Origin: an uncultured Acidobacteriota bacterium | Lineage (GTDB): Bacteria; Acidobacteriota; Vicinamibacteria; Marinacidobacterales; Marinacidobacteraceae | Reading direction: 5' to 3' | DNA length: 24,405 nt | Assembly: GCA_964347715.1 (NCBI GenBank) | Contig: CAYGAO010000014.1 | Span: 1-24,405, forward strand | Shown here: in pieces, positions 1-24,405 of the stretch | How positions within the stretch are numbered: position 1 is the stretch's first letter | How the letters are laid out: every line of letters begins with the position of its first letter | Translations under genes and position numbers: made by a program | The notes under the pieces: generated by a model | The model's input: the letters and a program-made list of their open reading frames with translations, nothing else | Database searches by the model: none | Told to the model about the DNA's origin: nothing

Positions 1-100
1 CGCCATCCGGTGGGGAAAGCGCCCCGCATCCGCCCGGACGACCGGGTTCCCCATCGCTTCGAGGACGGATTCCCATGCGGGGCGTCTTGTCCACAGGCTG
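1..100 (+). mobile_element. MITE/REP-like structured element, copy a (B half in + orientation; the A half, if present, lies outside the window)
   Basis: Roughly 85% identical to 6096..6196 and 22780..22874 (ccggtggggaaagcgccccgcatccg...gaggacggattcccatgcggggcg...ccacaggctg). Ends with TIR-like ...cacaggctg followed by ctgacg. Confidence 0.8.
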
Positions 101-2062
101 CTGACGCCCCGGGTTCCCCGCAGCGCGGTAGAGGCGGCGGGTCGCCGCCTCGATCAGCGGGGTGAAGCTCGCGTCCCCGATCGCCAGCAGCGCGGCGAGC
201 GCGGCTTCCCGGTTCCCGAGCCGTTCCTCGACGAGCGCGAGGTCGTAGCGGACCGCCGCGGAATCCACCTCCGACCCCGGACCGATCGCCCGGAGCGCGC
301 GCCGGAGCGCTTCCCGGGCGGCTTCCGGGTCGCCCGCCTCGAGAGCGGCGAGCCCCTCGCCGAGCGCGCGGGCCGCGGGTGACTCGGGCCCGCCGTCCAC
401 TCGCCGCCAGATCCACGGCGGGCCGGGCGACCCGGCGAGCTGGCTCTCCCGAACGACGACCGCTCCTCCCCGGACCGAGGCCGAACAGACCTCGGGCCCG
501 GACTCCCGGAAAACGCACCTCTCTCCGTCCTGCTCGCGGACGAACAGGAACCCGGCGTCGCCGACCGAGACGCCGACCGGCCGGCCGGGGTCCAGGCCGA
601 GCGCCCGGACCCGGCCCGCCTCGATCACCGCCCGAAGCGCGAAGCGGGAGCCGTCCTCCCCCTCGTATTCCCGCTGGAATCCCCAGGAGTCCTCGCCCGC
701 CGCCACCGGGATGCGGCCGTCCGGGACGGCGCGCGCGATCCCGGCATCGAGTTCCCGCGCCGCTGCGAGCAGCAGGTCCGGGAGGCGCGGGACGAGTTCG
801 TTCAGGAGGCGGAGCCGCGCCGCATCGCCGGGTCCGAGGCCCGCCGCCGCCCCGAGCAGTCGCGCCGCATCGTCCGGCGACTCCCGGAGAGCCGCCCGGA
901 CGCGCTGGTGCAGGCGCTCCTCGAGGTCGGCGAGCGGCTCGCCCCCGACCGCGAGCCGCCGGAGCGTCCCGATCAGCTCTTCCGGGGCCTCGGGGATCTC
1001 GACCAGCGGCCGGAGTCCGCCGGGGACGGGCGAGTCGTCGAGGAATCGGAACAGGCGACCCACGCTCCGCCGGACGGAGTCGCCCGGGGCGAGTTCGAGC
1101 CGCCACACCGAGAGCCCGGCGCGCGCGGCGAGCCAGAGCGTCTCCGCGCCCTCGCCCTCGTGAGGGAACGCCACCGCGTCCCGCCGGACGACATGTCCGA
1201 CCGGGCGGGGCGCGAGCGCCGAGCGCTCCGAGGCGGTCCGGGGCTCCCGCCGGAAGAGGCCGGCCCCGGTCAGCTGGGCGATCCGGGTGAGCAGCGGGAG
1301 GTCCGCATCCGCAGCGGCGGCGAGCAGGTCCACCGACCGGTCCCGGATCGCGATCTGGAGGTCGCCCACGACCTCGCCGCAGCGCGGGCAGCCGGCGGCG
1401 GGGAAGTAGAGGAGGAGCGCGCGCCCCTCGCCGAAGGCGCGCGCGCTCGACCAGGCGCCCCCCTCGACGGCGAGGGTGAGCGCCGGGAAGGCGCCGGGAC
1501 GGGCCGAGACTCCCGGGAGCGGCTGCGTCTCGAAGCGGAAGCGGTCCACCGCGGCGGCGAGCCCGCCTTCGGTGCGGAAGACGCTCGAGTCCCGCAGCAG
1601 ATCGAGGATTCCCGGATCCTCCCGGGACGCCCAGGCGCGCATCAGCGCATCCACCCGCTCGTCGAGCGGCAGCCCCGGCAGGTCGGCGAGGCGACGCCAG
1701 GTCCCGGCCGCGGGATCGAGATCGAGCGCCCGCCGGTACTCCGCCGCCGCTCCCGCGGGGTCGCCGTTCGCCGCCAGGGCGTCCCCGAGGGTGACCCGGT
1801 AGGCGGCGCGCCGCGTCCGGTACGCCGCCGCCGCCCCGCGCTCGATCTCGTCGAGGAGCAGTCTCCCCTCGGGCGCCTCGCCGCTCCAGGCCTCGGGCGA
1901 GAACTCCTCCGACCGGAGGATCGCGCGGAACGCGCTCTCGACGGCGTCTTCTCCCGCCTCGAGCCGCCGCTCGGCCTCCGCCTGTTCCGCGGCCCCCGGC
2001 GGCTGGGCCCGGGCGGGCGCGCCGAGCGCGACGAGGAGGAGGAGAGCGCCCCGGCGGATCAA
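1..2062 (-). CDS. Secreted protein with N-terminal signal peptide, TPR-like repeat region and thioredoxin-fold-like CxxC (CPRC) segment. It is partial: no minus-strand stop inside the window, so the 3' end lies beyond position 1 or inside MITE copy at 1..100
   Basis: Manual reverse-strand translation from TTG at 2062..2060 stays open for ~687 codons down to position 1 (no TTA/CTA/TCA in frame on the plus strand). N-terminus MIRRGALLLLVALGAPARAQP is signal-peptide-like, followed by TPR-like AEYRRALDLDP and ...LLLYFPAAGCPRCGEV. The TTG overlaps the aminotransferase stop as TTGA. Not in the ORF track because it has no stop in the window. Confidence 0.5.
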   Translation of the reverse strand, partial: MIRRGALLLLVALGAPARAQPPGAAEQAEAERRLEAGEDAVESAFRAILRSEEFSPEAWSGEAPEGRLLLDEIERGAAAAYRTRRAAYRVTLGDALAANGDPAGAAAEYRRALDLDPAAGTWRRLADLPGLPLDERVDALMRAWASREDPGILDLLRDSSVFRTEGGLAAAVDRFRFETQPLPGVSARPGAFPALTLAVEGGAWSSARAFGEGRALLLYFPAAGCPRCGEVVGDLQIAIRDRSVDLLAAAADADLPLLTRIAQLTGAGLFRREPRTASERSALAPRPVGHVVRRDAVAFPHEGEGAETLWLAARAGLSVWRLELAPGDSVRRSVGRLFRFLDDSPVPGGLRPLVEIPEAPEELIGTLRRLAVGGEPLADLEERLHQRVRAALRESPDDAARLLGAAAGLGPGDAARLRLLNELVPRLPDLLLAAARELDAGIARAVPDGRIPVAAGEDSWGFQREYEGEDGSRFALRAVIEAGRVRALGLDPGRPVGVSVGDAGFLFVREQDGERCVFRESGPEVCSASVRGGAVVVRESQLAGSPGPPWIWRRVDGGPESPAARALGEGLAALEAGDPEAAREALRRALRAIGPGSEVDSAAVRYDLALVEERLGNREAALAALLAIGDASFTPLIEAATRRLYRAAGNPGRQQPVDKTPRMGIRPRSDGEPGRPGGCGALSPPDG

Positions 2063-3234
2063 CGGAGGCGCCGGAGCCGTTCGACCGCCTCGACGAGGGT
2101 CTCGCGGGTCTTCGAGAAGGTGAACCGGAGCCGCTGCCGGCCCGCCGCCGGATCGGCGTAGAAGCTCGACCCCGGAACCGCCGCCACGCCGACCGTCTCG
2201 ACGAGCCACCGCGCGAAGGCGACATCGTCGGGAAACCCGAACCCCGAGATGTCCGTCATCACGAAGTAGGCCCCCTGGGGTTCGAAGCAGCGGAATCCGG
2301 CCTCCCGCAGGCCGGCGAGCAGCAGGTCGCGCCGTTCGGCGTAGCCCGCCCGCAGCTCCTCGTGGTAGGAGTCGGGCAGCCGGAGCGCGGCGGCTCCCGC
2401 CTCCTGGAGCGGAGCCGGCGCCCCCACGGTGAGGAAGTCGTGCACCTTCCGGATCCCGTCGGTGAGCTCGGGGTCCGCGATCGTCCACCCGACCCGCCAG
2501 CCGGTCACCGAATAGGACTTCGAGAGGCCGCTGATCGTGACCGTCCGCTCGGCCATCCCCGGCAGCGTGGCGATCGGCAGGTGCCGGGCGCCGTCGTAGG
2601 TGATGAACTCGTAGATCTCGTCGGTGACGACGAGGAGGTCGCGCTCGACGGCGAGCGCGGCGATCCGCTCGAGCTCGGCGCGGGTGAACACCTTGCCGCT
2701 CGGGTTGTTCGGGGTGTTCAGAACGATCGCCCGGGTGCGATCCGTGACCTGGGCCCGGAGCGTGTCCTCGTCGAGCGCCCAGTCGGGTTCGAGGAGCCGC
2801 ACATGGCGCGGTTCCGCCCCCGAGAGCACCGCGTCGGGGCCGTAGTTCTCGTAGAACGGCTCGAAGACGATGACCTCGTCGCCCGGGTCCACGAGCGCGA
2901 GCATCGTGGCGATCATCGCTTCCGTGGCCCCGCAGACCACCGTGAAGTGGAGCTCGGGGTCGAGCTCCATCCCGTAGCGCGAGCGGTAGTGCCAGGCGAG
3001 CGCCTCCCGGAGCGAGCGCGACCCCCAGGTGATCGCGTACTGGTTCTCGTCCCGCCGGATCGCCGCGATCGCGGCTTCCTTGACCGCCGCCGGAGCCGGA
3101 AAGTCCGGAAATCCCTGGGCCAGGTTCACCCCCCCGCGCTCCATCGAGAGCCGGGTCATCTCGCGGATGACGGACTCGGTGAAGCGCGACGCCTTCCGGC
3201 TCTGGCGCCCGCGCCGGGGCGCCGGGGCGCTCAC
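2059..3234 (-). CDS. Class I/II PLP-dependent aminotransferase (aspartate/methionine/kynurenine aminotransferase-like)
   Basis: C-terminal 391 aa of ORF 2059..5700(-) read SRFTESVIREMTRLS..GVNLAQGFPDFPAP..NTPNNPSGKVF..SGLSKSYSVTGWRVGW, the hallmark motifs of fold-type I aminotransferases. Start taken as GTG at 3234 overlapping the slt stop (GTGA); ATG candidates lie inside the conserved N-terminal region, so the exact start is uncertain. Confidence 0.85.
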   Translation of the reverse strand: MSAPAPRRGRQSRKASRFTESVIREMTRLSMERGGVNLAQGFPDFPAPAAVKEAAIAAIRRDENQYAITWGSRSLREALAWHYRSRYGMELDPELHFTVVCGATEAMIATMLALVDPGDEVIVFEPFYENYGPDAVLSGAEPRHVRLLEPDWALDEDTLRAQVTDRTRAIVLNTPNNPSGKVFTRAELERIAALAVERDLLVVTDEIYEFITYDGARHLPIATLPGMAERTVTISGLSKSYSVTGWRVGWTIADPELTDGIRKVHDFLTVGAPAPLQEAGAAALRLPDSYHEELRAGYAERRDLLLAGLREAGFRCFEPQGAYFVMTDISGFGFPDDVAFARWLVETVGVAAVPGSSFYADPAAGRQRLRFTFSKTRETLVEAVERLRRLR

Positions 3235-5471
3235 TCGGGGCCGGTGTCCTGGCCGAGCCCCGGATACAGCCGGCGGTAGAGCGCCTCGTTCCGCATCACG
3301 AGCTTCACATAGTTCCGGGTCTCGGTGAACGGGATCTCCTCGATGAACCGTTCCCGGGGAATCGTCAGGTCCCTCCCGGTCCAGGTCCGGACCCGGTGCG
3401 GCCCGGCGTTGTATCCGGCGAGCGCCAGTTCGGGGCGCTCCCCGAACTCGTCGAGCAGCTGGCGCAGGTAGCGGGTGCCGAAGCGGATGTTCGTCTCCGG
3501 GTCGTAGAGGCGGGCCAGGCGATACGGGACCCCTTCGAGCCGCGCCAGCGCCTGCCCGGTCGCCGGCATGACCTGCATGAGCCCCCGCGCCCCGACCGGG
3601 GACCGGGTCCTCGGGACGAACGCCGATTCCTGGCGGATCAGCGCCGCGACGAGGAAGGGATCGAGATCCCGGCGCTCCGAGAGTTCCTCGATCCGGTCCT
3701 CGTAGCGAAGCGGGAACACGAGCCGCCACCAGGCATCGGGAAGGGCCTCTCCCGCCACCGAGGTGAAGAACGGCGCCGAACGGCGAAGCGCCTGGATCGC
3801 GGGCACCGTCGAGTTCCGGCCGGAGAGCAGATATCCCCGCATCGCGTGGAAGGCGCCGTCGTCGGGGGCGCCCTGCCCCGCCGCCCGTCGGGTCGCCGCG
3901 AGCGCCCGCTCCGCGAACCGCGCGGCGTGGAGCTCCCGGATCCGGGCGGCCTCCTTCGTCCTCCGGATGCGAAAGCGGTCGAGCAGCAGCTCCGGCGCGG
4001 TCAGCGGGTTCTCGATGGTCTCCGGCCCCGCGATCTCGCGGAGGCGCTCCGCCGCCTCGCGGCCGTAGAACGAGTTCCGGTAGCCGAGGAACACTTCCCG
4101 GTAGCGGCGCGCCGCCGCCTCGGGATCGCCGGTCAGCTCGAGCGTCCGCCCGGCGAAGTAGAGGAACTGGCCCGCCATGAAGTCGCCGGGGTGCTCGCGG
4201 GCGACCTGCTCGAACGCGGCGGCGGTCCCTTCGAGCTCGCCGTTCCGGTAGCGGTCCCAGAGCACATGCCAGCGCGCGAAGAGGCCGTGCGGCCCGACTG
4301 GATGCGACTCGGCGATCCGGGCGAGGTAGGGGAGGGCGGCTTCCCGGTCGTTCACCGCGAGCCGGGCGCGGGCGAGGCTGTTGAGCGCCAGGTGGGCGAA
4401 GGGGTGCTCGGTCTCGAGCGCGAGGAGTTCCTCGAGCACCTGGCTCTGGGTGGTCCGCCGCCCGAGCCGCCGGAGCGACTCGCCCCGGTAGTAGAGCGCT
4501 TCCGGCAGGAGGTCCGGCCGCCGCACCCGGGCGAGGGTCCGGAGCGAGGCGCTGAGCCTTCCCCGATGGAACTCCGCGACCCCGATCCGGAGCCGGACGA
4601 GTTCGCCGTCGGCGGCCGACGCGAACCGGCGAGCGACTTCGAGATAGTTCTCGTGCGCGCGCCGGTGGTTCCCGGCGCGGGCGAAGCCGTTCGCCCGGCG
4701 CATCGCCTTCGGATACCGCTCGGCAGGCGTCGGCGCGACGACCTCGGGCCGGCGGTAGAGGCGGCTCAGGGTCTGCCCGGCGGGAAGCGACTGCCGGTGG
4801 GTCGGCATCTCGTAGTAGAGCGTCTCGAATCGCCGCGCGGCCTCTTCGAAGCGCCCCAGGCGCTCGAGCGTCGTGGCCGTCTCGAAGAGCGCGTCGCCCC
4901 GGAGTCCGGAGGCGGCCGCCCCGGCGACGGCGTCGAAGTGGACGAGCGCCGCTTCGTGGTCGCCCGCCGCGCTCCGGCGGCGTCCGAGTTCGAGCCGGAC
5001 CTCGTCGGTGCGCAGGTAGTCCGGGAACTCGTCGAGGACGCGTTCGAGCGCCGGTATCGCCTCGGACCGGGCGCGCGGCAGGCTCCCGCCCAGGAGGTGG
5101 AGCGCGTCGGCGGCGATCGCGCTCTCCCGGAAGTCGGGAGCGGTCAGGCGCCGGACTGCTTCGGTCCAGCGGCCCCGGCGGAGCGCGTTCGCTCCGAGCC
5201 GGAGCGACGCCGCGGCGCGGCTCCGGCCCGAGGCGCTCGGGTCGTCGGCGACCGCTTCGAGGGCGCGGCGTACTTCGTCCCGCGAGCCGCGCCCGGCGGC
5301 GTCCCGGACCCGGGCGAGGTCGGCGGGAAGGGTCTCGAGCGCCGCCCAGGGAAGCGGCGGCTCCGGCTCCTCGGGCGCTCGCGGGAGGGCGGGGGCGAGG
5401 AGCGCGAGGAAGAAGAATCCGACCAGCGCGCCGGGGATCGCCGGGAACCGCCTGGAGAGAAGCCGCCTCAT
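3231..5471 (-). CDS. slt: Soluble lytic murein transglycosylase (Slt70-like: signal peptide, superhelical TPR-like N-domain, C-terminal SLT domain)
   Basis: ORF 3231..5471(-) of 746 aa. N-terminus MRRLLSRRFPAIPGALVGFFFLALLAPALP is a signal peptide. C-terminal QESAFVP..SPVGARGLMQVMPATG..AGYNAGP is the SLT catalytic motif set. Confidence 0.85.
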   Translation of the reverse strand: MRRLLSRRFPAIPGALVGFFFLALLAPALPRAPEEPEPPLPWAALETLPADLARVRDAAGRGSRDEVRRALEAVADDPSASGRSRAAASLRLGANALRRGRWTEAVRRLTAPDFRESAIAADALHLLGGSLPRARSEAIPALERVLDEFPDYLRTDEVRLELGRRRSAAGDHEAALVHFDAVAGAAASGLRGDALFETATTLERLGRFEEAARRFETLYYEMPTHRQSLPAGQTLSRLYRRPEVVAPTPAERYPKAMRRANGFARAGNHRRAHENYLEVARRFASAADGELVRLRIGVAEFHRGRLSASLRTLARVRRPDLLPEALYYRGESLRRLGRRTTQSQVLEELLALETEHPFAHLALNSLARARLAVNDREAALPYLARIAESHPVGPHGLFARWHVLWDRYRNGELEGTAAAFEQVAREHPGDFMAGQFLYFAGRTLELTGDPEAAARRYREVFLGYRNSFYGREAAERLREIAGPETIENPLTAPELLLDRFRIRRTKEAARIRELHAARFAERALAATRRAAGQGAPDDGAFHAMRGYLLSGRNSTVPAIQALRRSAPFFTSVAGEALPDAWWRLVFPLRYEDRIEELSERRDLDPFLVAALIRQESAFVPRTRSPVGARGLMQVMPATGQALARLEGVPYRLARLYDPETNIRFGTRYLRQLLDEFGERPELALAGYNAGPHRVRTWTGRDLTIPRERFIEEIPFTETRNYVKLVMRNEALYRRLYPGLGQDTGPE

Positions 5472-5481
5472 CTGCTACAAT
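5453..5481 (+). promoter_or_regulatory. Putative sigma70-like promoter for tmRNA precursor (TGGAGA-17 bp-TACAAT)
   Basis: TGGAGA at 5453..5458, 17-bp spacer, TACAAT at 5476..5481, about 85 nt upstream of the mature tmRNA 5' end (tmRNA is processed from a precursor by RNase P). Overlaps the divergent slt start region. Confidence 0.25.
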
Positions 5482-5561
5482 CCTACCCGTTCGCGCGACG
5501 GTGGCGCAGGTCCGGCTCTCGCGCCGGATCGGTGGTTGCCGGAGATTCTCGCGCGAGAGGA

Positions 5562-5934
5562 GGGGGCGTACTGGGTTCGACGAAGGGACATGAAGCAGCG
5601 ACTGCATGCCGGGGTTCCATCTTCCGTAAACGGTGGAGAACACACAAAAGCCAACAACGAACTGGCACTGGCTGCTTGAAGCCACGTCCTTCCTGGCCAT
5701 GCCTGCCGGGACGGGAAAGGGCGTAGATCAGGCGGGCTCTGCTGGCGGCTCTCCCGCGCCGTCGGTGAGCATCAGGGATAGTTTCCGCGGCGCGATTCGC
5801 CGGGTCGATGCGCTACGGAAGCGAAACGGGGAAAGGCGCCCTCGGGCGCGGGTTCCCGCCACGACGCGGCTAAGCATGTAGAGGTCGTTGTCGAAGACTT
5901 TCGGACGCGGGTTCGATTCCCGCCGCCTCCACCA
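5562..5934 (+). ncRNA. ssrA: tmRNA (SsrA), one-piece, tag reading frame GCC AAC AAC GAA CTG GCA CTG GCT GCT TGA (ANNELALAA*) at 5650..5679
   Basis: 5' GGGGGCGUACUGGGUUCGACG and 3' GGACGCGGGUUCGAUUCCCGCCGCCUCCACCA with encoded CCA. The 7-bp acceptor stem pairs 5562..5568 with 5924..5930 (one G-U). T-arm GGUUCGAUUCC. Internal tag ORF ends in the canonical ALAA-stop. The 3' block GUAGAGGUCGUUGUCGAAGACUUUCGGACGCGGGUUCGAUUCC matches the E. coli tmRNA 3' domain almost base for base. Confidence 0.92.
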
Positions 5935-5941
5935 CTCTCTC

Positions 5942-5973
5942 GCCGCGCCCGTTCGGGCGCGCCGGGTCTTTTC
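5942..5973 (+). terminator. Rho-independent terminator of ssrA
   Basis: GC hairpin CGCGCCC-GTTC-GGGCGCG (5943..5961) followed by the U-tract TCTTTT (5967..5972), 8 nt after the tmRNA CCA end. Confidence 0.5.
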
Positions 5974-5991
5974 GTCCGGTCGAGGCCTGAC

Positions 5992-6196
5992 GAGCGGTGG
6001 AGAAAGCCCTCGTGTGCCGACGCGGCGCGAAGCACCGCCGGGGGGGTCTCCCTCCCCGCGAAAGCGGGCGGAACGGATCGCGTCAGCGATACGGGCCGCC
6101 ACCCGGTGGGGAAAGCGCCCCGCATCCGTCCGGACGACGGGGTTCCTCGTCTCTCCGAGGACGGATTCTCATGCGGGGCGTTCTATCCACCGGCTG
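5992..6196 (+). mobile_element. MITE/REP-like structured element, copy b (full A+B, + orientation), between the ssrA terminator and the OMP stop codon
   Basis: Left end gagcggtggagaaag, right end ctatccaccggctg (imperfect 16-bp terminal inverted repeats). Internal hairpins include a GAAA-tetraloop stem (ccgccccgcGAAAgcgggcgg) and a long imperfect palindrome in the B half. Flanked by ctgac(g) on both sides. Confidence 0.85.
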
Positions 6197-6204
6197 CTGA
6201 CGGG

Positions 6205-7161
6205 TCAGAACCGGTACTTCAGGTGCAGGCCGAAGCCGTAGAGAGTGCGTTCGTTCGTCTCGAGCGTGACGGTGACCGGATTGCTCCCGTCGAGCCGGTT
6301 GCTCGCCGGGGTATGGCTGCGCAGGCGATCGATGGGGCCGGTCGTGTCGCGGAAGCTCTCGGAGGCCGTCCGCCGACCGGCGACGCCGAGCGAGACCGAA
6401 TCGTTGAGTGCGAAATCCACGCCGACGAGCACCTGGTAGCCGAGCAGGCGCGACTCCAGCTCCGTCTGGTTCGTGCTGGTCGTCGAGGCGAGGTTCTGCT
6501 GGACGGTTCGCAGATCGTCGTGGCGGTCCTCCGGAAAGTACCGGGAGATCGAGGTGATGAGCGCCGGGTCGTCGTTTCGCACCCAGGAGAGGCCGTGGTC
6601 CAGGTTCGTGAAGCCGACGCCGACGCCGAGCCCGATCCAGGGGGTGGCGCGGCTCCGGTTTGTGAAGTCGTAGTACAGGTTCCCGAACAGGTTGCGCGAG
6701 GTGGCGCTCCCGATGCGGTCGTCGGCGGCCACGACCTCGCCGTCGAGCTTCGCAACGGCCACCCCGCCGCTGCTCTCGATCCCGGAGGTCTGGTTGTACA
6801 CAGACTCCCGGTAGAAGTACTCGATCTCGACCCGCAGCCGTTCCGAGCCGGGGAACCGGTAGCCGAGCGCTCCGCCGGCCAGGATGCCGCTCGCGCCATC
6901 GAAAGCGTTGGTCCAGGCCGTCTGCGGCGCGTCCGGGTCCCCGCAGAACGCCGGCATCAGGTCGGTGAACGGATTCAGGTGCTCGTCGCAGATGCTGCCG
7001 GGCGTGTTCGCCGCCGAGCCGCTCAGCTCGAGGGCGGACGAGGAGTTCGTCCCGAGTCCCTGGCGCAGATAGAAGCCGCCCCGGGACTGGGCGCGGCCCT
7101 CGCCGGGGGCGAGGGTGGAGAGCAGGGCGCCGAGCCCGACGAGCGCCGCGAGATGTCTCAT
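6205..7161 (-). CDS. Outer-membrane beta-barrel protein (porin/OMP-like), with signal peptide and C-terminal ...KYRF
   Basis: ORF 6205..7161(-) of 318 aa. MRHLAALVGLGALLSTLAPGEGRAQ is a signal peptide. Alternating hydrophobic/aromatic beta-strand pattern (LRVEIEYFY.., GYQVLVGVDFAL.., LYGFGLHLKYRF) with terminal Phe. The SD sequence AGGAGG lies 8 nt upstream of the ATG at 7161. Confidence 0.7.
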   Translation of the reverse strand: MRHLAALVGLGALLSTLAPGEGRAQSRGGFYLRQGLGTNSSSALELSGSAANTPGSICDEHLNPFTDLMPAFCGDPDAPQTAWTNAFDGASGILAGGALGYRFPGSERLRVEIEYFYRESVYNQTSGIESSGGVAVAKLDGEVVAADDRIGSATSRNLFGNLYYDFTNRSRATPWIGLGVGVGFTNLDHGLSWVRNDDPALITSISRYFPEDRHDDLRTVQQNLASTTSTNQTELESRLLGYQVLVGVDFALNDSVSLGVAGRRTASESFRDTTGPIDRLRSHTPASNRLDGSNPVTVTLETNERTLYGFGLHLKYRF

Positions 7162-7173
7162 TCCGGATCCTCC

Positions 7174-7760
7174 TGTTCGCCGCCCGGAGGAGCTCCGGGG
7201 GCGTCCCGGAATGTTGGCACGCCGGCGCGCCCCGCCGGGCTCGGGGGACGATCCTCACGGTTCCGGCGCTCGCCAGCGCATCGACCAGAGGAGTCCCGAG
7301 ACCGCGATCGTGACCGCGGGAACCAGCCTGCCCCGGGGGGCGGCGGATCGTTCCGGTGGCGCCTGCGGGCCTCCGGTGATTTCGGGATCGGTCCCGCGGG
7401 ACGAGGGTTGCTGACGGTGATGACCGATGTCGGCCAGGTGATTCGGCAACCCGGGTGAACCGGAAAGATCGCAATGGACCCGAATGGATCCGAATTGACC
7501 TGAATTAACCCGAATTAGCCCGAATTGACCTGATTTGGCCCGAATTAGCCTGAATTGACCCGAATTGACCTGATTTGGCCCGAATCGGTCCGTCATGGGT
7601 CCGAACGCGGCTCGGATCGGTGGATCCGCGCCCATCGCGCGCCTCGGCCGCGGCCGGACGGGGCGATCAGCCCCCTGGCCCGCAACCCTTCGAAAAGTTC
7701 GGCGGTCAACCGATCCTGCCAGCCCGTCACGGGTGGGTTCGCCGCCGAGGCGGGCGCTGG
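7174..7760 (+). repeat. Long direct repeat R1 (about 85-90% identical to R2 at 9305..9720). It contains the promoter/RBS-proximal region of the OMP gene, a phased 10-bp array, and a 3' fragment of an AlbA_2/HATPase_c_4-like gene
   Basis: Direct alignment: ctgttcgccgcccgg..gctccggg..gttggcacgccggcgcg..ctcgggggacga.cctcacgg.., then ..cgcctgcgggcctccggtgatttc..ggaaagatcgcaat + decamer array + tgggtccgaacgc..ggatccgcgccca..ggacggggcgatc.agccccctggcccgca. R2 lacks ~80 bp present in R1 (about 7285..7365). Confidence 0.8.
7474..7592 (+). repeat. Phased 10-bp tandem array, about 12 units, consensus GACCCGAATT (read in the other phase, TTGACC hexamers every 10 bp)
   Basis: ggacccgaat ggatccgaat tgacctgaat taacccgaat tagcccgaat tgacctgatt tggcccgaat tagcctgaat tgacccgaat tgacctgatt tggcccgaat cggtccg. 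Confidence 0.85.
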
Positions 7761-7826
7761 CGTCAGGTCGCACTGATCCAGCCCGATCGGGGCGTCGATC
7801 AGGCTGGCGCCGATGGGCTCGTCCAC
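7593..7826 (-). pseudogene. 3' fragment of an AlbA_2/HATPase_c_4-family gene (C-terminal ~45 codons), duplicated together with R1
   Basis: ORF 7593..7826(-) ends ..DRLTAELFEGLRARGLIAPSGRGRGARWARIHRSEPRSDP*, closely parallel to the C-terminus of the intact gene at 9590..11074 (..LRRLQKDLEALRARGSIAPSGRGRGATWARIRRADRRSDP..). Similarity is lost upstream of about 7760. Confidence 0.45.
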
Positions 7827-7996
7827 CGGCGCGGGGGAGGCGCCCCCGCGCGGCGCTTCAGTCAGGATACCGGGCGGGAAGCGGGCAGAGTGAACCGGGA
7901 GGGGCCAGCGCGGCGCGGCGGTTCCGGGCGGGAGGCGTCGTCGCTTCCCCGGCCGGCGAGTGGATCCCGACTCGGCGGGTGGCGGGGGAGGGGCTG

Positions 7997-9100
7997 ATGT
8001 TCCACGACCTCCGAATCCAACGGTTCCGCCTCTTCGAGGACCTCCGGATCGACCGGCTGAGCCGCGTCAACCTGATAGCCGGGAAGAACAACACGGGCAA
8101 GACCACGGTTCTGGAAGCGCTGTTCCTGCTTTCGGGCGGGGGAGCGCCCCAACTCCTGGACCGGACCCTCGGCTTCCGAGGCATCGGCCAGGCCCTCGGT
8201 CAGATCGACCGGGTGCCCGAAACGCACTGGGAACCGCTCTTCTTCGGGTTCGAGGCCGGAGAGCCCATCGCGATCCGGGCCGAGACGGCGCGCCACGGCC
8301 CGCTGAACCTGACGCTGAGGATCGAGCGGCGAGATTCGGTGGAGGTCCGCTCGTCGCCTTCGGGCATCGCCGGGGCCACCGTCGTGGAAGGGGAACCGGC
8401 AGGGCTCGACCTGGGCCCGTCCGATCCCCGGTCGCTTCGGCTGGTCTGGCAACAGCGGGAGGAACAGCCAGCCGAGGGACGAATCGAACTGTTCGCCAAG
8501 GGCCTGCGACTTCAAAACCCCCTGGGGGCGCCGTTCCCGGCGTTCTTCGTCTCCAGCCGAACCCACGACCTGGCGACGGATGCGATGCGGCTGGGTCAGT
8601 TGCGGACGAAGAAGATGGGTGGTCGTCTGACCGAGGCGCTGCAGGCGATCGAACCCCGACTCCGGAGCGTCGAGGACAGTGTCGCGGGCGGCAGTCCCAT
8701 GATCTGGGGAGACATCGGGCTGCCCCGCCTGCTGCCCCTGGCGGCGATGGGAGAAGGAATGGCGGCGGTCACCAGCCTGGTCCTGGCGATGGCCGCTGCC
8801 GAGAAGGGGGTCGTGCTGGTGGACGAGATCGAACGCGGGATACACCACTCGGTGATGGAGGACCTGTGGCGGGTCGTGGACCGGAGTTCACGGGAGTTCG
8901 ACACTCAGGTCATCGCCACCACGCACAGCTACGAATGCCTGATGGCGGCGCAGCGGGCCTTCTCGCAGGACGGCGAGTCGGAGGCGGGGGACTTCCGGTT
9001 CCAACGGCTCGAACGGGCGCGGGACGGCGGCATGCGCTCCGTGGGACTCGATCCGGACGATCTGGCGGCGGTCGCTCGCCACGGTCTTGAAGTGCGCTAA
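7997..9100 (+). CDS. ABC-type AAA ATPase (AAA_21/AAA_15-like; the OLD/AbiL/PARIS-AriA/Septu-PtuA type of ATPase), 367 aa
   Basis: ATG at 7997 preceded by GGGGGAGGGG. Motifs seen: Walker A NLIAGKNNTGKTTVLEAL about 25 aa from the N-terminus, ABC-signature-like LPLAAMGEGMAAV, Walker B VVLVDEIERGIHH and H-loop IATTHS. The ORF-track entry 7595..9100 starts too early, inside R1. Confidence 0.8.
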   Translation: MFHDLRIQRFRLFEDLRIDRLSRVNLIAGKNNTGKTTVLEALFLLSGGGAPQLLDRTLGFRGIGQALGQIDRVPETHWEPLFFGFEAGEPIAIRAETARHGPLNLTLRIERRDSVEVRSSPSGIAGATVVEGEPAGLDLGPSDPRSLRLVWQQREEQPAEGRIELFAKGLRLQNPLGAPFPAFFVSSRTHDLATDAMRLGQLRTKKMGGRLTEALQAIEPRLRSVEDSVAGGSPMIWGDIGLPRLLPLAAMGEGMAAVTSLVLAMAAAEKGVVLVDEIERGIHHSVMEDLWRVVDRSSREFDTQVIATTHSYECLMAAQRAFSQDGESEAGDFRFQRLERARDGGMRSVGLDPDDLAAVARHGLEVR

Positions 9101-9105
9101 AGAGG

Positions 9106-9447
9106 ATGGGCAGGGAGCCCCGAGAGATCACCTCGCCGGCGCAGATTCTCGTCGAGGGGCGAGATGGCGAGCTGTTCTTGAACGTACTGATCGAGGCTCT
9201 GGCAGCGGAGGGGCGACTGACCGAGAAGCGCGCGGACCGCTCCGGGATTTCGTGCGGCAGGTCTCGGAGGGGCCAGGGGAACTTCGAGGCCCTTGATCGC
9301 CCTGTTCGCCGCCCGGACGAGCTCCGGGCGGTCCCGGACCGTTGGCACGCCGGCGCGTCCGCCGGGTCGGCTGGGTGCGGCTCGGGGGACGACCCTCACG
9401 GTCCCAGCGCTCGCCAGCTTCCGGCGGCGCCTGCGGGCCTCCGGTGA
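9106..9447 (+). pseudogene. Truncated Toprim-like (DUF4276/RloB/OLD-like) partner of the upstream ATPase. Only ~60 codons are unique before the ORF runs into repeat R2
   Basis: ATG at 9106 lies 5 nt after the ATPase TAA, with the SD sequence AAAGAGG. N-terminal ..AQILVEGRDGELFLNVLIEAL matches the hV(E)G..E..F Toprim-type opening of DUF4276/RloB/OLD proteins. No downstream DxD-type motif. Sequence from about 9300 onward belongs to repeat R2. Confidence 0.4.
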
Positions 9448-9720
9448 TTTCAGGACGGTTCGCGGACGAGGGCTGCTGACGATGACGACCGATGCCGGAC
9501 CGGGGATTCGGCAACCGGGTGAACCGGAAAGATCGCAATTGACCCGAATTGACCCGAATTGAGCTGATATTGGCCCGAATCGACCTGAATCAATCCGAAT
9601 CGGCCGGCAATGGGTCCGAACGCCGGTCGGCGCGCCGGATCCGCGCCCAGGTCGCGCCCCGGCCGCGCCCGGACGGGGCGATCGAGCCCCTGGCCCGCAG
9701 CGCTTCCAGGTCCTTCTGGA
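9305..9720 (+). repeat. Long direct repeat R2, the copy of R1. It contains the 10-bp array (9536..9606, about 7 units) and the genuine 3' end of the AlbA_2-family gene
   Basis: See R1. Array: gcaattgacc cgaattgacc cgaattgagc tgatattggc ccgaatcgac ctgaatcaat ccgaatcggc cgg. Confidence 0.8.
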
Positions 9721-11074
9721 GACGCCGGAGGTCAACCGGTTGCGAAAGCCCGGCCCGGATATCCCGGAGCGCCAGCGGATGCCCTTCGCGATCCAGCAGC
9801 GCCAGAATCGCCTTTTGCCGGTCTTCGCTCGGCTCCTTCTCCGCGATGGGGTCGGCGCTGCGTTTCGCCGCCCCGGGCTCGGGATCCGGTCGCGTCTCCG
9901 TCCCGGCGCGCCGGAACCGGACGGTCACGTTGCCCGCATCGTCCTCGATCTCGGGGCGGGGGAGGCCGGCCCGTTCCGTTTCTTCCGCGATCTTGACCGT
10001 CCCTCGACCCCACTCCTCGATCACGCCCCGCCGGTAGAAGGTCCGGGCGATGAGCGGATTCCACGGCCGCGACGGGTGCGGCCCGAAGAGCTTTTCGGGG
10101 GTCAACCCGAAGTGGAGGGTTCCGGGCGAGGTGACCTCCAGCCGGTCGTCGTAAACGGCGATTCCCGGCGAACCGCCGCCGACGGAGTAATCGCGGTGGC
10201 AGAGCGCGTTCGCCAGAGCCTCGCGAGTGGCCAGCGTCGGGTAGAGCGGCTCGTCGATGCGATCCATGCGACCCGGTTCGAACCGGCTGGCGATCGGCAG
10301 CGTGTCCCGCAGGAAACGCTCGCCGGCGCGGAGCAGCGCGAAGGCGTTTCCGTAGAACTGCCGGTTGTCGAGGAACTCCATGCGGTCGAGGCCCCGGAAC
10401 CGGGCGACCCGAAGCCGGCACTGCGGCAACTCGACCTCGAGCCGTCGTTCGTTGCCGAACACCACCGCCGCCGCCCGCAAGGGGACGCCGTCCCGGCAGA
10501 GACCCAGACCGGTCAACAACTCCCCGGGATCGCGGGTGCCGGGATCCTCGAGTCGGCCGCGTCGAATCGCCTCTTCCACCGTGCGTCGAATCTCGGTCGC
10601 GTCCAGATCCCCGACCGACCAGCCGGCCGCCGGCTGATTCTCCCAACGCTGGTCACCATGTAGGCGCTCCAACAGTACGCGGTGGTACTCGTCGGTCGGC
10701 ATGACGCGCGTCGTGTTGCCGACCCGGCGGTAGGCAGAGCCACGATACTCGTACGGCTTCGCCGTTCCCGGAGTCACGGAAACGACCACGATCTTCAGCC
10801 CTTCGGCGACGGGCACCCGCTCGACGGCCGGGGACGCCGGCGGGTCGATCCGCGCGAGCTCCTCGCTCAGCTGCTCGATGGTCCGTTCGCTCACCTGCTG
10901 CCCCACGGGCTTGCCCTCCGGCGTCACCCCGAGGAGCACCCGGCCGCCCTGCTGATTCAACATGGCGCAGACCGTCTTGGCGGCCTCGCGGCGCATCCCC
11001 GTCATTTTCTTCAGCTCCAGCGTTTCCGATTCGCCGGCTGCGACCAGCGCCGCGATCCCGGCTGCGGTGATCAT
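9590..11074 (-). CDS. AlbA_2 (divergent AAA, Schlafen-like) + HATPase_c_4 + C-terminal wHTH protein, the kind often annotated as 'putative transcriptional regulator / RecG-like'
   Basis: Start chosen at MITAAGIAALVAAGESETLELKK (ATG about 11074, overlapping the upstream stop as ATGA). Motifs: LELKKMTG..AKTVCAMLNQQGGRVLLGV (AlbA_2), LREALANALCHRDYSVGGGSPGIAVYDDRLEVTSPGTL (HATPase_c_4). The ORF-track N-terminal 67 aa are upstream extension. Confidence 0.8.
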   Translation of the reverse strand: MITAAGIAALVAAGESETLELKKMTGMRREAAKTVCAMLNQQGGRVLLGVTPEGKPVGQQVSERTIEQLSEELARIDPPASPAVERVPVAEGLKIVVVSVTPGTAKPYEYRGSAYRRVGNTTRVMPTDEYHRVLLERLHGDQRWENQPAAGWSVGDLDATEIRRTVEEAIRRGRLEDPGTRDPGELLTGLGLCRDGVPLRAAAVVFGNERRLEVELPQCRLRVARFRGLDRMEFLDNRQFYGNAFALLRAGERFLRDTLPIASRFEPGRMDRIDEPLYPTLATREALANALCHRDYSVGGGSPGIAVYDDRLEVTSPGTLHFGLTPEKLFGPHPSRPWNPLIARTFYRRGVIEEWGRGTVKIAEETERAGLPRPEIEDDAGNVTVRFRRAGTETRPDPEPGAAKRSADPIAEKEPSEDRQKAILALLDREGHPLALRDIRAGLSQPVDLRRLQKDLEALRARGSIAPSGRGRGATWARIRRADRRSDPLPADSD

Positions 11075-12842
11075 GCCCGCCCAGTACCCCGGTCGCCGTC
11101 CGGCTCGGGGAAGGGTTCGGGAAGCCCCCTGACGATCTTCACGGTCTCGACGCTCACATGGACGATCCGCCGGAACGCGGTCACCAGGTCTTCGGGCTTC
11201 TCGAACCACCCGTTCGGGTCGTTCAGTATCCCGCTCCGCTTGTCGCGCGTCACCCGGTAGCGGTCCATGAACCACTCGACCGGCGACCTGCCGTTCACCA
11301 CGTACTCGTGCGCCTCCGGCGGAATCCCGGCCAGACGAACGAACTCGTTCAGTATCAGCACGCTCCGGTCCTCCTTGTCGGCGAACCGCATCCTGCGGGT
11401 GCCGATACGGAAGTGCCTGGACTCCAGCCCCAGGAGCTTCGACGGTACGACCCGGAGCGGGTATTCGGCGCAGGTCTCATAGCCCAGATGGAGTTTCCCC
11501 AACGCTCGTCCGGCCTCCACGAAGGCGTCGAAGTCGGGAGCCATCGGAATCCGGGGAAGGCCCTTGGCCAGGTCGTTCGCGAAACGCTTGCCGTAGGCAG
11601 GCGCGTGGAGAACCCCGTACACATAGTCGAAGATGTCGTCCTTCGTGATCGTGTCGCGCCCGTAGTGATCCCGAAAGAGGTGCAGCGCCCAGTCCGTGAT
11701 GTTGTCCACCGGACCCATATCCGCCCTGAAGAGTTCGTCGTCGTCAAAGACACCCCCGTGGGTACTTGGGGTAGGTCCATCTGGGGAAGCACTGCCCGAA
11801 CTCGAGGAAGTGGAAGTCGGGCATTCGGTCGGCGAGGAGGACCGAGAATGGTTTCGTCGCGCCCCTCCCAGGCACGCAGATGACGCGATTCTCCGCTCGT
11901 ACTGGTAACGCGGGAAACACTGGCCCTTCGACACCAGCTCGAAGTCGGGCATCGTGTCGGCCATGAGCGCCGCTCCTCCCCGAGAGCGGCTTCGATCTTC
12001 GCCGGGTCGGTGGTCACCGGGAGCTCCAGCTCCTGGAGCGAGGCGTCCTCGTCGTTCCGCCCGGCGCGGGTGTCCGAGCAGATCCCGATGTATCGGTGCT
12101 CCACTGTCTGCTGTTCGGCGAAGGCGCGCATGGACTGCTGCAGCAGCGAGATCGAGGGGACCAGGTAGAGGACCCGCCCGCCGATCCCGACCATCTCCTC
12201 GGCGATCCGCATCGCGGTGAAGGTCTTGCCCGTGCCGCAGGCCATGACCAGCTTCCCGCGGTCGGCGCTCCCGAACCCGGCCCGCACCGCCTCGATCGCC
12301 TGTTGCTGGTGCTTCCGCGCGGTGAACGGCTCGGTCCGCCAGCGGAGCGCCTCCGGCGCCTCCTCGAGCAGGTTCGGCCAGTCCACGGGCCGTTTCGCCA
12401 GGTCGGCGAACTGGAGCACCTGGACCTCGGGCCGCTGCCCCCGGATCATGGCGAGCGCGTTCGGCCCCCATCCGCGCCCGGTGTCCACGACCATGCGGGC
12501 GGTGAAGTGCTTCTTCCCGGAGGCGGCGAGGAACGAGTCGAGGTCGCCCTTCGAGATCCGGGTGTTCGGCCGGTAGCACTTGCACTGGATGGCGCAGAAG
12601 CCGCCGTCGCGCTCTTCGGCGACGAGATCCACCCCGGTGTCCCGGGCCGAGCGCCCGAACCTGACGGCCCAGTCGGCCCACCGCGAGACCGAGGCGAACC
12701 GGTCCCGGTAGAGCGGATCCTCCAGGAGGTATCTCCGGATCAGCCGCTCGAAGAGCGCCCCCTGCTCGGCCGGCGAGCCGGACCGCTCGAAGATCTGGTC
12801 CAGGACTGTCCGCAGGTCGTGCATCGGCCGCCGCTCCCCCAT
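11071..12842 (-). pseudogene. Decayed type ISP restriction-modification enzyme. An N-terminal Mrr-like PD-(D/E)xK nuclease and the first helicase motifs run in one frame (12842..~11985). A frameshift then joins a C-terminal type-ISP-like domain in another frame (~11750..11071). Most of the helicase, the whole MTase and most of the TRD are missing
   Basis: ORF 11355..12842(-) reads GVDLVAEERDGGFCAIQCKCY (nuclease), then MACGTGKTFTAMRIAEE (helicase motif I) and YLVPSISLLQQ, and turns to nonsense after ..AALGEERR. ORF 11071..13224(-) carries real-looking sequence only from ..LMADTMPDFELVSKGQCFPRY.. and MGPVDNITDWALHLFRDHYG...HEYVVNGRSPVEWFMDRYRVTRDKRSGILNDPNGWF (the type ISP C-terminal domain pattern) up to the stop. 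Total length ~1.8 kb against ~4.7 kb for an intact enzyme. A ~70-bp internal duplication sits at 11772..11845 and 11896..11975. Confidence 0.65.
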
Positions 12843-13012
12843 CCCGATCCGGGCGGAGCGGATTATCCCCGGCGGGCCGGCGCGCCGGGGGCTTGAATCG
12901 CCGGGGCGTCCCCGAATATGCTCCGCGCGCTTCCGGGCGCCGTCGCGCAGGGTCGGCGGCGGCCCCGGTGTCTCGGAGGGTGCCGCCCGGCGGGGTGGAA
13001 GGAAGGTTGCTG

Positions 13013-14341
13013 ATGCTCAGGCGAATCCGGTGGATCGCGCCGACGGTGCTCCTGTCCGCGCTCCTGTGGGCCGAGCCGGCTCTCGCCCAGGACGGGGACG
13101 CGATGAGCACGGTCGGGCTCGACACGGTCTTCGTCCTCCTGTCGGCGTTCCTCGTGTTCCTGATGCAGGCAGGGTTCGGGATGCTCGAGGCCGGGTTCAT
13201 CCGCGCGAAGAACACCTCGAACATCCTGACGAAGAACTTCCTCGACTACTGCTTCGCCTCGCTCGGATTCTTCATCTTCGGCTACGCGATCATGTTCTCC
13301 GAGGGGAACGGGCTCTTCGGGACGAGCGGCTTCCTGATGCTCGGAGCCGAATCTCCGGCGGATGTGCCGCTGTGGGCGTTCTGGCTGTTCCAGGCGGCGT
13401 TCTGCGGCGCGGCGGCGACGATCGTCGCCGGCGGGATGGCCGAGCGGATGAAGTTCACCGCCTACCTGGCCTACTCCTTCATCATCTCGGCGTTCGTGTA
13501 TCCGGTCGTCGGACACTGGACCTGGGGCGGCGGCTGGCTCGCCGGACTCGACTTCTTCGACTTCGCCGGCTCGACGGTCGTGCACCTGACGGGCGGGGCC
13601 ACCGCGCTCGTGGGCGCGTGGATCCTCGGCCCCCGGCTCGGGAGGTTCAACGCCGACGGCACGGTGAACTTCATCGCCGGGCACTCGGTGCCGCTCGCCA
13701 CGCTCGGGACCTTCATCCTCTGGTTCGGGTGGTTCGGCTTCAACGCCGGATCGAATCTGGCGGTCGGAGACGGCGAGGCGATTTCGCTGATCGCGATCAA
13801 CACGAACCTCGCCGCCGCCGCCGGGGCGCTCGTGACCACCTTCATCTCCTGGATCATCTGGGGGAAGCCGGACCTGTTCTTCACCATGAACGGCGCCCTC
13901 GCCGGGCTCGTCTCCGTCACCGCTCCGTGCGCGGTGGTGAGTCCGTTCGCGGCGATCTGGATCGGCGTCGTCGGAGGGTTCGTGGTCGTCTTCGCCACCA
14001 CCGCGCTCACGAAGATCCGGATAGACGACCCCTGCGGCGCCTTCCCGGTGCACGGGGCCTGCGGGTTCTGGGGCACGCTCGCGGTCGGCCTCTGGGGTCG
14101 CGAGCCGCTCGGCCTCGCCCGGGAAGGCCTCTTCTACGGCGGCGGTTTCGAGCAACTCGGGATCCAGGCGCTCGGCAGCCTCGCCACCGCCGCCTTCATC
14201 ATGGTGGCGATGGGGCTCGTCTTCCTCACGATCAAGGCGCTCTTCGGCCTCCGGGTCTCCCGCGCCGAGGAGATCCGCGGCCTCGACGAGAACGAACACG
14301 GCATGGAGTCCTACACCGGGTTCCAGATCCTGAGCTCCTGA
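13013..14341 (+). CDS. amt: Ammonium transporter (Amt family) with signal peptide
   Basis: ORF 12893..14341(+). The likely start is the ATG at 13013 (MLRRIRWIAPTVLLSALLWAEPALAQ), with GGAAGG upstream. Amt hallmarks seen: DTVFVLLSAFLVFLMQAGFGMLEAGFIR, ..FDFAGSTVVHLTGG.., ..WFGWFGFNAGS.., ..DDPCGAFPVHGACGFWG. Confidence 0.85.
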   Translation: MLRRIRWIAPTVLLSALLWAEPALAQDGDAMSTVGLDTVFVLLSAFLVFLMQAGFGMLEAGFIRAKNTSNILTKNFLDYCFASLGFFIFGYAIMFSEGNGLFGTSGFLMLGAESPADVPLWAFWLFQAAFCGAAATIVAGGMAERMKFTAYLAYSFIISAFVYPVVGHWTWGGGWLAGLDFFDFAGSTVVHLTGGATALVGAWILGPRLGRFNADGTVNFIAGHSVPLATLGTFILWFGWFGFNAGSNLAVGDGEAISLIAINTNLAAAAGALVTTFISWIIWGKPDLFFTMNGALAGLVSVTAPCAVVSPFAAIWIGVVGGFVVVFATTALTKIRIDDPCGAFPVHGACGFWGTLAVGLWGREPLGLAREGLFYGGGFEQLGIQALGSLATAAFIMVAMGLVFLTIKALFGLRVSRAEEIRGLDENEHGMESYTGFQILSS

Positions 14342-14372
14342 TGTCCTCACCGCCCACGGGGCACCCCCGCAC

Positions 14373-14714
14373 ATGAAACTGGTCACCGCGCTCATCCAGC
14401 CTGAAGTCCTGCCGAATGTGCAGAACGAACTCTTCGCCGTCCAGATTCGCAAATTCTCGGTGAGCGCCGGCGTCGGACACGGCACCCAGAAGGGCTGGGA
14501 AGCCACCTTCGGCGGCGTCCAGACCCAGGTGAACGTACTGAAGCGCGTCCGGGTGGAGATCGCCGTGAACGACGACTTCGTCGAACGGGCGGTGAACGCG
14601 GTGATGCGCGGCGCCCAGACCGGAGAAGCCGGCGACGGGAAGATCTTCATCACCGAGATCCAGGACTGCGTCCGCATCCGCACCGGCGAACGCGGCTCGC
14701 AGGCCATCGGCTGA
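14373..14714 (+). CDS. glnK: PII nitrogen regulatory protein (GlnK-like, amt-linked) with a non-canonical T-loop lacking Tyr51
   Basis: MKLVTALIQPEVL.., B-loop TGEAGDGKIF, C-terminal VRIRTGERG, 113 aa. T-loop GHGTQKGWEATFGGVQTQ against the canonical GRQKGHTELYRGAEY. Confidence 0.8.
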   Translation: MKLVTALIQPEVLPNVQNELFAVQIRKFSVSAGVGHGTQKGWEATFGGVQTQVNVLKRVRVEIAVNDDFVERAVNAVMRGAQTGEAGDGKIFITEIQDCVRIRTGERGSQAIG

Positions 14715-14723
14715 GGCCGTCCC

Positions 14724-16139
14724 GTGTCGCTGCGCCAGGTCCGCCGGCTGATCGCCGACAAGGACATCCGCCATGTGGACTTCCGTTTCGCCGACCTCCT
14801 CGGCGGCTGGCGGCACATCACCTATGCGGTCGAGGCCTTCGAGGAGGACATGTTCGTCGGGGGCGTCGGCTTCGACGGCTCCTCGGTCCGGGGCTTCCAG
14901 GGGATCGAGGACTCGGACATGCTGCTCCGCCCCGATCCGGAGAGCGTCTTCGTGGATCCGTTCTACAAGGATCCGACGCTCGTATTCATCTGCAATGTCA
15001 AGGATCCGGTGACGCTGCGCCTCTATTCGCGCGACCCGCGTTACATCGCCGAGAAGGCGACCCGGTTCCTGAACAGCTCCGCGCTCGCGGACACCTGCTA
15101 CATCGGGCCCGAGGCCGAGTTCTACATCTTCGACGATGTCCGGTTCGACCAGACGGTGAACGAGGCGTTCTACCGGGTGGATTCGGCCTGGGGCGGATGG
15201 AACACCGGACGCGAGGAAGGGCCGAATCTCGGCCACAAGCCGGGGCTGAAGCAGGGCTACTTCCGGATGCCGCCGACCGACCCCTACCAGGATGTGCGCT
15301 CGCAGATGGTCACGAACCTCCGGAGCTGCGGCGTGGACGCCGAACTCCACCACCAGGAGGTCGGTAGTGGCGGACAGGCCGAGATCGGCATCCGCTACAA
15401 GCCGCTCATCGAGATGTCCGACGCGGTGATGAAGTTCAAGTACACGATCAAGAACACCGCCCATCAGCACGGGAAGACGGCGACCTTCATGCCGAAGCCG
15501 CTGCTCGGCGACAACGGCTCCGGCATGCACTGCCATGTGAGCCTCTGGCGCGACGGCAAGAACCTGTTCCACGACCAGGACGGCTATGCCGGGCTCAGCG
15601 ACACCGGGCGCTTCTTCATCGGCGGCGTCCTGAAGCACGCCGGTTCGCTCCTCGCGTTCACCTGTCCCACGGCGAACTCCTACCGGCGCCTCGTCCCGGG
15701 TTTCGAGGCGCCGGTGAAGCTCGTCTATTCGCAGCGGAACCGCTCGGCGGCGGTGCGGATCCCGATGTATTCGGCAGCCGCGGCGGCGAAGCGGATCGAG
15801 TTCCGCTGCCCCGATCCGAGCGCGAACCCCTACCTCGCGTTCTCGGCGCTGCTGATGGCCGGGGTGGACGGCATCCTGGAGCGGACCGAGCCGCCCGCTC
15901 CCGTGGACAAGGACATCTACGAGCTGCCGGAGGCCGAACAGCGAAAGATCGGCGACACCCCGCCGACGCTCAAGGCGGCGCTTCGTTCGCTCGAAGACGA
16001 CAACGAGTACCTGTTGCGTGGCGGCGTGTTCACGCCGGATGTCGTGGACACCTGGATTCGCTACAAGCGCGCGAACGAGCTGGCCTACATGGACCAGCGC
16101 CCGCACCCGGCGGAGTTCGCGCTCTACTACGACTGCTAG
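14724..16139 (+). CDS. glnA: Glutamine synthetase type I
   Basis: GTG at 14724. Collinear with E. coli GlnA: ..VDFRFADLLGG.., FDGSS, ..GPEAEFYIFDD.., ..KPLLGDNGSGMHCHVSL.., ..NSYRRLVPGFEAPV.., ..RNRSAAVRIP.., C-terminal PHPAEFALYYDC. Confidence 0.92.
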   Translation: MSLRQVRRLIADKDIRHVDFRFADLLGGWRHITYAVEAFEEDMFVGGVGFDGSSVRGFQGIEDSDMLLRPDPESVFVDPFYKDPTLVFICNVKDPVTLRLYSRDPRYIAEKATRFLNSSALADTCYIGPEAEFYIFDDVRFDQTVNEAFYRVDSAWGGWNTGREEGPNLGHKPGLKQGYFRMPPTDPYQDVRSQMVTNLRSCGVDAELHHQEVGSGGQAEIGIRYKPLIEMSDAVMKFKYTIKNTAHQHGKTATFMPKPLLGDNGSGMHCHVSLWRDGKNLFHDQDGYAGLSDTGRFFIGGVLKHAGSLLAFTCPTANSYRRLVPGFEAPVKLVYSQRNRSAAVRIPMYSAAAAAKRIEFRCPDPSANPYLAFSALLMAGVDGILERTEPPAPVDKDIYELPEAEQRKIGDTPPTLKAALRSLEDDNEYLLRGGVFTPDVVDTWIRYKRANELAYMDQRPHPAEFALYYDC

Positions 16140-16348
16140 CAGCCCGTGGACAAGACGCCCCGCAAGGGAATCCGTCCTCGAAGAGGTGGGGAACCCCTTC
16201 GTCCGGGCGGATGCGGGGCGCTTTCCCCACCGGATGGCGGCCCGAATCGCTGGCGCGATCCGTTCCGCTCTCTTTCGCGGGGAGGGAGGACCCTCCCCGG
16301 CGGCGCTTCGCGCCGCGTCGGCGCACCAGGGACTTTCTCCACAGCCTG
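16140..16348 (-). mobile_element. MITE/REP-like structured element, copy c (full, inverted orientation), starting 1 nt after the glnA TAG stop
   Basis: cagcccgtggacaag...ctttctccacagcctg, the reverse complement of copies b and e. It explains the artefactual N-terminal extension of ORF 16211..17737 and ORF 14232..16367(-). Confidence 0.85.
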
Positions 16349-16441
16349 CTGGCGCCGCATGAGCCAAGCGTCCCCGATCGAACCGACTCCCGGAGGCCGG
16401 ACGCAGGAAACCCCGACCCCCGCCAACGGAGGCCCGCTTAC

Positions 16442-17737
16442 ATGACTCCCGGAACCATCGGAATCGCCATCGTCCTCGGGGCCACCGCGATCATGGCGAT
16501 CATCATCTTCATCAAGGCCCATGTCGTCGTCTGTGCGCCGAACGAGGCGGTGATCTTCTCGGGCCGGAAGCGGGGATTCCGGGTGATCCGCGGCGGGCGC
16601 GGCTTCCGCCGGCCGCTCATCGAGACCGTCTCCCGCATCTCGCTGAACACGATCCCGATCGAGGTGAAGGTCCAGAAGGCGCTCTCCGCCGGAATGATCT
16701 CGCTGAACGTCGAGGGGCTGGCGACGGTGAAGGTCTCGGGCGATACCGAGGGCGGACTGAACCAGGCTGTGGAACGCTTCCTCGGCAAGAGTCAGCACGA
16801 GATCCAGGCGGTGGCCCGCCAGACGGTCGAGGGCAGCCTGCGCGGCGTCCTCGCCACGAGGACCCCCGAGGAGGCGAACTCTCAGCGGCTCGGCGTGGCC
16901 GCCGCCGCCGCCGAGGCGGTGCGCGAGGACTTCGACCGGCTCGGGCTCGTGCTCGACACCTTCAAGATCCAGCACCTCTCGGATTCCGAGGGGTATCTCG
17001 ACGCGATCGGGCGCCAGCAGAGCGCCAGGGTGCGCCGCGACGCGCTCGTCGCCGAGGCCCGCGCCGAAGCGGAGGCGCGCGATGTGGCCGCCGAGGCGAA
17101 GCGCGATGCGGTGAAGGCGGAGTCCGCCGCCGAGCAGGAGATCGTGGACGCCGAGCACGCGGTGCGGATCCGCCGCGCCGAACGGGCCGCGAAGGCGAAT
17201 CAGGCCGAGGAGGTCGCCGAGATCGCGCGCCGGATCGCCCGGGTCGAGGAAGAGCGCCGGCTCGAGGACATCCGCGTCGAGCGCAACCGCCTCCGGGAGC
17301 AGGCGAACACGGTCGTTCCCGCCGAGGCGAAGGGCCGGGCCAGCGCGCTCGAGGCCGAGGGAGAGGCTGCCCGGATCCGCGAGAACGGCAAGGCCACCGC
17401 CGCCGCGCTGGCCGAGATCGAGGCGCAGTGGACCGACGAGAAGACGCGCGAGATCATGCTGCTGCAGATGCTTCCGCAGCTCGTCGACAAGGTGACCCAT
17501 GTGCTCCACGACAACCTCCATGTGGAGCGGCTGACCGTCGTGGACTCCGGAGACGGCAGCGCGCTCCCGACGCATGTGAGGGGGCTGACGGGTTCGATCG
17601 CGGCCTTCCTCGAGCAGCTGAAGACCTCGACCGGCGTGGACATCCCGGCGGTGCTCCACGGCAAGGGGCCGGACGGCGAGGGCGCCGGCGCGAAGCGGAG
17701 CTCCGCCCGCGGGCCGCTCGGACACAAGGGCCACTGA
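16442..17737 (+). CDS. SPFH/band-7 flotillin-like membrane protein
   Basis: ATG at 16442 (MTPGTIGIAIVLGATAIMAIIIF, a TM anchor), then the SPFH core (..CAPNEAVIFSGRK..RVIRGG..) and a long Ala/Glu/Arg-rich coiled-coil (EA repeats). The ORF-track start at 16211 is read-through of MITE copy c. Confidence 0.8.
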   Translation: MTPGTIGIAIVLGATAIMAIIIFIKAHVVVCAPNEAVIFSGRKRGFRVIRGGRGFRRPLIETVSRISLNTIPIEVKVQKALSAGMISLNVEGLATVKVSGDTEGGLNQAVERFLGKSQHEIQAVARQTVEGSLRGVLATRTPEEANSQRLGVAAAAAEAVREDFDRLGLVLDTFKIQHLSDSEGYLDAIGRQQSARVRRDALVAEARAEAEARDVAAEAKRDAVKAESAAEQEIVDAEHAVRIRRAERAAKANQAEEVAEIARRIARVEEERRLEDIRVERNRLREQANTVVPAEAKGRASALEAEGEAARIRENGKATAAALAEIEAQWTDEKTREIMLLQMLPQLVDKVTHVLHDNLHVERLTVVDSGDGSALPTHVRGLTGSIAAFLEQLKTSTGVDIPAVLHGKGPDGEGAGAKRSSARGPLGHKGH

Positions 17738-17821
17738 CCTTCCGGCGGGCGGGAGTCCGGTCGCCGGCGTTCGGCGCCGGTTGCAACCCGGGGCCGCCCC
17801 GCCCCGGCGTCTGATCGGGGC

Positions 17822-18568
17822 CTACGGTCGCCCCGCGGCGCGGGCGACGCCCGCTGCGAGTTCGGCTTCGGGGGCCAGGTAGCGCGACCCGATCACTCCG
17901 AGTCCCTCGTCGAGCCGGTAGGCGAGCGGGATCCCCGTCGGGATGTGACAGCGCTCGATGTCTTCCGGCGCGATCCCGTCGAGGTGCATGACGAGCGCCC
18001 GGAGGCTGTTCCCGTGCGCGACGACGAGCGTCGGACCCGACCGGAGATCCGGGACGATCGCGCGTTCCCAGTAGGGGACTACGCGCCGCCTGGTGTCCGC
18101 GAGCGACTCGGCGAGCGGGAGGCGGTCCGGGGGCACTTCGGCGTAACGCGGGTCGCGCTTCGGGCTCCTCGGGTCGTCGGGCGCGACTTCGGGCGGCCTT
18201 CGGTCGAAGCCGCGCCGCCAGGCGAGGGTCGTCGCCGCGCCGAAGCGCTGCTCGACCGCGGCCTTGTCCTTCCCCTGAAGGGCTCCGTAGTGGCGCTCGT
18301 TCAGTTCCCAGGCCTGGCGAACCGCGATCTCGGGGCAGTCCATCCGGGACAGCGCCTCTTCGAGCGTGCGGATCGCCCGCACGAGCACCGAAGTGTGCGC
18401 GGCGGTCGGAACGATTCCCACCGCCCGGAGCCGGGCGCCGGCGCGGCGCGCCTGTTCGCGCCCGGTGTCCGTGAGCGGGACATCGGTCCAGCCGGTGAAC
18501 CGGTTCTCCCGGTTCCAGACGCTCTCGCCGTGACGCAGCAGGACGAGCGTCCGCTCCGCGCCTGACAC
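17822..18568 (-). CDS. gpmA: 2,3-bisphosphoglycerate-dependent phosphoglycerate mutase
   Basis: MSGAERTLVLLRHGESVWNRENRFTGWTDVPLTDTG.. (RHG catalytic His motif), 248 aa. Confidence 0.88.
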   Translation of the reverse strand: MSGAERTLVLLRHGESVWNRENRFTGWTDVPLTDTGREQARRAGARLRAVGIVPTAAHTSVLVRAIRTLEEALSRMDCPEIAVRQAWELNERHYGALQGKDKAAVEQRFGAATTLAWRRGFDRRPPEVAPDDPRSPKRDPRYAEVPPDRLPLAESLADTRRRVVPYWERAIVPDLRSGPTLVVAHGNSLRALVMHLDGIAPEDIERCHIPTGIPLAYRLDEGLGVIGSRYLAPEAELAAGVARAAGRP

Positions 18569-18850
18569 CGTTTCAGGCGCCGGCCGGTCGGATTCCGGAA
18601 CGCTGGCCGGCGGCGCGCGGCGCCGAACGAGCCGGTCGTGAGGCGTTCATGGATTCGGTGTCAGGCGACGGGGAATTCGACGGCCTCCCGTGAGCCCGGT
18701 CGGGTTCGGCCATTACGGTTTCGTCCGGCGACACCCCCATCTCGGGCGCCTCGCAACGAGCGCCTCCGCCTGCCGATCGCCGCCGCCGCCGTCTTTCCGG
18801 CCGCGGCGCGGATCCAGCGCGAAAGGCGGAACCTCGGGGCATCGGCGCGG

Positions 18851-19110
18851 AAGCGCTTCGATCCATCGTCCTCGCTCCGGCTCGTCGTGCTCGCTGGCAA
18901 CGGCGGGCGGCTCGGGGGGGCGGAAGCGCTCCGATCCATCGTCCTCGCTCCGTCTCGTCGTGCTCGCCGGCAACGGTGGGCGGCTCGGGGGGGCGGAAGC
19001 GCTCCGATCCATCGTCCTCGCTCCGTCTCGTCGTGCTCGCCGGCAACGGTGGGCGGCTCGGGGGGCGAAATCGAGCACGCCGATCCATCGTCCTCGATCC
19101 GGCTGCCGCG
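18851..19110 (+). repeat. 73-bp tandem repeat, about 3.3 copies (unit aagcgcttcgatccatcgtcctcgctccggctcgtcgtgctcgctggcaacggcgggcggctcgggggggcgg)
   Basis: Unit starts at 18851, 18924 and 18997 (period 73, >90% identity). A fourth unit is diverged. Because the period is not a multiple of 3, ORF-track frames shift between units. Confidence 0.85.
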
Positions 19111-19727
19111 GAGCCGGGCGTATCGGCGGGTCATGAACGGCGCGGTGGCCGGTGGTTCGGAGGCGCCGGCCATGCTCGCGGCGCCGACGCGAGGAACTGC
19201 CGATCGTGCGGCCCCCACCACACCTCGGGGTTCGCATCCGTCCTTCGGCGAACGCCCGGTGATCCTGCCGGTGTGCGCCGCGATCTGGCGGCGGCCTCTT
19301 CCCGGAAGGCGGCCTCTCGCGTGGGCACTGGGTTCGACAGGTTCCACAAGACCGGCGGGGACGGCGGATACCCGGGCGGCTCGGGCCGTCTTCGGTCCGG
19401 GTGAAGCGGAGGCGCCCGGGATCGAAGCGCGTCGAGGCGGCACTCCTGCGGGACCTGCAGTGGTAGCGCGCGCGGAGGAATTTCGAGGGTCGGATCGGCC
19501 GCCGGGAGGTCCCGCTCGGTGGGCGAAACGAGCATTCTAGTTTCCGGGAGGTGAAGAACCGTTCCGCAGGTGGCTCCGGAAGTTCTGTTGCTGGCGAGTC
19601 CGCCGGTGCGGGTGAAGATCGGCCCGGGCTCATTTCCCGCCGGGCGCGTGCCCGAATCCTGCCCGCAGCCTTGCCGTCGGCGACCACGCGGGGTTCCGGC
19701 CCTGCGGGGGCCTGCTTCGGATCGTGC

Positions 19728-19840
19728 CGGGGTCCGACGAATCGCTTCCGCGATTCGCCCCACCGTCTTTCGCGGGGAGGGGGACCCTCCCCGGCGGCGC
19801 TGCGCGCCGCGCCTGTACCCGAGGGACTTTCACTGCAGCC
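19728..19840 (-). mobile_element. MITE/REP-like element, copy d (A half only, inverted), ending directly at the plsC TGA stop
   Basis: cgaatcgcttccgcgattcgcccc...ctttcgcggggagggggaccctccccggcggcgct...gagggactttcactgcagcctg matches the reverse complement of the A half of copy e. The next 3 nt, TCA at 19843..19845, are the plsC stop. Confidence 0.75.
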
Positions 19841-19842
19841 TG

Positions 19843-20619
19843 TCAGGTGACCTTTCGGGGGGTCCACTCTTCACCGAGGGCTGCTTCGAAGACTGCCCGG
19901 ACCCTCGCCATGAGTTCGCTGACCTGCTCCCGGTCGTCCGGGTCCACTCCCGCCGTTTCGACGGGTTCGTGGTAGCGGACGCGCATCACGCCCGGATGGA
20001 TCAGGAAAGAGCCTCGCGGCATGACCTTCGCCGCTCCGCGCACGGTGATCGGAGCGACCGGAACGCCTGCCCGGATCGCGAGGCGGAACCCGCCGGCCTT
20101 GAAGGGCCCGAGTCTTCCGGTGCGGCTCCGGGTGCCCTCCGGGGCGATCACCAGCGATCGTCCGGCGCGAAGCGCCTCGCCCGCGGCCTCGAGGCTCGCG
20201 CGCGCGGCGACCGGGTTCCGGCGGTCCACCGGGATGAACCCCACCGCGCGGAACGCCCAGCCGACCAGGGGCACCCGGAACGCCTCCTTCTTGATCAGGG
20301 TGGTGTGCACCCCCGGCAGCAGGTAGAGCACCAGCGGCATGTCGAGCAGGGATACATGGTTCACCAGGTAAACCCGGGTGCGCCGCGGTTCGAGCCGGTT
20401 CCGGTCGCGCTCCTCGAACCGGATGCCGGTGATCCCCCAGCACACCCGGACGATGACGCGCCCGAGTTCGTAGCCGAGGCGGTGGCGGCCGCTGAACAGA
20501 TCTCCGAGCGGGATCAGGACGAGGCCGAGGATCAGGAGGACCGGCAGCGCGAGAGCGATTCCGGCCGTGCCGATGACCGCGCGGATGGTTCGCGGGGCGC
20601 CGAGCCCTTCTCCGGACAA
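19843..20619 (-). CDS. plsC: 1-acyl-sn-glycerol-3-phosphate acyltransferase (lysophospholipid acyltransferase)
   Basis: N-terminal TM helix, acyltransferase motif I YLVNHVSLLDMP (HX4D) and motif III VIAPEGTRSRTG. Confidence 0.8.
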   Translation of the reverse strand: MSGEGLGAPRTIRAVIGTAGIALALPVLLILGLVLIPLGDLFSGRHRLGYELGRVIVRVCWGITGIRFEERDRNRLEPRRTRVYLVNHVSLLDMPLVLYLLPGVHTTLIKKEAFRVPLVGWAFRAVGFIPVDRRNPVAARASLEAAGEALRAGRSLVIAPEGTRSRTGRLGPFKAGGFRLAIRAGVPVAPITVRGAAKVMPRGSFLIHPGVMRVRYHEPVETAGVDPDDREQVSELMARVRAVFEAALGEEWTPRKVT

Positions 20620-20875
20620 GGTGTCGGGGCGGTCAGGCTCCGGGCCGACCGGTAAGCAGGAACGACCCCCGGTGTATCGACAGGAGAGCCACGGGCGAGC
20701 GACGGGAGCCGTCGGGCCCTCGGCGGACGACGGGGTCTTCGGCGCATCCGCTGACGAGCCCCGCCGACCGGAGCGGCGCCGCCGGGATGGGCCGGCAGGA
20801 ACGCCGCGTGACCCGGTCCACCGGCGATTCGGGCCGACCCATCGCGCAGTCCCCGGGAGGCGGGCGCGCCGGGAC

Positions 20876-21511
20876 TCAGTAGCGGTTGATCGAGATCGAG
20901 ACCGGCCGCCGTCCGCGGTCCGTCTTCTTCCGGCGCCGCTTCACCTGCTTCGGCAGGGTGAGACTCGCCGCCCCGCCGGAGCTCGCATCCGCTTCGCCGT
21001 CGGCGCCGTTCTCCTCGAGCTTCCCGGTCCGGCTGCGACGGAGCGCCTCGCGAACCTTGCGCTCGACGGCCTCGACGGTCTCCTCGGCGACTTCGGCGAG
21101 CTCGGTCACGGTGAGCTGGTGCGCGCGGTCGAGCATTCGCTTCTCCCGGAAGGACAACGCCTTGCGCTCGCTCAGGTAGTAGAGGCCCTTGAGCACGCCG
21201 GCGACCTCGACGGGAGAACCGCTCCGCATCCGGTCCGAGTTGTCCTTGTAGCGCGTCTTCCAGTTCAGCTGCTCGTTCACGGCGCCGTGTTCGAGCTCGT
21301 CGAGCACCTCTTCCACATCGCTCTCGGTCATGATCGGGCGCAGCCCGACCTCATCCACCTTTTCGACCGGAACCATGACCAGAGTGGACTTCGTCAACAG
21401 GCGCAGCCGGTAGAAGCTGATTCCGCCAGCGCCCGCGTGGGACTCGATTCCCTCGACCACGCTGATCCCCTGATTCGGGTAGATGACCTTGTCTCCCACT
21501 TCGAACTGCAT
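20876..21511 (-). CDS. CarD/CdnL-family RNAP-binding transcriptional regulator with an extra basic C-terminal tail
   Basis: MQFEVGDKVIYPNQGISVVEGIES.. (CarD_CdnL_TRCF N-domain), 211 aa, ending ..KQVKRRRKKTDRGRRPVSISINRY. Confidence 0.8.
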   Translation of the reverse strand: MQFEVGDKVIYPNQGISVVEGIESHAGAGGISFYRLRLLTKSTLVMVPVEKVDEVGLRPIMTESDVEEVLDELEHGAVNEQLNWKTRYKDNSDRMRSGSPVEVAGVLKGLYYLSERKALSFREKRMLDRAHQLTVTELAEVAEETVEAVERKVREALRRSRTGKLEENGADGEADASSGGAASLTLPKQVKRRRKKTDRGRRPVSISINRY

Positions 21512-21647
21512 GAACTCTCAGCGACCCCTCCCGTGAGATTCAGGAAACGAACGGAACCCGGAATTCTACCATGAATGGTCATCCGGTCGGGGACGGGCGG
21601 ATAGACTACGGACCGCGCAATCGGTCCCGGAGTGGCGCAGCAGGCCG

Positions 21648-21732
21648 GCCGGAGTGGCGGAATTGGCAGACGCACGGGACTCAAAATCCCGCGGTCCCCT
21701 GGACCATGAGGGTTCGAGCCCCTCCTCCGGCA
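21648..21732 (+). tRNA. tRNA-Leu (anticodon CAA), class II with long variable arm; CCA not encoded
   Basis: Acceptor gccggag/ctccggc, D-arm GGAATTGGCAGAC, anticodon stem cggga/tcccg with loop ctCAAaa, variable stem ggtcc/ggacc, T-arm gaggg-ttcgagc-ccctc, discriminator A. Confidence 0.85.
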
Positions 21733-21760
21733 CCGGGGCAGCGCGATCGGTGGCCCTTCG

Positions 21761-22264
21761 ATGATCCCTCCTGATCTGCTCGAGATCCTCTGCTGCCCCG
21801 AGACGCATCAGCGCGTCCTGGTGGCCCGGGCGCCGTTGCTGGCAGTCGTCGCCGAGGCGGCGCGGGGCGGCGGCCTGAAGACCGAGAACGGCGAACCGGT
21901 CACCGACCCGCCGAACAGCGGGCTGGTCCGGGAGGACGGGAAGTTCCTCTATCCGGTCCGGAACGGGATTCCGATCATGCTCGTCGAGGAGCGGATCCCG
22001 GTGCCCGAAGCCGCCGCGGCCACGCCTGACGAGCCCGCCCCGACCGCCGGCCGGGCCGAGCCGGACGACGATGTCGGGCCGTCCGCGGCGGGCGCCGGGT
22101 CAGCCGAGTCCGGGACGGAATCCGGGGCCGAATCGGGGGCGGGGTCCGGGGCGGGGTCCCGGGCGGGCCGCGGCGTCGCGCCGGGCGACACCCGCTCAGA
22201 CGATGAAGTTCAGGACGATGGCCACCCCGACCATCATGAAGTGGAGCCCCGCGCCGGGTCCTGA
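21761..22264 (+). CDS. Trm112-family small protein (UPF0434-like) with a long low-complexity Pro/Ala/Gly/Ser/acidic C-terminal extension
   Basis: MIPPDLLEILCCPETHQRVL...LYPVRNGIPIMLVEE matches the Trm112p-like fold signature. The extension may be partly read-through. Confidence 0.6.
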   Translation: MIPPDLLEILCCPETHQRVLVARAPLLAVVAEAARGGGLKTENGEPVTDPPNSGLVREDGKFLYPVRNGIPIMLVEERIPVPEAAAATPDEPAPTAGRAEPDDDVGPSAAGAGSAESGTESGAESGAGSGAGSRAGRGVAPGDTRSDDEVQDDGHPDHHEVEPRAGS

Positions 22265-22528
22265 GAGAAGCGCCCGGCGCATCGCCAGCGGCGGCCGGGC
22301 GAGCCTTCCCGCCACCGGCTCTTCGTCTCCGGGCAGTGGCGGCTCGGCGTCGCCGGAGAAGACGGCCTCGTAGAGGTGTTCGAGCCGGGCGTCGGCGCGG
22401 GTGAGCTGCGCATCGAACCACCACGCGGCGAGCGCGAACGGGACCGCGAGGAGCTGGAGGAACATCCAGCCCTGGAAGGCGCCGACCGCGACCGCGATCG
22501 TCACGCTCCCGACGCTCGCGCGCTTCAT
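22196..22528 (-). CDS. Hypothetical small membrane protein (2 predicted TM segments)
   Basis: Internal start MKRASVGSVTIAVAVGAFQGWMFLQLLAVPFALAAWWF... The longer ORF-track N-terminus (to 22828) runs through MITE copy e and is rejected. Confidence 0.3.
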   Translation of the reverse strand: MKRASVGSVTIAVAVGAFQGWMFLQLLAVPFALAAWWFDAQLTRADARLEHLYEAVFSGDAEPPLPGDEEPVAGRLARPPLAMRRALLSGPGAGLHFMMVGVAIVLNFIV

Positions 22529-22671
22529 CCAGAGGGACTTTCCCGCGACGACGGCCCGGATCTCCTGGATGCGGTCGAGAGCGGCGTCCCGTTCCGTGCG
22601 GGGCGGGGCCGGGGTGTCCGCCGGGCGCGAACGCGCGCGCGACGAGATCGGCGGCACGGCTCGGGTCTCAG

Positions 22672-22874
22672 CAGCCTGTGGAGAAAGTCCCTCGCGGGCC
22701 GAGGCGGCGCGGAGCGCCGCCGGGGAGGGGTGCGGCGAGGGACCTCCCGCCCCGCGAAAGCGGGCGGAACAGATCGCGCGAGCGATTCGGGCCGCCAGCC
22801 GGTGGGTCCGGACGACGGGGTTGCCCATCTCTTCGAGGACGGATTCCCATGCGGGGCATTTTCTCCACCGGCTG
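22672..22874 (+). mobile_element. MITE/REP-like structured element, copy e (full, + orientation), flanked by a 4-bp direct repeat TCAG. The right TCAG contains the stop codon of the DUF3467 gene
   Basis: cagcctgtggagaaagtccctcgcg...ggattcccatgcggggcattttctccaccggctg. The terminal inverted repeats are cagcctgtggagaaa and tttctccaccggctg. TCAG at 22668..22671 and 22875..22878. Confidence 0.88.
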
Positions 22875-23198
22875 TCAGTGGACGAGCGTGACCCCGGGGC
22901 TGCTCGGCTTCGGGGGCTCGTCGTTCTCCGCTTCCTCGACGGCGCGCAACTGCGTCTCGAGCATCTTGATCAGCGCCGGGACGAGCCGAAACGGCATCGT
23001 CACCCGCGCCTTCGGCTCGGCGTGCACGACCGCATCTTCGGTGATCTCGGTCGAGGCGAGGTCCTCCGGCTGGATTCCGGTGAGGCTGCAGAAGGTGAGC
23101 GTCAGGTCGAACGGCGAATGCGTGGCTTCGCAGAAGTTCGCGTACACCTCGGGGCAGGAGGCGTCCCGACGCGCCTTGATCTTGAAAGTCCGCTTCAT
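22875..23198 (-). CDS. DUF3467-family small protein
   Basis: ..VYANFCEATHSPFDLTLTF..KARVTMPFRLVPALIKMLETQLRAVEE resembles the DUF3467 pattern (..ITHSP.EFVLDF..). The stop codon lies inside the TCAG flank of MITE copy e. Confidence 0.5.
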   Translation of the reverse strand: MKRTFKIKARRDASCPEVYANFCEATHSPFDLTLTFCSLTGIQPEDLASTEITEDAVVHAEPKARVTMPFRLVPALIKMLETQLRAVEEAENDEPPKPSSPGVTLVH

Positions 23199-23233
23199 GG
23201 CGTCGCGCCTCCTCGAACGGCCGCAGAATCCGG

Positions 23234-23307
23234 TAGCGGGGGGCGGACTTGAACCGCCGACCTAAGGGTTATGAGTCCTTCGCTCTGACCGGCTGAGCTA
23301 CCCCGCC
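23234..23307 (-). tRNA. tRNA with anticodon CAT (elongator Met, or Ile2 if lysidinylated; not an initiator), CCA not encoded
   Basis: Reverse complement ggcggggtaGCTCagccggtcaGAGCgaaggaCTCATAAcccttaggtcGGCGGttcaagtCCGCCccccgcta. The 7-bp acceptor ends with a G1-U72 pair, the T-arm is ggcgg/ccgcc, and the anticodon stem has an A31-C39 mismatch. Confidence 0.8.
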
Positions 23308-23420
23308 GACCCGATTTCCGCGGAACCCACCAAGTGTACCACCGGCGGCCGATGGCCTCGTGCTTGCTCGCCGGATCGTCGCGTCGCCCCGCTGCCGGCG
23401 GGCGGCAAGGAGTTTCGCTC

Positions 23421-24017
23421 ATGCAGCAGAGAACGACCGTCTCGCCGGGTCCGAAGCACCTCGGACTCCTTCTCATCGCCCTCCCGTTCATGCTCACCGG
23501 CGCCGTTACGGCCGGGAGCGGACCCGCCGGAACCGTCCCGGCGGAGGGCGCCACGGCGCGGCCGCAGACCGAGAGGCGGGACCGCGCCCGGCGCCGCCCG
23601 CTGCGCGATGCCGCGTTCCGGCTCGAGCGATTCGCCGAGCGGCTCGAGCTGACCGAGGAGCAGCGCGACCAGTTGCGGGAAGTGCTGCGGGAGAACCGAG
23701 ACGGGCGGCGGGAGAGCGCCCGGGAGATCGCCGCGGCGCGCCGTTCGCTCCAGGAGGCGGTGCGCGATCCGGAGCGGCCCGACACGGAGATCCGGGAGCT
23801 GGGCGAGGCGCTCGGAAGGGCCCGGGCGGACGGGATCCTGCGAGCGCGCGCCGGGCGGAAACGGATCGCGACGATCCTGACCGAGGAGCAGCGCGCGCGG
23901 ATCGGGGCGCTTCGGGATCGGGGCCATCGGTCCCGGCGGTTCGACCGGGAGCGGCGCCGTTTCCCGAGGTGGCGCTTCGGGCGCGACCGGGCGCGTCCCC
24001 CGGGCGAAACCCGCTGA
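23421..24017 (+). CDS. Spy/CpxP-family periplasmic LTXXQ-motif protein
   Basis: ATG at 23421 with the SD sequence AAGGAG at 23407..23412. Signal peptide MQQRTTVSPGPKHLGLLLIALPFMLTGAVTA, then two LTxxQ motifs (LELTEEQRDQL, ILTEEQRARI). The ORF-track start at 23334 is an upstream extension. Confidence 0.7.
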   Translation: MQQRTTVSPGPKHLGLLLIALPFMLTGAVTAGSGPAGTVPAEGATARPQTERRDRARRRPLRDAAFRLERFAERLELTEEQRDQLREVLRENRDGRRESAREIAAARRSLQEAVRDPERPDTEIRELGEALGRARADGILRARAGRKRIATILTEEQRARIGALRDRGHRSRRFDRERRRFPRWRFGRDRARPPGETR

Positions 24018-24048
24018 CGACCGGCCTCGCCCCGGCCGGCCGCAGCGC

Positions 24049-24330
24049 TCAGGCCCGCGACTGCTCGCGTTCCTTCGCTTCTTCCTCTTCCAGTTCGAAC
24101 CTGGTCACTTCCTCTTCCGTCAGGACGCCGGCGTGCTTCCAGATCGGCTCCTGCGGACCCGGAGTGATTCCGTCGAGGTCCGGGTCCGGCCCGCCGTGGG
24201 GAGCCTGCCGAGCGTCGGCGGCCTTCTCGTGGGCCCGCTCGCGACGGCGGAGCTCCTTCGCCCGCTGCTTCGCGACGCGCTCCTTTTCCTTGCGCCGTTT
24301 CAGAAAGGTCTGGCGCGAGCGATTGGGCAT
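24049..24330 (-). CDS. Hypothetical small highly basic/acidic charged protein (93 aa)
   Basis: ORF only. KRRKEKERVAKQRAKELRRRERAHEK.. is charged coiled-coil-like, and MITE copy f lies 15 nt upstream of its start. Confidence 0.35.
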   Translation of the reverse strand: MPNRSRQTFLKRRKEKERVAKQRAKELRRRERAHEKAADARQAPHGGPDPDLDGITPGPQEPIWKHAGVLTEEEVTRFELEEEEAKEREQSRA

Positions 24331-24344
24331 GGCGGAAATCCTAG

Positions 24345-24405
24345 CAGGTCGTGGAGAAAGTCCCTCGCGCGCCGACGCGGCGCGAAGCGCCGCCGGGGAG
24401 GGGCC
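24345..24405 (+). mobile_element. MITE/REP-like element, copy f (start of the A half, truncated by the window end)
   Basis: caggtcgtggagaaagtccctcgcgcgccgacgcggcgcgaagcgccgccggggagggg aligns with the A half of copies b and e. Preceded by ...cctag. Confidence 0.75.

What the first reader, a model, noticed from the sequence alone, without database searches (positions are those of the whole stretch)
5562..12892. Accessory/defence-like patch (OMP, ATPase cassette, Schlafen-like AlbA_2 gene, type ISP remnant) inserted directly 3' of tmRNA, with no integrase
tmRNA 3' ends are classic genomic-island attachment sites. From the ssrA terminator up to the amt-glnK-glnA block, all 7 kb is accessory-type content in various stages of decay: a truncated Toprim partner, a frameshifted RM enzyme and duplicated gene fragments. 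I saw no integrase gene and no obvious second copy of the tmRNA 3' end. This looks like an old, eroded island or defence hotspot.
Basis: inference. Interest (0 to 1): 0.55.

Follow-up and report, generated by a model that had tools for sequence, protein, structure and literature searches.

The report
Decaying defence-gene patch beside tmRNA
The 7 kb between the tmRNA gene and the ammonium-assimilation operon of this uncultured acidobacterium is a lineage-specific patch of phage-defence-type genes, two of them broken, which is a known kind of genomic hotspot; the broken restriction gene also belongs to a subfamily with an unexplained, conserved frameshift-like signal.

Summary
The tmRNA gene (5562-5934) is followed by about 6.9 kb (5935-12892) that is absent from the same site in relatives. 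One Vicinamibacteria genome has ssrA followed within about 117 nt by amt-glnK-glnA. Another has a different 8.3-kb insert between ssrA and amt. There is no integrase and no repeat of the ssrA 3' end.

Contents:
- a MITE-like repeat;
- an intact outer-membrane-protein gene;
- a PDC-M38/AbiL-like pair, with the ATPase intact and the DUF3226 partner internally deleted;
- an intact AlbA_2/HATPase_c_4 gene;
- a Type ISP restriction gene with one 3.2-kb internal deletion and a frame change.

A diverged 0.5-kb direct duplication carrying a 10-bp tandem array brackets the ATPase cassette. Three independent assemblies share this architecture, so it is not an assembly artefact.

This is an acidobacterial example of a known kind, an ssrA-flanked variable or defence hotspot like P. 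aeruginosa cDHS2. How the DNA entered is unresolved.

One side observation is odd. The Type ISP subfamily carries an out-of-frame duplicated segment that evolves as if it were coding in its own frame. That frame ends in a cassette matching the prfB +1 frameshift site 16/16 in homologs and 15/16 in the window.

The parts
5562..5934 (+). tmRNA gene (ssrA), tag peptide ANNELALAA; left anchor of the variable segment
   Evidence: ARAGORN. Rfam RF00023, 152.9 bits, model positions 1-374. The last 30 nt are identical in relatives L001-L004, and all similarity ends at the CCA.
5943..5975 (+). ssrA intrinsic terminator (GC hairpin followed by a T-run)
   Evidence: Sequence read; terminator scan places the stem at 5951-5967.
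5993..6201 (.). Copy of a roughly 210-bp MITE/REP-like structured repeat with terminal inverted repeats (CAGCAGSCTGTGGAG...TCCACNGGCTGCTG)
   Evidence: Other copies lie at 16138-16345(-), 22678-22874, 19738-19847 (partial), 1-106 and 24351-24405, the last two at the contig ends. Fold z-score is -4.0. The element is absent from relatives' loci.
6205..7161 (-). Putative outer-membrane beta-barrel protein, 318 aa, intact, with host-like codon usage (GC3 0.92)
   Evidence: Weak Pfam hits to OMP_b-brl, Surface_Ag_2 and Opacity, all below cut-off. C-terminal KYRF and a signal-like N-terminus are read from the sequence. GC3. No homolog near ssrA in relatives. 3 of 3 strain SNPs are synonymous.
7166..7720 (.). 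Copy A of the diverged direct duplication. It holds the non-coding region upstream of the OMP gene, the 10-bp array, and a pseudo-fragment of the AlbA_2 3' end (7581-7712, minus strand, with an in-frame stop).
   Evidence: the repeat finder families D1-D9. Alignment A1 shows 73-93% identity by segment, with indels. tblastn with AlbA_2 residues 518-560 gives 68% identity, E=3e-11.
7473..7585 (.). Tandem array of 11 units of 10 bp (consensus AATTGACCCG)
   Evidence: TRF. The motif occurs only in the two arrays: 10 matches against 1.08 expected by chance. It is absent from all other loci.
7721..7996 (.). Unassigned GC-rich (0.78) spacer upstream of the ATPase gene
   Evidence: No similarity to any locus, no Rfam match, no promoter-like site. 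GC.
7997..9100 (+). PDC-M38A / AbiLi-like ABC-type ATPase, 367 aa, intact (Walker A GKNNTGKT, Walker B VVLVDE, H-loop TTHS)
   Evidence: Pfam AAA_21/AAA_15. PADLOC PDC-M38A E=3e-48 and AbiLi E=8e-48. 100% coverage against homologs of 347-392 aa. Motifs read. 4 of 4 strain SNPs are synonymous.
9106..9296 (+). Remnant of the partner gene (DUF3226 = PDC-M38B). The N-terminal ~37 codons (ITSPAQILVEG...) and the C-terminal ~25 codons (DREARGPLRDFVRQVSEG..., 9219-9293) are in different frames. About 155 codons are missing. The stop is at 9294-9296.
   Evidence: All three intact homolog loci have a 212-232-aa DUF3226 gene directly after the ATPase, and it scores as PDC-M38B. Alignment and BLASTP give E=2e-5 for the N-terminus. 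The C-terminal piece is co-linear but weak on its own, E=0.06.
9295..9740 (.). Copy B of the duplication. It starts at the stop codon of the DUF3226 remnant, contains a 5-unit array at 9537-9590, and overlaps the true 3' end of the AlbA_2 gene.
9590..11074 (-). AlbA_2 (Schlafen-like) + HATPase_c_4 protein, 494 aa, intact. Its ATG overlaps the stop of the Type ISP remnant by 4 nt (ATGA).
   Evidence: Pfam PF04326 and PF13749. More than 3000 homologs at 63-74% identity, lengths 456-486 aa, across phyla. Homologs sit as solo genes in varied contexts. Gene call in an independent assembly.
11071..11985 (-). Type ISP C-terminal fragment (frame -1), colinear with residues 356-644 of the closest homolog's C-terminal part
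   Evidence: Pfam Type_ISP_C E=4e-61. PADLOC profile positions 1376-1637 of 1646. tblastn 68% identity over 292 aa.
11964..12842 (-). Type ISP N-terminal fragment (frame -2): Mrr_cat_2 nuclease plus helicase motifs I and Ia, ending at ...TTDPAKIEAAL
   Evidence: Pfam Mrr_cat_2 E=4e-37 and ResIII. PADLOC profile positions 4-291 of 1646. tblastn to residues 9-291 of a 1643-aa plasmid enzyme. Deletion size: 4248 bp in the plasmid against 1055 bp here.
11743..11890 (-). X2 is an out-of-frame diverged duplicate of the segment just upstream (X1). In its own frame it ends in CGGGGGTGTCTTTGAC (11758->11743), a prfB-type +1 frameshift cassette.
   Evidence: A fourth genome was added. The prfB cassette is defined in PMC13245932.
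12893..12922 (+). Promoter-like element of amt (TTGAAT-N18-TATGCT); right boundary of the variable segment
   Evidence: It is the only such match in the regions scanned. The counterpart in L001 is TTGACC-N18-TACGCT.
13013..16139 (+). amt-glnK-glnA, the conserved right flank
   Evidence: Pfam. 82-84% identity for amt/glnA and 65% for glnK, syntenic in L002. The amt start is taken from the independent gene call and from alignment with L001/L002.

Best explanation
Window 5935-12892 is a lineage-specific accessory segment. It fills a variable site between two conserved anchors: SLT-ssrA on the left and the amt-glnK-glnA operon with its promoter on the right. It holds the remains of at least two defence-type acquisitions and is now mostly non-functional as defence.

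Shown:
- A related genome has an empty site, and another has unrelated cargo at the same site.
- The Type ISP restriction-modification gene lacks most of its helicase, its coupler and its whole methyltransferase because of one 3.2-kb deletion, and the two remaining parts are out of frame. It can neither restrict nor modify.
- The PDC-M38/AbiL-like pair keeps an intact ATPase but has lost the core of its DUF3226 partner.
- The AlbA_2/HATPase_c_4 gene and the OMP gene are intact.
- The ATPase cassette is bracketed by two diverged direct copies of a roughly 0.5-kb unit made of the OMP upstream region, a 10-bp array and the AlbA_2 3' end.

Inferred:
- The block OMP / 0.5-kb unit / AlbA_2 / Type ISP was there first.
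- The PDC-M38 cassette arrived later by homology-dependent recombination within that 0.5-kb unit, either a single crossover of a circular intermediate or unequal exchange with a related locus. This left the flanking duplication.
- No site-specific recombinase is resident now. Turnover at this site therefore proceeds either by recombination in the conserved flanks or through ssrA-targeting islands whose integrase and attR have since been deleted.
- The surviving orphan ATPase and the AlbA_2 protein may still be expressed, but no complete known defence system remains.
For: Synteny:
- The SLT-ssrA adjacency is present in 5 close relatives, and ssrA lies within about 2-4 kb of SLT in 9 more distant Acidobacteriota loci.
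- L002 has ssrA followed by amt-glnK-glnA-band7 after about 117 nt.
- L001 has a different 8.3-kb insert between ssrA and amt.
- L003 has an HTH-DNA methyltransferase after ssrA.
- No homolog of any patch gene is found in those loci.

Boundaries:
- Similarity among relatives stops exactly at the ssrA CCA.
- An amt promoter-like element is conserved with L001.

The architecture is real:
- A SPAdes short-read contig from another sample matches window 3788-13959 at 99.93% without gaps.
- An 89-kb long-read contig matches at 99.7%.

Gene states:
- Type ISP: profile positions 4-291 and 1376-1637 of 1646 are present. A 4248-bp span in a full-length plasmid gene corresponds to 1055 bp here.
- PDC-M38: homologs always pair the ATPase with DUF3226, and here only the two ends of that gene remain.
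- The ATPase and AlbA_2 are full length against their homologs.

Duplication. Copy B starts at the partner gene's stop codon, and copy A starts 5 nt from the OMP ATG.

No integrase and no att repeat.

Precedent: P. aeruginosa core defence hotspot cDHS2 is anchored on ssrA (PMC10250203).
Against: - Only one relative shows the empty site and only one other shares the ssrA...amt frame, so the direction of change (gain here or loss there) rests on parsimony.
- In L003-L005, amt is not within 10 kb of ssrA, so the ancestral neighbour of ssrA is uncertain for the wider clade.
- GC and GC3 of the patch genes (0.81-0.96) overlap those of core genes (0.84-0.94), so composition gives no independent support for foreign origin.
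- The order of acquisition and the crossover model for the duplication are inference from a single genome. The non-coding part of the duplication (about 88-93% identity) is more similar than the coding fragment (73%), and no simple model predicts this.
- The cargo in L001 is not clearly defence-related, so 'defence hotspot' may be too narrow and 'variable hotspot' is safer.
Confidence: 0.75

Rival explanations
1. The patch is a classical ssrA-targeting integrative island, or several in tandem, that entered through a tyrosine integrase recombining with the 3' end of ssrA. The integrase and the distal att repeat were later lost by the same deletion processes that broke the defence genes.
For: - The 3' ends of tRNA and tmRNA genes are standard integration sites (Williams 2002, cited in PMC10250203).
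- Divergence among relatives begins exactly at the ssrA CCA.
- A more distant Acidobacteriota locus (L027) has an exact 18-nt repeat of the ssrA 3' end 3.7 kb downstream, E=4e-6.
- Large deletions did occur in this patch.
Against: - There is no integrase domain or remnant, and no ssrA 3' repeat longer than chance.
- The DNA next to ssrA is a terminator, a MITE-like repeat and the 3' end of an OMP gene, not an integrase.
- No integrase was found in the inserts of L001, L003 or L027 either, among the ORFs scanned.
- At 62-70% protein identity, intergenic DNA would be unalignable anyway, so the sharp boundary at the CCA is not diagnostic.
Confidence: 0.35
2. The site is an integrase-independent hotspot. 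Cargo is exchanged by homologous recombination in the conserved flanks (SLT-ssrA and amt-glnK-glnA) after transformation or transduction, and cassettes inside it are shuffled through shared internal homology such as the 0.5-kb duplicated unit.
For: - Core flanks are conserved while the content is unrelated in three genomes.
- No mobility genes are present.
- The diverged direct duplication precisely brackets the PDC-M38 cassette at gene boundaries.
- Clustered, mostly synonymous SNP tracts between two strains inside the Type ISP fragments look like imported recombination tracts.
- Many hotspots lack mobile-element signatures (PMC10121019 and PMC5635113, listed; not read in detail).
Against: - No strain lacking or swapping a cassette was found: all three assemblies of this population share the same architecture.
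- The mechanism is inferred from a single genome.
- The duplication could equally be the residue of two related islands in tandem.
Confidence: 0.4
3. The arrangement is ancestral core genome. Relatives such as L002 lost it by deletion, and the 'decay' is ordinary pseudogenisation of resident genes.
For: - OMP codon usage is host-like (GC3 0.92), and the patch as a whole is compositionally unremarkable.
- Only one empty-site genome is available.
Against: - None of the five genes has a homolog at this site in five relatives.
- L001 carries unrelated genes in the same interval.
- The closest homologs of the ATPase (65%), AlbA_2 (74%) and Type ISP (about 68%) sit in unrelated contexts with transposases or other defence genes, several in other phyla.
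Confidence: 0.05
4. The deletions, frameshifts and duplication are assembly or sequencing artefacts in a metagenome-assembled contig.
For: - The window is a whole 24,405-bp MAG contig, and both its ends lie in a repeat.
- Some homolog loci from low-coverage long-read assemblies show probable homopolymer frameshifts.
Against: - An independent short-read assembly from another sample reproduces window 3788-13959 with 7 substitutions and no gaps.
- A long-read contig reproduces the same region with substitutions only.
Confidence: 0.02

Closest known systems
Core defence hotspot cDHS2 of Pseudomonas aeruginosa (Johnson et al. 2023, PMC10250203)
   Same: It is a variable, defence-rich segment anchored on the tmRNA gene ssrA on one side and conserved core genes on the other, with different cargo in different genomes. 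The window shows the same layout.
   Different: cDHS2 was defined from hundreds of genomes, is almost always occupied, and often carries recognisable mobile elements. Here only three genomes share the frame, one of them is empty, no mobility gene is present, and most of the cargo is broken.
tRNA/tmRNA-targeting integrative islands and prophages (Williams 2002, cited in PMC10250203)
   Same: The insert lies immediately 3' of ssrA, and it is absent from a related genome.
   Different: Two defining features are missing: the adjacent tyrosine integrase and the direct repeat of the ssrA 3' end.
AbiL / PARIS-type two-gene systems (ABC ATPase plus TOPRIM/OLD-like effector; PMC13064643) and PADLOC candidate PDC-M38
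   Same: The ATPase scores equally well for AbiLi and PDC-M38A. Homologs are always followed by a small partner gene.
   Different: The partner family here is DUF3226 (PDC-M38B), not RloB or DUF4435. Its Toprim fold is only suggested by an LVEG...RDAE motif pattern and was not tested. PDC-M38 is an unvalidated candidate, and no literature was found on it. In the window the partner is destroyed.
Type ISP restriction-modification enzymes (LlaGI/LlaBIII type; full-length example WP_301916291.1 on Rhodococcus ruber plasmid NZ_CP129902)
   Same: The N-terminal Mrr nuclease with the start of the helicase, and the C-terminal specificity domain, are clearly homologous: 43% and 42% identity to the plasmid enzyme and about 64-68% to metagenomic homologs.
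   Different: About 1085 residues are missing (most of the helicase, the coupler and the methyltransferase), and the two parts are in different frames. Independent internal deletions at other junctions occur in other metagenomic homologs, so decay by internal deletion seems common in this family.
prfB (release factor 2) programmed +1 frameshift site (PMC13245932)
   Same: The 16-nt cassette (SD-like A/CGGGGG, UAU spacer, CUU UGA, then C) is present in phase at the end of the out-of-frame X2 segment. It matches 16/16 in L191 (the E. coli form) and in L093/L094 (the P. fluorescens form), and 15/16 in the window. The +1 frame is the one that encodes the conserved C-terminal domain.
   Different: In prfB the zero frame starts at the gene's initiation codon. 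Here the annotated frame is open straight through the site, and no route into the X2 frame was found. Some homologs' protein sequences at this site (for example IFGD and VFHE) are incompatible with a UGA there.

Membership tests
tmRNA-targeting integrative genomic island | Lies directly 3' of the ssrA gene | tested here: met
   The patch starts at 5935, one base after the CCA.
tmRNA-targeting integrative genomic island | Encodes a site-specific (tyrosine or serine) integrase, usually next to the att site | tested here: not met
   No integrase or recombinase domain in any ORF scanned with Pfam or PADLOC. DNA not assigned to a gene or gene remnant totals about 1.2 kb.
tmRNA-targeting integrative genomic island | Direct repeat of the ssrA 3' end at the distal boundary (attR) | tested here: not met
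   The best matches are 11-nt exact or 14 nt with 2 mismatches, scattered at chance level.
tmRNA-targeting integrative genomic island | Absent from the same site in related genomes | tested here: met
   L002 has ssrA followed by amt after about 117 nt.
Core-gene-flanked variable / defence hotspot | Conserved core genes on both sides in related genomes | tested here: met
   The hypothetical gene, SLT and ssrA on the left, and amt-glnK-glnA-band7 on the right, are syntenic in L002. The left flank is conserved in L001-L005, and amt lies on the right in L001.
Core-gene-flanked variable / defence hotspot | Different cargo in different genomes at the same site | tested here: met
   Three states are seen: 0.1 kb (L002), 8.3 kb of unrelated genes (L001) and 6.9 kb (window).
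Core-gene-flanked variable / defence hotspot | Cargo enriched in defence systems across genomes | tested here: inconclusive
   The window has Type ISP, PDC-M38 and AlbA_2. L003 has an HTH-methyltransferase. L001 has only a Phd antitoxin. There are too few genomes to judge.
Type ISP restriction-modification enzyme | Single polypeptide with Mrr nuclease, SF2 helicase motor, coupler, N6-adenine methyltransferase and C-terminal specificity domain | tested here: not met
   Only profile positions 4-291 and 1376-1637 of 1646 remain, in two frames. This is a remnant, not a functional member.
PDC-M38 / AbiL-like two-gene system | ABC-type ATPase with intact Walker A, Walker B and H-loop | tested here: met
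PDC-M38 / AbiL-like two-gene system | Intact partner gene (DUF3226 / PDC-M38B, about 210-230 aa) immediately downstream | tested here: not met
   Only about 37 N-terminal and about 25 C-terminal codons remain, in different frames.
PDC-M38 / AbiL-like two-gene system | Partner has a Toprim/OLD-like nuclease fold | not tested
   No PDB sequence match. Pfam gives only DUF3226. The structure tools could not accept the locus-derived protein. Only the LVEG...RDAE motif pattern is suggestive.
AlbA_2 (Schlafen-like) / HATPase_c_4 protein | Both domains present in a full-length ORF | tested here: met
   PF04326 E=3e-20 and PF13749 E=2e-22. 94-98% coverage against homologs of 456-486 aa.
Outer-membrane beta-barrel protein | Significant match to an OMP family, or a beta-barrel fold | tested here: inconclusive
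   Three OMP families hit, all below their curated cut-offs; the best is 22.8 bits against a cut-off of 28.7. The signal-like N-terminus and terminal KYRF are supportive. No structure was predicted.
prfB-type programmed +1 frameshift site | SD-like GGGGG, 3-nt spacer, CUU UGA shifty stop and a following C, in phase with an incoming reading frame | tested here: met
   Window: CGGGGGTGTCTTTGAC at 11758->11743. L093 and L094: CGGGGGTATCTTTGAC. L191: AGGGGGTATCTTTGAC. All are in the X2 frame. The cassette is defined.
prfB-type programmed +1 frameshift site | Ribosomes arrive in the zero frame from a defined start codon | tested here: not met
   The X2 frame is open for only 89-118 codons, has no evident start or slippery entry site, and the annotated frame reads through the site without a stop.
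prfB-type programmed +1 frameshift site | Frameshifting demonstrated (reporter assay or peptide) | not testable with these tools
   This needs experiments.

The most novel reading that the evidence does not exclude
The Type ISP subfamily to which the window's remnant belongs may use recoding. It carries a 128-nt out-of-frame duplicate (X2) that has stayed under purifying selection in its own frame in all four genomes available at nucleotide level. The substitution pattern in 11 homologous proteins points the same way. The X2 frame ends in a complete, in-phase prfB-type +1 frameshift cassette that leads into the frame of the C-terminal specificity domain. If ribosomes do translate X2, by internal initiation or by a second recoding event, this would be a programmed +1 frameshift, or dual-frame decoding, in a restriction-modification enzyme. 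In the window the gene is dead, so the signal is a fossil there.
Probability: 0.2. Interest if true: 0.75.

Novelty: new member of a known kind. Interest (0 to 1): 0.38.

Why it matters
The patch extends a known pattern to an uncultured, high-GC Acidobacteriota (Vicinamibacteria) lineage: variable, defence-rich DNA anchored on the tmRNA gene. It also shows how such a site looks when it decays. The restriction enzyme was gutted by one internal deletion, the presumed effector of a two-gene system was removed while its ATPase was kept, and a diverged duplication marks a probable cassette insertion. This is useful for annotation but not surprising.

Two things could matter more if followed up:
- The conserved out-of-frame segment and prfB-like cassette in a Type ISP subfamily, which would be a new case of bacterial recoding.
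- The 0.5-kb non-coding module with a helically phased 10-bp array. It is better conserved between its two copies than the adjacent coding DNA, and it sits exactly at cassette boundaries.

Tried and rejected
- ssrA 3' repeat. I searched for a direct repeat of the ssrA 3' end with blastn-short and Hamming scans at 14-40 nt. Only chance matches turned up.
- Composition and GC3 as evidence of foreign origin. Patch genes (0.81-0.96) overlap core genes (0.84-0.94), so the test is uninformative.
- Metagenome scan with the SLT protein for more relatives. The best hits were only 34-42% identical and were of no use for synteny.
- Pfam scan of extra ORFs in L027 and L001 for integrases. No hits, and one search was wasted.
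- Lenient Rfam scan of the patch. Nothing beyond the tmRNA.
- Sigma-70-type promoter scans in the duplicated unit. None found; only the amt promoter-like site matched.
- Similarity of the patch to known plasmids and phages. Only distant Type ISP genes on actinobacterial plasmids matched, and nothing matched in phages.
- Conserved Type ISP / AlbA_2 linkage. Rejected, because AlbA_2 homologs are solo genes and Type ISP homologs have other neighbours.
- Conserved 'mini Type ISP' (Mrr plus C-terminal domain) family. Rejected, because other short homologs have different deletion junctions.
- The remnant as a chimera of two different Type ISP genes, based on the diverged X1/X2 repeat. Rejected, because the same X1/X2 arrangement is present in homologs L093, L094 and L191 and is a subfamily feature.
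- A second frameshift signal at the N-part/C-part split seen in L093. It looks like a single-base indel in a G/C run in a 3x assembly, and L094 has an IS110 insertion there. Not pursued.
- Viral-contig scan for the frameshift cassette. It gave 15 hits, none in a Type ISP homolog.
- Literature searches for DUF3226 and PDC-M38. No papers found.

Full report
**Source and gene map**

The window is a complete 24,405-bp contig with about 70% G+C. Its SLT transglycosylase is 62-70% identical to those of five Vicinamibacteria (Acidobacteriota) MAGs. Most mechanical ORFs in such DNA are shadows, so I called genes from GC3 and from domain hits.

The order is as follows:
- a hypothetical gene, an aminotransferase and SLT/TPR at 3231-5471(-);
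- the tmRNA gene at 5562-5934(+);
- the patch;
- amt 13013-14341, glnK and glnA;
- band-7, a histidine phosphatase, an acyltransferase, CarD and tRNAs.

**Checking the observation**

- The tmRNA gene is full length at 152.9 bits and has its own terminator.
- The OMP gene (6205-7161, minus strand) has only sub-threshold matches to three beta-barrel OMP families. It also has a signal-like N-terminus and ends in KYRF.
- The ATPase is a complete 367-aa protein at 7997-9100. It scores E about 1e-48 for both PADLOC AbiLi and PDC-M38A and aligns end to end with 120 homologs.
- The AlbA_2 + HATPase_c_4 gene (9590-11074, minus strand) is intact. Its family is highly conserved and crosses phyla, at 63-74% identity.
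- No ORF carries an integrase domain.
- The last 14-40 nt of ssrA have no repeat above chance anywhere in the window.

**The broken genes, more precisely**

Type ISP remnant:
- The N-terminal piece (11964-12842, frame -2) covers PADLOC profile positions 4-291 of 1646. That is the Mrr nuclease and helicase motifs I and Ia.
- The C-terminal piece (11071-11985, frame -1) covers positions 1376-1637.
- Against a full-length 1643-aa enzyme on a Rhodococcus ruber plasmid, the two pieces map to residues 9-291 and 1359-1643.
- A 4248-bp span of that gene corresponds to 1055 bp here, which means a single deletion of about 3.19 kb.
- Against the closest homolog (L093), the C-terminal piece is one uninterrupted 292-residue alignment at 68% identity.
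- The gene therefore suffered one deletion plus a frame change. It has no methyltransferase and no complete motor.

The ATPase partner:
- In three homologous loci the ATPase is followed directly by a 212-232-aa DUF3226 protein, which scores as PDC-M38B.
- In the window, the ORF after the ATPase matches only the first ~37 residues (ITSPAQILVEG...; BLASTP E=2e-5).
- A second, co-linear match to the last ~18 residues lies in another frame and ends at a stop at 9294-9296.
- The partner is therefore internally deleted, not simply truncated.
- Its Toprim nature is only suggested by an E...DAE motif pattern and was not tested.

**The duplication**

A unit of about 530 bp occurs twice in direct orientation, at 7166-7720 and 9295-9740. 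Identity is 86-93% in the non-coding left part and 73% in the right part, with several indels.

Each copy contains a tandem array of 10-bp units (consensus AATTGACCCG): 11 units in copy A and 5 in copy B. The motif occurs nowhere else in the window, with 10 matches against 1.08 expected. It is also absent from every other locus fetched.

The right end of copy B is the true 3' end of the AlbA_2 gene. The matching part of copy A is a 44-codon pseudo-fragment at 68% amino-acid identity, with an in-frame stop.

Copy A begins 5 nt from the OMP start codon. Copy B begins at the stop codon of the DUF3226 remnant. The two copies therefore bracket the PDC-M38 cassette exactly.

I read this as the footprint of a homology-dependent insertion of that cassette, or of two related modules joined in tandem and then trimmed. 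That is inference. No simple model explains why the non-coding part is better conserved than the coding fragment.

**Is it real?**

Three assemblies from at least two samples share the architecture.
- A SPAdes contig matches window 3788-13959 with seven substitutions and no gaps.
- An 89-kb long-read contig differs only by substitutions in this region.

Assembly artefact is excluded.

**Synteny, the decisive test**

SLT and ssrA are adjacent in L001-L005. ssrA also lies within a few kilobases of SLT in nine more distant Acidobacteriota loci.

| Locus | What follows ssrA |
|---|---|
| L002 | amt-glnK-glnA-band7 after about 117 nt |
| L001 | amt, 8.3 kb downstream; the interval holds DUF3667, an AraC regulator, a Phd antitoxin and hypothetical proteins |
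| L003 | an HTH-DNA methyltransferase |
| L004, L005 | a hydroxyproline-type catabolic operon |

No patch gene has a homolog in any of these loci. Similarity among relatives stops at the ssrA CCA. An amt promoter-like element, TTGAAT-N18-TATGCT at 12893-12922, is shared with L001.

Composition is not diagnostic. GC3 is 0.81-0.96 in patch genes and 0.84-0.94 in core genes.

**What it does now**

No complete known defence system remains. The restriction enzyme is dead, and the PDC-M38 pair lacks its presumed effector.

The ATPase keeps its Walker A, Walker B and H-loop motifs. All 4 of its strain SNPs are synonymous, as are all 3 in the OMP gene. These two genes may still be under selection, although the counts are small.

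By analogy with PARIS and AbiL, where the ATPase is the sensor or antitoxin and the TOPRIM protein is the effector (PMC13064643), losing the effector while keeping the ATPase is the outcome expected to be tolerated. That is analogy, not evidence.

**How it got there**

This is unresolved.
- An eroded ssrA-targeting island fits the position. It also fits the 18-nt ssrA 3' repeat seen 3.7 kb downstream of ssrA in the distant locus L027.
- Recombination in conserved flanks, with cassette shuffling through internal homology, fits three things: the absence of any mobility gene, the bracketing duplication, and the clustered, mostly synonymous SNP tracts inside the Type ISP fragments.

I give them 0.35 and 0.40.

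**Comparison with known systems**

The closest analogue is P. aeruginosa core defence hotspot cDHS2, which is defined with ssrA as one marker (PMC10250203). As a classical tmRNA island, the patch fails two defining features: the integrase and the att repeat. I therefore file it as a new member of a known kind.

**Side observation inside the Type ISP remnant**

While mapping the deletion I found that the C-terminal fragment contains two diverged copies, 128 nt apart, of the segment ...ICVPG.G.TK.FS.L.AD.MPD......GQCFPR..Y.
- X1 is in the annotated frame.
- X2 (11771-11890) is shifted by two bases. The annotated protein reads it as a Ser/Pro/Thr-rich linker.

This is not decay in the window. The same arrangement is present in L093, L094 and L191 at the nucleotide level. 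Judging from the linker sequence, it is also present in all eight of the further homologs examined that have a linker. A ninth homolog, P0304, has a single in-frame copy.

X2 evolves as if it were coding in its own frame.
- Pairwise differences among the three genomes compared (window, L093, L094) are 10-18% at its own codon positions 1 and 2, and 33-35% at position 3. The genuine C-terminal domain shows 20-27% and 47-50%. Raw counts including a fourth genome, L191, show the same position-3 excess.
- In the annotated frame this puts most changes at second codon positions.
- Across 11 proteins, inferred amino-acid-changing substitutions in the linker fall at positions 2 and 1 in a ratio of 754:288. 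The ratio in the C-terminal domain is 2503:2447.

In all four genomes the X2 frame ends at a prfB-type cassette:

| Genome | Cassette | Match |
|---|---|---|
| L191 | AGGGGGTATCTTTGAC | the E. coli prfB site |
| L093, L094 | CGGGGGTATCTTTGAC | the P. fluorescens prfB site |
| Window (11758->11743) | CGGGGGTGTCTTTGAC | 15/16 to the P. fluorescens site |

The cassettes come, and the definition of the prfB cassette from PMC13245932. A +1 shift at this site leads into the frame of the C-terminal domain.

Points against a working frameshift:
- The annotated frame is open through the site.
- I found no way for ribosomes to enter the X2 frame.
- Some homologs' sequences exclude a UGA at this position.
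- All four nucleotide-level examples are disrupted genes.

I record it as unexplained. I put the probability at about 0.2 that intact family members use recoding here.

**Verdict**

The finding is correct, and its interpretation passes the test its author proposed. It is an ordinary kind of feature in an under-studied phylum, with two unexplained details worth a follow-up.

Noticed in passing
window 11743-12018 (minus strand); L093 9033-9306; L094 9159-9432; L191 about 6472-6745: A Type ISP subfamily carries a 128-nt out-of-frame duplicate (X2). It is conserved in its own frame, more strongly than the real C-terminal domain, and ends in a prfB-type +1 frameshift cassette (A/CGGGGG-TAT-CTT-TGA-C; TGT spacer in the window). 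The +1 frame is the C-domain frame. No route into the X2 frame was found.
   Followed up: partly
window 5993-6201, 16138-16345(-), 22678-22874, 19738-19847 (partial), 1-106 and 24351-24405: A MITE/REP-like structured repeat of about 210 bp with terminal inverted repeats has at least five copies in 24 kb. Both contig ends lie in copies, and one copy sits directly after the ssrA terminator. It was not found in relatives' loci and has no Rfam match.
   Followed up: partly
window 7473-7585 and 9537-9590: Tandem arrays of a 10-bp unit (AATTGACCCG), spaced at one helical turn and AT-rich in a 70% GC genome. They are found only in the two copies of the 0.5-kb duplication, next to the AlbA_2 3' end. 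Possible roles are a protein-binding array, curved DNA or a relic centromere-like site. None was tested.
   Followed up: partly
window 11353-12453, compared with L084: Between two strains 99.7% identical, 10 of 12 SNPs inside the dead Type ISP fragments are synonymous in the original frames. They are clustered: six lie in 27 bp at 11588-11614. This looks like tracts imported by recombination from an allele that evolved under selection.
   Followed up: partly
proteins P0241, P0243, P0244, P0242; loci L093, L094, L191: Many metagenomic Type ISP homologs are also damaged. The damage includes independent in-frame internal deletions at different junctions, an IS110 insertion, a frameshift, and a truncation next to a reverse transcriptase and a recombinase. 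Decay of this enzyme family appears to be frequent.
   Followed up: partly
L027 about 1796-1813, against the tmRNA at 5540-5897: A more distant Acidobacteriota genome has an exact 18-nt direct repeat of the ssrA 3' end 3.7 kb downstream (E=4e-6). This is the classic att signature, but no integrase or other Pfam domain was found in the ORFs between them.
   Followed up: partly
window 18847-19101: A 73-bp tandem repeat (3.5 copies, 92% matches) lies inside an ORF with no Pfam hit, between the phosphatase and acyltransferase genes. BLAST offsets suggest that its copy number differs between assemblies of the same population.
   Followed up: no
L090 2431-2595 and L091 51-215: The AlbA_2/HATPase_c_4 homolog closest but one to the window's is preceded by a 54-aa fragment of a Type I restriction helicase C-terminus. 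This is another AlbA_2 gene next to a restriction-enzyme remnant.
   Followed up: no

Follow-up and report, generated by a model that had tools for sequence, protein, structure and literature searches.

A partly decayed ABC ATPase–DUF3226 cassette, probably an old defence-type module, between diverged direct repeats downstream of a tmRNA gene

Within a 24.4-kb stretch of DNA (the whole of what was analysed, hereafter the window), we found an intact ABC-type ATPase gene followed by the two ends of a DUF3226 gene, the pair being bracketed by long direct repeats, R1 and R2. Taken as a whole, our reading is that this is an old, partly decayed two-gene defence-type module that entered by recombination and has lost most of its effector gene, and we consider this statement likely. 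We are highly confident of what the module is and that its partner gene is internally deleted; the history in which a single crossover produced R1 and R2 is tentative and falls a little short of an even chance. Because the nuclease gene lacks its middle, we regard the cassette as an ordinary decaying defence remnant and not as a new system.

The cassette and its locus

The cassette sits in a small restriction/defence islet that extends from a tmRNA gene, the left border of this variable islet, to amtB. The features are as follows.

5562..5934, forward strand: tmRNA gene, tag ANNELALAA (ARAGORN; Rfam RF00023, 152.9 bits)
6007..6202, no strand: ~210-bp MITE-like dispersed repeat with terminal inverted repeats (repeat search, alignment)
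6205..7161, reverse strand: outer-membrane beta-barrel (OMP) gene, 318 aa (Pfam OMP_b-brl, E 1.2e-4, below the curated cut-off)
7166..7450, no strand: R1 non-coding part (87% identity to 9295-9514)
7451..7592, no strand: R1 10-bp tandem array (repeat search, TRF)
7593..7735, reverse strand: R1 AlbA_2/HATPase_c_4 pseudogene fragment (tblastn)
7736..7825, no strand: ~90 bp of unassigned sequence between R1 and the cassette, similar neither to R2 nor to the closest relative, L001
7826..7996, forward strand: ATPase upstream leader (7826-7963 conserved in L001)
7997..9100, forward strand: ABC-type ATPase of the AbiLi/PDC-M38A kind, intact, 367 aa (Pfam, PADLOC)
9106..9210, forward strand: DUF3226 gene 5' remnant, ~35 codons including the LVEG strand (family profile, DNA alignment)
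9216..9296, forward strand: DUF3226 gene 3' remnant in another frame, TDREARGPLRDFVRQVSEGPGELRGP and a stop (tblastn, DNA alignment)
9295..9514, no strand: R2 non-coding part (copy of R1 7166-7450)
9515..9592, no strand: R2 10-bp tandem array (repeat search, TRF)
9590..11074, reverse strand: AlbA_2 + HATPase_c_4 gene, intact, 494 aa (Pfam, homologues)
11071..12842, reverse strand: Type ISP restriction-modification enzyme remnant (Pfam Mrr_cat_2 3.9e-37, ResIII 2.6e-13, Type_ISP_C 3.2e-60)

The Type ISP remnant keeps its N-terminal Mrr_cat_2 and ResIII domains and its C-terminal specificity domain, while its middle is gone; it is the second internally deleted defence gene of the islet. On the left, the OMP start codon lies 4 nt from the R1 edge, with its AGGAGG ribosome-binding site inside R1. 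The MITE-like element corresponds to families D2, D6, D8 and I1-I10 of the window repeat search and is separate from R1 and R2. Rfam gave no known RNA in 5900-9800, even at permissive thresholds, and a sigma-70 scan gave no promoter in 7100-9800.

An intact ATPase and a gutted partner gene

The first-pass annotation likened the module to AbiL and PARIS, and profile searches place the ATPase in that company. Both AAA_21 (2.5e-17; 64.3 bits, cut-off 27) and AAA_15 (4e-16; 60 bits, cut-off 32.1) match 7997..9100 above the gathering cut-off, and PADLOC identifies it as AbiLi (PDLC02336, E 2.5e-48, residues 1-366 on profile positions 1-339 of 340) as well as PDC-M38A (PDLC04611, E 9.6e-49, plus four more PDC-M38A models). 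The translation includes Walker A (GKNNTGKT), Walker B (VLVDEIE) and H-loop (TTHS) motifs and aligns over its full length with 120 homologues among the matches listed. The protein does not match housekeeping ABC transporter families: NCBIfam transporter models stayed well short of their cut-offs (E 0.007-0.1), and the top NCBIfam matches were to the N-terminal P-loop regions of RecF, PtuA and MAD3. Upstream, 7826-7963 is 75% identical to L001 3588-3724 (E 5e-21), and on the basis of this conserved leader we place the left edge of the cassette at 7826. The leader has no excess of RNA structure (z = -0.37).

The ATPase gene appears to be retained as an orphan under purifying selection. All of the SNPs that separate it from the near-identical assembly L004 are synonymous (4/4, four being the entire SNP basis of the argument), and it has no frameshift, whereas R1 and R2 gained six indels in ~450 bp.

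Every relative checked has a DUF3226 gene of 200-232 aa directly 3' of the ATPase gene. These include L001, L002 and L003, the three whose partners were examined next to the ATPase (212-232 aa), and a 4.1-kb Klebsiella ColE1-type plasmid. In the closest relatives, the full-length partners hit both PDC-M38B (1.2e-9) and Pfam DUF3226 (2.2e-26). An AlphaFold model predicts a Toprim/OLD-nuclease fold for the family, which also has conserved acidic, putative metal-binding residues; this link came from a fold search, and the DUF3226 profile gave only chance matches against PDB sequences.

In the window, both ends of this gene can be recognised. The 5' remnant matches positions 3-34 of the family profile (E 4.5e-5) and aligns as DNA with the 5' end of the L001 partner gene (4879-4942; score 39, shuffles 19.6 +/- 2.6). 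The 3' remnant encodes the family C-terminal motif, ending with a TGA at 9294-9296 on the R2 edge; it matches L001 partner residues 194-211 by tblastn, with the motif also seen in homologues, and L001 5436-5473 as DNA (score 41, shuffles 19.4 +/- 2.5). This C-terminal remnant was established by pairwise protein and DNA comparison with L001, with shuffling controls, and was not detected by the family-wide profile (E 48). The gene ends lie ~30 bp apart in the window versus ~490 bp in L001. This pattern points to an internal deletion of ~460-490 bp (~150 codons) plus a frameshift, with survival of both ends. It had been proposed that R2 cuts the partner after ~60 codons; instead, family similarity ends at about codon 35 through the internal deletion, and the partner's own 3' end survives in another frame, so R2 is not the cut.

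What remains is ~35 N-terminal and 26 C-terminal codons, i.e. the first strand and helix and the last helix, without the conserved acidic motifs RDAE and GMLE, without R77, D78, E80, G127-M128 and E130 (invariant or nearly so) and without the four-strand core; the window copy does not encode a complete Toprim core. With so little of the effector left, the ATPase/DUF3226 pair is incapable of acting as a nuclease system. The suggested inactivity of the two-gene system is thus borne out by a gutted and frameshifted effector gene. For the 9106 ORF, Pfam, NCBIfam and PADLOC gave no match, even at E 1 to 10, and the family profile matched at positions 3-34 only. A spliced, "repaired" partner peptide had no PADLOC or Pfam match.

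The first-pass annotation also raised a new minimal variant, in which the ATPase and the short Toprim-derived peptide (113-aa ORF, 9106-9447) would be a working reduced defence system. The ATPase is indeed intact and conserved, the remnant retains the LVEG strand with its conserved glutamate, and the structure is stable across three assemblies. However, intact relatives have partners of 200-232 aa, and the 120 DUF3226 proteins among the matches listed span 188-321 aa, with 119 of them within 185-240 aa. Past codon ~35 the ORF runs through out-of-frame remains of the gene into R2 sequence, it lacks the near-invariant residues (RDAE and GMLE among the motifs) and the core, standard profiles do not recognise it, and no gene is called there in the other assemblies. 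The sequence already contradicts the minimal-variant reading, to which we give only a very slight probability.

Compared with known systems, the module is similar to PDC-M38, in which gene A encodes an ABC ATPase and gene B a DUF3226 protein. The window ATPase matches the gene A models, the relatives' partners match gene B, and gene order and tight spacing are alike. PDC systems are candidates that came to light through their embedding within other defence systems (bioRxiv 10.1101/2024.01.29.577857), and the closest relative, L001, is likewise embedded, between DUF499 and DUF1156 genes. In the window, however, the system is incomplete, gene B being an internally deleted and frameshifted remnant of ~61 codons. 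No defence assay of any PDC-M38 member was reported in the literature searched, and published assays of the related HEC-01 (ATPase + TOPRIM) showed no defence (bioRxiv 10.1101/2024.01.29.577857).

AbiL of Lactococcus (AbiLi + AbiLii) consists, like PARIS, of an ABC/Rad50-like ATPase and a TOPRIM/OLD-like second protein (PMC13064643). The window ATPase aligns with AbiLi over its whole length, and an OLD/Toprim-like fold is common to the AbiL second protein and DUF3226. However, neither the remnant nor the relatives' full-length partners match AbiLii at E up to 1. Since the relatives' partners match only PDC-M38B, the second gene belongs to a different sequence family from AbiLii. In PARIS, AriB is of the DUF4435 type (~300 aa), with no sequence-level match to the partner, and the PARIS trigger and target cannot be assumed for the window module. 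In OLD-family nucleases and Gabija GajA, ATPase and Toprim are fused, whereas they are separate genes here, and OLD sequences share 13-19% identity with the partner.

Direct repeats and the history of the locus

The two same-orientation repeats described earlier at 7174-7760 and 9305-9720 were recovered by blastn in two blocks (7351-7691/9419-9706, E 2.6e-60; 7166-7277/9295-9418, E 2.8e-28), with edges revised to 7166-~7735 for R1 and 9295-~9760 for R2. The duplication, 450-570 bp long, brackets the module at 7826-9296. Each copy has three parts, namely the last ~45 codons of the AlbA_2/HATPase_c_4 gene, the 10-bp array and 220-290 bp of non-coding sequence that in R1 reaches the OMP start. 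With gaps excluded, the copies share 87% identity across the non-coding part, 85% across the array and 76% across the gene tail, and they differ by six indels in ~450 bp, among them ones of 13, 73, 49 and 11 bp. The R1 non-coding part carries a 73-bp stretch absent from R2, and that of R2 has a degenerate ribosome-binding site with no adjoining OMP gene. TRF places the array core at 7473-7585 in R1 (11.3 copies, unit AATTGACCCG) and at 9537-9590 in R2 (5.3 copies).

The AlbA_2/HATPase_c_4 gene is intact beside R2, with matches to two Pfam domains (SLFN_AlbA_2 2.6e-20, HATPase_c_4 1.9e-22), and the right part of R2 consists of the final ~55 codons of this gene (9590-~9760). Beside R1 there are only the last ~44-47 codons with their own stop codon (7712-7581 corresponds to residues 451-493; 68% identity, tblastn E 2e-9). 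TRF and tblastn therefore agree with the first-pass annotation that each copy carries the array and the 3' end of this gene, intact at one side and fragmentary at the other. Among 119 homologues, the R1 and R2 tails are mutual closest relatives, and their derived C-terminal extension (IRRADRRSDP/IHRSEPRSDP) occurs in 0 of the 28 homologue tails displayed. The window holds no further AlbA_2 or OMP fragments. The non-coding part was checked and is not a decayed hsdR 5' end, and a faint likeness of the R left end to the tmRNA 3' end (GTTCG..CCGCC) was judged to be chance.

This layout has the geometry expected if a circle with one R copy had integrated by a single crossover, as first suggested. 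A circular DNA with the module and one R copy would have recombined with a chromosomal AlbA_2-array-spacer-OMP region, so that R1 kept a truncated gene tail and R2 a spacer with no OMP, after which the copies would have diverged to 76-87% identity. By analogy with AbiL and with PARIS, where AriA restrains the toxic AriB (PMC13064643), we infer that the ATPase was a sensor or restrainer and the Toprim protein a toxic effector. The effector gene has lost ~460-490 bp of its middle and changes frame, with the ATPase kept as an orphan. A gutted effector beside a retained and apparently selected ATPase is the order of loss predicted by PARIS-type toxin/restrainer logic. The longest perfect R1/R2 matches are now only 25-26 bp, so module loss by recombination should be rare.

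As in Campbell-type integration, direct repeats flank the insert, each of them intact at one side and truncated at the opposite one; here, however, they consist of 450-570 bp of local sequence and not of a short att core, and are now 13-24% diverged. The position directly downstream of ssrA recalls tmRNA-linked genomic islets. Unlike in either case, there is no integrase and no tmRNA 3'-end repeat: the repeat search found no second copy of 5900-5934 in the window, and the ORF list and Pfam gave no integrase-like ORF between 5935 and 12890, so both marks of a site-specific island at a tmRNA gene (an integrase and a tmRNA 3'-end repeat at the far border) are missing. Neither integrase, plasmid nor phage genes were found in or near the cassette to explain a circular intermediate.

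Searches beyond the window gave few further traces. Exact-protein look-ups of the OMP and AlbA_2 proteins returned only two near-identical assemblies, with no empty site or single-R relative, and no relative found has an intact partner at the tmRNA-amtB locus. A 19-nt R core, exact in both copies, had two chance matches only (Pseudobdellovibrio and a cyanobacterium) in 185,579 species genomes, a collection that seems not to include the source genome. Metagenome contigs yielded one 43%-identical OMP gene in an unrelated context; viral contigs yielded nothing for the R-core pattern, the array pattern or the AlbA_2 profile. R is present only twice in the window plus the extra 3.8 kb of L004, and no long direct repeats flank the module in L001-L003.

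The gene tail diverges more between the copies (76%) than the non-coding part (87%), which is not predicted by simple in-place duplication and neutral decay. This would be easier to explain if two AlbA_2-array-spacer units had been acquired separately on either side of the module, the left one then being mostly deleted to ~45 codons, with no circle involved. Internal deletion is the visible mode of decay here, as in the DUF3226 gene and the Type ISP enzyme, and the ~90 bp at 7736-7825 could be left over from deleted material; furthermore, the AlbA_2-array unit occurs in many unrelated contexts and has therefore often been moved or acquired. However, this account requires two independent acquisitions plus a deletion, no other AlbA_2 fragment lies to the left of the module, and the two tails are more closely related to one another than to any homologue, with an extension seen in none of the 28 homologue tails displayed. 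We consider it unlikely. That R1 and R2 belong to an independent dispersed repeat or mobile-element family, placed around the cassette incidentally, is highly improbable: the MITE-like ~210-bp family indicates that the genome tolerates such elements, but R occurs only twice in the window and the additional L004 sequence, its core had only chance matches among species genomes and none in viral contigs, and it is built of local pieces (a gene tail, its array and an OMP leader with ribosome-binding site). An assembly artefact, i.e. a mis-join or a collapsed or duplicated region, is hardly credible. The contig is metagenomic, and both repeats and 10-bp arrays are difficult for assemblers; yet with 13-24% divergence and six indels between R1 and R2, reads would not be confused between them, and the R1-cassette-R2 layout is identical in L004 (99.7%) and L005 (99.9%). 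That three independent assemblies, each from a different sample (the window, ERZ25070786, ERZ21849000; all one population), share this layout argues that the repeat structure is no artefact.

The tandem array behind AlbA_2/HATPase_c_4 genes

The first-pass annotation listed the array together with an OMP-proximal upstream region. The array is not an OMP upstream element and belongs instead to the 3' flank of the AlbA_2 gene, since a 10-11-bp array follows the stop codon within a few bases in all seven independent members of the AlbA_2/HATPase_c_4 subfamily that were examined (7/7). Homologues of the window's AlbA_2 protein are 64-74% identical to it. The array unit varies along with the protein: GGGTCAATTC, GGCCCATTCC, GGCCTATTGCC, GGCGCATTAC/GGCTGATTCC, GGGGCGTCTT and GGGGGCCTAA. 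From these comparisons, the array is a conserved appendage of this gene subfamily. Its usual setting is type I restriction operons, and the gene-array unit is found in many unrelated contexts; in another organism (L013), a 70%-identical AlbA_2 gene likewise adjoins a tmRNA 3' end. Plasmid homologues of the protein, at <36% identity, are of no use for the array question, and one 54-aa "member" of the AlbA_2 cluster (P0125) is actually unrelated AT-rich sequence.

As far as our searches show, it has not been described before that AlbA_2/HATPase_c_4 genes in restriction operons are followed by a conserved phased array. Whether it is a functional cis-element of the subfamily is doubtful. One possibility is a phased operator, bound cooperatively by the AlbA_2 protein's own C-terminal winged-helix domain, and such a putative operator could regulate hsdR, which lies downstream of it in type I restriction operons; the array could equally act on DNA or RNA bound by the AlbA_2 protein. 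If the cis-element reading is true, R1 and R2 would each carry a regulatory array, with the cassette inserted beside it.

Altogether, the cassette is one more degraded copy of a widespread candidate ATPase + Toprim-like defence pair, with little at stake. It is ordinary, and the conserved array is the more interesting by-product. Nevertheless, the window ATPase offers a natural "orphan sensor", and the locus illustrates how cassettes of this embedded kind can become fixed between long, diverged repeats in the absence of any recombinase gene.

Direct repeats around an ATPase cassette

The cassette and its repeats sit in a ~7-kb stretch of the window (G+C 65-78%), with a tmRNA gene on one side and amtB on the other.

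Features of the ~7-kb stretch
5562-5934, + strand: tmRNA gene, left end of the stretch
6007-6202: MITE-like repeat of ~210 bp
6205-7161, - strand: outer-membrane beta-barrel gene (OMP)
7166 to ~7735: repeat R1, between OMP and the ATPase gene
7997-9100, + strand: ATPase gene
9106 (start): short ORF, after the ATPase gene and before R2
9295 to ~9760: repeat R2, between the short ORF and the AlbA_2 gene
9590-11074, - strand: AlbA_2 + HATPase_c_4 gene
11071-12842, - strand: Type ISP restriction enzyme remains (Mrr_cat_2 plus ResIII N-terminus and Type_ISP_C C-terminus, without the middle)
12893-14341: amtB

The direct repeats reported by the first-pass annotation are real, as blastn, a MAFFT alignment and two further assemblies agree. 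The blastn blocks pair 7351-7691 with 9419-9706 (E 2.6e-60) and 7166-7277 with 9295-9418 (E 2.8e-28), while in the MAFFT alignment homology sets in at 7166/9295 and fades at ~7735/9760. Counting ungapped positions, R1 and R2 share 87% identity over their non-coding part, 85% over the 10-bp array and 76% over the gene tail; perfect matches extend to 26 and 25 bp at most, and indels measure 13, 73, 49 (equal to five array units) and 11 bp. Two assemblies from different samples (ERZ25070786 and ERZ21849000) match the window, one at 99.7% and the other at 99.9% identity, and show zero differences across R1, cassette and R2, which rules out an assembly artefact as the source of the structure.

On its left side, R1 reaches to 4 nt from the start codon of OMP and takes in the AGGAGG site of that gene; the R2 counterpart of this site is degenerate, with no OMP after it. 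The gene fragment in R1 corresponds to AlbA_2 residues 451-493 (68% identity, E 2e-9), and no further AlbA_2 or OMP fragments occur elsewhere in the window.

The surroundings hold other repeats and remnants. The MITE-like dispersed repeat has terminal inverted repeats CAGCAGCCTGTGGA ... TCCACAGGCTGCTG and occurs six times in 24 kb, complete or in part, in either orientation and at 80-94% identity (1-106, 6007-6202, 16138-16350, 19738-19847, 22653-22880, and 24326-24405). A tandem repeat at 18847-19101 (73-bp unit, 3.5 copies, 92% identity) lies in G+C-rich surroundings. The stop of the Type ISP restriction-modification remnant (11071-12842, - strand) overlaps the AlbA_2 start (ATGA), and besides the DUF3226 partner described below this remnant is the islet's second defence gene with an internal deletion.

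A degraded ATPase-DUF3226 module

For AAA_21 and AAA_15, the 367-aa ATPase scores above the Pfam cut-offs. In PADLOC, it aligns along its full length with the AbiLi model (2.5e-48) and also matches the PDC-M38A models (best 9.6e-49), with weaker matches to AriA, GajA, and PtuA. The protein does not fall into a housekeeping ABC family, the assignment that the first-pass annotation had set against its defence reading: transporter-type ABC models score far under threshold. Query coverage is 96-100% in all 120 homologues listed, the nearest of which has 65% identity. The cassette begins at ~7826, where 7826-7963 is 75% identical (E 5e-21) to the ATPase leader of L001, the closest relative, which carries an ATPase and DUF3226 pair. 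This ~140-nt leader ahead of the ATPase start (L001 3588-3724) is more similar than the 65% identity at protein level would lead one to expect; it shows neither an RNA-structure signal (z = -0.37) nor a sigma-70 consensus.

In all three relatives examined, a DUF3226 protein of 212-232 aa follows the ATPase at 0-4 nt. PDC-M38B and Pfam DUF3226 models recognise these full-length partners, but no PADLOC AbiLii model does. AlphaFold2 models the closest partner with confidence (pLDDT 93.6, pTM 0.90), and the family has RDAE and GMLE motifs along with an LVEG whose glutamate is invariant; therefore, the "Toprim-type" label given earlier holds for the DUF3226 family. Apart from rop and an HTH gene, one such pair (1545-3292) makes up the whole cargo of a 4.1-kb ColE1-type Klebsiella plasmid (NZ_CP030721.1, 4119 bp), whose ATPase is 25% identical to that of the window. 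By tblastn, the ATPase matched 133 Klebsiella plasmid records, those listed being mostly ~4 kb. Its place as plasmid cargo suggests that the pair acts as a self-contained addiction or defence module.

In the window, Pfam, NCBIfam, and PADLOC give no match for the 113-aa ORF at 9106. Searched against the six-frame translation, a profile of 119 DUF3226 proteins matches this ORF only at residues 4-35 (profile positions 3-34, E 4.5e-5). Directly after this 5' remnant, 9216-9296 reads TDREARGPLRDFVRQVSEGPGELRGP and a stop in another frame; this peptide is identical to the closest partner's C-terminus at 10 of 18 positions and follows the motif seen at the C-terminus of the family, LDHxAL..[VL]RxF[LV]..[LV]. 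At the DNA level, 9133-9196 aligns with L001 4879-4942 (score 39) and 9227-9263 with L001 5436-5473 (score 41), against shuffled controls of 19.5 +/- 2.6 (maximum 31). Since both align with the L001 partner gene, both ends of the gene are present, ~30 bp apart instead of ~490 bp. By sequence, the partner gene was hit by an internal deletion of ~460-490 bp plus a frame change. Contrary to the earlier proposal, R2 did not cut the partner. The 3' remnant frame ends with TGA at 9294-9296, at the edge of R2. The expected inactivity of the module is upheld, as its partner gene is gutted, and the same sequence contradicts the other reading offered, a working minimal variant of the two-gene system.

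Between the window and the 99.7% identical assembly, four of four SNPs in the ATPase gene are synonymous, and its ORF is free of frameshifts, compared with six indels gained by R1/R2 in ~450 bp. From these numbers, which are thin, we infer that the ATPase was probably kept under purifying selection after partner loss. In PARIS, a toxic Toprim effector is restrained by the ATPase (PMC13064643); if the pair works similarly, losing the effector first would be the tolerated order of decay.

Altogether, the module belongs, in degraded form, to the PADLOC candidate PDC-M38, and its ATPase is also AbiLi-like. PDC systems are candidates that were detected because they sit inside other defence systems (bioRxiv 10.1101/2024.01.29.577857), and the L001 module is likewise placed, between DUF499 and DUF1156 genes. 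The module resembles PARIS, OLD, and Gabija in architecture and fold, without belonging to those families.

History of the repeats

Among 119 homologues, the R1 and R2 gene tails are mutual closest relatives (score 131 vs at most 102), and both carry a derived C-terminal extension; therefore, they descend from one ancestral tail, in this or a close lineage. R1 is whole on the OMP side and cut within the gene, and R2 is whole on the gene side and ends where OMP would start. Exactly this geometry would result if a circular molecule with the module and one R copy had joined the chromosomal region by a single crossover, and we tentatively favour this history, as proposed in the first-pass annotation, although no integrase, repeat of the tmRNA 3' end, or empty site was found. 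The main rival, in which a tandem pair of complete AlbA_2-array units later suffered a deletion, seems less likely to us; it draws on deletions being the visible mode of decay at the locus and on the gene tail having diverged more than the spacer. That R1 and R2 belong to a dispersed repeat family is unlikely, with R in two copies only and no true matches in genome (the source genome is apparently absent) or viral collections.

A tandem array behind AlbA_2/HATPase_c_4 genes

TRF resolves a 10-bp unit in 11.3 copies in R1 and 5.3 copies in R2, and no other period-10 array of at least three copies in the 24-kb window. Homologues of the AlbA_2/HATPase_c_4 protein (64-74% identity; a source is named for a few, and these belong to Gemmatimonadota, Chloroflexota, and Poribacteria) are mostly encoded in type I restriction operons, with hsdS on one side and hsdR on the other. 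At seven of seven independent loci, with proteins 67-74% identical to the window AlbA_2, a 10-11-bp tandem array of 3-5.5 units begins no more than a few bases from the stop codon, which in the restriction operons places it just upstream of hsdR.

Arrays at the seven loci
Window: 7473-7585 (R1) and 9537-9590 (R2)
L010: 9447-9510
L011: 4097-4135
L013: 4430-4485
L014 group: 4430-4465 (L014)
L020: 4422-4466
L021: 4803-4840

The unit varies by locus (GGCCTATTGCC, GGCCTATTCT, GGCGCATTAC/GGCTGATTCC, GGGGCGTCTT, GGGGGCCTAA, and GGCCCATTCC; GGGTCAATTC in the window). Because an array stands at the AlbA_2 stop at every locus and nowhere else in the window, the array in R is a native 3' appendage of the AlbA_2 gene and not the OMP upstream element it had been taken for. 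The earlier observation is thus borne out in its main points, the repeats around the cassette; its interpretation stands on module identity, inactivity, and a plausible crossover, but not on the partner's destruction or array ownership.

The window's AlbA_2 tails (9590-9640; 7593-7625, - strand) extend 9-15 codons beyond the usual family end (...ARWxRL and stop), and the extra sequence, RRADRRSDPLPADSD or HRSEPRSDP before the stop, resembles degenerate array units. At L020, the final AlbA_2 codons are likewise part of the array. At L013 (3001-4928), an AlbA_2 gene 70% identical to the window's and its array are turned towards another tmRNA (tag ANNSQFAYAA), whose 3' end is ~150 nt off, an arrangement that mirrors window 5562-11074 beside ssrA; the two tmRNA genes share their last 38 nt exactly.

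The cassette itself is an ordinary defence remnant in decay, and the most novel observation is the conserved phased array behind AlbA_2/HATPase_c_4 genes.

Follow-up and report, generated by a model that had tools for sequence, protein, structure and literature searches.

Tandem arrays of about 10-bp units lie directly behind the stop codons of a family of genes that encode a Schlafen RNase fused to a GHKL ATPase and a winged helix (Schlatpase-HTH or Schlatpase-wHTH genes). The window, i.e. the whole stretch of 24,405 nucleotides from an uncultured Acidobacteriota bacterium that was analysed, contains two such arrays, and an array was detected near the stop codon at 50 of 67 homologous loci. 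The period of the arrays matches the helical turn, their unit sequence differs between clades, their orientation flips among close relatives and their presence varies with the type of C-terminal domain. We infer that the array is probably a cis-linked cluster of cognate binding sites for the winged helix of the Schlatpase-HTH protein itself, with one unit per helical turn. No description of this link between array and gene was found in the accessible portions of the literature.

Two long repeats and their arrays

Both arrays lie inside long repeats to which no strand is assigned. R1 (7166..7712) consists of a gene-end stub, the array and, downstream of it, some 310 bp without coding sequence that extend up to the RBS of an outer-membrane protein (OMP) gene. 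R2 (9295..9735) comprises the 3' end of the intact Schlatpase-wHTH gene, the array and about 240 bp downstream of it; its left edge truncates a small ORF that begins at 9106, behind an ATPase gene, and is cut at about 9295. In the alignment the repeats share about 79 % column identity, with insertions of 73 bp in R1 and 13 bp in R2; they form an old pair of paralogues with about 85 % identity.

The R1 array (7476..7585, minus strand) is made up of 11 units of 10 bp with the consensus ATTCGGGYCA, or 11–12 when the degenerate unit ATTGCGATCT at 7466-7475 is counted; on the minus strand the units read ATTCGGGCCA, AATCAGGTCA, ATTCGGGTCA, ATTCAGGCTA and so forth, and a 40-bp duplication is found within the array. 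The R2 array (9540..9611, minus strand) has 6–8 units, again of the ATTCGGGYCA type and in two cases 11 bp long, and a further degenerate unit at 9530-9539; the Schlatpase-wHTH gene runs into this array, so that its last codons and TGA stop (9590-9592) share nucleotides with the first two units. Tandem Repeats Finder reports period 10 for R1 (7473-7585, 11.3 copies, 76 % matches, score 114) and period 10/21 for R2 (9537-9590 plus 9574-9601, about seven units, one of 11 bp), the match between units being only 76-77 %, so that the arrays are imperfect. Self-identity at a lag of 10 nt amounts to 0.76 in R1 and 0.67 in R2, compared with 0.24 ± 0.04–0.055 in shuffled sequence; none of 10,000 shuffles scored as high, and the two arrays give the top two lag-10 scores of the whole window. 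The 10-bp arrays of about 12 and 7 units described in the initial annotation are thereby confirmed, as is their common flank: the 25-nt block CCGGGTGAACCGGAAAGATCGCAAT (7451..7475, with a second copy at 9515-9539; no strand assigned) is identical in R1 and R2. On the gene strand this block is the distal flank of the array and opens with the degenerate unit. An exact 21-nt stretch of it had no match in the JGI metagenomes.

Several further properties that had been attributed to the arrays do not hold. The hexamer TTGACC, supposed to recur in each unit as a -35-like element, is present in only four of about 12 units in R1 and two of about seven in R2. A scan of 6900-9900 yielded neither a sigma-70 promoter site nor a promoter hexamer pair, and the terminator-like sites that it returned are not located at the arrays. 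The difference between 12 and 7 units was taken as a sign of instability, but it separates old paralogues and not alleles of one locus. In addition, three independent assemblies of the population (the window, L001, which is 99.7 % identical to it over 17 kb, and L002, which is 99.93 % identical) carry base-for-base identical arrays of unchanged length. Slipped-strand phase variation is not supported, given the imperfect units, identical assemblies, the position of the arrays outside any ORF except for the last codons, the missing hexamer pair and the conserved unit number seen among relatives (see below). Searches of Rfam at the gathering score and at a relaxed E-value returned no relevant match in the region, only hits at chance level (E of about 4-6). 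A pattern search for CYGAAT-N4 x4 in public genomes gave more than 119 matches in all phyla where about 0.1 was expected by chance; these are unrelated 10-bp tandem repeats, which makes the scan too unspecific for homology.

The array-linked gene and its neighbourhood

The intact gene (9590..11074, minus strand, 494 aa; Pfam, and gene calls in L001 and L002) encodes, in this order, a Schlafen/AlbA_2 RNase, a GHKL ATPase (HATPase_c_4) and a C-terminal winged helix. The AlbA_2 domain (PF04326, E 3e-20) retains an intact Ex4ExK motif (GESETLELKK), in which E15, E20 and K22 are invariant in 26 homologues, and Foldseek relates the domain to SLFN5/11/12/13/14, the SAMD9 tRNase and 3LMM. The GHKL domain is recognised by Pfam (PF13749, E 2e-22), although AlphaFold2 gives a pLDDT below 50 for residues 261-415 and leaves the fold itself unconfirmed. 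The winged helix (residues 416-480) has only sub-threshold Pfam matches; AlphaFold2 predicts the order H-H-H-beta-beta at residues 416-478, with a pLDDT of 84-93 for residues 420-480, and Foldseek aligns it at about 2 Å rmsd with the winged helices of ArsR/SmtB, Z-alpha and Hop2. Its recognition helix, residues 449-461, reads DLRRLQKDLEALR. With nuclease, GHKL and HTH parts all present, the gene is a Schlatpase-HTH, or pSlfn-HisKinase-HTH, gene. NCBIfam holds no named family for the 494-aa protein, PADLOC returned only weak partial pAgo/Aga matches that correspond to the SLFN-GHKL module, and the sole sequence match in the PDB is 3LMM, which is uncharacterised.

Beside the R1 array lies a stub (7593..7712, minus strand), a pseudogene remnant of 44 codons that represents the winged-helix end of a second family gene, terminates in LRARGLIAPSGRGRGARWARIHRSEPRSDP before its stop codon and ends at the array edge. 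It is 68 % identical to the Schlatpase-wHTH protein over 44 aa (tblastn, E 8e-15), in agreement with the alignment of R1 and R2. The R2 array therefore belongs to the intact gene, and the R1 array is an orphan beside the remains of a second copy. In this form the placement of the array 3' of an AlbA_2-type gene was correct, whereas the functional connection to the OMP gene (6205..7161, minus strand, 315 bp downstream of the R1 array) was not upheld: at three loci the OMP homologues, 62-67 % identical, have neither an array nor R-like sequence upstream, so that the array is not an OMP promoter element.

The surroundings have the character of a defence and restriction-modification locus. Between R1 and R2 lies a gene for an AbiLi / PDC-M38A / AriA-like AAA_15/AAA_21 ATPase (7997..9100, plus strand; Pfam, PADLOC). 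Directly upstream of the Schlatpase-wHTH gene is a fragment (11071..11718, minus strand) that encodes the C-terminal 215 aa of a Type IIG/ISP restriction-modification enzyme, with overlapping stop and start codons. A tmRNA gene lies 1.5 kb from the locus; repeat detection returned no copy of its 3' end, and no island boundary was identified. Iterons had been proposed, but the units are 10 bp long, no rep gene occurs among the genes called within ±10 kb and the local G+C minimum is only 54 %. An array of arm-type sites is likewise not indicated, the L001 gene calls around the locus including no integrase. The suggestion of a protein-binding array with the adjacent AlbA_2/wHTH protein as the candidate binder fared better, since the array is a companion of the 3' end throughout the gene family and its units appear to covary with the recognition helix.

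Arrays across homologous loci

The survey covered 67 non-redundant homologous loci, at 36-74 % amino acid identity and in many contexts, and an array was called where Tandem Repeats Finder detected a period of 9-12 within -40 to +120 nt of the stop codon. Arrays reach a density of 4.68 per kb near the stop codon; the remaining 433 kb of these loci contain 27 arrays (0.062 per kb), which makes the enrichment about 75-fold. The 50 arrays start at a median of 3.5 nt past the stop codon (IQR -5 to 14.5) and contain a median of 4.1 copies (IQR 3.8-5.1), with periods of 10 (36 loci), 11 (10 loci), 9 (two loci) and 12 (two loci). By eye, at least 11 of the 17 loci without a call show 3-6 irregular or inverted units; no array is present in L138, L168, L182 and L210. 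Both window arrays belong to the gene-linked 3' array class of the Schlatpase-wHTH family, a class defined in this analysis by units of 9-12 bp, at least about three copies and a start within a few tens of nucleotides of a family stop codon. This link between array and gene offers an explanation for many of the short tandem repeats of 10 bp whose presence in defence islands has seemed "mysterious".

Among the loci of close homologues in ENA/NCBI assemblies (including L127, L128, L130, L226/L227 and L228), the array stands 4-12 nt past the stop codon in seven of seven, in unrelated contexts. Homologues labelled Poribacteria, Gemmatimonadetes and Chloroflexi share 63-74 % amino acid identity, and the Schlatpase-HTH gene, as judged from such sequences, has been widely moved by horizontal transfer. 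The arrays of a Gemmatimonadetes-labelled MAG (L227) and a Poribacteria-labelled MAG (L228) are both (GGCTTATTCT)x5, and another clade has CTCCAATTCA x4. A cultured case is provided by Rhodothermus marinus DSM 4252, where a pRMAR01 homologue (32 % identity) carries ATTGGGCAAN x5 across its stop codon. Unit number is stable among diverged relatives, with five units in L183, L186, L192, L193 and L209 as well as in L227/L228. However, slippage also shapes such tracts, as the long arrays of 9-27 units (L141, L146, L149, L155, L167, L180) and the 12-unit orphan R1 indicate; those of L155 (x13) and L167 (x27) are long and perfect. L227 has a second, orphan array, GGGGCGTAAT x4, and orphans of this type, R1 included, are possible markers of past gene turnover. 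When viral contigs were scanned for unit arrays, the yield was a single CRISPR spacer (L224) and, in a likely coding region (L225), a chance match of two units, with no sign of phage-borne arrays of family units.

The units are clade-specific, and particular recognition-helix motifs pair with particular units: EWEVK with CTCCAATTC, PWTIRE with CTGCTCATTC, ERQVRE with GGCTTATTC and ADRTLRDD with CGCCTTATTC. With the N-terminal 370 aa controlled for, loci that resemble each other in the array also tend to resemble each other in the recognition helix (partial Mantel 0.33, p = 0.0003; reverse partial 0.15), in a test that was narrowed post hoc to the 12-residue recognition-helix window and that treats related, non-independent sequences; the pre-planned comparison of the last 95 aa with the N-terminal 370 aa did not discriminate between them (0.27 vs 0.27; partials 0.17 and 0.17). 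Units change orientation, or are arranged as inverted 2+2, among proteins with near-identical recognition helices (L185/L187 vs L183/L186/L192/L193 vs L196-L204), which argues for recognition of double-stranded DNA rather than RNA. Loci whose protein ends in a Fic-like_C domain, the nearest substitute for Schlatpase genes that lack an HTH, have arrays in one of eight cases compared with 49 of 63 others (Fisher p = 0.0006), the Fic-like_C group comprising only eight loci and being confounded with lineage. Conserved, clade-specific and no more than a few bases from the stop codon, the array is a concrete candidate ligand for the HTH, and the arrays form a natural data set of putative protein-DNA specificity pairs. 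Eight-mers of the units occur near the promoter of the gene at chance frequency (27 observed, about 32 expected), so that classical autoregulation is not indicated.

Proposed cognate binding, rival readings and known systems

In the cognate-binding reading, the C-terminal winged helix would read one unit of 10-11 bp, and, with one unit per helical turn, an ATP-driven oligomer would have all its winged helices on the same side of the double helix. A tetramer of the type that SLFN-pAgo forms via its GHKL domain would suit the median array of about four units. Since the site lies no more than about 200 bp from the recognition-helix codons, the co-evolving partners would be kept together through horizontal transfer. 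What docking achieves is the least certain step: our preferred guess is that the latent tRNase is tethered or assembled on the array under control, in an inactive state; alternatively, the bound protein might act as a roadblock or insulator at the gene's 3' end. A more specific version, which we hold to be doubtful, would turn the array into a DNA "safety catch", in which assembly templated by self-DNA on about four phased units keeps an abortive-infection tRNase latent until contact is lost in infection and an active ATP-bound tetramer results; host DNA degradation, DNA-mimic anti-restriction proteins or competition by foreign DNA could act as triggers. If true, a toxin would be under the control of a cis-encoded DNA element and not of a protein or RNA antitoxin. 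However, about four sites per chromosome could hold a single tetramer only, which puts a strain on a pure sequestration model.

Other roles can be imagined for an array at this position. Controller proteins that time the expression of restriction enzymes are established for Type II systems, and the array could by that precedent be an operator or roadblock for neighbouring genes such as hsdR and hsdM; its binder would then be either the Schlatpase winged helix in the role of controller or some other factor. Of 51 loci, 13 do have HsdR (eight loci) or HsdM (five loci) as the next co-directional gene, and there the array occupies the short gap before it. However, it is the Schlatpase stop codon that anchors the array, while the distance to the next start codon ranges from about 20 to about 230 nt. 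The genes downstream are mixed, the nearest long ORF being on the opposite strand in 18 of the 51 loci, and no restriction gene comes after the array in the window, L127, L128 or L130, all of which makes this role unlikely. A position right behind the stop codon also means that the array is probably transcribed, and as a repeated element in the 3'-UTR of the mRNA of a Schlafen RNase with an intact active-site motif it might be inhibitory, like an antitoxin, or stabilising; type III antitoxins are a precedent for tandem RNA repeats. Against such an RNA role, units of opposite or inverted orientation accompany near-identical proteins, and RNAs from oppositely oriented units would be complementary and unrelated. 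The units are also shorter than type III repeats and lie 3' and not 5' of the gene, Rfam gave no match and the presence of the array tracks the type of DNA-binding domain; an RNA role consequently strikes us as distinctly improbable.

The horizontal mobility of the gene, the location of the arrays at the border of conserved and non-conserved DNA, the persistence of orphan arrays after loss or replacement of the gene (R1, the second array in L227) and the CRISPR spacer with such units in L224 could all speak for a recombination joint, a cassette-end site at which the gene or its C-terminal module is swapped between defence loci. We nevertheless rate it as very unlikely, given that no recombinase is consistently associated with the inspected loci and that, with units differing between clades, no universal enzyme could act on all arrays. 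No known site-specific recombination system uses tandem direct repeats that, like these, lack a counterpart at the gene's 5' end. Finally, the array might be a functionless minisatellite (VNTR) born of slippage, or a phase-variation tract or bent-DNA promoter element of the OMP gene. Repeats of 10 bp are common in bacteria, as the CYGAAT-N4 x4 matches illustrate, and the 40-bp duplication within R1 and the long perfect arrays of L155 and L167 are of the kind that slippage produces. Neutrality is nonetheless largely refuted by the enrichment at the stop codons of a single gene family across many contexts, by the unit number conserved in diverged relatives and by the three assemblies of constant length, and the OMP variants by the array-free homologues and the absence of a promoter-like site in the scanned region. 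Although the window arrays present AATT once per 10 bp, four consecutive A/T positions never occur in nine of the 50 family arrays, so that curvature cannot be the conserved property. This whole group of explanations is hardly credible.

The binding of the array by the winged helix of the linked protein, which we prefer, can be set beside what is reported for related proteins. Schlatpases, i.e. Schlafen + GHKL ATPase proteins, are reported in tens of thousands, and in SLFN-pAgo an RNA-guided filament and an ATP-driven tetramer are described, the GHKL domain driving tetramerisation and filament assembly locking the SLFN nuclease in an inactive form (bioRxiv 10.64898/2026.05.29.728809). The pSlfn-HisKinase-HTH class accounts for 19.2 % of 5,930 prokaryotic Schlafens, and the accessible part of that report names no sensor for it (bioRxiv 10.1101/2025.07.24.666596); "Schlafen RNase-minimal histidine kinase-wHTH" proteins have been described as backup effectors of BREX/RM loci (PMC12839542). 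The architecture is thus among the commonest of prokaryotic Schlafens and occurs in restriction-modification and BREX loci. The window gene agrees with these accounts in domain order, intact Ex4ExK motif and defence/restriction-modification context, whereas neither a DNA repeat array behind the gene nor a target of the HTH is mentioned in their accessible parts.

Plasmid partition centromeres (parC of R1/pSK41 with ParR; tubC with TubR), with repeats of 10-11/20 bp, and Rep iterons are also cis arrays of short tandem repeats beside the gene of their own binder, with repeats that diverge along with the protein and, as would be expected here, cooperative, filament-like binding. In contrast, the family array lies 3' and not 5' of the gene, its units are smaller than iterons (17-22 bp) and the linked protein is a nuclease-ATPase without a role in segregation or replication; the locus has no ParA/ParM/TubZ or Rep gene, and no par or tub genes appear among its gene calls, so that it is not a partition centromere. 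PrrC, a latent tRNA-cleaving abortive-infection gene carried as a passenger between the hsd genes of the EcoprrI Type I locus, recalls the 13 of 51 family loci with hsdR or hsdM behind the array, but it is held inactive through protein-protein contact with the restriction enzyme, in a system without a DNA repeat array. ToxI/ToxN shares the physical linkage of tandem repeats to an endoribonuclease gene; ToxI repeats, however, are RNA units of 34-45 nt located upstream, and the type III toxin-antitoxin class is ruled out by the size of the family units (10-11 bp), their downstream position and their variable orientation.

It is unusual for an operator to be located at a gene's 3' end. The pho boxes of PhoB and the OmpR sites also consist of direct repeats spaced by 10-11 bp, or one helical turn, in which core positions are conserved and spacer positions vary; winged-helix domains bind them head-to-tail, and a winged helix is the likely reader here too. 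They control the initiation of transcription from promoter positions around -35, whereas the family array abuts a stop codon in either orientation, and by fold (Foldseek) the Schlatpase winged helix is ArsR/Z-alpha-like and not OmpR-like.

Arrays and long repeats in the window

The 10-bp tandem array reported at 7474-7592 is real, as both Tandem Repeats Finder (TRF) and a shuffle test agree. TRF places it at 7473-7585 (11.3 copies, 76% matches, score 114) within direct repeat R1 (~7166-7712) and finds a second, shorter 10-bp array at 9537-9601, in direct repeat R2 (~9295-9735). Lag-10 self-identity is 0.76 for the R1 array and 0.67 for the R2 array vs 0.24 after shuffling, levels reached in 0 of 10,000 shuffles, and the two are the top period-10 signals of the whole 24.4-kb window. 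Both are flanked by the common block CCGGGTGAACCGGAAAGATCGCAAT, and their unit reads ATTCGGGYCA on the gene (minus) strand. R1 holds 11 good units and a degenerate one, with a 40-bp duplication inside the array, and R2 holds 6-7 units and a degenerate one. The TTGACC hexamer ascribed to every unit is found in just 4 of ~12 units (R1) and 2 of ~7 (R2), and a promoter scan returned no sigma-70-like site.

The gene order is tmRNA (5562-5934), an outer-membrane beta-barrel (OMP) gene (6205-7161, minus strand), R1, an AbiLi/AriA-like AAA_15/AAA_21 ATPase (7997-9100, plus strand) with a truncated small ORF, R2, the AlbA_2 + HATPase_c_4 gene (9590-11074, minus strand, 494 aa), a C-terminal fragment of a Type IIG/ISP restriction-modification enzyme (11071-11718, minus strand, 215 aa) and, beyond it, housekeeping nitrogen genes. 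The R2 array starts before the AlbA_2 gene ends, within its final codons (...SDPLPADSD*, stop 9590-9592). Positions 7593-7712 (minus strand), just 5' of the R1 array, still code for ...LRARGLIAPSGRGRGARWARIHRSEPRSDP*, a stub that aligns with the intact protein's C-terminus at 68% identity across 44 residues (tblastn E 8e-15). Each long repeat thus comprises a family gene 3' end, an array and ~240-310 bp of downstream DNA. Judged from its sequence, R1 is what is left of a second gene copy, and the best-supported reading takes the R2 array as the working copy and the R1 array as an orphan, which has also expanded to 12 units. R1 and R2 share ~79% column identity, with 73-bp and 13-bp indels as well as different unit numbers; the copies are only ~85% identical. 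A possible replacement of most of the second gene by another defence cassette would fit this identity, and the fact that the repeats flank the AbiLi-like ATPase with its partner ORF cut at the R2 edge. That ORF (9106-9295) starts MGREPREITSPAQILVEGRDGELFL... and has no match in Pfam, PADLOC or NCBIfam; its reading breaks off at the left boundary of R2, and we suspect a truncated partner gene.

The unit number had been held to be unstable, and a comparison of counts between strains was proposed. An exact-protein look-up found two other assemblies of the locus, L001 (99.7% identical across 17.2 kb, 49 mismatches) and L002 (99.93% across 10.2 kb). Both arrays are base-for-base the same in 3/3 assemblies, so that the unit number shows no instability at 99.7-99.93% identity. 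Upstream of OMP homologues (three loci, 62-67% identity), array or R-like DNA is absent.

The protein family and its 3' arrays

The 494-aa protein carries Pfam domains SLFN_AlbA_2 and HATPase_c_4, and its Ex4ExK motif (E15, E20, K22), catalytic in Schlafen tRNases according to bioRxiv 10.1101/2025.07.24.666596, is intact and invariant. The AlphaFold2 model has a mean pLDDT of 66.9 and is poor at residues 261-415; it confidently predicts a C-terminal H-H-H-beta-beta winged helix (416-478), whose helix 3, the recognition helix, is DLRRLQKDLEALR. In Foldseek searches the model as a whole matches 3LMM. Its N-terminal domain matches SLFN5/11/12/13/14 and the SAMD9 tRNase, and its C-terminal one the winged helices of ArsR/SmtB, Z-alpha and Hop2. 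One preprint calls this architecture, with a short C-terminal HTH, 'Schlatpase' and reports that it is exchanged with Type I R-M loci (bioRxiv 10.64898/2026.05.29.728809), and another publication counts the Schlafen-kinase-wHTH fusion among the RNase effectors that serve as backup in BREX and R-M loci (PMC12839542); no repeat array is mentioned in the text consulted in these papers.

Family members are numerous and strongly conserved (3,208 matches at E <= 1e-40), with 63-74% identity to proteins labelled by their sources Poribacteria, Gemmatimonadetes and Chloroflexi. In 7/7 close-homologue loci, each with a different neighbourhood, a tandem array lies 4-12 nt past the stop. Its units are GGCTTATTGCC/GGCCTATTCC in L127, of the GGCCTATTCT type in L128, GGCCAATTCC x3-4 in L130, and (GGCTTATTCT)x5 in both L227 and L228 (Gemmatimonadetes- and Poribacteria-labelled MAGs, respectively). 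A family-alignment scan of JGI metagenomes gave 80 further loci (36-65% identity); 67 loci were counted, having at least 60 nt past the stop, with stop positions corrected and near-duplicates removed. Far from being missing from all related genomes, a prospect raised in the initial annotation, an array called by TRF with a period of 9-12 and 2.8 or more copies lies between -40 and +120 nt of the stop in 50/67 non-redundant loci. Array density is 4.68/kb there vs 0.062/kb in the other 433 kb of these loci, which hold 27 arrays. The period is 10 in 36 loci, 11 in 10, and 9 and 12 in 2 each; arrays start at a median of +3.5 nt from the stop (IQR -5 to 14.5) and have a median of 4.1 units (IQR 3.8-5.1, maximum 26.6). 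Among the 17 loci negative by TRF, 3-6 irregularly spaced or inverted units can be made out by eye in at least 11, and 4 have no array-like units.

Among cultured bacteria, plasmid pRMAR01 of Rhodothermus marinus DSM 4252 encodes a homologue (32% identity) with ATTGGGCAAN x5 spanning the stop codon; the N-terminus of the next ORF seems to resemble HsdS. In homologues on Bacteroidota plasmids, a 9-10-mer recurs in short clusters at the stop or past it. The 3' array is a near-universal companion of the Schlatpase-wHTH gene family, a result that is new as far as our searches go.

Unit sequence, winged helix and proposed role

Units are clade-specific (e.g., GGCTTATTCY, GGCCAATTCC, CTCCAATTCA, CTGCTCATTC, GTCGAATTCC, GACGTGCCGA, GGCCAAGTGC, GCAGTCGAGC), and many share a WATTC core. 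Since 9/50 arrays lack any four-A/T run, intrinsic A-tract curvature cannot be the conserved property. With recognition helices ADRTLRDD/ADRTLGDD, CGCCTTATTC units stand on the gene strand in L185 and L187; in others (L183, L186, L192, L193 and L209) the reverse complement (GAATAAGGCG)x5 overlaps the stop; the VRTFRDD group (L196-L204) has two units one way, then two in the opposite orientation. Such variation would be tolerated by a duplex-DNA recognition site and not by a single-stranded RNA motif. Unit number is kept in diverged relatives, at five in L183/186/192/193/209 and in L227/L228. Elsewhere in the loci unit 8-mers occur at chance level (27 observed vs ~32 expected, at least 10 of the 27 being the window's own R1 array), so that the promoter has no further site.

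By eye, recognition-helix motifs and particular units co-occur. A Mantel test on the last 95 residues gave no separation (array correlation 0.27 C-terminal vs 0.27 N-terminal). It was repeated with a 12-residue window once the structure model had defined helix 3; in this post hoc window, with relatedness partly controlled, array and helix 3 similarity correlate at 0.40. Controlling for the N-terminal domain leaves a partial correlation of 0.33 (p = 0.0003), and the converse partial is 0.15 (p = 0.015). A Fic-like_C type shares the Schlatpase module and differs in its C-terminal domain (...P..P.S..QKY.LT): 1/8 non-redundant loci of this type, including 0/3 on viral contigs, vs 49/63 of the winged-helix type have a 9-12-bp array (Fisher p = 0.0006, a small and lineage-confounded comparison). 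Two Fic-like_C members carry long arrays after the stop, at 11 bp x 26.6 (AAGACCGGTGC) in L167 (Ga0302251_1000254) and with a 22-bp period in L166 (Ga0302252_1000119), so that arrays are not strictly confined to genes with a type-A winged helix; the other members of the class lack them.

On the reading with the best support, each array is a putative cluster of cognate sites to which the winged helix of the protein itself would bind. Units are spaced one per helical turn, and an array right beside the recognition-helix codons would let a co-evolving pair move together. The latent tRNase might thereby be docked at its own gene, a tethering or latency role that we favour by analogy with SLFN-pAgo, locked by its filament, and PrrC, masked by its restriction enzyme. 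The main alternative is that the array acts as a roadblock or insulator. Downstream genes vary (HsdR in 8 loci, HsdM in 5, the remainder unrelated), the nearest long ORF is on the opposite strand in 18/51 loci, and the array lies ~20 to ~230 nt from the next start codon and a few nt from the Schlatpase stop. A neutral microsatellite, phase variation, a promoter -35 array, an iteron, an arm site, a centromere and an RNA repeat each fail at least one tested feature; among the options listed initially, a protein-binding array, with the AlbA_2/wHTH protein as candidate binder, alone survives, the phase-variation, -35 and iteron/arm proposals having fallen. The array offers a direct experimental handle on a very common, uncharacterised class of Schlafen defence proteins.

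Other repeats and neighbours

In L226-L228 (700-2500), the Gemmatimonadetes- and Poribacteria-labelled MAG loci, an AAA_15/AAA_21 ATPase gene adjoins the Schlatpase-wHTH gene upstream, with a TIR gene; in the window the ATPase (7997-9100) is downstream. The two genes may be recurrent partners, or neighbours just because defence islands are crowded. L227 (GCA_009840435.1) has a further array of another unit type at 4083-4122, GGGGCGTAAT x4, resembling the L149 clade and ~40 nt upstream of hsdR, which may be an orphan from an earlier gene variant, like R1. 'Graded' long 10-bp arrays, whose unit drifts from CTTTCCCAAA through CTTTCCCAAT and CTTTCCGAAT to CGTTCCGTTT, occur on many contigs per genome (L010, L026, L029, L043, L070, L078, L089, L094, L107; Planctomycetota MAGs DAOWOP01, CAYUYD01, JAXHSV01) and are, as far as we looked, a multi-copy element unrelated to the Schlatpase arrays.

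The window also contains G+C-rich interspersed REP/MITE-like repeats of ~100-210 bp, 80-94% identical and in both orientations (1-106, 6007-6202, 16138-16350 inverted, 19738-19847, 22653-22880, 24326-24405), one of them directly between the tmRNA and OMP genes, and a 73-bp tandem repeat (18847-19101; TRF score 411, 3.5 copies, 92% matches), whose 31-nt core recurs as a fourth, partial copy at 19074-19104. In L224 (IMGVR_UViG_3300043543_000216; 560-1100, minus strand), a CRISPR array with at least 9 repeats of ~GTCGCAGTAAATCCACCACTGCGCAGGCACTTTCGG holds the 36-nt spacer CCAATTCGGGCCAATTCGGGCCAATTCGGTCCAATT, equal to 3.6 units of the 10-bp type known after Schlatpase-wHTH genes, which suggests that DNA with an array of this kind was at some time acquired as foreign.

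What the first reader, a model, noticed from the sequence alone, without database searches (positions are those of the whole stretch)
11071..12842. Type ISP restriction enzyme reduced to a nuclease-helicase stub fused by frameshift to its C-terminal domain
Recognisable pieces: an Mrr-like PD-(D/E)xK nuclease (..DGGFCAIQCKCY..), helicase motif I (MACGTGKT) and Ia, then a frame change near 11975..11985. A ~70-bp imperfect internal duplication (11772..11845 vs 11896..11975, peptides DTMPDFELVSKGQCFP and DRMPDFHFLEFGQCFP) follows. Then comes a well-preserved ~190-aa C-terminal block (..HEYVVNGRSPVEWFMDRYRVTRDKRSGILNDPNGWF..) ending in a stop that overlaps the start of the AlbA_2-family gene (ATGA). 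No methyltransferase motifs remain. This is an inactivated RM system kept beside a Schlafen-like AlbA_2/HATPase gene, a frequent defence-island pairing. The preserved C-terminal block and coupled stop/start hint that it may still be translated as a small protein.
Basis: partly seen in the sequence, partly recalled or inferred. Interest (0 to 1): 0.55.

Follow-up and report, generated by a model that had tools for sequence, protein, structure and literature searches.

The report
Deleted remnant of switchable restriction gene
This is the dead, internally deleted remnant of a large single-protein restriction-modification (Type ISP) gene, ordinary in itself, but it keeps relics of an unusual parent design that may let bacteria flip between two DNA-recognition loops.

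Summary
On the minus strand, 12842-11970 encodes the first 291 codons of a Type ISP enzyme: Mrr nuclease plus helicase motifs I and Ia. At 11972-11970 this is joined, out of frame, to the last third of the target-recognition domain. About 1,080 codons are missing: motor motifs II-VI, coupler, methyltransferase and the first part of the recognition domain. Three independent assemblies carry the same junction, so it is a real deletion. As a restriction enzyme the gene is dead.

The "internal duplication" is not decay. It is a 128-nt tandem duplication that relatives share, covering the segment aligned with LlaGI base-reading Loop VI. Copy S1 is in frame with the C-terminal block and copy S2 is not, yet each shows purifying selection in its own frame. 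In all 7 relatives with long DNA stretches, a simple-sequence repeat of 4, 5 or 8 nt lies just upstream. The S2-to-C junction carries GGGGG-N3-CTTTGAC, the prfB-type +1 frameshift motif, which is also present in the window.

I infer, untested, a repeat-driven switch between two recognition loops plus an off state. The AlbA_2 gene is a conserved, intact partner of the Type ISP gene. Whether the C-terminal block is still translated is open.

The parts
11970..12842 (-). N-terminal remnant of the Type ISP gene, codons 1-291: Mrr nuclease plus the first part of the RecA1 lobe, up to '..VTTDPAKIEAALGEER'
   Evidence: Pfam Mrr_cat_2 E 3.9e-37 and ResIII profile 3-84/164. Aligns to LlaBIII residues 30-292, E 1.3e-40. 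PADLOC REase_MTase_IIG profile 4-291/1646. tblastn to the rebuilt full-length relative covers ref 2-287.
12354..12719 (-). Mrr_cat_2 PD-(D/E)xK nuclease domain, residues 42-163, with GVDLVAEE (12635-12612) and CAIQCKCY (12596-12573)
12144..12245 (-). Helicase motif I MACGTGKT (12245-12222) and motif Ia LYLVPSISL (12170-12144). Motifs II-VI are absent.
   Evidence: The intact relative L001 continues with ..STYQS..DEAHRT.. after this point.
11970..11972 (-). Deletion junction. CGG is shared by both sides (3-nt microhomology). The sequence ...GGGGAGGAGCGG is followed directly by CGCTCATGGCCGAC...
   Evidence: Alignment of the window with L003 and L010, coordinates. The parental sequence is inferred from relatives, so the microhomology is an inference.
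11891..11969 (-). S1': the last 79 nt of the first 128-nt copy (peptide ..LMADTMPDFELVSKGQCFPRYQYE), in the same frame as the C-block
11747..11890 (-). S2: the second copy (NRVICVPGRGATKPFSVLLADRMPDFHFLEFGQCFPRWTYPKYPRGCL), in its own frame, ending at TGA 11746-11744
   Evidence: Pfam Type_ISP_C profile 109-155, E 2.5e-9. Codon-position pattern of substitutions across 8 loci is 0.070/0.058/0.247 in this frame.
11743..11758 (-). CGGGGG TGT CTT TGA C: all sequence elements of a prfB-type +1 frameshift site, at the S2-to-C-block frame change
   Evidence: Motif definition from PMC12421855. Function not tested.
11071..11757 (-). C-block: 228 codons plus stop (GGVFDDDELF...VKIVRGLPEPFPEPDGDRGTGRA*), corresponding to the end of the TRD core plus the guide subdomain
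   Evidence: Pfam Type_ISP_C E 6.9e-62. Aligns to LlaBIII 1403-1573 and to LlaGI. Subdomain limits from PMC4872093.
11071..11964 (-). Possible 297-codon ORF (MADTMPDF...) covering S1', S2 read out of frame, and the C-block. GGAGG at 11979-11975 lies 10 nt upstream of its ATG.
   Evidence: Read from the sequence. The source assembly's gene caller instead called a 215-aa ORF from ATG 11718. Expression not tested.
11355..11969 (-). Out-of-frame tail (about 200 codons) of the 495-aa ORF that starts at 12842. It has no homology.
9590..11074 (-). AlbA_2 (Schlafen-type) + HATPase_c_4 gene, 494 aa, intact. Its ATG overlaps the remnant's stop (ATGA at 11074-11071).
   Evidence: Pfam E 2.6e-20 and 1.9e-22. 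Homologues at 62-67% identity lie directly downstream of intact Type ISP genes in L005, L009, L011. There is one amino-acid difference to L034 and one nucleotide difference to L046 in this gene.

Best explanation
The region is a Type ISP restriction-modification gene that lost about 3.3 kb from its middle in a single deletion. The deletion runs from just after helicase motif Ia and the 'VTTDP' segment to a point inside the target-recognition domain. The junction is out of frame.

Translation from the original start gives the Mrr nuclease, a fragment of the motor and about 200 nonsense residues. It cannot translocate, methylate or recognise a site, so the restriction-modification function is gone. 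This much is shown by the domain content.

The deletion is real and probably fairly recent (inferred). Neither remnant has acquired stops or indels. The C-block has no departure from family-invariant positions. The N-part has four.

The parent gene belonged to a sub-clade of Type ISP genes found in uncultured marine MAGs. Many of these are named Poribacteria, Bryobacterales or Alpha/Gammaproteobacteria. In that sub-clade the segment encoding the recognition loop is present twice, in two reading frames, behind a simple-sequence repeat. The window keeps part of copy 1, all of copy 2 and the junction motif, and has lost the repeat.

The downstream AlbA_2/HATPase_c_4 gene is the conserved partner of such enzymes and is intact. 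The remnant probably still supplies its upstream transcribed region (inferred).
For: Domain content:
- Domains and missing parts.
- Full-length (about 1,620-aa) single-frame relatives exist in about 20 genomes, and both window pieces map to their two ends.
- Both pieces have the same nearest relatives.

The deletion is real and recent:
- The same structure appears in three assemblies: the window contig itself, L034 (a contig whose name suggests a long-read assembly) and L046 (SPAdes). There is no gap in the region.
- Departures from family-invariant columns: N-part 4 of 73, against a typical 0-1. C-block 0 of 34.

Parent architecture and partner gene:
- The 128-nt duplication with the same frame relations is present in L003, L010, L035, L036, L043, L044, L045 and L047.
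- The partner gene is conserved downstream of intact enzymes.
Against: - No parental allele from the same organism was found. The size and end points of the deletion are therefore inferred from relatives that are only 60-74% identical.
- Between the window and L034, 12 of 43 substitutions fall in the remnant, and 10 of those 12 are at third codon positions of the respective remnant frames. Neutral decay would not give that pattern. It fits continued selection, or import of short tracts from functional alleles. The latter is suggested by clustering: six changes lie within 11588-11614.
- Expression was not measured.
Confidence: 0.9

Rival explanations
1. The remnant has been domesticated. The C-block is still made, either as the 297-aa ORF from ATG 11964 or the 215-aa ORF from ATG 11718. 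It is translationally coupled to the AlbA_2 gene and has a function of its own or together with that gene.
For: - The C-block has 0 of 34 departures from invariant positions.
- Between the two strains it shows 6 synonymous changes against 1 conservative change.
- The ATGA stop/start overlap is there.
- GGAGG lies 10 nt upstream of ATG 11964, created at the junction.
- The guide subdomain is a compact fold, modelled with pLDDT 85-97 in a relative.
Against: - A recent deletion explains the intactness equally well.
- The guide is the most conserved part of all Type ISP recognition domains.
- The synonymous changes are clustered, as in recombination tracts.
- The block would lack the rest of the TRD core that it packs against.
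- The many similar short 'proteins' in databases are gene-caller fragments of frame-shifted full genes, not a family of small proteins.
- In intact relatives the partner gene starts 40-80 nt downstream, so the overlap is not conserved.
Confidence: 0.12
2. The structure arose by recombination between two adjacent or paralogous Type ISP genes, with the N-part from one and the C-part from the other, rather than by a deletion inside one gene.
For: - Genomes with two paralogues exist (L012 and L015 are from one Bryobacterales contig).
- The best relative differs slightly for the two parts: L003 for the N-part, L043 for the C-block.
Against: - The identity differences are small, and both parts fall in the same sub-clade.
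- Nothing else of a second gene is in the window.
- The outcome, a dead fusion, is the same either way.
Confidence: 0.08
3. The junction is an assembly or sequencing artefact, and a full 4.9-kb gene is present in the organism.
For: Metagenome contigs can collapse repeats, and the parent family carries long simple-sequence repeats that break short-read assemblies (N gaps in L003, L010, L043).
Against: Three separately assembled contigs, made with different assemblers to judge by their names, have the same junction base for base. The junction is not at a repeat.
Confidence: 0.01

Closest known systems
Type ISP restriction-modification enzymes LlaGI and LlaBIII (PDB 5FFJ, 4XQK)
   Same: The domain order of the parent gene is the same. 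The window's N-part aligns to LlaBIII 30-292 and its C-block to LlaBIII 1403-1573. A model of a relative's recognition domain matches LlaGI and LlaBIII with E 1e-25 to 1e-23.
   Different: The window has only the two ends. The parent sub-clade also has an in-ORF simple-sequence repeat, a duplicated Loop VI segment in two frames, and a frameshift-type motif. None of these is described for LlaGI or LlaBIII in the papers read.
Phase-variable restriction-modification genes driven by simple-sequence repeats. The closest is NgoAV of Neisseria gonorrhoeae, where a polyG tract in hsdS1 changes specificity rather than only switching on and off (PMC9577141).
   Same: In relatives, repeats whose unit is not a multiple of 3 lie inside the ORF (AGCC, ACGAC, CAAC, AGCGGAGC, AGCAGCCC, CGGA, ATCC). 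The downstream reading frame therefore depends on repeat number. As in NgoAV, the predicted result is a change of specificity.
   Different: - The enzyme is a single-polypeptide Type ISP, not a Type I or III system.
- Two alternative copies of one recognition segment are laid out in two frames.
- The hosts are uncultured marine bacteria, not host-adapted pathogens.
- The window itself has lost the repeat.
- Tract-length variation has not been observed here.
Programmed +1 ribosomal frameshift of prfB (release factor 2)
   Same: The same sequence elements with the same spacing: an SD-like GGGGG, 3 nt, CTT, TGA, then C. The +1 frame continues as the homologous protein. L035 and L043 carry AGGGGGTATCTTTGAC.
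   Different: It lies in a restriction enzyme gene, not prfB. It would matter only in one repeat state. No frameshifting has been measured. Two relatives (L036, L045) lack it.
Specificity switching by recombination between duplicated hsdS genes in Type I systems (PMC7394358)
   Same: Two alternative recognition modules are kept at one locus.
   Different: Those systems switch by DNA inversion or recombination between inverted copies. Here the copies are direct, 128 nt apart, in different frames, and no recombinase is associated with them.

Membership tests
Type ISP restriction-modification enzyme (LlaGI/LlaBIII type) | N-terminal Mrr-family PD-(D/E)xK nuclease | tested here: met
   Mrr_cat_2 E 3.9e-37. 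Aligns to LlaBIII from residue 30.
Type ISP restriction-modification enzyme (LlaGI/LlaBIII type) | Complete SF2 helicase-like ATPase (both RecA lobes, motifs I-VI) | tested here: not met
   Only ResIII profile positions 3-84 of 164 match, and there is no Helicase_C. Homology ends at reference residue 287.
Type ISP restriction-modification enzyme (LlaGI/LlaBIII type) | Coupler domain and gamma-class N6-adenine methyltransferase | tested here: not met
   No Pfam, NCBIfam or PADLOC match. No tblastn match to reference residues 288-1325 in the whole window, even at E<=10.
Type ISP restriction-modification enzyme (LlaGI/LlaBIII type) | Complete target-recognition domain (core, jaw, guide) | tested here: not met
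   Only Type_ISP_C profile positions 109-339 of 342 are present, split over two frames. By the alignment to LlaGI/LlaBIII, the part of the domain upstream of S is missing. That part holds recognition Loops IV and V and the jaw.
Type ISP restriction-modification enzyme (LlaGI/LlaBIII type) | All domains in one polypeptide | tested here: not met
   There are three frame segments. So this is a remnant (pseudogene) of a family member, not a member.
Simple-sequence-repeat phase-variable (contingency) gene | Repeat tract with a unit not divisible by 3 inside the ORF or promoter | tested here: not met
   There is none in 11071-12842. The deletion removed the site. The feature is met in 7 of 7 relatives with the duplication and more than 9 kb of DNA, and in 0 single-copy relatives. 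L047 has only about three CAAA units.
Simple-sequence-repeat phase-variable (contingency) gene | Tract length varies within or between populations | not testable with these tools
   No reads are available. The only indirect hint is that repeat-resolved relatives sit in different frame states: L035 and L044 have the upstream part in frame with S1, L036 with S2, L045 with neither.
prfB-type programmed +1 frameshift site | SD-like GGGGG, 3-nt spacer, CTT, in-frame TGA followed by C | tested here: met
   CGGGGGTGTCTTTGAC lies at 11758-11743. The motif is as defined in PMC12421855. It occurs 9 times in 765 kb of loci plus the window, always at this junction, against 0.15 expected.
prfB-type programmed +1 frameshift site | The +1 frame continues the same protein, and frameshifting actually occurs | tested here: inconclusive
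   The +1 frame is the homologous C-block. Actual frameshifting cannot be tested here. In the window, no upstream ORF with a recognisable start delivers ribosomes in the S2 frame.
AlbA_2 (Schlafen-type) / HATPase_c_4 proteins (neighbour gene) | N-terminal AlbA_2 domain followed by HATPase_c_4 | tested here: met
   PF04326 E 2.6e-20 (residues 15-125) and PF13749 E 1.9e-22 (residues 300-387).

The most novel reading that the evidence does not exclude
The parent architecture, of which the window keeps copy 2, part of copy 1 and the junction motif, may be a three-state switch inside a single-polypeptide restriction enzyme. A highly mutable repeat sets the reading frame that enters a 128-nt tandem duplication of the Loop VI segment.

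- In one frame, copy S1 is read. S1 has a variable loop such as ELVSKG, IQFMFNG or NIMTGS. Copy S2 is then passed out of frame as a disordered 42-residue linker, and the C-block follows in frame.
- In the second frame, S1 is the spacer and S2 (loop HFLEFG) is read. The ribosome then needs a +1 shift at a prfB-like CUU UGA C site to reach the C-block.
- The third frame is off.

This would toggle both methylation and restriction between two target sequences plus off. No recombinase would be needed, and the second state would be tied to release-factor-2 activity.
Probability: 0.33. Interest if true: 0.85.

Novelty: new variant of a known kind. Interest (0 to 1): 0.55.

Why it matters
The window feature itself is an ordinary defence-gene pseudogene. 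It shows that the enzyme can be lost while its AlbA_2 partner is kept.

Its value is as a pointer. The relics led to a set of Type ISP genes in uncultured marine bacteria with three linked features:
- long repeats inside the reading frame
- a conserved two-frame duplication of the segment that aligns with the base-reading loop of LlaGI
- a motif otherwise known from the release factor 2 gene

If the inferred switch is real, three things would follow:
- It would be a compact way to vary restriction and methylation specificity by reading frame alone.
- It would be a second natural use of the prfB frameshift cassette.
- It would be evidence that contingency loci, known mainly from host-adapted pathogens, also operate in these uncultured marine bacteria.

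All of this can be tested with existing HiFi reads and a simple reporter assay.

Tried and rejected
1. Both protein-database searches listed only short proteins (230-535 aa). I first suspected a conserved truncated family. I rejected this when genome loci showed about 20 intact genes of about 1,620 aa in one frame. The short entries are fragments of frame-shifted or contig-end genes.

2. An exact look-up of the 495-aa ORF found nothing. The source assembly's gene caller called an antisense ORF there instead.

It added nothing.

4. S2 as a mere out-of-frame linker left over from a compensated duplication: rejected. Substitutions among 8 loci concentrate at the third codon position of S2's own frame (0.070/0.058/0.247).

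5. The prfB-like motif as a by-product of composition: it occurs only at this junction, 9 times against 0.15 expected. It also uses TTT and GGT, which are rare codons in the same genes (TTT 7 against TTC 60). It could still be a by-product of constraints in two frames, or of a G4/G5 tract change. Proteins P0254 and P0257 have S2 directly in frame with the C-block.

6. The sigma-70 promoter and terminator scan found nothing in 9300-13300. That is uninformative in a 71% GC genome.

7. A 13-of-14-nt similarity (GAAGCCGCTCTCGG in the N-part against GAAGCCGTTCTCGG in the S1 of relatives) lies 10 nt upstream of the junction. I considered it as a driver of the deletion. It does not coincide with the join, so I leave it as a remark.
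Full report
**What is in the window**

The window is 70.8% G+C. According to an exact-sequence look-up it is itself a 24,405-bp public contig. The feature lies on the minus strand.

- From ATG 12842 to 11970 one frame encodes 291 residues. These match Mrr_cat_2 (E 3.9e-37, residues 42-163) and the first half of a ResIII/DEAD helicase domain (profile 3-84 of 164).
- They align to LlaBIII residues 30-292 (E 1.3e-40). They also match positions 4-291 of a 1,646-position PADLOC profile for fused restriction-methylation enzymes.
- Motif I MACGTGKT is at 12245-12222 and motif Ia at 12170-12144.
- After '..VTTDPAKIEAALGEER' the homology stops. An intact relative goes on with STYQS..DEAHRT and the rest of the motor.
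- The window sequence continues directly into the recognition domain, in another frame.
- Type_ISP_C is matched at E 6.9e-62 over profile positions 123-339 of 342. A third frame holds a second match to positions 109-155 (E 2.5e-9).
- No trace of reference residues 288-1325 is found anywhere in the window, even at E<=10. Those residues cover the rest of the motor, the coupler, the methyltransferase and the first part of the recognition domain.
- The stop TGA (11073-11071) overlaps the ATG (11074-11072) of a 494-aa AlbA_2 + HATPase_c_4 gene.

**It is a real deletion**

Full-length relatives exist. In 30 genome loci found with the N-part, about 20 carry a single-frame gene of about 1,620 residues. 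Both window pieces map to its two ends. The nearest relatives of the N-part and of the C-block are the same loci (L003, L043, L044), so the two parts are not from unrelated proteins.

Two further assemblies of the same locus carry the identical structure:
- L034 is an 89-kb contig, 99.77% identical over 20.6 kb, with no gap within the remnant.
- L046 is a SPAdes contig, 99.93% identical over 10.2 kb, with no difference in the remnant.

An assembly artefact is excluded for practical purposes.

The junction reads ...GGGGAGGAGCGG followed directly by CGCTCATGGCC.... Comparison with the S1 of relatives (..TTCTCGG then CGCTCATGG..) leaves CGG ambiguous. That gives a 3-nt microhomology, which is an inference because the true parent is unknown.

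**How old, and is anything still used?**

Neither remnant has stops or indels relative to homologues. I counted departures from columns that are invariant in all other sequences:
- The N-part has 4 of 73 (R18F, F39L, L211M, W241F). This is the highest count, tied with another degraded copy. Most intact genes have 0-1.
- The C-block has 0 of 34.

Between the window and L034, 12 of 43 substitutions fall in the remnant, which is 8.6% of the aligned length. Ten of the 12 are at third positions of the respective remnant frames. Six of them lie within 27 nt, at 11588-11614.

This is not what neutral decay gives. It fits either continuing constraint or import of short tracts from functional alleles by recombination, and the clustering favours the second. 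I therefore regard the deletion as recent.

Such a fragment would be either of two ORFs:
- a 297-codon ORF from ATG 11964, with GGAGG 10 nt upstream, created at the junction
- the 215-codon ORF that the source assembly's gene caller chose

By alignment to LlaBIII and the subdomain limits in PMC4872093, the block is the end of the TRD core plus the whole 'guide' subdomain. That paper describes the guide as the most conserved part, not involved in base recognition. Its good preservation is thus partly a property of the family.

**The duplication is inherited architecture, not decay**

The two copies lie exactly 128 nt apart. In the window they share 44 of the 79 retained nucleotides. The same duplication is present in nine loci in all:
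- The unit measures 128 nt in the window and in L003, L010, L035, L036, L043, L044 and L045.
- L047 carries the duplication too, but its S1 has lost 2 nt.
- The frame relations are the same in all nine.
- About 40 protein clusters also show it. They read S1, then a conserved 'RRIASSAS..SRSSSPTxCPTSTSS..' stretch, which is S2 out of frame, then the C-block.

S1 is in frame with the C-block. S2 is shifted by -1 relative to S1 and needs +1 to reach the C-block. Mean pairwise differences by codon position are:

| Segment | Frame used | Position 1 | Position 2 | Position 3 |
|---|---|---|---|---|
| S2 | its own | 0.070 | 0.058 | 0.247 |
| S1 | its own | 0.196 | 0.133 | 0.421 |

Both copies have therefore evolved under purifying selection in different frames. 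S2 cannot be just a linker.

Aligning the segment to the solved enzymes places its variable part (MPDL-xxxxxx-QCFP) on LlaGI Loop VI. H1368, G1372 and Q1373 of that loop make base-specific contacts. S1 loops differ between loci (ELVSKG, IQFMFNG, NIMTGS, ALVSTC, NMLEAGT), whereas S2 is almost always HFLEFG.

**Repeats**

In every relative with the duplication and more than 9 kb of DNA, a simple-sequence repeat sits immediately upstream of S1:

| Locus | Repeat |
|---|---|
| L003 | (AGCC), 14 copies or more |
| L010 | (ACGAC), 22 copies or more |
| L035 | (AGCGGAGC)28 |
| L036 | (CAAC)22 |
| L043 | (AGCAGCCC), 7 copies or more |
| L044 | (CGGA)8 |
| L045 | (ATCC)14 |

- Three of the tracts are broken by 100-N scaffold gaps.
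- L036 and L045 also have (AG)20 and (AG)22 at a second frame break in the gene.
- No tract of 20 nt or more occurs in any single-copy Type ISP gene in the set.
- No unit length is divisible by 3, and all the units are stop-free in all frames.
- Where the repeat is resolved, the upstream part is in frame with S1 (L035, L044), with S2 (L036) or with neither (L045).
- L047, a 2-kb contig, has only about three CAAA units. Its upstream part is in frame with S2, its S1 is broken by a 2-nt loss, and its C-block is intact in the +1 frame.

**The junction motif**

At the S2-to-C frame change, six distinct loci and the window have GGGGG-N3-CTTTGAC. L035 and L043 carry AGGGGGTATCTTTGAC, and the window carries CGGGGGTGTCTTTGAC at 11758-11743. 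PMC12421855 gives the prfB frameshift motif as AGGGGG, three nucleotides, the slippery CTTT, TGA and a following C.

- The motif occurs 9 times in 765 kb, which includes three copies of the window locus. It is always at this junction. Base composition predicts 0.15.
- It uses TTT for Phe and GGG GGT for Gly-Gly in every case. Elsewhere in the same C-blocks TTT is 7 of 67 Phe codons and GGT 8 of 85 Gly codons.
- The +1 frame after CTT-T is exactly the C-block frame.
- L036 and L045 lack the motif.
- Proteins P0254 and P0257 have S2 directly in frame with the C-block, apparently with one G fewer.

A short G-tract change is therefore an alternative to ribosomal frameshifting.

**Inferred mechanism of the parent (not shown)**

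Repeat number sets the frame.
- Frame a gives upstream part, S1, a 42-residue spacer, then the C-block.
- Frame b gives upstream part, spacer, S2, a +1 shift, then the C-block.
- Frame c is off.

An AlphaFold model of a relative in frame a (P0132) fits this:
- The S2-derived spacer is predicted disordered (residues 265-295, pLDDT below 50).
- S1 has intermediate confidence (pLDDT about 60-85) and the C-block is confidently folded (about 85-97).
- The model matches the recognition domains of LlaGI, LlaBIII and DrdV.
- Both insertion points coincide with length-variable regions in the alignments to solved structures.

The nearest precedent is NgoAV, where a polyG tract in hsdS1 changes specificity (PMC9577141). 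Full-text searches found no paper combining programmed frameshifting with phase-variable restriction-modification specificity, and none on tetranucleotide repeats in restriction-modification genes of sponge symbionts.

**What this means for the window**

The deletion removed the repeat and the first 49 nt of S1. It placed the N-part in frame c. The window therefore holds a dead copy that still shows S1', S2, the motif and the C-block.

The neighbour gene is the conserved partner of such enzymes. Homologues at 62-67% identity lie 40-80 nt downstream of intact genes in L005, L009 and L011, with a fragment in L008. It is intact in all three assemblies.

**Verdict**

The finding is correct and in itself ordinary. 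The added interest comes from the parent architecture it exposes, which is supported by comparative sequence evidence only.

Noticed in passing
window 7203-7691 and 9331-9706: A direct repeat of about 0.4-0.5 kb (pieces at 73-93% identity, about 2.0-2.1 kb apart) contains arrays of a 10-nt unit AATTGACCCG (7473-7585, 11 copies; 9537-9590, 5 copies). It brackets an AbiLi/PDC-M38A-like ATPase gene (7913-9097, +; PADLOC E 3e-48) and a short ORF at 9106-9447. It looks like a duplicated insertion site or a cassette boundary.
   Followed up: partly
window 18847-19101: A 73-nt tandem repeat, 3.5 copies, 92% matches. The same region gives offset self-matches between L034 and the window.
   Followed up: no
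window 11588-11614: Six substitutions within 27 nt between the window and the 99.77%-identical contig L034. Five are at third codon positions of the C-block frame and one is a conservative K/R change. This looks like a short recombination or gene-conversion tract.
   Followed up: partly
L036 6617-6656 and L045 5670-5713: A second repeat, (AG)20 and (AG)22, lies inside the Type ISP ORF at about reference residue 945-953. It sits exactly at a frame break, in two circular genomes whose loci both lie next to clpS/clpA. Their tetranucleotide repeats upstream of S1 differ (CAAC against ATCC).
   Followed up: partly
L035 1285-8001: In this 5.9-Mb contig the Type ISP gene is split by about 6.7 kb. The insert carries reverse-transcriptase fragments, a large serine recombinase and DUF6788 genes.
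   Followed up: no
protein P0256 (no DNA fetched): Another internal-deletion derivative of the same gene family. The methyltransferase segment '..VAITVLVRNPDA' is fused directly to the start of S2 and ends at the junction-motif stop (..PWGYL). This suggests the S1/S2 region is a recurrent deletion end point.
   Followed up: no
window 12096-12896 (+): A 266-aa ORF antisense to the N-terminal remnant was called as a gene in the source assembly, while the remnant itself was not. It is a typical high-GC annotation artefact.
   Followed up: no
L012 and L015: Two intact paralogous Type ISP genes of this family lie 1.4 Mb apart on one Bryobacterales contig.
   Followed up: no

Follow-up and report, generated by a model that had tools for sequence, protein, structure and literature searches.

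A MITE family in an uncultured Acidobacteriota bacterium with target-site duplications that coincide with stop codons

The window analyzed here, a stretch of 24,405 nucleotides with a G+C content of 71%, contains six copies (a to f) of a structured repeat, several of which lie flush against the stop codons of neighboring genes. Judged by its sequence, the repeat is a MITE, non-autonomous and non-coding, with a putative transposase acting in trans; as such it represents a previously undescribed family within a well-known class of elements. A target preference combined with selection against gene disruption probably accounts for its placement at stop codons. The observations that carry this explanation are the terminal repeats, the target-site duplications, the composition of the targets, the empty sites in relatives and the statistics of placement. 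A preliminary description of the window had raised, among other possibilities, a target preference for TGA/TCAG sites; this is supported by the 4-bp duplications, by the stop-like sequence of duplications that no gene uses as a stop, by the empty sites, and by a second MITE that shares the terminal repeats and is placed in the same way.

Repeat anatomy and the copies in the window

Copies were identified by repeat finding and alignment, and then with a profile built from four full copies. The full-length form measures 200-225 bp, and a half-size form of 105-130 bp, which comprises the left terminal repeat and the left half, constitutes a separate subfamily. Terminal inverted repeats of 16-19 bp bound the element, the left end reading CAGGCTGTGGAGAAAG and the right end its inverted complement, CTTNTCCACNGGCTG. 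These repeats and the internal similarity are common to 22 full copies, and in the consensus fold the ends of the repeat base-pair with each other. The element is flanked by a 4-bp target-site duplication, mostly CTGA/TCAG, TTGA or CTAG. The duplication is perfect at 10 copies (CTGA three times, TCAG and TTGA twice each, and TCGA, GTAG and TGAA once each) and agrees at three of the four bases at a further 7. Within the window the plus-strand flanks are CTGA/CTGA for copies a and b, TCAG/TCAG for copy e and CTAG/CTGG for copy c. Registers of 3 bp and 5 bp, tried by eye, make the terminal repeats asymmetric, and the 4-bp register was therefore retained.

Stop codons are nearly absent from all six frames of the element, whose translations are rich in Arg, Pro and Gly and carry no protein-family signal of their own. 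At either size the element is short and unable to encode a transposase; it has terminal inverted repeats, a target-site duplication of fixed length, and many dispersed copies at sites that are empty in relatives, with approximately 30 copies and fragments across ~180 kb of the same population. These are the features of a MITE. Among the loci of this ~180-kb sample, no autonomous partner sharing these repeats turned up. Contig L018 holds transposase genes of IS3, IS21 and IS630 (DDE_3) type, and the comparison of ends, which covered the IS3-type copies, shows theirs to be unlike those of the MITE. We therefore only infer the mobility of the repeat and its IS5-like assignment.

The gene content of the window, assigned via Pfam and Rfam, includes an aminotransferase, an SLT/TPR protein, a tmRNA (5562-5934), an outer-membrane beta-barrel (OMP) gene (6205-7161, minus strand), a decayed defence island, and amtB, glnB and glnA (glnA at 14724-16139). 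A Band_7 gene and a histidine phosphatase gene are followed by a plsC-like acyltransferase (19843-20619, minus strand), CarD, two tRNAs, Trm112 and a DUF3467 gene (22875-23198, minus strand).

The window opens inside copy a. Positions 1..100 (plus strand; nhmmer E=1.6e-28) are the right-hand 100 nt of a 223-nt copy that can be seen in full on a near-identical longer contig (L007:17060-17282, minus strand), where it is flanked by CTGA/CTGA duplications. The gene upstream of copy a had been described as TPR/thioredoxin-like, with a reading frame running through the copy without a stop. The longer contig shows it to be a Peptidase_M17 gene, and its TGA lies in the left duplication (CTGA|CAGG...), beyond the start of the window. 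The frame stays open across positions 1-100 because the element has almost no stops in its six frames. The right duplication, CTGA at 101..104 (plus strand), is not used as a stop codon.

Copy b (5991..6196, plus strand; nhmmer E=3.8e-66) is of full length and lies 56 nt downstream of the tmRNA gene, between plus-strand CTGA duplications at 5987..5990 and 6197..6200. The stop of the OMP gene (TCA 6205-6207) is indeed close by, with 8 nt between it and the element and 4 nt between it and the duplication, rather than the 9 nt first given. Copy c, also of full length (16140..16348, minus strand; nhmmer E=1.1e-69), separates glnA from the Band_7 gene. As first described, it begins on the base directly after the glnA stop, a TAG at 16137-16139 that belongs to the CTAG duplication at 16136..16139 (plus strand). 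The second duplication of copy c, at 16349..16352 (plus strand), has decayed to CTGG and retains three of the four bases of CTAG.

Copy d (19738..19842, minus strand; alignment, and nhmmer over model positions 3-109 with E=2.8e-18) is half-size, comprising just the left repeat and the left half. Its end, ...CAGCCTG, falls at 19842, not at 19840, directly against its plus-strand flank TCAG (19843..19846); within this flank, TCA at 19843-19845 forms the TGA stop of the plsC-like gene, confirming the stop previously assigned there. In alignment, its diagnostic substitutions recur in L001:471-594 and L019:13222-13330, the other members of the short subfamily; L001:471-594 has a short right end of its own, ...ACCTG, with TTGA/TTGA flanks. 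Copy e (22672..22874, plus strand; nhmmer E=1e-56) aligns at full length bar an 18-nt internal deletion. Its plus-strand TCAG duplications lie at 22668..22671 and 22875..22878, and the right one includes the stop of the DUF3467 gene (TCA 22875-22877), in agreement with the earlier assignment. Four of the five placements proposed in the preliminary description thus hold, with corrections of 1-2 nt, and the one concerning copy a falls. Copy f (24345..24405, plus strand), which the preliminary description did not draw on, is cut by the end of the window and present in full as L003:9777-9986; it has a CTAG flank at 24341..24344 (plus strand), 10 nt upstream of the start codon of a 93-aa ORF (24049-24330, minus strand). 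It sits in a divergent promoter region and not at a gene 3′ end. Since copy f precedes a start codon, the copies are not all at 3′ ends.

Stop codons and the choice of target

To place the window in a larger sample, we used a contig of 89 kb in ENA assembly ERZ25070786, which is 99.8% identical and extends the window on both sides, by ~10 kb to the right (L003) and ~3.8 kb to the left (L007). As the element is open in all frames, a protein collection was searched with its translations: one element frame returned a single spurious ORF, and twelve concatenated frame translations returned 18 proteins. The contigs of 7 of these 18 proteins and the neighbors of the window make up the ~180-kb same-population sample (L003, L006, L007 and L018-L023). 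A right-half pattern, run against a genome collection, gave among the matches listed one genuine locus (L001, a Vicinamibacterales, Acidobacteriota MAG) and one chance match. The L001 copies were excluded from the stop-codon tally because third-position G+C failed to separate real genes from spurious ORFs there. Pattern scans of metagenomes found nothing but two chance matches within coding sequence, and scans of viral contigs with terminal-repeat patterns gave chance matches only.

The sample is a partial genome chosen in part for containing copies, its gene boundaries are automatic calls of which some are spurious, and it contains 21 intergenic insertion loci when tandem copies are counted once. 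At 9 of the 21, the stop codon of a called gene falls within the duplication: Peptidase_M17 (a), glnA (c), plsC (d), DUF3467 (e), AIM24 (h), an ABC permease (k), a D-Ser-dehydratase-like gene (n10), Tricorn (n11) and a 268-aa gene that directly precedes an sdhA-like gene (o2). Another 5 loci lie 4-36 nt downstream of a stop (b, g, j, n4 and n6), and the other 7 lie elsewhere: in 5′ regions, in divergent regions, or 128 nt and more beyond a stop. Against uniform intergenic placement, nine loci on stops correspond to P=1.3e-12, and across the ~180 kb tabulated the placement on stop codons thus exceeds what random intergenic insertion would give. Without the two bait copies, the proportion is 8/19.

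A preference for certain tetranucleotides goes far towards explaining these counts. Across 55.6 kb of annotated sequence, the target types, taken as YTGA and YTAR together with the complement of each, occur at 278 coding, 64 intergenic and 25 stop-codon positions; 18 of the 44 genes (41%) end in CTGA. Random choice among the 89 non-coding target sites would place 28% of loci on stops, compared with the 43% observed, a difference short of significance (P=0.11). As the observed share is somewhat above the expected one, a modest extra preference or benefit may also contribute. None of the non-bait loci is in coding sequence, though 76% of target sites are coding (P~1e-11). Moreover, a stop triplet is present on one strand in 9 of the 10 perfect duplications (P=5e-10) and, among the 7 perfect duplications that no gene uses as a stop, in 6 (P=9e-7). 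Since these six carry stop triplets without serving as stops, stop-like sequence is a property of the target, beyond any effect on the survival of insertions.

It is very improbable, by contrast, that the element inserts without sequence preference and that selection alone leaves the harmless copies, for instance those just past stops. The strong avoidance of coding sequence would be expected on that account, as would a concentration of copies where short intercistronic spacers offer few harmless positions. Against it, duplications that do not involve stops are still CTGA, TTGA, TCAG, GTAG, TGAA and CTAG (copies b, j, n3, n7, o5 and f), the edge of the element matches the stop codon to the base rather than merely falling in the region beyond it, and in-frame intragenic copies are found at TCGA and GTAG.

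Two loci with the same gene order as the window, L011 and L012, were reached via CarD homologues. L012, a marine metagenome scaffold, has no copy of the element and no match to its terminal repeats, and all six orthologous sites there are empty (6/6). Its plsC ends in GGC TGA and its glnA in TGC TGA, both of which contain CTGA; its DUF3467 stop abuts the next start (TAG ATG); its AIM24 stop is 20 nt from a NUDIX start; and a CTAG 13 nt upstream of an 87-aa gene corresponds to the site of copy f in the window genome. From these empty sites we therefore read that the stops and target tetranucleotides predate the insertions. At the site of copy c, L011 and L012 have only 39-69 nt and no element, and the plsC orthologues of both end in CTGA, again without the element.

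L011 is a 3.87-Mb genome whose CarD shares 78% identity, and it too contains no copy of the window element. It carries nine copies of a MITE of ~190 bp with an unrelated interior and the same ends (CAGCCTGTGG..AAA), flanked by duplications of CTAG, CTAA, TTAA and TTGA. Four of the nine are exactly on stops, those of AIM24, CarD, Band_7 and DUF3467, and three of the nine stand where the window genome has copies h/i, e and f. That two different interiors share both ends and placement thus points to the transposition machinery, and not the structured interior, as the cause.

The explanation we favor can be set out as follows. A transposase supplied in trans, of a type suggested here by the ends and duplications, would recognize the 16-19-bp terminal inverted repeats and presumably make a 4-bp staggered cut at a Y-T-R-R tetranucleotide (CTGA or its complement TCAG, TTGA, CTAG, CTAA), which gap repair would then double. 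Where a gene's final four bases form the target, one duplicate would stay in place as the stop codon; the protein would be unchanged because that copy of the tetranucleotide persists as the stop of the gene. Selection would purge most intragenic insertions and spare only those of frame-keeping length. As stops provide about a quarter of the usable non-coding target sites in a genome of 71% G+C, flush placement would be a by-product of target choice and selection, the insertions at stops being presumably neutral. A functional-looking pattern would thereby receive a simple mechanical cause: a target tetranucleotide that contains a stop, and a duplication that restores it, suffice for flush placement, and repeats that abut stops need not be terminators.

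A more tentative proposal, which we consider rather unlikely, goes a step further. The transposase behind this MITE and its sister family may have evolved an (N)TGA/TAG target that matches CTGA, the commonest gene ending of the host, such that stops act as safe sites that are regenerated upon insertion. This would amount to a homing strategy by which the element saturates a compact, G+C-rich genome, tight operons included, at little cost, and a structured insert directly behind a stop might in turn affect how translation terminates or what becomes of the mRNA 3′ end. If such a safe-site strategy did evolve, it would be another route by which mobile DNA persists in compact genomes. Group IIC introns that seek terminators and insertion sequences that seek REP sequences are other such routes.

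Terminator and RNA readings of the repeat

The preliminary description also likened the repeat to REP and Correia elements acting as terminators or in 3′ UTRs, a reading for which we found no support. In its general form, this proposal states that hairpins serving as terminators or protectors of mRNA 3′ ends keep the element at gene 3′ ends, as considered for REP, Correia and SPRITE; a terminator role for MITEs has been thought conceivable (PMC10969869). The element is highly structured, as copy c folds at -126 kcal/mol in the sense orientation (z=-5.5) and at -110 kcal/mol in antisense (z=-2.3), the sense strand folds better than the antisense in 11 of 11 copies, and 14 of the 21 loci are within 40 nt downstream of a stop codon. 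Nevertheless, a G+C-rich hairpin followed by a T-run, as in an intrinsic (rho-independent) terminator, is absent in and beside copies c, d and e: a scan for such hairpins found 2 sites against 2.4 expected, both outside these copies, and the longest T-rich stretch past a long hairpin is TCTTGT/TTTTCT. Orientation relative to the abutted upstream gene is divided between 5 sense and 4 antisense. Copies e, h/i and o2 come between genes that lay 0-20 nt apart before insertion, the right CTGA duplication of o2 directly preceding the ATG of the next gene, and copy k interrupts an ABC-transporter operon of opuA-like type, 13 nt short of the OpuAC start. Because these copies interrupt tight gene pairs or an operon, a strong terminator there would be costly. 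Other copies occupy 5′ regions or lie in frame within genes, and the L011 MITE achieves the same placement with the same terminal repeats and an unrelated interior. We therefore regard a dedicated terminator or 3′-UTR role as unsupported, and hairpin function as an unlikely reason for the placement.

Covariation does not assist the structural case. RNAalifold recovered 1 compensatory pair with 11 copies, and compensatory change in 0 of 57 predicted pairs with 22 copies, a result that neither supports nor refutes structure because the copies are too alike. An effect of the element at the level of transcripts is possible, since it is almost certainly transcribed within 3′ UTRs and operons; such an effect is not needed to explain its placement, and the analysis found no sign of one.

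It is scarcely credible that the repeat is a family of small-RNA genes whose structured sense transcript is the functional product. The sense strand folds better by 2-18 kcal/mol in all 11 copies, and several fixed G-U pairs and GNRA-like loops are in keeping with an RNA product. However, a promoter and terminator scan found no signals within the elements. In the window, Rfam 15 at the gathering threshold identifies only the tmRNA and the two tRNAs, and a permissive Rfam search with 301 nt gave no credible match (best E=0.87). Covariation is lacking, and the duplications, together with the terminal repeats, indicate transposition as the origin of the copies. The strand asymmetry itself could be inherited from one master copy. 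It was considered as evidence of an RNA product and set aside because the copies descend from one master and their orientation to genes is random.

Relation to known elements and copies inside genes

In the length and sequence of its duplication the element resembles IS5, which makes it at most a candidate IS5-family derivative. Like IS5 and MITEs mobilized by IS5-like transposases, it has terminal inverted repeats and a 4-bp duplication. Ends of the IS5 family usually begin GG or GA, and the repeats of this element begin CAG. The L011 sister MITE, with its CTAG, CTAA and TTAA, fits the Py-T-A-Pu target that IS5 duplicates, of which CTAG is the most frequent (PMC5493358). Unlike that target, the main one of the window family is YTGA rather than YTAR, and a transposase was not found in the sample.

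Correia elements have a TA duplication, 26-bp terminal repeats, A+T-rich sequence and an IHF site, and we know of no report that places them at stop codons. The Correia elements of Neisseria (CREE/NEMIS) are abundant MITEs of 100-160 bp that are co-transcribed with adjacent genes and form long hairpins; members of one size class contain open reading frames and occur in fusion with ORFs (PMC2229807). Our element is likewise a MITE in the short size range, with hairpins and open frames. It differs in that it has no sequence similarity to them, carries 4-bp duplications and belongs to a Vicinamibacterales host, and it lacks the features that define the Correia family. SPRITE is similar to it as a dispersed small repeat considered a possible terminator (PMC10969869), yet SPRITE has a terminator-like hairpin with a T-run and the window element does not.

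REP/BIME sequences are structured extragenic repeats, often at gene 3′ ends or between cistrons, for which effects on termination and mRNA stability have been proposed (PMC3733652). The REP/BIME type associated with RAYT is a 20-40-bp palindrome with a GTAG/CGTC head and without terminal repeats or duplication; the element described here is of ~210 bp, with terminal repeats and flanking duplications. The same observations bear on whether it could move as single-stranded DNA, in the manner of REP/RAYT or IS200/IS605, and insert beside a fixed tetranucleotide without duplicating it. Its conserved flanking tetranucleotides, GTAG among them, its many internal hairpins and the different fold stability of its two strands are what such a mechanism would predict. 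We nonetheless give it almost no credence, as the tetranucleotide is found on both sides, perfectly so in 10 copies, the element has 16-19-bp terminal inverted repeats and occurs in both orientations relative to the asymmetric CTGA site, its length is not 20-40 bp, and no Y1 transposase was seen in the 180 kb.

Defining features of REPs, Correia elements, intrinsic terminators and known RNA families were each sought in the repeat and not found, so it belongs to none of these classes. Our search of the open-access literature turned up no bacterial MITE with a duplication that coincides with stop codons. The mycobacterial MIRU repeats, which overlap the stop and start codons of flanking operon genes, are a candidate parallel. 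A further parallel is provided by Rickettsia palindromic elements and the Coxiella QMITE2, which similarly have open frames and are found in frame within genes or as C-terminal extensions; QMITE2 extends enhC at its 3′ end (PMC5896051), and we know of no stop-type target described for these elements. Their hosts and sequences differ from those of the window element.

Open frames also have consequences for the genes in which copies reside. The element is internal, with real domains on both sides, in 4 of the 18 proteins retrieved: a DnaE2-like polymerase (P0123), a GH4 hydrolase (P0129), an AAA_14/DUF4143 ATPase (P0124) and an AlbA_2 protein (P0131). In the two copies measured, element and duplication add up to 234 nt in one case and 213 nt in the other, each divisible by three; the duplications are TCGA and GTAG. 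The remaining protein matches are C- or N-terminal extensions produced by gene callers that read through a copy. Because nearly all frames of the element are open, automatic gene calling carries real genes on through it or creates ORFs that span it, and the annotation of G+C-rich metagenome-assembled genomes is affected, with 18 such proteins in a public collection. Should stop-targeting prove to be evolved, the in-frame and operon-splitting copies would offer natural experiments on polarity and on the tolerance of proteins to insertions. At one duplication in L001, an in-frame CGA faces a TGA on the other side and an ORF spans the whole element, so that in this case a reading frame takes its end from the element.

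Unequal target-site duplications and in-frame copies

Where the two 4-bp duplications flanking a copy of the miniature element (MITE) are mismatched, the copy that supplies the stop codon is intact, and in nearly every case its partner reads CCAG or CTGG, or carries CGA in place of TGA. Such pairs were seen in the window (16349-16352), in two further contigs of the same population (L003:9773-9776 and L006:19985-19988) and at two sites in L011, a relative sharing gene order (L011:3212-3215 and ~6507-6510). CCAG, CTGG and CGA are all AT-to-GC transitions from CTAG or TGA. The changes in the non-stop duplications resemble a bias from CTAG towards CCAG and CTGG that is ascribed to very-short-patch repair. 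In the full copy of L001, a Vicinamibacterales MAG, the codon in the left duplication is an in-frame CGA and the opposite duplication is TTGA; the upstream ORF (L001:2246-3820, minus strand) consequently continues across the entire element and ends at a stop codon at 2246. The in-frame CGA may mark a lost stop codon or, alternatively, an assembly error.

In-frame copies also lie inside genuine genes, encoding a DnaE2-like polymerase, a GH4 hydrolase, an AAA_14/DUF4143 ATPase and an AlbA_2 protein (L018:12651-12874; L019:10589-10802; L022:10578-10802; protein P0131). In those measured, element plus duplication comes to 234 and 213 nt, both divisible by three.

A sister element and clustered insertions

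L011, a genome of 3.87 Mb, harbors a different MITE of ~190 bp, which shares its terminal repeats with the window MITE and is flanked by CTAG, CTAA or TTAA duplications. Its copies lie at 2164-2342, 2997-3211, ~6511-6628, 7019-7199, 7203-7390, 8619-~8745, ~9650-9828, 10652-10830 and 14363-14540. Three of them occupy sites that are also filled in the genome of the window, by copies h/i (beside the AIM24 gene), e and f. These common sites indicate either hot spots that are used recurrently or the replacement of older copies.

Copies of the elements also occur in tandem or in clusters at several loci (L003:4895-5327; L019:13013-13330; L011:7019-7390; L023:1935-2750), and L023 holds at least three copies within a 2.4-kb stretch without genes. 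It seems that newer copies insert into an older copy's duplication or terminal repeat, thereby forming MITE arrays.

Gene remnants and other neighbors of the window copies

Relatives carry a pckA gene (PEPCK_ATP, 542-566 aa) between plsC and the gene for the histidine phosphatase. Within the window, the corresponding interval (18573-19737) retains only weak pckA remnants by tblastn (minus strand, 19069-19284 and 18809-18853), together with three tandem repeats of 73 nt (18844-19065), and the public gene call here is a spurious Arg/Pro-rich ORF. The decay of pckA may be connected with the truncation of copy d at its right end.

Elsewhere in the window, direct repeats of ~500 bp (7238-7732 and 9379-9758; 73-93% identical), containing runs of a 10-nt CCGAATTGAC-like unit, enclose an AAA_15/AAA_21 ATPase gene (7595-9100). 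Its neighbors are a Schlafen/AlbA_2 gene (9590-11275) and what is left of a Type ISP restriction enzyme, two out-of-frame remnants (11071-13224); taken together, these genes look like a decayed defence island. L008, a contig from another sample, differs in its left context. A complete tmRNA gene (5562-5934; Rfam, 152.9 bits) lies upstream of copy b, ending 56 nt from it.

Follow-up and report, generated by a model that had tools for sequence, protein, structure and literature searches.

Correia elements (CREE) of Neisseria, RUP, and ERIC/IRU are small, high-copy, TIR-bearing repeats, which are intergenic and non-autonomous, can form long hairpins, and are often co-transcribed with the neighbouring genes. 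Correia elements duplicate TA, and their TIRs are about 26 bp long. To our knowledge, the repeat family described here resembles Correia, RUP, and ERIC elements in function but has neither sequence nor TSD in common with them, and no promoter, terminator, or RNase III function is predicted at its copies. Insertion sequences of the IS5 group generate a 4-bp TSD at a YTAR-like target (ISfinder descriptions).

MITEs are class II non-autonomous elements of 50-800 bp, with TIRs of at least 10-15 bp, a TSD of 2-10 bp, and no transposase (PMC11602168). REPs are only 20-40 bp long, lack TIRs and TSDs, and are tied to RAYT genes (PMC3733652). In the literature, we found no described MITE family of such type for Vicinamibacterales or Acidobacteria.

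Results of our analysis indicate, with a probability that we put at about 0.9, that the repeat found in the DNA of an uncultured Vicinamibacterales-like acidobacterium is a non-coding MITE of about 205-225 bp. An IS5-like transposase from the same metagenome has probably scattered it through this genome. In all the properties of bacterial MITEs that could be tested (PMC11602168), the element agrees with them: its length is 203-225 bp, it has TIRs and a 4-bp TSD, it is non-coding, mainly intergenic, and present in many copies, and there is an IS with matching ends. Unlike in typical MITEs, its interior does not derive from the partner IS, unusually many copies are located exactly at stop codons, and the density of copies is very high. 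The kind of element is well known, although the family itself had not been described, and its mechanism is not new.

Copies of the repeat in the analysed DNA

The comparison with itself of the whole stretch of DNA that was analysed (24,405 nt, ~71% G+C; hereafter the window) recovered the repeat in both orientations. By multiple alignment (MAFFT) and an nhmmer profile search, three full copies, one short copy, and two copies truncated at the edges of the window were delimited. All six copies listed in the original prediction could be found again by these three approaches, within about 2 nt of the positions given there. The left-end sequence CAGGCTGTGGAGAAAG, with up to 3 mismatches allowed, occurs 6 times in the window, as compared to 0.07 occurrences expected. 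The copies are as follows:

Copy a, 1..100, plus strand: only the 3' 100 nt, cut by the window start (nhmmer model positions 110-211); right end ...CCACAGGCTG at 100, followed by the flank CTGA at 101-104.
Copy b, 5991..6196, plus strand: full, 206 nt; TSD CTGA at 5987-5990 and 6197-6200.
Copy c, 16140..16348, minus strand: full, 209 nt; glnA (14724-16139) is on one side of it and a Band 7/SPFH gene on the other; flanks CTAG at 16136-16139 and CTGG at 16349-16352, a 3/4 match.
Copy d, 19728..19842, minus strand: short, consisting of the A half only and belonging to a second subfamily (GGTGGGGCGAATCGCGGAAGCGATTCG); the inner boundary lies somewhere within 19718-19738.
Copy e (the reported locus), 22672..22874, plus strand: full, 203 nt, with an 18-nt internal deletion; perfect TSD TCAG at 22668-22671 and 22875-22878.
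Copy f, 24345..24405, plus strand: only the 5' 61 nt, after which the window ends; the flank on the left is CTAG (24341-24344).

All these copies are located outside genes, as indicated by GC-frame analysis, GC3, and Pfam. The tmRNA gene (5562-5934) is followed, 57 nt downstream, by copy b, which is 8 nt away from the stop codon (6205-6207) of a convergent gene encoding an outer-membrane beta-barrel protein. Copy f is located upstream of an ORF of 93 aa. Translation of the minus strand indicates that the ORF of a TPR protein (from ~2062) runs into copy a with no stop codon of its own. The glnA gene beside copy c belongs to a cluster with the order amtB-glnK-glnA.

The window is 99.75% identical to a part of an 89-kb long-read contig (L128, ENA ERZ25070786), in which copy f is complete (19627-19835, 209 nt, flanks CTAG/CTGG). 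The start and the end of the window inside copies of the repeat are consistent with an assembly that was broken at a dispersed repeat. A circular window, in which the two edges would meet within one copy, was rejected, as about 44 nt of the element would be missing in the alignment, and also as the long-read contig runs past the window end.

Structure, coding potential, and predicted fold

The pairwise identity of full copies, which are 203-225 nt in length, is 85-97% (mean 91%). In addition, there are variants of up to 290 bp with internal duplications and short forms of 122-124 bp. The consensus begins with CAGGCTGTGGAGAAAG and ends with CTTTATCCACCGGCTG. The 16-bp TIRs that had been proposed for the family are real, yet they are imperfect: the two consensus ends are complementary at 13 of 16 positions, and those of single copies at 11-14 of 16 (14/16 in copy e, 11/16 in copy c). 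The interior contains a hairpin, GCGGCGC-GAA-GCGCCGC, a G/C-rich segment with a 12-nt indel, where the longer forms carry a duplicated CGGGGAGGGGTG, and a second hairpin, GGCGG..GGATCGC-NNNN-GCGATTC..CCGCC. The family is actively diversifying, as seen from the 12-nt indel, from arrays of (CTGG)n, and from the copies that are internally duplicated or short.

A hairpin with a GNRA tetraloop, originally described as a feature of the family, can be formed as CCGC-GAAA-GCGG by only 5 of the 12 full copies. The division of the element into an A half and a B half, and the long imperfect palindrome within the latter, are in agreement with our analysis. The proposal that the halves can exist separately holds for the A half: copy d is composed of it exclusively, and two short forms (122-124 nt) end at an internal pseudo-end, ..GCGATTCG[A/G][C/G]CTG, and are flanked by TTGA/TTGA and TTGG/TTAG. 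Since these short forms have duplications of their own, the A half can evidently move alone. No copy composed of the B half only was seen, and copies a and f, which might give such an impression of separate halves, are merely cut by the window edges.

Five of the six reading frames of the element are open, which is to be expected at ~71% G+C. Substitutions among the 12 full copies do not exhibit a periodicity of 3 nt (46, 40, and 46 per phase; p = 0.76), and therefore the element is non-coding; the alternative that the copies are one duplicated coding segment, which the original prediction had set as a point to be checked, left no coding signature.

The predicted fold of the element is multibranched, with a closing stem formed by TIRs and three or four internal hairpins, rather than the simple rod that had been suggested. 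It is more stable than those of shuffled sequences (z of -4.2 for the plus strand and -3.4 for the minus strand). Compensatory pairs were absent among the 12 full copies. When diverged and short copies were included, two covarying pairs (5 cells) appeared in one stem (GGCGG/CCGCC), with a covariation score that was reached by 3 of 500 shuffles and is of a kind that related sequences can give with no constraint. A scan for terminator and promoter consensus sequences gave no call at any copy. A search of the window against Rfam at the gathering threshold returned only the tmRNA and two tRNAs, and the best permissive matches on the element itself were of 13-14 bits, with E above 1. The interior accumulates fewer substitutions per column (0.52) than the TIRs (0.81-1.25). 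The higher variability of TIRs would be unexpected if only the ends of the element mattered.

Target sites and evidence of insertion

To determine the TSDs, the ends of 19 independent copies were set at CAG...CTG, and the four bases on each side were compared. They are identical in 9 copies and match at 3 of 4 positions in a further 8. In the offset control (the next 4 nt outward), there was no perfect match, and the mean number of matching positions was 0.95, as compared to 3.32 for the immediate flanks (binomial P ~6e-15; for a single copy, a perfect match by chance has a probability of 0.0074). The perfect TCAG repeat at copy e, reported in the original prediction as a possible target-site duplication, is among the identical pairs. 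At copies b and a, where CTGAC-like ends had been noticed, there are a CTGA/CTGA duplication and a CTGA right flank, respectively. The duplicated targets include CTGA, TCAG, CTAG, GTAG/CTAC, TTAG, TTGA, and TTGG. From these, the consensus Y-Y(T>C)-R(A/G)-R was obtained, with the position weights Y, T>C, A/G, and G>A.

Sites devoid of the element were found in a contig from the same sample (L131), which shares the gene order of the window at 75-86% nucleotide identity and therefore represents a related but distinct genome. The comparison concerns three sites:

Site of copy c, after glnA: spacer of ~270 nt in the window and ~25 nt in L131; element absent from L131, where glnA ends with TGC TGA.
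Site of copy e, after the DUF3467 gene: spacer of ~280 nt in the window and ~112 nt in L131; element absent from L131.
Site of copy a, at the end of the TPR gene: ORF entering the element in the window and ending with its own stop codon in L131; element absent from L131.

The single copy that L131 contains adjoins the tmRNA gene as well, but its orientation is opposite to that of copy b and its distance from the gene is different, which indicates an independent insertion.

A full copy of the element in a metagenome-assembled genome (MAG) of Vicinamibacterales (locus L001) interrupts the C-terminal region of a CoxL-type gene. This insertion, of 225 nt, is in-frame and stop-free. The removal of 221 nt and one 4-nt TSD restores the CoxL frame, so that ...NPLGV is directly followed by EGIGEAANIGSTPAVANAV..., and the restored protein aligns with large chains of CO dehydrogenase (8uem_A, E 4e-41), the junction being spanned without any gap. 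The junction was compared with CoxL sequences of PDB, as the Pfam MoCoBD_2 model stops before it.

Of 17 copies examined, 7 have a boundary at which a long ORF with a high, coding-like GC3 exactly ends, and the stop codon of this ORF (TAG or TGA) is formed by the last 3 nt of the duplicated target. Within the window, this arrangement can be seen at copies c, d, and e. The TAG of glnA (16137-16139) lies inside the CTAG flank of copy c. The left end of copy d (19842) adjoins TCAG (19843-19846), which holds the stop codon (TCA on the plus strand) of an acyltransferase gene (19843-20619, minus strand), and the DUF3467 gene (22875-23198, minus strand) has its stop codon (22875-22877) in the right TSD of copy e. 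We infer that the location of copies at stop codons and between genes results from the target preference (Y plus T-R-R) together with purifying selection in a compact, high-G+C genome.

Copies in other genomes and their density

The prediction that a search beyond the window would yield further copies was borne out. Using nhmmer, 23 further copies were identified in loci L001, L100, L122, L124-L126, L131, and L132, of which L122 contains 2, L124 4, L125 2, L126 5, L131 1, and L132 5 copies, while L123 contains none. The similarity between L126 and the window is confined to the elements. A pattern scan of GTDB genomes revealed at least one matching locus, in the Vicinamibacterales MAG mentioned above (CBDCCO010000001.1, L001), the first 8 kb of which contain one full copy and two short copies. 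The A-half hairpin pattern GCGGCGCGNAGCRCCGCCGGGG, used to scan metagenomes, turned out to be unspecific, and among the fetched loci L002-L121 only L100 had a copy, which is diverged. In the viral contigs of IMG/VR no copy was found: the B-half pattern gave 0 matches, and the 9 matches of a 17-mer are due to chance.

The concatenated six-frame translation of copy c, used as a query against a protein collection, retrieved 72 predicted proteins from ENA and NCBI assemblies that read through copies of the element. Their identity to the query is 44-91% over an element-sized stretch, which is joined to unrelated real domains or to nothing. The element is read in differing frames in these proteins and forms N- or C-termini of proteins that are unrelated to each other.

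Outside the window, 13 copies were counted in 142 kb, with the lead copy of each locus left out. The density of copies is about one per 4-11 kb, and there are 6 copies in the 24 kb of the window. If such densities of single contigs are extrapolated, a genome would contain hundreds of copies, as had been supposed.

A candidate autonomous partner

Among the 72 proteins that read through copies, P0063 bears a DUF772 transposase domain. Its locus, in L122, contains a decayed IS (10143-11891) with multiple frameshifts, which is bounded by CAGGCTGTGGAGAAAGTCGG and ...CCTTTCTTCCACAGCCTG, and a copy of the MITE is nested near the left end of this IS. The conceptually repaired protein of L122 retrieved an intact homologue of 476 aa (P0073, 92% identity), which is encoded by a clean IS of 1496 bp (L123, 9958-11453) from the same metagenome sample. 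The latter IS has the left end CAGCCTGTGGAGAAAGTCGG and the right end ...CTTCGTCCACGGGCTG, is flanked by a perfect TSD (ATAG/ATAG), and interrupts an amidohydrolase gene. A third copy of this IS, truncated and decayed, is present on a MITE-bearing contig of L125. A search of the window with the terminal motifs revealed no copy of the IS, and its intact form lies on a different metagenome contig, so that its presence in the genome represented by the window is putative.

Of the first 18 nt of the MITE, 17 agree with the left end of the L123 IS (CAGCCTGTGGAGAAAGTC). The right ends are less similar, with about 11-12 of 20 nt in agreement and a common CCAC-GGCTG core. The interior of the MITE is unrelated to that of the IS, which indicates that the MITE is not a simple deletion derivative of the latter. 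The TSD length and the type of target of both the MITE and the IS agree with those of an IS5-type enzyme. On the basis of the shared termini, the equal TSD length, and the co-occurrence of both elements, the IS5-like element of the same metagenome is probably the partner of the MITE, although with a somewhat lower confidence than that of the MITE assignment itself.

Both P0073 and the repaired L122 protein match the Pfam families PF05598 (DUF772) and PF01609 (DDE_Tnp_1), and weakly PF13751. The best NCBIfam models for P0073 score below their cut-offs (IS1182, 168 bits vs. 270; IS5_4, 105 bits vs. 140), which distinguishes the partner transposase from recognized members of the IS5 family. As judged from its sequence, its placement in the IS5/IS1182 superfamily is safe, but that in an exact family is not. 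Its nearest annotated relative is the 'IS5 family transposase' of plasmid pLB1 (AB244976.1, 39.6-41.0 kb; 54% identity). The pLB1 element has CAG-initiated TIRs of 23 nt, which are 83% complementary, and a CTAA/CTAA TSD. The partner IS resembles it in the presence of DUF772 and DDE_Tnp_1 domains, CAG-initiated TIRs, the common GAAGTCGG motif, and a 4-bp TSD. In contrast to the YTAR target of IS5 elements, that of the MITE is less strict (Y-Y-R-R) and can also have G at position 3.

A possible course of transposition can be proposed on this basis. The 476-aa transposase of the IS would bind the shared termini CAGSCTGTGGAGAAAGTC in trans and transfer the MITE to staggered targets of 4 bp (Y-Y(T)-R(A/G)-R), which would be duplicated upon insertion. 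At ~71% G+C, such targets as CTAG, CTGA, TTAG, and TTGA are essentially equivalent to a pyrimidine plus a stop codon. Insertions within genes would presumably be purged, and the surviving copies would gather in short intergenic spacers, often with a stop codon as the last three bases of the target.

Alternative explanations

The TSD statistics, the IS with matching ends, the empty sites in L131, and the restored CoxL gene argue together for a MITE-like, non-coding, mobile family, as originally predicted, and explanations that dispense with its mobility, or with its spread as a MITE, fare poorly against them. Instead of mobile DNA, the repeat could be taken for a group of small genes for structured RNAs, or for a protein-coding segment that is repeated, in view of its five open frames, through which gene callers read, and its strong predicted structure. 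However, the open frames are what is expected at 71% G+C, there is no codon periodicity and no Rfam match, TIRs, TSDs, and empty sites are present, and the protein-borne copies are read in differing frames at the termini of unrelated proteins, which makes this explanation extremely improbable. Equally hard to credit is a palindrome family of REP/BIME type spread by a RAYT (IS200/IS605-like Y1 transposase). The element is extragenic, G+C-rich, rich in palindromes, and present in high copy number, as REP/BIME sequences are, but its unit is about 210 nt instead of 20-40 nt, with TIRs and a 4-bp TSD. Its ends contain neither a GTAG nor a CGTC head, and no Y1 transposase was found among the genes called on the fetched contigs. 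As it shows neither REP nor RAYT features, the label 'REP-like', under which the element was first reported, suits it poorly.

The two other explanations leave the MITE nature of the repeat intact. The MITE may be moved by a different transposase, e.g., that of another IS5/IS1182-like element of the same genome. The only moderate match of the right ends and the unrelated interiors of the MITE and the IS are compatible with such a possibility, as are the presence of further DDE IS elements on the same contigs (PF01609 in L122, PF13701 in L125) and the existence of thousands of homologous transposases. Yet, the 17-18 nt of the left end of the MITE are shared only with the IS of the L123 type, a TIR motif search of L122, L123, and L125 revealed no other element ends, and the MITE agrees with the L123 IS in the length of its TSD and in the type of target; we thus regard another transposase as quite unlikely. 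The co-option of the MITE, which would add to its assignment as a mobile element and not exclude it, is unlikely too. According to this explanation, copies whose hairpin core is placed at 3' ends of genes are selected as 3'-UTR stabilisers, RNase targets, or bidirectional terminators. It could account for the strong predicted fold (z of -4.2 and -3.4), the better conservation of the interior than of the TIRs (0.52 vs. 0.81-1.25 substitutions per column), the few compensatory changes between diverged subfamilies in the GGCGG/CCGCC stem, and the start of 7 of 17 copies exactly after a stop codon. It is at odds with the lack of compensatory pairs in the 12 full copies, with the two pairs (5 cells) seen upon inclusion of diverged copies being explicable by relatedness, and with the lack of terminator-like sites at any copy and of Rfam matches. 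In addition, copies can face either way with respect to the neighbouring genes, and the corresponding sites of the L131 genome are free of the element.

Significance

The assignment of the repeat as a MITE with a putative IS5-like partner documents a very active pair of this kind in Vicinamibacterales, a widespread but poorly studied group of soil bacteria. Its target, a pyrimidine plus a TAG- or TGA-like sequence, leads, in a genome of high G+C content, to insertions located precisely at stop codons. The polymorphism of insertions between related genomes in one sample provides a convenient strain-level marker, and the TIRs together with the putative partner transposase, as a defined pair, are a candidate genetic tool.

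A more far-reaching scenario, which we consider improbable, is that the hairpin-rich core, unrelated to the IS, was recruited as a portable 3'-end module by which transcripts are stabilised or terminated, or that the pair of transposase and target was adapted to insertion precisely at stop codons. If it were true, the spread of the MITE would systematically rewrite 3' UTRs, and sometimes C-termini, in an abundant soil acidobacterial lineage.

On the practical side, the family accounts for breaks of short-read contigs in this lineage, such as those at the two ends of the window, both of which lie in copies. It also accounts for chimeric or extended predicted 'proteins', of which 72 were found, and for ORFs that start or end inside the repeats. 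Examples of coding sequences altered by the element are the TPR ORF that enters copy a and the CoxL gene with its stop-free insertion of 225 nt.

MITE copies within coding sequences

Two of the copies lie in open reading frames. In the window, the ORF of the TPR protein (1-2062, minus strand) is free of stop codons up to the start of the window and runs through MITE copy a (...AAGNPGRQQPVDKTPRMGIRPR...); its orthologue on the syntenic contig of a related genome (L131) ends with a TGA of its own. The C-terminus of this TPR protein may have been replaced by the insertion of copy a. In the CoxL-type gene of a Vicinamibacterales contig (L001, 2300-2520), the length added by the MITE is exactly 225 nt (221 + 4) and the element contains no stop codon in the frame of the gene, which makes the insertion in-frame. 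The same gene has a further frame break upstream, because of which it may be a pseudogene.

Possible island adjoining the tmRNA gene

A 7-kb block of the window (6200-12850), located between the tmRNA gene and amtB, has the appearance of a defence-type island that was inserted adjoining tmRNA. It contains genes of a beta-barrel outer membrane protein, an AAA_15/AAA_21 ATPase and a protein with Schlafen AlbA_2 and HATPase_c_4 domains, as well as remnants of a type ISP restriction enzyme. The block is absent from L131, in which the distance between tmRNA and amtB is less than 1 kb. The restriction enzyme remnants were recognized by domain matches in two ORFs of the window:

11355-12842, minus strand: ORF with the N-terminal part of the enzyme (Mrr_cat_2 and ResIII)
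11071-13224, minus strand: ORF with the C-terminal part of the enzyme (Type_ISP_C)

These two parts are in different frames and jointly cover only ~590 aa; the region is probably a type ISP restriction-modification gene that has been frameshifted and internally deleted.

Other repeats in the window

Direct repeats of ~330-450 bp and 73-93% identity (7238-7691 and 9379-9706) flank the AAA ATPase gene (7595-9100), one on each side. In both of them the 10-nt sequence AATTGACCCG recurs as an array, with 11.3 and 5.3 copies, respectively. Another repeat, with a unit of 73 nt present in 3.5 copies of 92% identity, adjoins MITE copy d (18847-19101), and no Pfam match was found in this region. The short-read contig L129 aligns there to the window as two overlapping pieces, which suggests copy-number variation or assembly uncertainty.

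Structurally unusual MITE copies

Several contigs carry MITE copies of unusual structure. On contig L126 (11800-14015), a single copy occurs in two parts, the 5' one corresponding to positions 2-140 and the 3' one to positions 73-210 of the MITE nhmmer profile. They are separated by a ~1.9-kb insert with inverted edges TGACTTTGTCGG / CCGACAAAGTCA, and ~68 nt of MITE sequence are found on both sides of it. The split could reflect a rearrangement, or the insert could be a further IS accompanied by a long duplication. Within 13013-13335 of contig L124, a short A-only copy comes immediately after a full MITE, and its left end overlaps with the right end of that MITE (..CCACCGGCTGTGGCGAAAG..); the junction is head-to-tail, with GGCTG common to both. 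The two copies of contig L125 (9928-10150 and 10562-10784) have flanks that are identical, at a distance of 634 bp from each other, and are either a tandem segmental duplication including the element or an assembly artefact. Additionally, within the A half of certain copies, a (CTGG)n microsatellite has expanded and comprises 2 to 6 units:

L131, 10240-10270: (CTGG)n expansion
L132 (another MITE-bearing contig), near 11340 and near 17770: (CTGG)n expansions

Loci of the probable partner IS

The decayed IS of contig L122, within which a MITE is nested, has at least seven frame breaks. Between its left end and the MITE there is a run of ~30 G (10190-10222), which may be an artefact of long-read assembly. 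On the 27-kb contig with the intact IS (L123), a type I-C CRISPR-Cas operon (535-5912), encoding Cas5d, Csd1, Cas7, Cas4, Cas1 and Cas2, is located 4 kb away from this IS.
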